From Nemertoderma westbladi (lineage: Eukaryota; Animalia; Xenacoelomorpha), in contig JAUCBJ010007703.1 of assembly GCA_032718475.1 (NCBI GenBank), forward strand, positions 1 through 33,852: 33,852 nt of DNA, in the 5' to 3' direction. The position numbers and the translations under genes were made by a program. This document shows, piece by piece, positions 1 to 33,852 of the stretch. The notes beneath the pieces were generated by a model. The model made no database searches. It saw nothing but the letters and a program-made list of their open reading frames with translations, and was not told where the DNA came from. Position 1 is the first letter of the stretch; the number at the start of each line of letters is the position of its first letter.

Positions 1-994
1 CCCGCCGTCTCTCGTCCACCCATTCGACCGCCGAAGCGGGAGTCGCCAACGTTGTAGCGGGCGGACGAGGGACAACGGGAGACAAATCTGGAATATTTCG
101 CTCGCGGTCCAGGACCTGAACTGTCTCTTGGGCAGTTCTGCGGGGCACAGGTAGCTTAGTGCTATGCAGAGGGAATTTAGAGGTAGTTTCAGGGAGCACA
201 TGTGTGTCTATCACCGAAGGGGTGATTTCAAGAACAGGCCTAATTATTTCAGGCTCATCTACTATAGTAGGGAGTCTTTCTACTCTAATTGGGTCTGAAG
301 GCTCAGGATTACTTAGATCTACACTAGCTAGTTGCCTTCTCACGGCTGTAGGCAAATCAGGCAATTTCTGCCGATGTAGCGCCCTTCTACGTCCGTTATA
401 ACGAGATTTATTTCTTCTGCCTTCAGGATCTGTTGTATCTCCTTCATCAGAGGATGTAAATCCCTGTCTCTTGGAAGTAGTCCGACTTATCAGATGCATA
501 TCACTAGCCGTTATCTGCTTATTTAAGTAATCGTGCTTCTCTTGAAGATTCTCCAACTCTAGTTGGACCTTTTCTTCAGATGCCCTCCGTTCCGCTTCTG
601 CCACTGCCATTGCCGCTGCTGCTTTTGCCTTTGCCTCTGCTTCTGCTGCTGCCGCTTTTGCCTTTGCCGCTGCTATTGCTGCTGTCTTTCTGTCTTCTAT
701 CTGTTTTTTCTTCAACTGTTGTTCCCATTCTCTAACGATGCGGATTCTTTCATCAATTTCCGCTCTATTCGCTGCCAACATTTCCGCATCTATTGCGTCC
801 AACACAAACTTGGCTCCTTCGCTATTAGGGTTAAGTCCCTCTAACCTTCTCCTCAATTCGTCATCACCTAAAAAACGTTGATAGTCTGACAGATAGATAT
901 CAATGGCATCCCTCTTATGCGGTTTCTCTGCTGTCGCTTCACTCTCCGTTGTATCTAGTAGACTGTCTGACAGGTTCTGCTTTGCGTCAGACAT
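1..994 (-). CDS. Partial ORF (>=331 codons, runs off the left edge; absent from the ORF track); coiled-coil/Ala-rich then Pro-rich; possible retroelement Gag/ORF1-like protein
   Basis: Manual translation from ATG (complement of 992-994): MSDAKQNLSDSLLDTTESE...IDERIRIVREWEQQLKKKQIEDRKTAAIAAAKAKAAAAEAEAKAKAAAAMAVAEAERRASEEKVQLELENLQEK...VEWVDERRR, no stop to position 1. Intronless. The Gag-like identity is inferred from context only. Confidence 0.55.
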   Translation of the reverse strand, partial: MSDAKQNLSDSLLDTTESEATAEKPHKRDAIDIYLSDYQRFLGDDELRRRLEGLNPNSEGAKFVLDAIDAEMLAANRAEIDERIRIVREWEQQLKKKQIEDRKTAAIAAAKAKAAAAEAEAKAKAAAAMAVAEAERRASEEKVQLELENLQEKHDYLNKQITASDMHLISRTTSKRQGFTSSDEGDTTDPEGRRNKSRYNGRRRALHRQKLPDLPTAVRRQLASVDLSNPEPSDPIRVERLPTIVDEPEIIRPVLEITPSVIDTHVLPETTSKFPLHSTKLPVPRRTAQETVQVLDRERNIPDLSPVVPRPPATTLATPASAVEWVDERRR

Positions 995-1082
995 GTTTGT
1001 GTGTACAGTTGAATGTCTACTGCTGTATTACAGTCTGAGCAAGTCTAGTAACTCAGTATTAACTGATAGCCTAGTAATTAAT

Positions 1083-1370
1083 TACCGGTACTGCTACTCA
1101 GTGTAGCGTGATATATATAATATATTAGAATACCGGTATGCTTATAGTATATATAACTATTATTACAGACTAGTTTTATCACCGAATACCGGTATAAATT
1201 TAGCACAAATATATATAAATATATAATAGGCCTATCTGGAATACCGGTATACAGCTTACAGTTTGTAGGATATATAATTCTGAAATAGAATTAATTACAC
1301 GTACCGGTATAATTTCAGCCTAGATTTATAGAAATAAGATAATAGGCCTATCGTAAATACCGGTATATCA
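1083..1370. repeat. Degenerate ~55-60 bp tandem repeat, 6 units, each with a TACCGGTA core
   Basis: TACCGGTA at 1083, 1131, 1187, 1242, 1302 and 1358 with AT-rich, loosely similar spacers. Confidence 0.55.
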
Positions 1371-2359
1371 ATTATTTTGGAATAATTGAATTTCTGAACT
1401 TTAGGGTTACTTGGTTACTTTAACTTACTTTATTACCGTTATTTAAGCAGTAATCCAACTGATATTGAGACCTAATGGTTTTATGGTAGGCCTACTATTT
1501 ATAAATCGTTAGATTTGATTTATAATGTATTTATACCCGTTTTAATGGGTTTTGTCAATGTTTGAAATAAATGTTATTATTTCTGGGGAGTAATCACTAC
1601 ACAAAGCGGTGCGCTTTCAGTGAAGTGTTACTTATAGGACACTAAAACAAATAATTCTAATTTACCTAAGTTACTTAATACTACAAATTACGTACAATTC
1701 AAATGAGATTACAATCTCTAAATAAACACAAAAATTTACAAAAACACAAAATACGAATTTTTTTAGGGTAATTTTACAAGAAGTCTACAAACCAGTCTAA
1801 CAAAGGGTTAGAAATCTGGTTATTACAACGGACAGAGTACTACGGTATTTGAAATAATAAGTAGTAGTAAATACACTGCGTTGTCTAGATAGGAAAATAC
1901 CACCGCCTGACGACCTATAGCCGTATCGCTATAGGTTCTACGTTATGTATCACGGAGTGTTCCTACCTAGAAGTTAATAGAGCTAATCGAATGTGCCTAT
2001 CAACCACTTTACAACACAAATATAATGTCTACAATAATTACTTCGGAAAGCACTGTACACTAAACCCTAAATTAGGTACAAGTACTTGTACAACAGATAA
2101 TCAGTAGTTAAATATACTTGAACAGCTAAAAGAACCACGGCATCTGCTGGAGTGACCGATGCACAAAATCACCAGTCTTTACCTACGCCGAGCAGCCCGT
2201 GTAGTACCAGGGTTAATTTAACTATAGCGGTATGTATAACAAACACAATTACTGTAGGAACAAACTTGGGGAATGAATGTTGCGGATAATCGCATAAACT
2301 CTGAATAATAAATATTACGCTACGCGTACAAACTACTCAAACAAAATACAGACCGAACA

Positions 2360-2880
2360 CTGACAGACTCCTATCAAGCCTAAACAAACTACGGTATATG
2401 CAGACTCCGAAATGATTAGGGAGTATGCGCTCTAACCCAGTAGTGCGACTTATTCTTTAGTTGGGGGTTTACCTTACAGCGTTCGCTGCCCCTACTGCCT
2501 AACCGTACTTAATCGGACAGATGATCTACACACGCGGCAATCCGTTCAGACCTAATAACAGCCAGACAACTATCCAGCCTACAAATTATCTAAATAAAAT
2601 TATACGCTACCCGTACAGACTTACACAAACAAAGTACAGACTAAACGATGGCAGACTACTCTCAAGCCTAAATAAACTACAGGACATGCAGACTCCGAAA
2701 TGATTAGGGAGTATGCGCTCTAACCCAGTAGTGCGACTTATTCTTTAGTTGGGGGTTTACCTTACAGCGTTCGCTGCCCCTACTTCCTAACCGTACTTAA
2801 TCGGACAGGTGATCTACACACACTGCAATTCGTTCGGACCTAACAGCAATCAGACAACAGCTCAGCCTACAAATCGTCTG
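2360..2880. repeat. Tandem duplication, period 288 bp
   Basis: cagactccgaaatgattagggagtatgcgctc...gatctacacac is near-identical at 2401-2533 and 2689-2822; the flanks are more diverged. Confidence 0.9.
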
Positions 2881-3214
2881 TACAATCTGATCAGGCTTAC
2901 ACGCCTTCTGTTCAATACTGGCCTACAAATAAATAAAACTTGACAGAAATAAGTAAACCATATAAAGGTATAAGGGGTGATCAATCCCTAATCCCCTAAA
3001 CAGCCTACCGGTATACAACAATCAAATCGAATAATACTAGTGTACTTATACGGAAGTACCGGTTAGGACAGCTAGGCCTACGGAATACAGAAGTACCGGT
3101 TCTAGCGGTTGGGCCTACTGACTACTGACCTACAGATGTACCGGTTCAGGTTTACCGGTGACCGGTACTTTCAACTTTATTGCTTACTGCAACAAAGAAG
3201 CTATATCCTTTAAT

Positions 3215-4050
3215 GTTCGCGCTTTCAGACCTTTGGCAGTTTAACCCGCCAAATTAAGATGTCTTCTAGATATTAAATCGCTTTTTAGCCTATGACAAGT
3301 ATTTGATTCACTACACTAGTCGAAACCAATCCGTGCGCGACCATTCACCCGCTGGATATTCCCGGGAGATTGGGTTCGACGGTTTAATTTTGTTGCTATG
3401 TAAGCCTAATGTATTATTCGACTGACAGTATTATATAATCTCTGACAATATTATTTACCTTCGGGAATATTAACAGTTCCTTTAGGACGTGGCGCTTTAT
3501 CTATATAAACAGAGTTATGACTTAAACTACTCACAACGATATGGTTTAATTATAATTCACATATATGGCGCATTCTTTAGGAATGCTTCTTTAACAGACT
3601 CACTCATACACAATGCTGCACAATTGTTCGCGCTTTCGAAGACCTTTAGCAGTTTAACCTGCCAAAATTTATATGTCTTTTCGTTAATTAAAACCACTTT
3701 AGCATACGACAATAATTTATGCTAATACGCAAAACATTAGCCGAAGTCAGCCCATGCGCGATCATTCACCCGATGGATCTACACCCGGGAGACTGAATTC
3801 GGATGCTTGAATTGTATTATTACAGTGTAAGGTTGTAGTGTATACCTAATGTATTATTCGATAGATCGTTAATAATTAATCTCTGACAGATATTATTGGC
3901 TTTCGGGAAATATTAACAGTTCCTTTAGGACGTGGCGCTTTACCTATTTAAACAGAACTAAGACTTATACTAAACGCAACGATACTGCTGCTGATTAAAG
4001 TATAAAACGTATTCTTTAGGAAATACTTTGTTACCAATCACAATCATACA
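3215..4050. repeat. Diverged tandem duplication, period ~410-440 bp
   Basis: ttcgcgctttc(a/gaa)gaccttt at ~3216 and ~3627; aatattaacagttcctttaggacgtggcgcttta at ~3466 and ~3909. Confidence 0.85.
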
Positions 4051-5677
4051 CACTATTCTGCCGACAGTCAGTATATTTGATCACACATAAAGAGAGCAGT
4101 AATTGACTCGCGTAGGGTCTGCTAAATAACATTGGATTCAATACACACCACATTAATATAAATCGCAATTGTTATATATAGCCGGTCTCTCTAACCTGTA
4201 GTGTTATCAAGAAAATTGGGAATTGGGTGATTTATCCGTATTATCCAAATAGCGATATTTCCATCAACAAATATTTACAATTAATAACTGACGGTAAAAT
4301 AACAGTACAAACAATATGATTAATGAATTAGTGAGTGATTTAAGTCAGGATTGATGAGTTAGGTAACAGTTTATACTTTCGATAATTCAAGCAGTTTACG
4401 GTACAGCAGTATTGGTTACAAAAAATGCCGGTGTTTCTGGCTTAGACAGCAATAACAACAAAAGTAACAACTCTCTCTCTCTCTCCAGTCAGAGCGAACA
4501 CTCTCCATGATTTCCAGGAAAGCTACACGTCGACAGGAAAAATCGCCCTGATTGGCCCAAGCCAAACAAAGAACCACGCTGCCAATGGCTGTTTCCATGT
4601 CAGCAACCAGCTGCTAGATGTCGTAATATGAATCATCACGGCTAAGCTGTGAAAGGTGGTTTGTGCATTACAAGTTTTTGTCTTACCATGTCCGCTAAAA
4701 CACGTATATAGCAGAATGATTTTTATGTCCGTTAAAACACCTGTAAAGGTACCTTGCGGGCGAGGGGAATATATATACAGTTAGAAAACCTTTTTTAGAG
4801 TATTCCAGCGCCGGGGGGGGAACTGGCCAGCCAAGGCAAACGTATCAGTTATCCCACAAAAGCTTTTACAACAATACTGCACACTAATCTGACGATCTTC
4901 ACTGATTTTAGTCACATATAAAAGGAACACAGACTGACTCATGTAGGGTCTATCAAATAACATTAGATTCACTTCAAACCACTTTAACATAAGTCACAAT
5001 CGTTTATCTGTAACCTTTCTCTCTTACCTTCGGTATATCAAGAATATTGGGTTTCGGGGTTATTTCTCGTTATTCCAAATATAATAATTCATCAACCATA
5101 TTATGAAGAACTGACAGTAAATAGCAGTATAACAATATAAAAGTATGCACAGTGTTACACAGTATGCAGTGTATGCAGTACTGCAGTATGCAGTGATTAC
5201 GAAATTGCAGTTTGTGTGTTTCGTCAGTTAAAGGATATATGTCCTTGTAATTAAACCTACTAGTGTTGAGCTAAAAAGCAGAAAGCACAAAACACTAAAA
5301 GCCGTTCTTTCGTGGCTTTGAAAAACTCGTGACTACTGCTCTATACGAGGATACCAACTCCCTTATTCCACGAAGCTCCCGTTCAACACAGAGAAAGAGC
5401 AGTGAGATAGGAAATTTTCAGTTCAGTGCTCTGTGATAGGTCGAAATCAAGGCTAACTCAAATTCTATTGGGAGATACAACACAAGGCTATGACGCAACC
5501 TCCCTAGGCTTGTTGGCCGATTAAACAGAGCCCAGATGCCTGCGTATAGCAAATCAGCCAATAAGCTGGTAACTTGCACTATTTTTAACTGTAGATCACT
5601 TTGAGAGTATTCTTAGCGACTGGGGGGGAACTGGCCAACAAGGCAAACGAATCAGTTATCCCACAAAAGCTTTTACA
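4040..5677 (-). repeat. Two diverged tandem ~810-830 bp units, possibly LTR-like (each begins TGTAAAAGC on the minus strand)
   Basis: A shared ~62 bp end, ggggggaactggcca...gttatcccacaaaagcttttaca, finishes at 4870 and 5677. 4041-4320 resembles 4871-5140 (gtagggtct..aaataacatt.gattca; tatcaagaa.attggg). No PBS was found. Confidence 0.6.
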
Positions 5678-6084
5678 GGAAGGGAATTACAACTCAACCA
5701 CTAGATAAAGCGGCTCTCTTTACTACATTCAGCTATCCCGGGTGGTTGATTGACAGACACTTCTAAGCTTTGATATTTAGCCGCTCTAGGTAGACTTGCA
5801 TTAGGCAAATTCCAAGTGATTTCCTAAAGGTTATTTATTTCCTATTAGGTTCCTATTAGGATCCTATTAGGATCCAATAGGACGTTATTTGAAAGCGTTA
5901 CTGTAATATTGCTCCTCAAAAGAGGTCCCTACTGTACTGCATCAGGGGCACGTTGATAGACACAGGGACAAAGCCCCGTCAGCGGAAACAGCCAGTGTCG
6001 CTAGCGGTGGGGTTGACTTGTTGAAGAGAGAGGCTATTATGAGGTGCAATGACATACGCATTGCGTATCTTCTTCAGTCAACCA

Positions 6085-7378
6085 ATAGGCAGATAGGAGG
6101 CCAGGCCCTATTAGTCTTTTTGTGTTTCAAATTTCACTATGATAAAGATTTGAAGAAAAAAATGAGGAGTGGGCGTGTCATTCGAAAGTGAAACTACAAA
6201 TGCTGTAGCGCCTACACATCATAATATGTGTCATTGTGTAGGGCAGTAGGGCTACAGTACTGAACTGTTGAATAAAGCCTTTACCAATCTGCTGTATACT
6301 GATATTAAGCTGTAAATATAAGCTGACAGGGACTGGACTGTGCAGCTGTGTGTGCGTAACCTCTGTTGCTGTACCGCATACCGGTACAATTCTGCATCGT
6401 GCAGTGCTGCAGTGCAGGCGGCTTATATCTTACTGTACCTACCTGCCTACTGCTGTACTGTCAGACTGTCTCCTAACTCCAGGTCTTACTGTCTTACCGA
6501 ACTGCCTGACTGCTGAACTGTCAGACTGTGCACTGTGTAAGCTAGCCTACCGCTGTGGCTGCAGGGCTGTACCGGTAGGCCTACGCTACATCAATACAGA
6601 TTCTCAGTCTGAGTTTACCTACATACTGCTACTGACTGACATACAGCTCAGGGCAGCAGGGTTATGGATCCTGCACAGGATGATAAACCCAACAGAACTT
6701 CTGGCGATCCGTCCAATCCCCAATCTCCGCAATCCCAATGCCCCACGTCCACGTCGCAAACTCCGGATCTACAGTGTCAATCCCCCAGCGCGCCTTTACT
6801 CGAGGATGTCCGACAAACGGACTCGCCTTTGAACGAGGTTAGGTACCGGTAGCACTTTCAGTTCTTTGTAGTTCTGTAGTTACGAGTTAGGCTCGAGCTG
6901 TCGAGCTTGGTGCTTGTGCTTGGCTGCCGGGTTTCTGGTTACAGGGTTAGGCTCTGCGCTGTGCCTAGCCTATTACTAGCTACTGAGCTATAGCTGTATA
7001 GCCTACGCCTACTGGACTGTTCCAGTCAGCAGCGGTCAGTCGGTAGATGTTATTTTTGATATTATTTCAGTAGGCCCTATTTGGTTTATGATTTCTGGAT
7101 TTACAATTTGGTGTGATTTATTGTAATATGTTTTTATAGACTGATTCTAATCTAATATCAGTAATCTGGTAATACAGTAACAGAGTAATAATAGCTGAAT
7201 AGCTGAATAGGCCTACGCATGGGGTATTGGGTATTTCTCGAATCTCGATCGGGGATCGCGATCGGGGATCGCGATCGGGATATGTAAATTAAATATATAG
7301 GTTAGATATCATATCCGCACCTCTGTCTGGTATTTTCGTTTTGCAAAAATATAACTAACCTATGTTATTGCTGTATTG
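6085..7378. other. Dense cluster of 8-bp insertion scars (5-bp duplication flanking CAG/CTG) in the UBFD1 upstream region and intron 1
   Basis: Exact NNNNN-CWG-NNNNN starting at 6085, 6239, 6402, 6438, 6448, 6457, 6484, 6501, 6517, 6557, 6649, 6869, 6893, 6937, 6978, 6989, 7090, 7161, 7176, 7190, 7198 and 7366. Confidence 0.85.
6664..6837 (+). CDS. UBFD1: UBFD1 exon 1 (low-complexity N-terminus, MDPAQDDKP...SPLNE)
   Basis: ATG at 6664; GAG|gttagg donor at 6838; phase 0 matches exon 2. Not a conserved region, so it is supported by frame and splice signals only. Confidence 0.7.
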
Positions 7379-7545
7379 AGTTACCGTACAGAGTTATCTT
7401 TTATTGTTTTGGTTAGAAAAGCCCGCGCCGCCACTCCACTGAAGCCTGCTCCTTTCCATTGATTAAGAAATATTTTGCTCCTTTCCCCTAAATTTTGTCA
7501 GTGGTGCGCGTGCATATGGACGATAACCAATTATTTTATTTTTAG

Positions 7546-8038
7546 GAACTCAATTCTTCGCCCAAAAGTAAAGGTGTTGCTATTTTACCGTCGCCGTCGG
7601 TCACTAACGGTTTAGGCGCAGACAAACCGAATTCTCCGTGCGAAATCATTCGTTCCGATATTGTAGTGGCGTCAACGAATGAGACAGTTACCTCAGCCAC
7701 TGACCCTGCTGTGGCGTCAGCAACTGATGTAGTTATGACGCCGGCCCCTTGTGATAAGGTGACGTCAGTGACTGAATCCACTCCGACACAACAATTGACG
7801 TCAGTTAATGACGAGAGTATTACGTCAGCTGCTGATGATACTATGACGTCAGCTACTGACGATGCTATAACGTCAGCTACTGACGATGCGACGACGTCAG
7901 CATTAGATGAACCGTCAGAGAAGCGGCCACGGGAGATGGTTTCGTTTCGGGTCGTTTACATGAAGAAACCGTTGGAAATAACATTCGACTTAGACGACAC
8001 CGTTCATAACCTTAAAACTCACATAACAGAATTAACCA
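7546..8038 (+). CDS. UBFD1: UBFD1 exon 2 (Thr/Ser/Asp-rich region, then start of the ubiquitin-like domain)
   Basis: ttattttatttttag|GAA acceptor; encodes ...EMVSFRVVYMKKPLEITFDLDDTVHNLKTHITELT; A|gttagt donor, phase 1. Confidence 0.85.
7798..7910 (+). repeat. Coding 24-bp tandem repeat (TSATDDAx-like octapeptides) in UBFD1 exon 2
   Basis: acgtcagc(t/a)... recurs every 24 bp; translation TSVNDESI TSAADDTM TSATDDAI TSATDDAT TSALDEPS. Confidence 0.8.
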
Positions 8039-8402
8039 GTTAGTTTATTTATATTAAACTTCCTTTGTTTTTTATATATGTTGTAATAGTTCAACCGATG
8101 CGATATCTGACTAGGCCTATTCATCCAAAATTAAAATATGCAACCCTCCCTTAGATTATGTAACTTTTATGAGACATCTACAAAATAATATAAAACAAAT
8201 AATAAATAAAACTAATACAAAACAATATTATATTATTAATATATTAATAATCTAATATTGTTTTGTTAAACAAACGAAGTGAGTGAGTGCAAATAATGAT
8301 AGAGGGATCAGCACATTGTGAATTTTGCCAGAAACGTTAATTAATTTGAGATTGTAACACATTTTTGCGTAGCGCGATTGTTTTAATGCCCTTCTATTTT
8401 AG

Positions 8403-8585
8403 ATGTGCCTCCACAAATGCAAAAACTGATGTTTAAAGGATTAATGCGAGATGAAGAAAGTTTACGGCAGTGCCGCATCATGGGCGGGTCTAGGATAATG
8501 TTGGTTGGTTCCACAATCAATGACGTCATATCTGTAAATAGTAAACCCGACAGTAAAGAATTGAATGCGCCAAGTACCTCAGTAG
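8403..8585 (+). CDS. UBFD1: UBFD1 exon 3 (rest of the ubiquitin-like domain)
   Basis: cttctattttag|AT acceptor; (N)VPPQMQKLMFKGL...SRIMLVGSTINDVISVN matches recalled UBFD1 LPPAMQKVMYKGL...KIMVVGSTINDVLAVN; G|gtgaga donor, phase 1. Confidence 0.92.
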
Positions 8586-8672
8586 GTGAGATAAACGAAA
8601 GACCAGTAACGCTATATCTATTAACAATCAGATAAAAAGAGGACCAGTTGAAATACTGGGAGCAAAACTTTG

Positions 8673-9258
8673 GATAGGAGTAGCGCCCACCCCTACCTTC
8701 GGGTAGCAGATAGGAGTAGCGCCCACCCCTACCTTCGGGTAGCAGATAGGAGTAGCGTCCACCCCTACCTTCGGGTAGCAGATAGGAGTAGCCCCCACCC
8801 CTACCTTCGGGTAGCAGATAGGAGTAGCGCCCACCCCTACCTTGGGGTAGCAGATAGGAGTAGCGCCCACCCCTACCTTCGGGTAGCAGATAGGAGTAGC
8901 GCCCACCCCTACCTTCGGGTAGCAGATAGGAGCAGCGCCCACCCCTACCTTCGGGTAGCAGATAGGAGTAGCGCCCACCCCTACCTTCGTGTGGCAGATA
9001 GGAGTAGCGCCCACCCCTACCTTCGGGTAGCAGATAGGAGTAGCGCCCACCCCTACCTTCGGGTAGCAGATAGGAGTAGCGCCCACCCCTACCTTCGGGT
9101 AGCAGATAGGAGTAGCGCCCACCCTCTACCTTCGGGTAGCAGATAGGAGTAGCGCCCACCCCTACCTTCGGGTACAGATAGGAGTAGCGCCCACCCCTAC
9201 CTTCGGGTAGCAGATAGGAGTAGCGTCCACCCCTCCTTAGGGTAGCAGATAGGAGTAG
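8673..9258. repeat. 36-bp GC-rich minisatellite (gggtagcagataggagtagcgcccacccctaccttc), ~16 copies, block 1
   Basis: Near-perfect tandem units; source of the spurious repetitive ORFs at 8383-9159. Confidence 0.97.
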
Positions 9259-11721
9259 CAGGGATCGTACGGACTGGTGCTTAGATCGTGGCTTTTCCAG
9301 TTAACATTATTCCATAAAACAAGTTATGTGGTTGGAGAAAGCTGCTACTAAGCATAAGCAGCAACCAATCGCGTTAATCCTGTTTAACACAGAGTCAATG
9401 AGAATGGAATATTGCTAACATGAGAAAGTTCAGGTTAACATTATTCCATATCTCAGTATCTGTATTCGCTATTCTATTTATTACTGTATTAGGCCCTACT
9501 CCTACCCTTGCTGGCCTTGTCTGTTTCATTATACAAGTTATATATACCGAAAGCAGTCAGGCAGAACAGTAGGTACAGCAAAGCAAATTATTAAGAATTG
9601 AAGCAACTGCAACAGTAATTAATCTACAGTAGTAGCCAATACCTAATAGATAACAGATTTTGTTAATTCAATACTTTAAGCTTTAAAGGGGCCTTATTAT
9701 TTCTCATGGTAGTTACATGGGAGCAAAAAAACGATTAGAAGACGAAAAAACGAAGGACGATTAAAAATTATTAAAAATTAATGAGACGAGACGGGACGTA
9801 GTGTAGTGGAATGTAATTTATGCGATAAGAAGTACACAACAACCTCTGCGTTATCGAGACACAAACAAAAATTTGATAAAGGAGAACAGACAGCGAAGCG
9901 AAGCGAAACTAAACCATTCATTTTCACGTTGTCCAGCTTGCCAGCACTTCTTTCTGCAACTCGCGTGTCGGGAATGCTACAGCACAGACAATCCTTGGGC
10001 CAATTGAATGGATAGGACAGTATGATGTAGCGTTTGCACGGGTGTAAACACTACGCCGACAACCGTCAACCACTGCCGACAATGTGAAATGTGAAAATGT
10101 AACCTGAGTTCGTAACTCTCGTTTATTGTTTTGGTTAGACTAACCTTCCACTGTAACCTGTTCCTTTCCCTCAATTAATAAATAACATTAATTAGCTTTA
10201 ATAATGGTTGTCGGCGTTGGTTGTGTTATGGCCTAGCATTTAAACTCCGTTTGCACGAAGTCAGTAAGTGGTTGGTATCATAAAAATTCTGTGAATAAAA
10301 CACAACACGAGTTTCAGGGTGATGAACTGATATGTGCTGATGTGAGACCTGTCTGCCTGTATTTTGCCCACTTTGAATATTACTACGTGGCAAAGTACTT
10401 CAATGAGATATTGTATTAGTGCAGTATGTTTATTACTAAACCAGACAATTTGACAGACATTTGCAGTTTACATCATTGTACTGTAATTAAACTAATCCAC
10501 TTATACTACACGCGATCTTATATTATATGCATATATAATGCATATAATATTGCATTATTATAATGATATAATATTATATCATTATATTATTGATATAATA
10601 ATCAATAATTATAATCAATAATAATATAAGCATATATTATGTATCATGCCTGGTATTGTACCATATAATATTATATGGCTTACTCGATTACTAACTGACT
10701 AACACTAGCAGCTTAATTACTGTAATATCTGATTACTTTGGAATAATGGTAACCTGAACTTTTTGAAGTTAGCAATATTCCATTCTCATTGACTCTGTGT
10801 TAAACAGGATTAATGTGATTGGTTGCTGCTTAGTAGCAGCCACTAGCAGGTTTCTCCAACCACATCACTTGTTTTATACAAAATGGAATAATGTTAACTG
10901 AAAAAGCCACGATCTAAGCACCCGTACGGTACTACCGCTACCGCAAATACCACGCTTTTTACTACCGTTACCGCAAATGCCAACTACTACGGTATTTGCG
11001 GTATATAGTTGGTTTTTAGTTTTTTTCTATTTACCGTAGGCAAATTTCCTATTGGGGTGCTGCTTCTGCCTGCCCATTGAATTTATGTTAATTTGATAAT
11101 TGAAAAATAAGTACCTAAGAAATAAAACCTTTACTATAAACTGTGTTTCTAATTTAAGTTGAAGTTCATTGCATATCAATCATTCATGTCTTAACAGGCT
11201 GAAACAGCAGCAATTGTGTTCAAATTATTTGAAATCGGTAAATAATTTTCTAAAATAATAATCCTGATTTCGTATAACTATGAAATTAATAAGATATTAA
11301 ATCATTATGATACGAAAAAATTACGAAACATTTTCATATCATATCGCATTTTCTTAAAATCACATTCATATCATATTGTATCCTTTTTATACGGTACCTT
11401 CAAAAATCACCATATATGCAAAATAACGTTCATCCATCATTGCAGCAGTTATACATTATATATGAAAAATTGATTCGCATTGTAGCGTATTTTCTGTCAA
11501 CAAAAACAAATTAAAATTTATTAATTCAAGAAAACAATTTACCAAAAATAAACGCCACAATTTAAAAAAAAAGTCGTCAAAAAGTGAGCATCTAACTTCA
11601 TTAATCCAGCTAAATTGACCGCATTGATTGCAACTACCGCTACCGCGGTAAATACCACTAACGCAAAGCCATGCCATTACCACTACCGCTACCGTAAAAA
11701 TTGACTACCGTGCGTTCCCTG
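9259..11721. mobile_element. Non-autonomous hAT-like DNA transposon inserted into the minisatellite
   Basis: Termini CAGGGATCGTACGG / CCGTGCGTTCCCTG (14 bp, 2 mismatches); 8-bp flanks AGGAGTAG at 9251-9258 and 11722-11729; subterminal ctaccg repeats. Confidence 0.8.
9276..10922. mobile_element. Long-TIR non-autonomous element (MULE-like) nested at the left end of the hAT element
   Basis: ~170-180 bp imperfect TIRs (9276-9448 vs 10739-10922, starting GGTGCTTAGATCGTGGC); flanks cgtacgg-act (9266-9275) and cgtacggtact (10923-10933) fit a 10-11 bp TSD. Confidence 0.75.
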
Positions 11722-11905
11722 AGGAGTAGCACCCACCCCTACCTTAGGGTAGCAGATAGGAGTAGCGCCCACACCTACCTTCGGGTATCAGATAGGAGTA
11801 GCAGCCACCCCTACCTTCGGGTAGCAGATAGGAGTAGCGCCCACACCTACCTTCGGGTATCAGATAGGAATAGCGCCCACCACTACCTTAGGGTAGCAGA
11901 TAGGA
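11722..11905. repeat. 36-bp minisatellite, block 2 (~5 copies)
   Basis: Same unit as 8673-9258. Confidence 0.92.
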
Positions 11906-12396
11906 TTAGCCTCCCAACTAAACCCGGGGAGCGAATTGACGGACTCTGGGAGTCCACTGGCCTCCCAACTAAATCCAGGGAGCCACAGCAGCACCAGGAC
12001 TAGCACATGGGAAGAAATAATAAAGCGCTTTAGTAATAGTTCAAATAACTCAAAGGGACAAACAAATATTCAGGAGAATATAATTGGCTCGTGTAAAAAA
12101 GCTACAGCTCCAACAATATCCAAGTAAATGACACCTTCATGTCATTTTCATATTTGAATTCATAATCTAGAACTATGTGTGATTGTGTTATTTTTAGCAA
12201 TTGACTTATCGCCCCTACCACTTGGTAATTGTTCTATATTATATAACTGAAATTTTGTGACCGGGTTGTGTTTATAAATATTTAATGTTTAAACATTTCA
12301 ATTCCCTTTTAATGCGGTTTACGAATTTTATTATGAATTTATTGTTGATCAAATAAATGCCAGCTAGTCTGGTGATGCGCGCGTTGCGCGATAAAC

Positions 12397-12706
12397 TAGC
12401 GCCCTGCCCCTGCAGATAGGAGTAGCGCCCACCCCTGCCTTGGGGTAGCAGATAGGAGTAGCGCCCTCCCCTGCCTTGGGGTAGCAGATAGGAGTAGCGC
12501 CCACCCCTACCTTAGGGTAGCAGATAGGAGTAGCGCCCTCCTCCCCTACCTTAGGGTAGCAGATAGGAGTAGCGCCCACCCCTACCTTAGGGTAGCAGAT
12601 AGGAGTAGCAACCACCCATCCCATACCTTTGGGTAGCAGATAGGAGTAGCACCCACTCTTATCTTCGGGTATCATATAGGAGTAGCGCCCAGCCCTACCT
12701 TCGGGT
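12397..12706. repeat. 36-bp minisatellite, block 3 (~8 copies)
   Basis: Same unit, more diverged. Confidence 0.92.
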
Positions 12707-15165
12707 GATCTTGCGCTGAATGGGCTGCCCCAGGTAAAGAAAATCGTAGACGATATAATAGACGATAAAATCAGCGAGTATCCGACCCCATTAAATATCA
12801 CAGACTTGCAAAGTTTTATGGGGCTGGTCAACCAGCTAGGTTACTTCTCAAGTGAGATTTCAACTACGGCAACACCCCTGCGAGACCTACTACGTGTATG
12901 TACCGCATTTGTATGGACTAGAAACCATGAAGATGCTTTCAACGCCACTAAGGCGGCTCTCGTGAGTCCTCCCGTACTGGCATCATTCGATGCCAGCTTA
13001 CCAACACGCCTCGAGACCGATGCGAGTCGCCTCCATGGACTTGGGTACGATCTACTCCAATGCCATAACGACGACTGGTGGCTTCTCGCATGCGGGAGTA
13101 GATTCCTAAGGGACCCGGAGACACGTTACGCCACTATCGAGTTGGAGTGCATAGCGATACAATACACAATAAAAAAATGCCGTATCTACTTGGCCAGATT
13201 CCGGCATTCACCGTTGTGACAGATCACCGACCACTCCTTGGAATTTTCAACTCGTATAACCTCGACCAAGTCGAGAACAGGAAAATTCAGAAAATGAAAG
13301 CAGAATTACAATCCTGCTACACTTTCACCATTGCCTGGCAGAAGGGGAAGATCCACTGGATTGCTGACGCTTTGAGCCGGGCTCCCGTTGACCTCACTCC
13401 GGACGATCCCGAGGACGAAACGCCACCCATTGTAGCGATGATAGTGGCAAAGCTCCAACAGGAAGAAACTTTGCATTCCTCGGAAGTGGTTAATAAACCC
13501 ACTCAAAGTGCATAACTCGCGCCGGACTCACACGATGAACTCGTGGAGTAACTGCGGGTAGCAGCGCACGAGGATCCGGAATACTGTGAACTCTTGGAGT
13601 GCATACGAACTGGCAACCGTAATGTTCCCACAACGCTGGCAGTGCAGCAATACCGTTAAATTATCTACAACCTGTCGATATACTTCGACCTTGTGTTATA
13701 TGATCCTGCGGAATGTTATGAGTGAATGAATCTGTTATGAGATCCTGTGGAAACTCCACGCTCCCCATCCCATCTCGGAATTACCCGAACTAAACAGCGG
13801 GCTCGCACTACAGTTTACTGGCCTGGAATCAATGCGGACATCGAACGCGCCGTGGGCCATTGCCACGCGTGCCAAGGGTACCTGCCCAGTCTTCCCAAGG
13901 AGACCCTGATGGCAGATGCCATCCCCACGCGTCTCTTTGTGTCAGCTTCCTCGGATCTATTCACCCTCGCGGGTAAACATTTCGTAGTATACACCGCCAG
14001 ACTGCCTGGCTATACCCTGTCGTGTTAGAGTGGCGGAATGACCCCACTGCACAACAGTGCGTCGACGACATATGACGTTTCTTTGTAGACCTCGGGGTCC
14101 CCTACGTTTGGCGTACAGACGGTGGCCCACAATATGCTGCTGATGTATTCCAGCGCTTCCTCAAAGAGTGGGGTGTGCGCTGGGAGGATAGCACGCCACA
14201 CTTCCCTAGCAGCAATGGCCATGCTGAGGCCAGATTTAAAATGCTGCTTAGGAAGGTGCAACACCCTGACATACGCTCTGAAGATTTCCAACGCGGGAGG
14301 TTGGAACTAAGAAACACGCCACGCGCGAATGGGCGATCGCCCAATGAAACGGTGTTTGGACGACGTCTGCGAACTACAATCCCCGCCCACCACAACCATT
14401 ATAAACAACAGTGGCAAGCGGAAGCGGACACAGTGGATAAACGCACGGAAACACAGCGCGGTAGGGCTGTGGAGTTCTATAACCGGTCTGCACATGACCT
14501 CCCTCGCATTGCCGTAGGCGATACGGTCCGCATACAGGACCCCCAGTCCAAAAGGTGGACGCGCATGCCGCATAGGACTGGTAGTGGAGGCTGGCCGGCG
14601 ACGTGATTATCGCGTGAAACTCAATTCTGGCCGGACATGGTGGCGAAACCGCCGCTTCATCAGACGATATCACTCCCCACCACCAGGGGGCGCTTCAAAA
14701 CCTCAGACCAAACCATCATCATCAGATGAACCGGACATACCAAACAATTTCGAAACAGAAAGTAAATCGGCTCTCAGGAAGGCCTATCCCATGCGTCCCA
14801 GTACACTGGCCCAGCGTAAGACAGTGCAGTGCATTGGGACATCAACGACCAAAACGCCACACCATAATGCGTTTCGATCGCGGAGGAAAAAGGGGTGTGA
14901 TATCCAGTTTGGACGGAGGCCTCAATAACTGAGGTGTGCGGCCTGCCCGAGAGACCTGGGATACTATACTGCTGTACTGATGTAATCTTTATTAACTGGG
15001 TACAATACCCTACACCGCAGCACCGGTACACTGGTACTAAACGGCCGCTGCGGCCCTAACTAGGTGGTGGTCCTGGAATATTAATTATTGTTCTATAATA
15101 TACATATATCTTTGTATTGCTCAATATAATGCAGTAAGGACGAATGAGATATTAAACCATTCACA
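12705..15165 (+). mobile_element. 5'-deleted, degenerate Ty3/Gypsy LTR retrotransposon (RT-RNaseH-integrase, PPT, 3' LTR)
   Basis: RT core GDLALNGLPQVKKIVDDII and thumb TDLQSFMGLVNQLG; RNase H LETDAS...ETRYATIELE...TDHRPL...ADALSR; integrase HLGITRTKQRAR..VYWPG..CHAC and STPHFPSSNGHAE. Multiple stops and frameshifts. The RT-RH-INT order is Gypsy-type. Confidence 0.92.
14896..15165 (+). repeat. 3' LTR (270 bp), preceded by a polypurine tract
   Basis: PPT ggaggaaaaagggg at 14882-14895; TGTGA...TCACA inverted ends; ATTAAA at 15151; the minisatellite resumes at 15166. Confidence 0.8.
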
Positions 15166-15283
15166 CAGATATGAGTTGCGCCCTCCTCCCCACACCACCC
15201 CCCCCCCCCCCCCCCCCCCCCCTACCGTCGGATAGCATATAGGAGTAGCTCCCACCCCGACCTTCGGGTAGCAGATATGAGTA
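15166..15283. repeat. 36-bp minisatellite, block 4 (degenerate, with a poly-C run)
   Basis: cagatatgagttgcgccc...ccttcgggtagcagat. Confidence 0.75.
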
Positions 15284-15297
15284 TTATGAGTATTTAA

Positions 15298-15530
15298 TTA
15301 AATATGTAATTCATTTAAAATATTTAATGTAATTCATACAAAATATTTAATGTAATTCGTACAAAATATTTAATGTAATTTATTCAAAATATTTAATATA
15401 ATTCGTACAAATATTTAATGTAATTCATACAAAATATTTAATGTAATTCATACAAAATATTTAATGTAATTCATACAAAATATTTAATGTAATTCATACA
15501 AAATATTTTATGTAATTCATACTAAATATT
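15298..15530. repeat. 23-bp AT-rich minisatellite (aaaatatttaatgtaattcatac), ~10 copies
   Basis: Directly visible period of 23 (e.g. 15431, 15454). Confidence 0.9.
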
Positions 15531-15866
15531 GAATTTATAAAATAGTTTATCAATAACAAAAAGTGGTTGCACATTTTCTGGAATTCATTGTAAACAGTTG
15601 GTAGACTTGTGATGGTCAAGCCACCAGATTTAACTGAGAGAGGTGAGACCAGGCTGACACGAAACTAGTCGGGGCTCAAATCTGTATCGGCAAATTCTAC
15701 AAATATATCTTAATTTCATTCAATAAATTTTCACTTTTGAAATTAAGTTTTGGCCCTACCCTGGACGAAACTAATCATAACTCTTTCAATAAGTATATAA
15801 TGTATCTGTCTCTCCTCATTAATGATCTCTGTCTCACAGTAATTCCCTGTTCTGTATCCTTTCCAG

Positions 15867-16070
15867 CAACCCGCGAACCATTGTGCCAGCAGACAGCCCA
15901 TCGCAAGGTCCTCGACAAACATCCCCTCCCTCCAGATTGTCCCCCCGGCATTACCGGTGTTCACGAACTCTTGCCTCACGTTCCTCTCAGCGGAATGATT
16001 AATAAAACCGGAGGGAAAGTCCGACTCACATTCAAGTTAGAGTTGGATCAGCTATGGATAGGAACCAAAG
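15867..16070 (+). CDS. UBFD1: UBFD1 exon 4
   Basis: tcctttccag|CA acceptor; REPLCQQTAHRKVLDK...VPLSGMINKTGGKVRLTFKLELDQLWIGTK matches recalled UBFD1 KEPLCRQKQHRKVLDK...VPLSGMYNKSGGKVRLTFKLEQDQLWIGTK; AAG|gtgagt donor, phase 1. Confidence 0.95.
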
Positions 16071-19000
16071 GTGAGTTAGAGTTGGATCAGCTAATAGGAA
16101 CCAAAGGTGAGTTAGAGTTGGATCAGCTGTGGATATGAACCAAAGGTGAGTTAGAGTTGGATCAGCTATGGATAGGAACCAAAGGTGAGTTAGAGTTGGA
16201 TCAGCTGTGGATAGGAACCAAAGAGTTGGATCAGCTGTGGATAGGAACCAAAGGTGAGTCCGGGTTGGATCAGCTATGGATAGGAACCAAAGGTGAGTTA
16301 GAGTTGGATCAGCTAATAGGAACCAAAGGTGAGTTAGAGTTGGATCAGCTATGGATAGGAACCAAAGGTGAGTTAGAGTTGGATCAGCTATGGATAGGAA
16401 CCAAAGGTGAGTTAGAGTTGGATCAGCTGTGGATAGGAACCAAAGGTGAGTTAGAGTTGGATCAGCTGTGGATATGAACCAAAGGTGAGTTAGAGTTGGA
16501 TCAGCTATGGATAGGAACCAAAGGTGAGTCCGAGTTGGATCAGCTATGGATAGGAACCAAAGGTGAGTCCGAGTTGGATCAGCTGTGGATAGGAACCAAA
16601 GGTGAGTTAGAGTTGGATCAGCTAATAGGAACCAAAGGTGAGTTTGAGTTGGATCAGCTGTGGATAGGAACCAAAGGTGAGTCCGAGTTGGATCAGCTAT
16701 GGATAGGAACCAAAGGTGAGTCCGAGTTGGATCAGCTATGGATAGGAACCAAAGGTGAGTTAGAGTTGGATCAGCTAATAGGAACCAAAGGTGAGTTAGA
16801 GTTGGATCAGCTATGGATATGAACCAAAGGTGAGTTAGAGTTGGATCAGCTATGGATAGGAACCAAAGGTGAGTTAGAGTTGGATCAGCTAATAGGAACC
16901 AAAGGTGAGTTAGAGTTGGATCAGCTGTGGATAGGAACCAAAGGTGAGTTAGAGTTGGATCAGCTAATAGGAACCAAAGGTGAGTTAGAGTTGGATCAGC
17001 TAATAGGAACCAAAGGTGAGTTAGAGTTGGATCAGCTATGGATATGAACCAAAGGTGAGTTAGAGTTGGATCAGCTATGGATAGGAACCAAAGGTGAGTT
17101 AGAGTTGGATCAGCTAATAGGAACCAAAGGTGAGTTAGAGTTGGATCAGCTGTGGATAGGAACCAAAGGTGAGTCCGAGTTGGATCAGCTATGGATAGGA
17201 ACCAAAGGTGAGTCCGAGTTGGATCAGCTATGGATAGGAACCAAAGGTGAGTTAGAGTTGGATCAGCTAATAGGAACCAAAGGTGAGTTAGAGTTGGATC
17301 AGCTAATAGGAACCAAAGGTGAGTTAGAGTTGGATCAGCTATGGATATGAACCAAAGGTGAGTTAGAGTTGGATCAGCTATGGATAGGAACCAAAGGTGA
17401 GTTAGAGTTGGATCAGCTAATAGGAACCAAAGGTGAGTTAGAGTTGGATTAGCTAATAGGAACCAAAGGTGAGTTAGAGTTGGATCAGCTAATAGGAACC
17501 AAAGGTGAGTTAGAGTTGGATCAGCTAATAGGAACCAAAGGTGAGTTAGAGTTGGATCAGCTAATAGGAACCAAAGGTGAGTTAGAGTTGGATCAGCTAT
17601 GGATATGAACCAAAGGTGAGTTAGAGTTGGATCAGCTATGGATAGGAACCAAAGGTGAGTCCGAGTTGGATCAGCTATGGATATGAACCAAAGGTGAGTT
17701 AGAGTTGGATCAGCTATGGATAGGAACCAAAGGTGAGTTAGAGTTGGATCAGCTAATAGGAACCAAAGGTGAGTTAGAGTTGGATCAGCTGTGGATAGGA
17801 ACCAAAGGTGAGTCCGAGTTGGATCAGCTATGGATAGGAACCAAAGGTGAGTCCGAGTTGGATCAGCTATGGATAGGAACCAAAGGTGAGTTAGAGTTGG
17901 ATCAGCTAATAGGAACCAAAGGTGAGTTAGAGTTGGATCAGCTAATAGGAACCAAAGGTGAGTTAGAGTTGGATCAGCTATGGATATGAACCAAAGGTGA
18001 GTTAGAGTTGGATCAGCTATGGATAGGAACCAAAGGTGAGTTAGAGTTGGATAAGCTAATAGGAACCAAAGGTGAGTTAGAGTTGGATCAGCTAATAGGA
18101 ACCAAAGGTGAGTTAGAGTTGGATCAGCTAATAGGAACCAAAGGTGAGTTAGAGTTGGATCAGCTATGGATAGGAACCAAAGGTGAGTTAGAGTTGGATC
18201 AGCTATGGATAGGAACCAAAGGTGAGTTAGAGTTGGATCAGCTATGGATAGGAACCAAAGGTGAGTTAGAGTTGGATCAGCTATGGATAGGAACCAAAGG
18301 TGAGTCCGAGTTGGATCAGCTATGGATAGGAACCAAAGGTGAGTCCGAGTTGGATCAGCTATGGATAGGAACCAAAGGTGAGTTAGAGTTGGATCAGCAA
18401 ATAGGAACCAAAGGTGAGTTAGAGTTGGATCAGCTAATAGGAACCAAAGGTGAGTTAGAGTTGGATCAGCTATGGATAGGAACCAAAGGTGAGTTAGAGT
18501 TGGATCAGCTATGGATAGGAACCAAAGGATCAGCTATGGATAGGAACCAAAGGTGAGTTAGAGTTGGATCAGCTATGGATAGGAACCAAAGGATCAGCTA
18601 TGGATAGGAACCAAAGGTGAGTTAGAGTTGGATCAGCTAATAGGAACCAAAGGTGAGTTAGAGTTGGATCAGCTAATAGGAACCAAAGGTGAGTTAGAGT
18701 TGGATCAGCTATGGATAGGAACCAAAGGTGAGTTAGAGTTGGATCAGCTAATAGGAACCAAAGGTGAGTCCGAGTTGGATCAGCTATGGATAGGAACCAA
18801 AGGTGAGTTAGAGTTGGATCAACTATGGATAGGAACCAAAGGTGAGTTAGAGTTGGATCAGCTAATAGGAACCAAAGTTGAGTTAGAGTTGGATCAGCTA
18901 TGGATAGGAACCAAAGGTGAGTTAGAGTTGGATCAGCTATGGATAGGAACCAAAGTTGAGTTAGAGTTGGATCAGCTAATAGGAACCAAAAGTGAGTTAG

Positions 19001-22000
19001 AGTTGGATCAGCTAATAGGAACCAAAGGTGAGTCCGAGTTGGATCAGCTATGGATAGGAACCAAAGGTGAGTCCGAGTTGGATCAGCTGTGGATAGGAAC
19101 CAAAGTTGAGTCCGAGTTGGATCAGCTATGGATAGGAACCAATGGTGAGTTAGAGTTGGATCAGCTAATAGGAACCAAAGGTGAGTCCGAGTTGGATCAG
19201 CTATGGATAGGAACCAAAGGTGAGTCCGAGTTGGATCAGCTAATAGGAACCAAAGGTGAGTTAGAGTTGGATCAGCTAATAGGAACCAAAGGTGAGTCCG
19301 AGTTGGATCAGCTATGGATAGGAACCAAAGGTGAGTCCGAGTTGGATCAGCTATGGATAGGAACCAAAGGTGAGTCCGAGTTGGATCAGCTATGGATAGG
19401 AACCAAAGGTGAGTCCGAGTTGGATCAGCTGTGGATAGGAACCAAAGGTGAGTTAGAGTTGGATCAGCTAATAGGAACCAAAGGTGAGTTAGAGTTGGAT
19501 CAGCTAATAGGAACCAAAGGTGAGTTAGAGTTGGATCAGCTGTGGATAGGAACCAAAGGTGAGTCCGAGTTGGATCAGCTATGGATAGGAACCAAAGGTG
19601 AGTCCGAGTTGGATCAGCTAATAGGAACCAAAGGTGAGTTAGAGTTGGATCAGCTGTGGATAGGAACCAAAGGTGAGTCCGAGTTGGATCAGCTATGGAT
19701 AGGAACCAAAGGTGAGTTAGAGTTGGATAAGCTAATAGGAACCAAAGGTGAGTTAGAGTTGGATCAGCTAATAGGAACCAAAGGTGAGTTAGAGTTGGAT
19801 CAGCTATGGATAGGAACCAAAGGTGAGTCCGAGTTGGATCAGCTAATAGGAACCAAAGGTGAGTTAGAGTTAGATCAGCTAATAGGAACCAAAGGTGAGT
19901 CCGAGTTGGATCAGCTATGGATAGGAACCAAAGGTGAGTCCGAGTTGGATCAGCTATGGATAGGAACCAAAGGTGAGTTAGAGTTGGATCAGCTAATAGG
20001 AACCAAAGGTGAGTTAGAGTTGGATCAGCTGTGGATAGGAACCAAAGGTGAGTCCGAGTTGGATCAGCTATGGATAGGAACCAAAGGTGAGTTAGAGTTG
20101 TTCAGCTAATAGGAACCAAAGGTGAGTTAGAGTTGGATCAGCTAATAGGAACCAAAGGTGAGTTAGAGTTGGATCAGCTATGGATAGGAACCAAAGGTGA
20201 GTCCGAGTTGGATCAGCTAATAGGAACCAAAGGTGAGTTAGAGTTGGATCAGCTATGGATAGGAACCAAAGGTGAGTCCGAGTTGGATCAGTTGCGGATA
20301 GGAACCAAAGGTGAGTCCGAGTTGGATCAGCTATGGATAGGAACCAAAGGTGAGTCCGAGTTGGATCAGCTATGGATAGGAACCAAAGGTGAGTCCGAGT
20401 TGGATCAGCTATGGATAGGAACCAAAGGTGAGTTAGAGTTGGATCAGCTAATAGGAACCAAAGGTGAGTTAGGTAAGGTCCGATTATTTAGAGCATCAGT
20501 AGTTCCAGTACTCCTCTACGGGAGTCCATGCTGGGCTCTAACTGCTGAGGACACCAAATCTCTGGATGGCACATTCACAAGAATGCTACGCCGGGTTCAT
20601 TGTATCAAGTACAATGCACACATCTCCAACCAGACACTATATAACATTGGAGGTGTCTCATTGGTTCCCCCAAGCTTGACACTAGAACAAAATCGCCTCC
20701 GCTTTGCAGGACATTGCTTTCGCCGTGAGGACCAGCCAGTGCATAATCTTGTACTTTGGCAGCCTCATGGAGTGAATAAGCATGGTGGACAGCCCATGAC
20801 TTTCTTGAGACGCATCTTAAAGGACACTGGCCTTAAAGATGCGGATGATCTAGCAAATGTCATGGGTGATAGGGAGTTGTGGCGGTGCAATTTTGTTGAC
20901 AAGCCGGCACATCATTCTTAAAAATGCAGCTGCAATGCAGCATGCCGATCCTAGTAGTAGTAGTACCAAAGGTGAGTTAGAGTTGGATCAGCTAATAGGA
21001 ACCAAAGGTGAGTTAGAGTTGGATCAGCTATGGATAGGAACCAAAGGTGAGTTAGAGTTGGATCAGCTATGGATAGGAACCAAAGGTGAGTTAGAGTTGG
21101 ATCAGCTAATAGGAACCAAAGGTGAGTTAGAGTTGGATCAGCTGTGGATAGGAACCAAAGGTGAGTCCGAGTTGGATCAGCTATGGATATGAACCAAAGG
21201 TGAGTCCGAGTTGGATCAGCTGTGGATAGGAACCAAACGTGAGTTAGAGTTGGATCAGCTAATAGGAACCAAAGGTGAGTTAGAGTTGGATCAGCTATGG
21301 ATAGGAACCAAAGGTGAGTTAGAGTTGGATCAGCTATGGATAGGAACCAAAGGTGAGTTAGAGTTGGATCAGCTTTGGATAGGAACCAAAGGTGAGTTAG
21401 AGTTGGATCAGCTGTGGATAGGAACCAAAGGTGAGTCCGAGTTGGATCAGCTATGGATAGGAACCAAAGGTGAGTTAGAGTTGGATCAGCTATGGATAGG
21501 AACCAAAGGTGAGTCCGAGTTGGATCAGCTATGGATAGGAACCAAAGGTGAGTTAGAGTTGGATCAGCTATGGATAGGAACCAAAGGTGAGTTAGAGTTG
21601 GATCAGCTATGGATAGGAACCAAAGGTGAGTTAGAGTTGGATCAGCTATGGATAGGAACCAAAGGTGAGTTAGAGTTGGATCAGCTATGGATAGGAACCA
21701 AAGGTGAGTTAGGGTTGGATCAGCAAATAGGAACCAAAGGTGAGTTAGAGTTGGATCAGTTGCGGATAGGAACCAAAGGTGAGTCCGAGTTGGATCAGCT
21801 ATGGATAGGAACCAAAGGTGAGTTAGAGTTGGATCAGCTGTGGATAGGAACCAAAGGTGAGTTAGAGTTGGATCAGCTAATAGGAACCAAAGGTGAGTCC
21901 GAGTTGGATCAGTTGCGGATAGGAACCAAAGGTGAGTTAGAGTTGGATCAGCTGTGGATAGGAACCAAAGGTGAGTTAGAGTTAGATCAGCTATGGATAG

Positions 22001-22397
22001 GAACCAAAGGTGAGTTAGAGTTGGATCAGCTAATAGGAACCAAAGGTGAGTTAGAGTTGGATCAGCTATGGATAGGAACCAAAGGTGAGTTAGAGTTGGA
22101 TCAGCTATGGATAGGAACCAAAGGTGAGTTAGAGTTGGATCAGCTAATAGGAACCAAAGGTGAGTTAGAGTTGGATCAGCTAATAGGAACCAAAGGTGAG
22201 TCCGAGTTGGATCAGCTATGGATAGGAACCAAAGGTGAGTTAGAGTTGGATCAGCTGTGGATAGGAACCAAAGGTGAGTTAGAGTTGGATCAGCTGTGGA
22301 TATGAACCAAAGGTGAGTTAGAGTTGGATCAGCTGTGGATAGGAACCAAAGGTGAGTCCGAGTTGGATCAGTTGCGGATAGGAACCAAAGGTGAGTT
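16035..22397 (+). repeat. 39/36-bp tandem array (~150 units) of the UBFD1 exon-4 end plus its 5' splice site
   Basis: Unit agttagagttggatcagcta(tgg)ataggaaccaaag|gtg equals exon nt 16035-16070 plus the intron start. The last unit continues as gtgagttcgcg... into unique intron sequence. Confidence 0.97.
20473..20964 (+). mobile_element. 5'-truncated non-LTR retrotransposon (RTE-like), 492 bp
   Basis: Uninterrupted ORF C-terminus (VPVLLYGSPCW...FTRMLRR...RLRFAGHCFR...DRELWR; stop 20921), short 3' UTR, (TAG)n tail at 20952-20964; 16-bp TSD accaaaggtgagttag at 20457-20472 and 20965-20980. Confidence 0.88.
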
Positions 22398-22645
22398 CGC
22401 GAAATTAAATTTTTTCAGTATCAAAGTTATCATTTTGGACATAAACATTAATCCGGTCAAAAATAATTGATTATCCCAGGTGATTGGTATAGATACATTA
22501 GAGGTGGTAGGTGGTGCCTTTCCTGTCTACTAGAACTAGAGTGCTATGTATAAAGGCCCCAACGCGTGAGCCAAGCAGGACCATCTCCATGTGAATGGGG
22601 ATTGGGGAGAGCCATGTGATACGGATTATTTATATTTATTTCTAG

Positions 22646-22824
22646 AACGAACACAGAAGATTAATATGAGCAGTATATCTAATGTTGTCTCGGAGTCAAT
22701 AGAAGGACTGGAACGGTACCACATACTGGGAATTCAGTTGGGGCCAACAGAGGCTTCGAGATACTGGATATACTACGTACCCGCTCAATACGTAAACGCT
22801 ATACGGGCGACTATTATGGGTTAA
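22646..22824 (+). CDS. UBFD1: UBFD1 exon 5 (C-terminal domain, stop TAA)
   Basis: tttatttctag|AA acceptor (G+AA = Glu); ERTQKINMSSISNVVSESIEG...QLGPTEASRYWIYYVPAQYVNAI matches recalled UBFD1 ERTEKLPMGSIKNVVSEPIEG...QLGPTEASYYWVYWVPTQYVDAI. The spliced CDS totals 1233 nt = 410 aa plus stop. Confidence 0.95.
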
Positions 22825-24056
22825 TACGGGGGGGGGGGGGGGCAACTATAACGGGTTAATACGGGGAGGCAATAGGGGCAACTATAACGGGTTGATACAG
22901 GAACGCAATACGGGAAACTTTAACTTGGCATATTGTGGTCTATTATGGTAATATTGACACGTTTTTGTTATAAATAACTTTGTTCAATGTAAACGAAAAC
23001 ATTAGTCATACTAAATATTACGCTAATTATACTAAATGCCGCAGCGGCACCCTGCTGCACGTGAAGGTACAGCTGCACCACTAATTTGAGCACCCAATGC
23101 GGCATAGAAGACACCTCTTTATGCAGCTCGTTTGCATCTAATTCGAAAGTGCACCTAGTGGCTCTCAGCTTCATAACTTAATGAACCTAATAAAACATCC
23201 AACTTGTATAATAATAATATATATTTTTGATAATGTGCCTTTCAATGAACTTTAAATAAGGCAATGTAAGTAAAAATCAGATTTTCTGCTATGCACAGAA
23301 CATGTTATATTCAAATAAAACAATATTCTAAGCTATAATTCTATGGAACGAACAACGTGTGTTAAGTTTAAGAAATGAGTTAAAAAACCTAAAAAAATTG
23401 ATGATTTTATTTCCTTTTAAAAAGAACATTTTTGCGTTTTGTATTAATTCAATTAGTTGTTAGTTGTGTTGAGGTATTCCTAGACTACCGGTACAGCTGT
23501 ATGTTTTGAGATTCGCTTGTCTTAATACTTATATACCATTTGCTCAGGATTTGAATATTTCTTTTAATGATACCAGTTTTTGTTTTTAATACCTTCAGGA
23601 ATACAAGCTAAAAATTAATTAAACCCCTTTCTTTAGATGGAAAATGTAGGAAACGTAGATCCCCAGCCCAGACACAGACACTCGATCGAATATGGCATTG
23701 GTGAAAATATGACTTCACATCAACAAAAAAAATTATCACCACATTTGGTATCGGAAATCTTGAACCATTATTTAACTGTAAAAATATTACACTCATCATC
23801 AAACCGATGTTAAAGTTTATGTATTGGCGTCCAATTATTAACATTTAAATTTTCTTGACATTGAGCAAAGTTATCAAAATAAAAATACTTGCAAGTCATA
23901 TATTGAGCTGCGCCCTACTGCATGATACGGGTTGGGTATAGACTGCTTACTGGATATCTATTGGTTCAATGTGGAGGTAATTGTAACCTGTGGTATTGCG
24001 CTGCCACGTTAAAAATATCGTTATTAATATATTTATGGGATTTATTCACTATATTA

Positions 24057-24957
24057 CACCATGTCCTGGAATATAGTGTCATTATTCTGGTACATGGACC
24101 CCCCCAAAATTTTTCTACAAATCTTAATGAGATTGCATGAAATTTGAAACAGAGATAGTTTCACCTCCCTCCTCCTTGCTGGGTGAGCCAGAATTTTTAT
24201 TTCTGCTTTCATTCTTTAGGTACAAGCGTTTGAAAATAGTGTCTCCTGCGAAATTGCACCAGTCCCACCGCAGTTATTCTTCAACCTTATTATGATTTTT
24301 TAGTACTAATTTAAAGCCAGTCGTGCAAGGATTCCAAAAATGCAAAAACATTTGAATTTGGTAGAGAAATAGCCGAGATATGGTCATTCGAAAGTTGTAT
24401 GTATTTGCTTCCCCTGCACGCCATTTATTCTATTTAATAAATATATTTAATAAATACATCATATTCTGGAACATTTTGTTTATCTAATACGTAGTTGGGC
24501 AACATTGCAATGCTTCTTTAATCATTCTATTATGTAGCTATTCATACATAAACAAAATGTTCTAGAATATGGTGTTTCTATTTAATAGAATAAAACAGCC
24601 TCGCGCAGGTGCAAAACCATGCAACTTTTGAATGCTCAAAAAATCTCAGCTATTTCACAACCAAATTCAAATATTTTTACATTTTTGGAATCCTTGCATG
24701 GTTAGCTTTCTATTTCTATTTCTACCAATGAATAACTGCAGTGTAACTGGTGAAATATCACTGGAGACACCTTTTTCAAATGCTTGTAGCTAAAGATTGA
24801 AAGCAAAAATCTAAATTCTGGCTCACCCAGGAAGGAGGAGGGACGTGAAACTATCTCTGTTTCAAATTTCATGCAATTTCGTTAAGATTTGTATGAAAAT
24901 TTGGGGGGGGGGGGGGTGAGGTACCTGAATAACGACACTATATTCCAGGACATGGTG
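24057..24957. mobile_element. Foldback/palindromic MITE with TA target duplication (Tc1/mariner-type)
   Basis: TA|CACCATGTCCTGGAATATAGTGTC ... GACACTATATTCCAGGACATGGTG|TA; ~430 bp imperfect inverted arms with a ~55 bp spacer. Confidence 0.88.
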
Positions 24958-26383
24958 TACGTACGTGTCTCAAAGTATCATTTTACAGTTTGCTTATCGG
25001 AGAGTTTGGTAACATGAACGAAGGTAGTGAGTGAGTGGAGATAAAGCTGCGAGGATTAAACACTGTAAAGTACTTTGTAACACGTACATGCAGATAGTTT
25101 TGTTCCAAAATTGTAATATTACTAAACGTCTATTTATAATAAATAAAATAAAAACTTTTGTTCTTAATAATTTGGTGAAATTTCTCAAATTTTATAATAT
25201 GTATTTGTATTATATAGCAGCAACTAAGTAGAAAACGCTCTTTAAGATTTCATCACTATGCCAAAAGTTAGTAAAGTTTAGCTATTGCAGTTGCCTGTAC
25301 AATAATGTTATTCATGTTAATATTCAATGATAACAATTAGGGATGCGACAGAGCTAAAATTTCATCCGGAGCCCGGAGGTTCCTCCGGGTTACAATATGA
25401 GCTCCGTCCGGAGACGGAGCCGGAGGTTTGGTGATTGATAATTCCAGTGTATTATTTAGGGATGTCCCGGAATCGATATTTTGATTCCGGCCGGAACCGG
25501 AACCGGAATTCAACATGCCGGAATATTCCGGCCGGAATTCCGGCCGGAATTCCGGCCGGAACCGGAATTTTCTATAATTAGTGACCTACACTAAATGACC
25601 CATGAAACTTTATAATTTTTTCTGAAACAGATGAATTTTTTTAAATTTCTACAGCTAAGTTTGATAATGAGATGAATCAGAACCTTGGGGGGAATGAAGG
25701 TGGGTGGAATGGAGAATGGGCTGGGTCGTTATGGCCGTTTATGGGGACGGGATGGTACTTCGGCATTGGACTACAAGGAATTTAATATATTTTTTTTTCT
25801 AAAATCTATAACATTGTCTAAAAGTTAGGTTTTTAGCATTTAGACTCACCTAAAAACCTACGTTAACCAAAAATCGATGGTTTCGCATCATTGGGTCCTT
25901 TGCTGCAATATTCTGGTGTCTTTAAGGGAAAGGAACATGTTACCGTGACATGTTATTCGAACCAAAACAATAAACGAGGCCAATAGTACATGTTACAGTT
26001 TAATTACTACTATATTATGCAGTACCTACGACGCAGGACTGAACTAACGACCACTCGCAGGACCTGTACGTATTGTAATAACGTTTATATTAGTTTTAGG
26101 TTAGAGTAGGAATTGTAATTGTGTAATACTGTATTTGTAACCAAGTAACATAAAGGACCCCCATGGAAATAAGCTGCAAATCTTTACTGGCAATCCTATA
26201 TGTTACGTTGGACAATACCAATCATAATATTATCATATTATTTAATAATTCAAAATTCAAAGTAAAATAATATAAAATCAATGTGAAATAATTTAAATTC
26301 AATGTCAAATAATGTAAAATCAATCTAAAAACGTCATTTTATAAGCAAATTGTAATAATTAAATTGGAAAAACCACCCGCTAA

Positions 26384-26712
26384 GGCCCGTGCTCCACTGG
26401 TAAGTCTTATGTAGTCTTAGTCAAATAAATTATGGAACACATTGGTTTCAATGTTACCGTCTCCAATGGTAAATCGTAAGTTACGACTGTGATTATGTCC
26501 CATGTTCCATCTTTTGACATATGAATCATGTGATATATCCGGCAAGATGCCTCTGATTGGCTACTTTGGGTATAAATATGCAGTAAATGTGAGACGCATC
26601 TTATATTTTTTATTAAATTGTGTTACCAATGGAGCAAAGAGGCATTCATTTTGACATTCTGACTAAGACAAAATATGAAAACGACTTACGACTTACCAGT
26701 GGAGCACGGGCC
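26384..26712. mobile_element. PIF/Harbinger (Tourist-like) MITE, 329 bp, innermost of the nest
   Basis: 23-bp perfect TIR GGCCCGTGCTCCACTGGTAAGTC; TAA TSD on both sides. Confidence 0.88.
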
Positions 26713-26959
26713 TAATGATGCATTTCATAAAATATCTTCAGAACGACAAATTGTTTAACGTAAATTAAGGGGGTTATTGTGAATTGTATATGAATACTAC
26801 AGTAGGTGGTGTAATAGATGAGTGGGACCATTTTAGTTTGATTACCAGGTGACATTTTTTTGGAAATGTGTTACATATGTGATATAACCATCAAGACTAA
26901 ATTCACTTTAATAAACAGGGTGGCTATGAATTTTCCCTCGTTACATAGGTTAGTTAGGT

Positions 26960-27150
26960 TCCACCTTGGTGTAGTGGTTGCATTGATTTCCAATCTATCT
27001 GGAGGTTGTGGGTTCGATCCCTGCATGTGGGCGTAGGCAGTTTTTGATTCGATACGAATGGTTTGAATGGGCCTAACCAGGGGGCATCTATGCCTTGCAT
27101 CTTTAAATGTTAGCTCTAACGGTCGAAGAAAACTTTATTTCTACTTTTTT
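26960..27150 (+). mobile_element. Probable tRNA-derived SINE fragment
   Basis: A-box-like tggtgtagtgg (~26967) and B-box ggttcgatccc (27011), with no full cloverleaf; T-rich end. Confidence 0.4.
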
Positions 27151-29989
27151 ACAAGTGTTGATCCACTGTTGAAAAGCATCTTAAAATAATAATTGGTAAT
27201 AATGTTTAAAAAATATATAACTGTTTTTTAAATAAATATTATTTATAAATTTATTATTATTTATTATTATAAATTTAACAAACTAATTGCAACTATCAAA
27301 CTAGTTAGGAACCTGGTAATTCCGGTAAAATTCCGGCCGGAATTGACCCCATTCCGGCAATTCCGGCCGGAACCGGAATCCGGCAAAAACCGCCGGAATT
27401 CCGGCCGGAACGGAATTCCGGGACATCCCTAGTATTATTATAGTAGACATATAGACAGATATACGTTCATGAAACGGGGGGGGGGGGGGGGGGGGAGAGA
27501 TTTGATGCGATTTTATACAAATGAACAGAGATTTGATGCGATTTTATACAAATGAACAGTACCAGCCTGTTGGGGATGGGGGGGGGGGGGGGGGGGGTCA
27601 GTGGAATGGGGGTTCTAGACTGACGAACGAAATGATAGTACATGTATTTTTTAATAAATTATATTATATTAAATTAAATTTAAATATATTTTTTAATTAG
27701 GGATGGGATGATTATAAATTGAATTAACTGAATCATTTCAATGTTTTTGTTCAAACATTTAAACAATTTCACAAGGGGGGTGGGTTATCAGGAAACTTAA
27801 AAAAAACAACCTGTAAATTACTTAATGAGTTATTATGTTAATTACTATGATATTTACATTACATTATTCATACATCAGAAAAACTTATTATTTTAATTCA
27901 AATTTCAACAATATAAGCTCCAAATTGGCTCCGGGTTAATTTGCCCGGAGCCGGAACCAGAGCCGGAACCAAAAAATTAGCCCGGAGCTCTGTCGCATCC
28001 CTAATAACATTAGCACTTTGCACATATATAGGATAGGGGGAAGGAAAGCAATTCGTTTCGAAAAGTATCAGTTTCATTTTATTGTAGTTCTCTGTAAGTT
28101 CTACCTTACTGCACTTAAATATTCAACTGTCTTATAAAAATACTCATTTAAAGATATAATTTGCTATTTAATATCTCGCTGTTTAAGGACGTTAATGTTG
28201 AATTTTTGAATAACAATAATTTACATCATGGTGTTCTAACTTGCACCTTATATAAGATTACTCCTGGATCGGTTTGGCATACGGTGGTGCTGAAAATGTT
28301 TAAATATTTAAATATGAAAAAAATAAGTTGGTGAATATATTTCTGACTTATAAATTAATTATATTTTTCAACACCTTTCAAGATTACTGTATCTGTTGTT
28401 GACTCTTGCTGTAATTCTATAAATATGTTAAGTTTTACTTTTTACACCATTTCGTAAATTATTTTGTTAGTAAATAAATCCCTTCTTACGCTACAAACTA
28501 TATCGTTTTATCGAAACCTTTCCCTATAATGAAATTTATTATTGAATTTATGTTTTTCACGTGGTGCGACACTATTACAATATATATTTAATGGTACTGG
28601 CTTTCAATTTTTTCATAAAACAACAAACATGGCTGTTTTTCCGTTCGACTGTCGGTCTGTCCGTCAGTATATCCCCCAAAACAATAGAAAGCATACCGGT
28701 ACTATCTGTCTAAAAAATGCCTATATAGGTTTTTCTTTGTCGGTGACTTTATTTCTGATGTTATTATTCAAATTTGGCCTCGTCGTTTCTGTCTGTATGC
28801 CTGTCAGACTTTCTGTCAAAATTTAACCGATAGCCCTACAACCAGACAAATAATTTGATTGTCATCAAATATGAAAACTGACACTAGAAATTAAATATAC
28901 GACCAGGAAAACCCCTAAACTTTTAGCTAGCTAGTTTGTCCTTCTCATATATTTTGACGGACAGACTGTCGGACAGTCAGGTAGACCGACAGTCAGTCAT
29001 ACAGACAGACTAGATTCCATTAAAAGTGAATTCTGACCTCAGAAATGAAATCAGCGCTCCGGAAAAACCCCCATTACAAAAATCATAGCATGGTGGTGTG
29101 CTTTCTTGTTGCTAGATATATAGGCCTATTATTGACAGACATTCTTTTATACTAACAGACAGTTTTTTTCTCAAATGACGTAAATACCTTTTCTACTTCG
29201 ATAATCTTTCATCACATTTAATAAAATTGAAGATGTTTTATATTTTTTTTACAATTTCTAATTTTGCACTATATCTTCTGCATTTTTCACCGGGCAATAA
29301 AGTGTGGTGATGATGATTTTTTAAGATGTTCTGTTCTGCTTCCATCTTTTATCGATTGATGTTAGTATATTAATTTAATTATTCCCCTATAATATCACAC
29401 TTTTTTCTGCTGTAGTCGTTTATTGTAATGTTTCAGTTTTGGAATAAAACTATATACAGTACCTCCCTAGATCATTGAGCTGTAATATAGTTTACAGGGT
29501 TTTGAGCCCAATGTTGATATCACAAATCTACTATACTAATCGCTACCGGTAGTTGTAAAGCTACTTACACCGGTAGCTACTTTACAAAAAAGTGTGGGGC
29601 GAGCGACGAAAGTAAGCGAGCTTAGCATACATTCTGTCGTGTCCAATTTTAAACGTTAATAACTCAGCCAAATGTTAATGAAATTTAACCAAACTTGGTA
29701 CACATGAGTCTGGCCAAAGTTTAGAAATTTTCCAAGTTAAATTTGCGTGGGGTCTTCGTGCAGCATCTGTGTAACTGTCTTACGGTTATAATAAACCAAA
29801 AAAAAAATATAAAAAAAAAAAAATAGTCTACCCAAAAATTATTAGGATCAGCTGGTTGCTAGGAGACTACAGGATTACCATACGGTACCAGGCCATGACA
29901 GTACCGGTACTGTTAATAGTTACAGTGGTACAGAGTTACCGGTACCGTCTTCAGGTCGTTGGCAAGGCCATCTAAACAACTTCATCTAA

Positions 29990-30500
29990 ACAGCTTCCGA
30001 CAGTCCGATGTATCTGGACCCGAGCAGCCGAGTGGCATCAAGATGCGATTAACCGAGGAATAAATACTACGGAATTGCTTGCTTGTCAGTAAGATTCTAT
30101 TTACTACACTGGGAATACGGCGGTCGGTCGGATCGTAATGCGGGCCACTGCCAAGTTCCTCATGCCTCACTCAGGCCACCCACCTTGGAGTGCGGTGGGA
30201 AGAGTCCGACTTACGTCGACGACTGGACGAATCGACGAGGATTGCGATTTCGGTTTAGCGGCGGCCCGGACAGCCGGATCCTGGGATCGCCTGGGGGAAA
30301 TTGTTGAAAGTCGGGCAGACGTGTATCGCACCGGATTACGTTCTCTGCCACGCGAAAGTGTGAGGCGAATTCGTTGTCGAATTGGGTCGGAAGCTGCGGG
30401 AATTCTACTGTTCTACGGGAATAAACCGCAGCTGTCCGGTGACTACGGACGGATACTGGGATGAGCAGGTATTTCGATCGAGTTTCTCGTATTCTCGATT
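29990..30500 (+). pseudogene. Aldehyde dehydrogenase family 3 (ALDH3-like) pseudogene fragment
   Basis: Stitched across frames: LPMYLDP...TTELLACQ*DSIYYTGNTAVGRIVMRATAKFL...[46 protein letters not shown]...LREFYGNKPQLSGDYGRI. This is colinear with ALDH3 motifs ([26 protein letters not shown]). In-frame stops and frameshifts are present. Confidence 0.9.
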
Positions 30501-31467
30501 TTCTGAATTCTCGATATTTCCTATAAACCACATGGCTTCGCATATTGAACGTGTGATTGGAAATAAGTTTATGCTACCCTTCCGCCCCTTGGGTGGTAGA
30601 TGTCGCGGTTATGTATTGGTTGGTAGGAAGGGGGGGGGGGGGGGGGGGGGGGTGCAGATTAAAAGGGCTGAACACGTACTGTCCCCCTTTCTTTGATTGA
30701 TTGTCGGTATGGTTAAATTTCTCAAATACTGATTTTGTGATACAGTCACTCAATTTTAATTTGTATCTCATAACTGGGCCTCGTCCTGCGCGAAGGCCCC
30801 ACGAACGTGTTTTATAGATCCAAAACAATAATTGGTACCAGCATGTGTGATGGTTGCATGAGTTACCATGAGGCTTATTGATATTTCATTAGTGCGCTAA
30901 GACTGGAGATGTTTACTGTGGAAGATCACATGCATTACTTGGCCTAACGAGCCTAAAAGATTCTCACATTCATTAGTGGCCAACTTGTTGCAGAATAGAA
31001 GCACCATATGGAATTCATCTGCTACAGATATATGCAGTTAAAATTAGTTACCTATTAATATTAGATAAATAATATTCAGCGATATTCAGGTCCCAATCAA
31101 TTAAAGTTGACATTTTAGTTAACAAAATATCGTTGTGCATGATTTACAAAGGCAGTAAACGATATTTTATTATCCGCGTTTTATTAATAATTACCAAATT
31201 AATTTAGATCACCACGGAAAAAAAGCAGTAAACTATATAATATTTTGTTATTATAATAATTAATTAATTACGTGCTTAATTTAACAATTGAATTAATTGT
31301 TAAGATTATGAGCAACTTCAGACAACGACAGGGTTCGCATCCCTTGCAAAATCAGCGTTATTTTGAATATGAAATGTATTACTTTTCGAAGAATTAAACA
31401 GTTATTTATTATCAATAATTACTGAACTCTTGTTGGTATATTTTATAGACACTATCCTTTCATTTTT

Positions 31468-31540
31468 TATAGCTGAGTGGTTAAGACGGTCGGTAGTGTA
31501 GATGGCATTGCGTGAAATTGCGTCGGTCCGAGTCTACTAA
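31468..31540 (+). pseudogene. Degenerate tRNA-like sequence (SINE head or pseudo-tRNA)
   Basis: tagctgagtggttaag (A box/D arm) and ggtccgagtc (degenerate B box); stems are poor. Confidence 0.3.
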
Positions 31541-31592
31541 CGAATTAACTGTCAATTTAATGGCTTACTAGCAAACTTAGTACTAAAAAAAT

Positions 31593-31658
31593 CGGCGCAA
31601 ATGGGGATCCGCTAGAGATTTCAAAGTCCCACGCTCAACCAACTTCGCCTCCGCGCCG
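31593..31658 (-). pseudogene. Degenerate tRNA-like sequence
   Basis: Minus strand cggcgcggaggcgaagttggttgagcgtgggactttgaaatctc...gcgccg: acceptor-like stem, D-loop-like and anticodon-like arms, defective T arm. Confidence 0.3.
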
Positions 31659-32097
31659 TACGAAGCCTTAAAATCAAAACCAAACTAGAAATTAACAACA
31701 ACAACAACGGAGTGACTACTAGAGGTCTCGCGGATATAAAAATTGTGGACACAAGATTTCAATCAGTCTATCACTTAATCGCATTGTTTAGATTGCCAGA
31801 CTTCCAACCTGTACGAAAATATCGCTTTTGCTGAGATAATTATAGAAAACCACTCAAGCAACTAAAATACTAATAATTATTTTGAAAACAAGAAATTAGA
31901 CAAAATAGTGGGACTCAAACTAAGATTTAACAATATTAAATATGTACGCTAATTAATTTATAATAATTTGAAACACAAAAATATTACTTATATATATTTA
32001 TTTCTTATTTCAGTAATAATTAATAAAAAACATAAAATAATTATAAATAAATAAAATAATAATTACCCGTTAGTTAATCCATATTAATATTTAAAAA

Positions 32098-33580
32098 ATG
32101 ATGCGAATACAGCAGTTAGCTTTCCGATCGAAAGGAAACAGGATGACTTCCCGGAGACCATCTTCCTCTGTCGCTGCCTTGGAGATGCCACCTTGCGACT
32201 TCCAACCTCAACCATACACCTCAATGGGAAAGAAGGAATCCCTACAACACCGTAGCAAAGTTCTTCATCCATTCAGCGTCAAATACTACAAGGACGCCAG
32301 TAATGCTGCATCAGGGGCACAAACAGTGGCTTTATGATACGGAAGGGAAACGGTACTTGGATATGTTGTCTGCAATGGTGTCTGCCGGTTGCGGTCATTG
32401 TCATCCGAAACTAAATGCCGCGCTAGAGAGCCAACTCAAGAAATTATGGCACACAACGTTCATTTACATGAATGACACTCAACAGGAATACGGGACGAAG
32501 TTACTGGCAAAGTTTCCTGACAGTTTGGATGTTGCAATACTTGTCAACAGCGGCGCAGAAGCAAATGAATTAGCGATTGCCATGTCGCGGATGTACACTG
32601 GAGCTTGGGATATTCTGAGTTTGCGAAATAGTTTCCACGGTGTCGGTGTTCAGACGTCAGGTATGACACAAATGGGTACGTGGAAGCTACAGATGCCGTT
32701 GGGGTTCGGTCATGTATCATCGATGAATGCGGACCCATACCGGGGACCTTGGGGCGGGAGTAACTGCAGGGATTCTCCCTCGCAAACAACTCGACTATGC
32801 GACTGCAAGGAAGGAAGTTGCTTCGCAAAGGAAATGTATGTGGATCAATACAAGGATACCCTGCGCTACTCGGTACCTAAAAAAGTAGCTGCGTTTTTCG
32901 CCGAGCCCATACAAGGCGCTGGAGGAACTGTGCAATACCCTAGAGGATTTCTGAAAGAGATTTACCAATTGACGAGGGAACGAGGAGGTCTGTGTGTTTC
33001 CGATGAAGTCCAGACAGGATTCGGAAGACTCGGAAGTCATTTTTGGGGGTTTGAAAGCCACGGTGTTGTTCCCGATATTGTGACTATGGCTAAAGGGATT
33101 GGCAATGGTTTCCCCATGGCTGCGGTAGTCACTCGCAAAGAAATCGCACAGACACTCTCAAATTCGTTGTGGTTCAACACTTTCGGCGGTAATCCACTTG
33201 CCTGCTCTGTTGGATCCGCTACTCTTGATGTCATCGCTGAAGAAAAATTGCAGGACAATAGCGATGTAGTTGGAACCTATTTTATAAATAGGTTGGCCCA
33301 CCTGAGAGATAAGTACCCCATAATAGGCGATGTGAGAGGAAAAGGTTTAATGATAGGCCTCGAGTTAGTCGAAGATAAGGAAACTAGGACGCCTCTAGCA
33401 GCCGAAAAGTTTGCAAACATTTGGGAGGAAACTCGCGAGATGGGCGTTCTATTCGGAAGGGGGGGAATTTATGGGAACGTATTCCGGATAAAACCTCCTC
33501 TTTGTGTTACTAATGATGATATTGACTTTACTGTGAATGTTTTAGAAAGAGCGATCAGCAAAGCTGTAAATAAACATTAA
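32098..33580 (+). CDS. AGXT2: Alanine--glyoxylate aminotransferase 2 (class III PLP aminotransferase), intronless, with one +1 frameshift at ~32293-32296
   Basis: ORF 32303-33580 has GHCHPK, VNSGAEANE, RGPWGGSNCRDSP, AEPIQG, DEVQTGFGRLGSHFWGF and the PLP-lysine motif DIVTMAKGIGNG. The upstream frame (32098) has an Arg/Ser-rich presequence-like stretch and the AGXT2-typical MPPCDF. Removing 1 nt gives 493 aa. Confidence 0.92.
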
Positions 33581-33852
33581 CCTAGTTTGTTAGTGTTGTT
33601 GGTTTCATTATTTATTGACTTGAAAAGCGTTTGAATCATACCTCATCCATCCATAAAATTTTATTCGTAATATAATCAAACATGTTGAATAAGTAGAAAA
33701 TTGGTGTGGCATTATTATTATATTACTTTTCTTATTTAACTAACTCACTAACCCACACAGAAATAGGAAGACAGTAGTGCGGTACAGGGTACATAGCCTA
33801 CACACTGCAGAATGCTGGGTATCCGCGCTGAAAGCTATGGGGTTCTCATAGT

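Follow-up and report, generated by a model that had tools for sequence, protein, structure and literature searches.

Five-base duplications spaced by CAG or CTG cluster at the start of a UBFD1-like gene in Nemertoderma westbladi and are probably excision footprints of a transposable element

A stretch of about 1.3 kb at the start of a UBFD1-like gene of Nemertoderma westbladi (positions 6085-7378, referred to below as the hotspot) contains 23 exact copies of the motif N5-CWG-N5, in which a sequence of five bases is repeated on either side of CAG or CTG. This cluster is a real feature of the window, which is the whole stretch of 33,852 nucleotides that was analyzed (contig JAUCBJ010007703.1 of assembly GCA_032718475.1), and the most plausible interpretation is that young excision scars have piled up where an expressed gene begins. 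The motifs are probably the footprints of an element that has CAG...CTG or CTG...CAG ends, is cut with a 3-nt stagger and generates a variable 5-bp target site duplication (TSD). An excision origin had been proposed in the initial annotation of this DNA, and it accords with the constant CWG spacer in both orientations, the variety of the 5-mers, the nesting of motifs within one another, the symmetry of the target profile, the absence of motifs from coding sequence and a comparison of paralogous repeat copies.

The motifs were counted by scanning the window for all pairs of identical 5-mers that lie three bases apart. In the hotspot the spacers consist of 14 CTG and 9 CAG, a total slightly above the minimum of 22 motifs in the initial annotation, and the six examples quoted there as well as both chains of motifs (6438/6448/6457 and 7190/7198) were found at the positions given for them. 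Chance had been thought to account for well under one motif per 1.3 kb, which agrees with the means of 0.05, 0.11, 0.16 and 0.19 obtained when 2-, 3-, 4- and 5-mer counts, respectively, were preserved in 1000 shuffles each (maximum of 3 motifs). The hotspot region is CWG-rich, but local richness in CAG and CTG is insufficient as a cause since shuffles that keep up to 5-mer counts give a mean of no more than 0.19. With the CWG spacer, duplications of 3, 4, 6 and 7 bases occur 3, 1, 0 and 0 times in the hotspot and are not enriched, while every other three-base spacer occurs there at most three times, several of these cases being register shifts of CWG motifs. Window-wide, with tandem arrays masked, CAG/CTG is the most frequent three-base spacer between 5-mers, with 37 cases versus 12 for the next. 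The excess of CWG thus stands against other spacers, other duplication lengths and local richness alike. Runs X1, X2 and X3 come from two studies, and the window itself may derive from one of their samples. Their short-read contigs extend across 6058-7421 without a gap and differ from the window at 0-1 letters, so the motif cluster is no assembly artefact.

The UBFD1-like host gene (6664-22824, plus strand) has five coding exons (6664-6837, 7546-8038, 8403-8585, 15867-16070 and 22646-22824, all plus strand), and its product of 410 amino acids has Pfam hits to ubiquitin and PH_UBFD1_C. Twelve exact motifs lie before the start codon at 6085-6661, in the putative promoter and 5' leader (starts at 6085, 6239, 6338, 6402, 6438, 6448, 6457, 6484, 6501, 6517, 6557 and 6649), and 11 lie in intron 1 at 6869-7378 (starts at 6869, 6893, 6937, 6978, 6989, 7090, 7161, 7176, 7190, 7198 and 7366). 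Coding exon 1 (6664-6837) is free of motifs yet flanked by them on both sides, as had been noticed earlier, and its 0 of 23 compares with 3.6 expected at the flanking density (P about 0.03). Run X4, which is labelled 'DNA?', contains spliced contigs in which exon 1 is joined to exon 2 across a GT..AG intron. RNA-derived contigs of this run are gap-free over 6284-6835, further contigs cover 6284-6629, a GT..AG joint links 6311 to 6600, and most of intron 1 is uncovered. The spliced contigs indicate that the UBFD1-like gene is expressed and that part of the motif cluster is inside its leader. The promoter-like setting suggested for the cluster is thus upheld insofar as RNA contigs cover part of it, but contigs cannot locate a transcription start, and the hotspot is accordingly spoken of here as a putative promoter. 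A 186-aa open reading frame that crosses the hotspot has no Pfam match and is regarded as a chance frame. The hotspot is single copy and is bordered on both sides by very high-copy repeats (5500-6195 and 7327-7500), where the summed contig depth reaches about 300,000 versus 22-45. Two high-copy repeats of the organism gave no match in the metagenome contigs or prokaryote genomes that were scanned.

Across the window, CAG is the spacer of 14 motifs and CTG that of 23 (n = 37), which is not a significant bias (P = 0.19). A CWG spacer is present in 37 of 37 by the definition of the motif, and whether it is CAG or CTG is unrelated to the flanking bases. Almost all of the 5-mers had been described as different, and 33 distinct ones were indeed counted among the 37 motifs. 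Because the period-8 match is exactly five bases long in 25 of the 37, the motifs are not 8-bp tandem duplications. When the empty sites are reconstructed, the outer flanks are flat and show no base preference. Within the 5-mers, G at positions 1-2 or C at positions 4-5 is scarce (16 of 148 versus 31.5 expected, P = 0.001), a YA start or TR end is frequent (25 of 74 versus 11.9 expected, P = 0.0002), and 13 of the 37 start or end in TA, while G or C makes up 80 of the 185 TSD bases (43%) against a background of 42.6%. The target profile, which can be written Y-M-N-K-R, is weak in its preferences and is two-fold symmetric even before symmetrizing, and a two-fold symmetric profile is what a dimeric transposase gives.

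All but one of the 37 motifs fall inside four clusters. These clusters, whose borders were set around the motif matches themselves, hold 36 motifs in 3390 bp with 0.45 expected, and the remaining 22,588 bp hold a lone motif at 5176-5188, which is the chance level (1.13 expected). None of the 37 lies in the 5841 bp of coding or ORF sequence. Cluster 2 (9449-10702; 5 motifs versus 0.06 expected) is within an element with long inverted arms at about 9270-10928. Cluster 3 (14967-15025), with 2 exact and 4 one-mismatch motifs, occupies the LTR-like end of a decayed Gypsy-type element, an assignment that is read from the sequence; matches to RT RNase H and integrase lie upstream of it. Cluster 4 (29996-30415; 6 motifs) lies in a putative promoter, a GC- and CpG-rich stretch which ends at a splice-donor-like site near 30469. 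Short arrays resembling TCTCGA/TCGCGA are located at 7235-7280 and 30475-30520, behind both of the promoter-like clusters and just inside the first introns or putative first introns.

Some motifs become visible only when others are taken out. Removal of the motif at 6501 uncovers a hidden motif at 6500-6520, removal of the overlapping motifs at 7161 and 7176 uncovers a second at 7162-7190, and removal of an inner TA-CCG-TA uncovers a third at 7379-7396, which indicates that the events occurred successively. The last of these belongs to a dispersed-repeat segment (7361-7396) that can be parsed into a visible motif (8 bp), TA-CCG-TA (5 bp) and the surrounding hidden motif (8 bp). By eye, two other copies of this right-edge repeat, found on contigs, are 21 bp shorter than the copy in the window. 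The X2/X3 contig, with a joint at 7348-7393, has 11 letters versus the window's 32 at 7361-7392, and the X4 contig is without 7366-7386 and has a loose end at 7387. Taking the visible motif, TA-CCG-TA and the hidden motif out of the window copy removes 8+5+8 = 21 bp and leaves 11 letters, 9 of which are identical to those of X3 (again by eye). This comparison involves two contigs that are paralogues and not alleles, and at one joint the shorter side is only 23 letters long; the X2/X3 copy is also without 12 further bases that the model leaves unexplained, and the X4 copy can be parsed in another way that likewise uses 8-bp steps. No 8-bp presence/absence allele was seen among the 12 indels listed out of 68, a comparison made on contigs, which drop rare variants, and the contigs of three DNA runs show a single allele at the hotspot.

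The balance of perfect and imperfect motifs gives a rough idea of the age of the scars. There are 36 perfect, 15 one-mismatch (3.3 expected) and 12 two-mismatch motifs (16.5 expected) in the clusters, and 23 perfect and 5 one-mismatch motifs (1.67 expected) in the hotspot, from which the paired copies of a 5-mer may be estimated to have diverged by about 1-3%. The hotspot carries about 0.02 scars per non-coding base. If decay is neutral, these two values suggest that scars and substitutions arise here at rates of similar magnitude, an estimate that is rough and to be read with the erasure of old scars by later insertions in mind. The hotspot has 1.17 kb of non-coding DNA, roughly 18% of which would consist of scars (about 26, or 208 bp).

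Other words of footprint shape occur alongside the motifs. Between 6379 and 7388 the TA-flanked words TACCGGTA, TAGGCCTA, TAG(C/G)CTA and TAC(C/G)GTA are present 3, 2, 3 and 1 times, respectively, versus 0.05, 0.03, 0.31 and 0.26 in shuffles, and the first three words would fit scars of TA-targeting elements with CCG or GGC ends. TA-CAG/CTG-TA is not enriched in the hotspot (3 versus 1.54 expected). At 990-1500, TACCGGTA occurs six times (0.47 expected) and TAGGCCTA three times (0.03 expected) in a group that includes zero motifs of the 5+3 type, and distinct scar types appear to favor distinct sites. This group adjoins a 331-aa minus-strand ORF, just upstream of it. In the clusters, repeats with periods of 5, 6 and 7 bp are elevated regardless of the spacer (CA, TG, CG, C, G and none were counted), and secondary footprints are not demonstrable as short-period repeats are elevated in general.

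The scars suggest the following sequence of events, all of whose enzymatic steps are worked out from the scars themselves. The element would insert with a 5-bp stagger and little sequence preference, chiefly into open, promoter-like DNA. To excise it, the transposase would cut the non-transferred strands 3 nt inside the element without forming a hairpin, which would leave a 3-nt overhang on each flank, and end joining would then pair C:G and G:C around a single mismatch to yield CAG or CTG and a net gain of 8 bp. The exon would be purged of full insertions and of frameshifting scars, but those scars that fall in the promoter, leader or intron would persist and be struck again. CAG...CTG ends and a 3-nt cut were adopted in this scheme because the hairpin rule fails and the products expected of a 2-nt cut are scarce (see below for both).

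Tc1/mariner elements have a DD(E/D) transposase of the IS630-Tc1-mariner type. In their excision the non-transferred strand is cut at a position a few bases within the element and no hairpin forms, and the scar of Sleeping Beauty is TA-CAG-TA or TA-CTG-TA, which a hairpin-free 3-nt staggered cut followed by end joining accounts for (10.1101/659086 and PMC8151067). The motifs have the defining feature of such footprints, namely two to three terminal element bases that are independent of the target, and, as in the Sleeping Beauty scar, CAG or CTG stands between two copies of the target as a three-base remnant of the element. Unlike Sleeping Beauty and other Tc1/mariner elements, the duplication is 5 bp long and variable (33 distinct 5-mers in 37 motifs) rather than TA. 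Integration of Sleeping Beauty is almost random according to PMC8151067. The sites described here are extremely clustered, and this clustering is therefore not Sleeping Beauty behavior. The P element is excised by staggered cuts within its own sequence, with no hairpin; it leaves end remnants at the donor site and prefers promoters, and it is similar in all of these respects to the element proposed here. It differs in its 17-nt stagger and its 8-bp TSD.

An element with CA..TG ends that is cut 2 nt inside, and whose two CA overhangs are joined with one base overlapping, which yields CAG or CTG, could produce the same motif, but this is improbable. Ends of this kind occur in most members of the CMCT clade, whose TSDs are 2-5 bp (PMC12730594), and both features are compatible with the scar, from which only three end bases can be read; the available portion of that paper describes no CMCT member which combines CAG ends, a 5-bp TSD and end-remnant footprints. 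The transposase of the clade is characterized by C(2)C and H(3-4)H motifs. The YA..TR bias of the 5-mers resembles the CASTG and CAWTG targets of two Transib families (PMC1131882), and one CTG footprint has been reported for Tc3 (10.1101/659086). A 2-nt cutter should nevertheless leave chiefly CA/TG or CATG, whereas the clusters contain 36 CWG spacers, 7 CA/TG spacers (several of them within longer period-7 runs) and 0 CATG. In addition, Transib is described as cutting via a flank hairpin (PMC8151067).

It is equally hard to favor an origin without any transposon, in which an enzyme makes 5-nt staggered cuts in open chromatin that are repaired with the addition of a fixed trinucleotide. Such an origin would agree with the lack of a parent element in the window and with the general elevation of short tandem duplications in the same clusters. 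Against it, the pattern equals a known transposase product base for base, TSD length aside, and the motifs co-occur with the TA-type words of footprint shape. No repair pathway known to us inserts CAG or its complement irrespective of the sequence, and a literature search found none that does.

It is very unlikely that the motifs are ordinary flank-hairpin footprints of hAT, hAT5 or Transib elements, in which case the three-base spacer would consist of P nucleotides derived from the target. TSDs of 5 bp are made by hAT5, a hAT lineage within the Blackjack group (PMC12730594), and by Transib, which has invariant CAC ends and includes families that favor CASTG or CAWTG targets (PMC1131882). The motifs share the TSD length with both, and their weak YA..TR bias faintly resembles the Transib targets. 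A gain of 8 bp is also the length of a typical hAT TSD, and the window contains hAT-like elements flanked by 8-bp TSDs. Many hAT elements begin with CAG or TAG, as do the hAT-like elements of the window. Excision by hAT and Transib proceeds via a flank hairpin and gives target-dependent joints, and the hAT chemistry known from Hermes and Tol2 leaves hairpin-derived target bases and not element ends (PMC8151067). The scars described here are instead read as being of the element-end type, a contrast which for hAT5 assumes the chemistry of Hermes and Tol2. P nucleotides depend on the target, but the middle base of the spacer obeys the hairpin rule in only 16 of the 37 motifs, and in 8 of the 37 both TSD ends are C/G, where the rule cannot yield A/T. 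The first spacer base is always C, yet only 16 of the 37 TSDs end in G; CCG/CGG spacers number 0 in the clusters, the outer flanks are flat, and the period-8 runs of exactly five bases exclude 8-bp tandem duplications. The independence of the spacer from the target thus contradicts a hairpin origin. Transib is further set apart by its CAC ends, since the clusters contain 0 N5-CAC/GTG-N5 versus 36 CWG motifs (the ends being read from the scar), and by its GC-rich targets, the G+C content of the 5-mers being equal to background. Least probable of all are selected protein-binding sites or slippage in CAG/CTG-rich DNA, which would suit the position of the motifs at a gene start in a CWG-rich region but are contradicted by the shuffles (mean of 0.19 with 5-mer counts kept), by 5-mers that vary from site to site and so offer no common word to bind, and by the inability of slippage to insert a non-templated trinucleotide between copies.

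If the motifs were left by excision of an element with CAG...CTG ends, the scar predicts an element that can be found, one that joins end remnants like those of Sleeping Beauty to a 5-bp duplication like that of Transib or hAT5. The initial annotation had seen no parent element in the window, and this holds, as a search for CAG...CTG ends with a 5-bp TSD gave 0 candidates there. A general scan of the window for terminal inverted repeats with TSDs recovered TA, TAA and 8-bp types and no pair with CAG...CTG ends and a 5-bp duplication; one weak case with a 5-7-bp TSD (28655-28966) has other ends and is inside a GTCY-rich repeat. A literature search, which did not extend to Repbase Reports, found neither a description of the motif nor a family combining element-end remnants with a 5-bp TSD. 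No such family is described in the available portions of PMC4455052, PMC5199201, PMC5751038, PMC8232201, PMC9587614, PMC6004678 and 10.64898/2026.07.01.735963. The new part is the 5+3 grammar, for which hAT5 and CMCT were compared by description only. Repbase holds unclassified families with a 5-bp TSD, and an existing family of this kind may be the source. It is conceivable, if somewhat doubtful, that the scars stem from an undescribed transposase lineage in which Tc1-type hairpin-free excision is combined with a variable 5-bp duplication and strong promoter targeting, and whose scars alter the promoters of this animal at a speed comparable to that of point mutation. Should the excision reading be right, the source would be a new lineage or else one already known for 5-bp TSDs, which would then cut in a manner unlike the chemistry assumed for its superfamily. 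Scar piles would then represent a source of mutation that is invisible to repeat annotation, as well as a countable record of insertions into open chromatin.

The window has several further features. Intron 3 of the UBFD1-like gene contains a 36-bp satellite (8673-12706) with several nested insertions, among them a hAT-like element at about 9258-11720 with an 8-bp duplication (by eye), which itself contains the long-armed element at about 9270-10928, and a truncated Gypsy-type element further on. Intron 4 holds a 39-bp tandem array of about 166 copies (16035-22397), interrupted at about 20470-20965 by a fragment that resembles a LINE 3' end. The unit of this array corresponds to the 3' end of exon 4 plus the splice donor that follows it, and exon 4 is thus trailed by some 160 in-register alternative donors. 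MITEs are located at 24057-24957, 25338-28003, 25457-27431 and 26384-26712, with TA, 8-bp and TAA duplications, and three of them are nested. An intronless AGXT2-like gene is present at 32100-33580. What is probably its N-terminal part lies in a different frame from the main ORF near 32290, which could reflect either an assembly error or a processed pseudogene. The best matches of its product, at 62-64%, point to an animal-like eukaryote with no near relatives among annotated sequences, and in a quick tree of 53 of 121 sequences it forms a long branch without support.

Follow-up and report, generated by a model that had tools for sequence, protein, structure and literature searches.

The class 3 aldehyde dehydrogenase (ALDH3) fragment in this DNA has been struck repeatedly by 8-base insertions of one stereotyped form, and these insertions are probably the excision footprints of a putative cut-and-paste DNA transposon. 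Each consists of a CAG or CTG trinucleotide (CWG) and a duplication of 5 bases, so that the trinucleotide stands between two copies of the same 5-mer. Six exact N5-CWG-N5 motifs start at positions 29996, 30020, 30218, 30266, 30276, and 30403 of the window (the whole stretch of 33,852 nt that was analyzed), where the original prediction had placed them, whereas 500 dinucleotide shuffles of the region from 29990 to 30465 contained 0.008 motifs on average and never more than one. The accompanying claim, that each motif represents a genuine gain and not a chance occurrence, was upheld both by protein homology and by sister copies of the fragment, which provide empty and filled forms. These gains are exact, polarized, and recurrent.

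The fragment (29993 to 30500, forward strand) corresponds approximately to residues 150 to 300 of the enzyme. Its top PDB match is human fatty aldehyde dehydrogenase (4qgk; E values of 1.4e-7 and 1.3e-6), and the class 3 enzyme 1ad3 is also among the matches; the best sequence match and the catalytic motif GQTCxAPDY both place it in class 3. The segment 30411 to 30500, queried alone, gave no PDB match, and a copy from Nemertoderma westbladi was not among the results of two ALDH searches. For the comparison at the DNA level, we used contigs of four public DNA runs (X1 to X4), representing three samples from three studies. In X1, the summed contig depth over the fragment is about 1e4 to 8e4, compared with 22 to 27 for long contigs of the same run, summed depth being no measure of copy number; single X3 contigs reach depths of 756 to 1371. 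Read safely, these values mean that the fragment is present in hundreds of copies. It had been described as an ALDH3 pseudogene, and a broken class 3 ALDH it is, but as a high-copy repeat and not as a single pseudogene. Sister copies carry on into more ALDH3 upstream of 29993, where loose contig ends are found. Other loose ends, at 30122, provide 30 letters whose translation, FDYIFYTGNT, belongs to a more intact ALDH3 in which ACACT occurs once, and are the only glimpse of the intact parent gene.

The insertions were assessed against protein homologues in two ways. A frameshift-aware alignment, blind to the motif and run with two profiles (the first largely of prokaryote type), covered 30066 to 30499 and placed 11 extra bases at 30156, 16 at 30270, and 2 at 30462; at 30218 the excess was 16 bases, or 13 with the second profile, and at 30403 to 30409 it was 11 with the first profile and 8 with the second. 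Distances between conserved anchors were also counted in 102 of 105 fetched homologues, namely, those with the GQTC motif. Between TLE and WGK, a segment spanning the motifs at 30218, 30266, and 30276, the excess was 32 nt in 25 of 40 scorable homologues, 29 in 14, and 26 in 1, and between GQTC and FYG, which brackets TTCTA-CTG-TTCTA (30403 to 30415), it was 8 nt in all 17 homologues. CCGGA-CAG-CCGGA (30266 to 30278) and GGATC-CTG-GGATC (30276 to 30288) account jointly for 16 bases in the motif-blind alignment. The motifs at 30266, 30276, and 30403 are therefore gains of 8 bases each. Stretches of the fragment free of motifs show an excess of 0 compared with the ALDH homologues. Judged from protein homology, the single 5-mer is the ancestral state.

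The proposal that deleting 8 bp at each motif restores the ALDH3 reading thus holds at these three sites. It fails at 30218, where GACGA-CTG-GACGA is followed by a second 8-base gain, GACGA-ATC-GACGA, and both alignment and anchor counts require the removal of 16 bases (30218 to 30238); a single X4 loose end lacking the motif is shorter by 10 bases and not by 8. Protein support is weaker at 29996 and 30020 because further lesions adjoin them. Removing TCCGA-CAG-TCCGA (29996 to 30008) yields LPMYLD, to be compared with human IPQYLD, and across CCGAG-CAG-CCGAG (30020 to 30032) the distance from YLD to TELL exceeds that of both scorable homologues by 7 nt. The near match signaled at 30451 is present as a copy with one mismatch (30451 to 30463), but it represents no clean gain of 8: the net excess relative to protein is 2 bases (in 4 of 5 homologues at 30462), and some sister copies carry 3 bases more here. 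Finally, the lesion that had been set apart as not fitting the motif, around 30165 to 30180, was recovered as an excess of 11 bases at 30156 to 30182 (29 of 29 homologues) with no exact motif; it includes CCTCA-TG-CCTCA, possibly a trimmed scar.

The sister copies provide empty and filled DNA pairs in both directions and in all three samples. The motif at 30266 is missing from many of them, its 8 bases being left out in six contigs of X1, one of X2, one of X3, and four of X4. Conversely, at 30106, 30182, and 30209 the window holds a single 5-mer within an intact ALDH3 reading. The empty ACACT at 30106 to 30110 (reading YYTG) is filled as ACACT-CAG-ACACT by an insert after 30105 in an X3 contig (depth, 910), as well as in an X1 loose end (2 contigs). 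ACTTA at 30209 to 30213 (PTY) becomes ACTTA-CTG-ACTTA through inserts after 30207 in X2, X3 (depth, 1371 of 1444), and X4. At ACCTT (30182 to 30186, TLE), a sister subfamily has the filled ACCTT-CAG-ACCTT, visible as an X1 joint that steps from 30186 back to 30182 with CAG in between (depth, 107). A single X3 loose end of 8 letters fits the empty form at 30403, and for 29996, 30020, and 30276 the empty DNA form was not seen among the sister-copy rows listed.

Among the 12 indel rows listed, out of 19, there are four 8-base indels; these represent three distinct events, all three of which obey the motif rule, and the joint at 30182 to 30186 is a fourth such event among the sister copies. By comparison, inserting a random 8-mer generates the motif in 0.04% of trials. 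The off-rule indels in the same 12 of 19 rows are -4, -15, -1, +1, -25, +3, and a +4/+4 pair, which may be one 8-base gain without CWG. A pattern scan of metagenome contigs for the cargo found no match. Over the 390 bp from 29993 to 30383, the window differs from the three dominant X3 contigs, which may belong to different subfamilies, by three motif events and about 22 substitutions.

These comparisons bear on one alternative, that ordinary slippage or tandem duplication, or else an error of assembly, created the repeats. Small duplications do occur in the same hot spots, where repeats with a spacer of 0 number 7 against 2 expected. However, the spacer matches the flank in just 2 of 40 sites, both within one double scar, and plain tandem duplication was rejected on this count; a library artefact was likewise rejected, as the three samples, which come from three studies, share the same filled and empty forms, with depths in the hundreds to thousands. 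We consider this alternative largely refuted, with hardly any likelihood left to it.

In the window as a whole there are 37 N5-CWG-N5 motifs, 23 of them between 6085 and 7378. The length of the arms is remarkably constrained: with the 39-bp satellite left out, CWG spacers are flanked by 5-base arms 37 times, by 4-base arms 5 times, and by 6-base arms never. With CAC/GTG as the control spacer, the corresponding region outside the satellite yields eight cases with 4-base arms and none with 5-base arms, so that CWG with 4-base arms does not rise above the control (5 versus 8). Spacers of 4 or 6 bases occur at chance level. Trimmed spacers (CA, TG, and CG) are found 5 times versus about 0.4 expected, an excess to which we give little weight because longer repeats in shifted register account for some of them. 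The arms are diverse (37 distinct 5-mers across 40 sites), the spacer is constant, and it occurs in both orientations (CAG in 16 sites and CTG in 24). It is the reverse complement of the arm, as hairpin P nucleotides would be, in only 4 of the 40 sites, and this origin was rejected. Since the spacer is neither a copy of the flank nor a reverse complement of the arm, it originates outside the site. The arms show a bias of twofold symmetry, with A or C at base 2 in 30 of 40 sites and G or T at base 4 in 28 of 40, a feature chosen post hoc in a set that draws 23 of its 40 sites from one 1.3-kb region; the symmetry is kept in the CAG set, in the CTG set, and after all sites are oriented by CAG.

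An abortive retro-insertion could also bring in bases from outside: an endonuclease would make a 5-nt staggered cut, and the last three bases of a template (CAG/CTG) would be copied into it. No excision is necessary under such a scheme, which would also account for the absence of a full element. Truncated retro-copies are of variable length. The lengths observed here are fixed at 5 and 3, with spacers of 4 or 6 bases at chance, and the target bias stays symmetric after orientation by CAG; both argue against retro-insertion, which we regard as improbable.

The densest group of motifs, the 23 between 6085 and 7378, surrounds the first coding exon of a UBFD1-like gene, an intron-containing gene with the Pfam domains ubiquitin and PH_UBFD1_C. 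This exon (6664 to 6838), inferred from its ATG, open frame, and GT donor site and giving no Pfam match itself, contains no motif versus 3.3 expected (p of approximately 0.04), while the DNA on both sides is crowded with them. Motifs are likewise absent from exon 2 of the same gene and from an AGXT2 frame. With one gene as the basis, this distribution fits a purging of frameshifts and insertions that favor 5' or open DNA. The double scar, AATAG-CTG-AATAG-CTG-AATAG, lies in this region at 7190 to 7210 and suggests that one target was visited twice. A 6.4-kb array of 39-bp units (16035 to 22397) separates two exons encoding the C-terminal domain of UBFD1.

Several other features of the window deserve mention. 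With satellites left out, TACCGGTA is found 15 times and TAGGCCTA 8 times, where 0.45 and 0.38 are expected, mainly at 1000 to 2000, 6000 to 7100, and 29540 to 29950; they form a second scar-like class, possibly the TA-targeted footprints of other elements. A hAT-like element that ends in CAGGG...CCCTG and has a duplication of 8 bp (9259 to 11721) sits inside a 36-bp satellite and contains five N5-CWG-N5 motifs, as well as a weak C2H2/BED zinc finger frame (9785 to 10012). Nested MITEs were read from the sequence at 25345 to 28003, 25459 to 27432, and 26380 to 26715, two having TAGGGATG ends with apparent 8-bp duplications and one having GGCCC ends. A decayed Gypsy-type pol region extends from 12700 to 15170, with motifs at 14967 and 15013 in its LTR-like end. 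The AGXT2 frame (32147 to 33580) is intact and intronless, representing either a retrocopy or an intron-free gene; its best relatives are 62 to 64% identical, the best named ones being from marine invertebrates, and in a quick tree of 54 rows it forms a long, unplaced branch among animals. At the start of the window, from which it runs off, a 342-codon open frame (2 to 1027, minus strand) encodes a coiled coil with no firm Pfam match.

The repeat that carries the ALDH3 fragment may itself be a mobile element. A very high-copy module at 30656 to 30815, possibly the end of the carrier, combines a hairpin with a T run; its summed depth rises to 4.8e5, and X1 contigs exit from it into unrelated flanks at 30810 (73 contigs) and 30811 (54 contigs). 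The hairpin is weak (z of -2.0; 8 of 200 shuffles fold equally well). The left module has loose ends with a GTCY-like microsatellite. An 18-nt inverted match joins 29746 to 29763 with 30786, and a 7-nt GTGGGGC match lies near 29593; these ends are not fixed. The main ALDH3 family lacks the left flank of this copy (X3 depth of 19 at 29864 to 29907), which makes the identity of the carrier uncertain. Nonautonomous Helentrons (HINE/DINE-1), as described in the available parts of PMC4067079 and PMC7492417, have comparable high-copy terminal modules, a GTCY-like microsatellite in the left module, and a hairpin by a T run; here the terminal hairpin adjoins the T run and the microsatellite is present, while the 18-nt and 7-nt matches are candidates for the 11- to 15-bp subTIRs at both ends but form no clean pair. 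We would give an even chance to the carrier being a Helentron-type (HINE-like) repeat.

We propose that the scars arise as follows. A DNA transposon with predicted termini CAG...CTG would insert via a 5-bp staggered cut, duplicating its target, with a weakly palindromic preference of the form N-M-N-K-N. Upon excision, the nontransferred strands would be cut 3 nt inside each end, leaving a 3' CAG overhang on each flank. End joining would pair the two overhangs across an A:A mismatch that resolves to CAG or CTG, which would account for the observed gain of exactly 8 bases per site, a frameshift wherever the DNA is coding. Amplified as the cargo of a repeat, the ALDH3 fragment would have been struck repeatedly before and during its spread, so that its lineages differ by their scars. 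All four steps (insertion, excision, the CAG ends, and the 3-nt cut) are what we infer. A twofold symmetric arm bias is the expectation for a dimeric transposase, and the frequent occurrence of both CAG and CTG, together with symmetric arms, is what would result if two 3' CAG overhangs were joined end to end.

The 33,852-nt window contains no element that combines CAG...CTG ends with a 5-bp duplication, and none of the 56 window open frames of at least 75 amino acids contains a transposase domain. No terminus of the CAG...CTG type occurs among the displayed loose ends of the sister-copy contigs, and a search with the element-end pattern returned two matches in metagenome contigs (one of which is GC rich and looks unrelated) and none in viral contigs. 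No description of a CWG core combined with a 5-bp duplication was found in the literature covered, whose scope did not extend to Repbase entries and subscription papers; the portions available of PMC4455052, PMC5753468, PMC9587614, and PMC6004678 have no added bearing on the scar.

The element could instead belong to a known 5-bp family, either hAT5 or a relative of Transib/CMCT, that makes its first nick 3 nt into the element, so that CAG would be the loop of a flank hairpin and would outlast repair. This would be a special case of the excision footprint with other chemistry. The available text of PMC12730594 describes 5-bp duplications for hAT5 and CA..TG ends as common to CMCT families, and Transib targets (cCASTGg and GC rich, according to the part available of PMC1131882) resemble the arms in their bias and the sites in their local GC content (0.46 versus 0.40). 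The window also contains the hAT-like element with CAGGG ends at 9259 to 11721, but its duplication is of 8 bp and not 5. Moreover, hAT and Transib cuts, as far as PMC8151067 was available, fall flush with the element or 1 nt outside it and give variable, flank-derived footprints, against which stand the flank-derived spacers in only 4 of 40 sites; the absence of CAC/GTG with 5-base arms speaks against Transib-type ends. We therefore regard a known 5-bp family as rather doubtful. For excision by a transposase of the proposed kind, we tentatively suggest, at somewhat less than even likelihood, that a Transib/RAG-like 5-bp stagger is combined with a Sleeping Beauty-like, hairpin-free cut 3 nt inside the ends and that scarring rivals point mutation at favored loci. 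The scars represent about 15% of the noncoding DNA around the UBFD1 first exon, and in the ALDH3 fragment they stand in the ratio of events to substitutions given above.

Footprints record the cutting mode of a transposase. The scar predicts an element whose stagger and end cut are not paired in the families described in the literature found, and it provides a search key, namely, CAG...CTG ends with a 5-bp duplication. Stereotyped frameshifting insertions accumulate in 5' gene regions and in repeat cargo and are absent from coding exons. Since each scar is self-identifying and polarized, scars can order the amplified ALDH3 lineages, and they could map past transposon visits genome-wide.

The scar shares features with several known footprints and differs from each. 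Transib/RAG elements also duplicate 5 bp, and some families share a palindromic, CA-N-TG-like, GC-rich target taste; unlike the CAG/CTG bases retained here, Transib ends are CAC, with positions 1 to 3 invariant (PMC1131882, in the part available). Both Transib and hAT elements break DNA via flank hairpins, according to the accessible text of PMC8151067, whereas P bases are seen in only 4 of 40 sites here. Among the hAT elements, hAT5 duplicates 5 bp in animals (PMC12730594, as far as available), and the window contains hAT-like elements that end in CAGGG or TAGGG; described hAT footprints are variable and flank derived, and no account of how hAT5 ends or of its footprints was found. The known 5-bp families thus fit the scars poorly. 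NuwaI, of the PHIS superfamily, shares the letters CWG and an animal host, but in the portion available of PMC4482050 it has GGG ends and duplicates CWG as its target, whereas the empty sites at 30106, 30182, and 30209 have no CWG, and it was rejected. In Sleeping Beauty, a cut of the nontransferred strand inside the element leaves a C(A/T)G core at TA (PMC3878927 and PMC8151067, both in part). The Tc1/mariner elements Sleeping Beauty and Frog Prince resemble our scars in the fixed CAG/CTG core between two target copies and in its explanation by a cut a few bases into the element, which leaves 3' overhangs for end joining, as the same partial sources present it; here, too, the core is fixed, independent of the flank, and found in either orientation. 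A TA-targeting Tc1 element was rejected, because the entire 5-mer is present once in the empty sites, with 37 different 5-mers in 40 sites, and the scar sites show no TA duplication. The two footprints therefore differ in their target, which is TA in Sleeping Beauty and Frog Prince (a gain of 5 bases) and a variable 5-mer here (a gain of 8).
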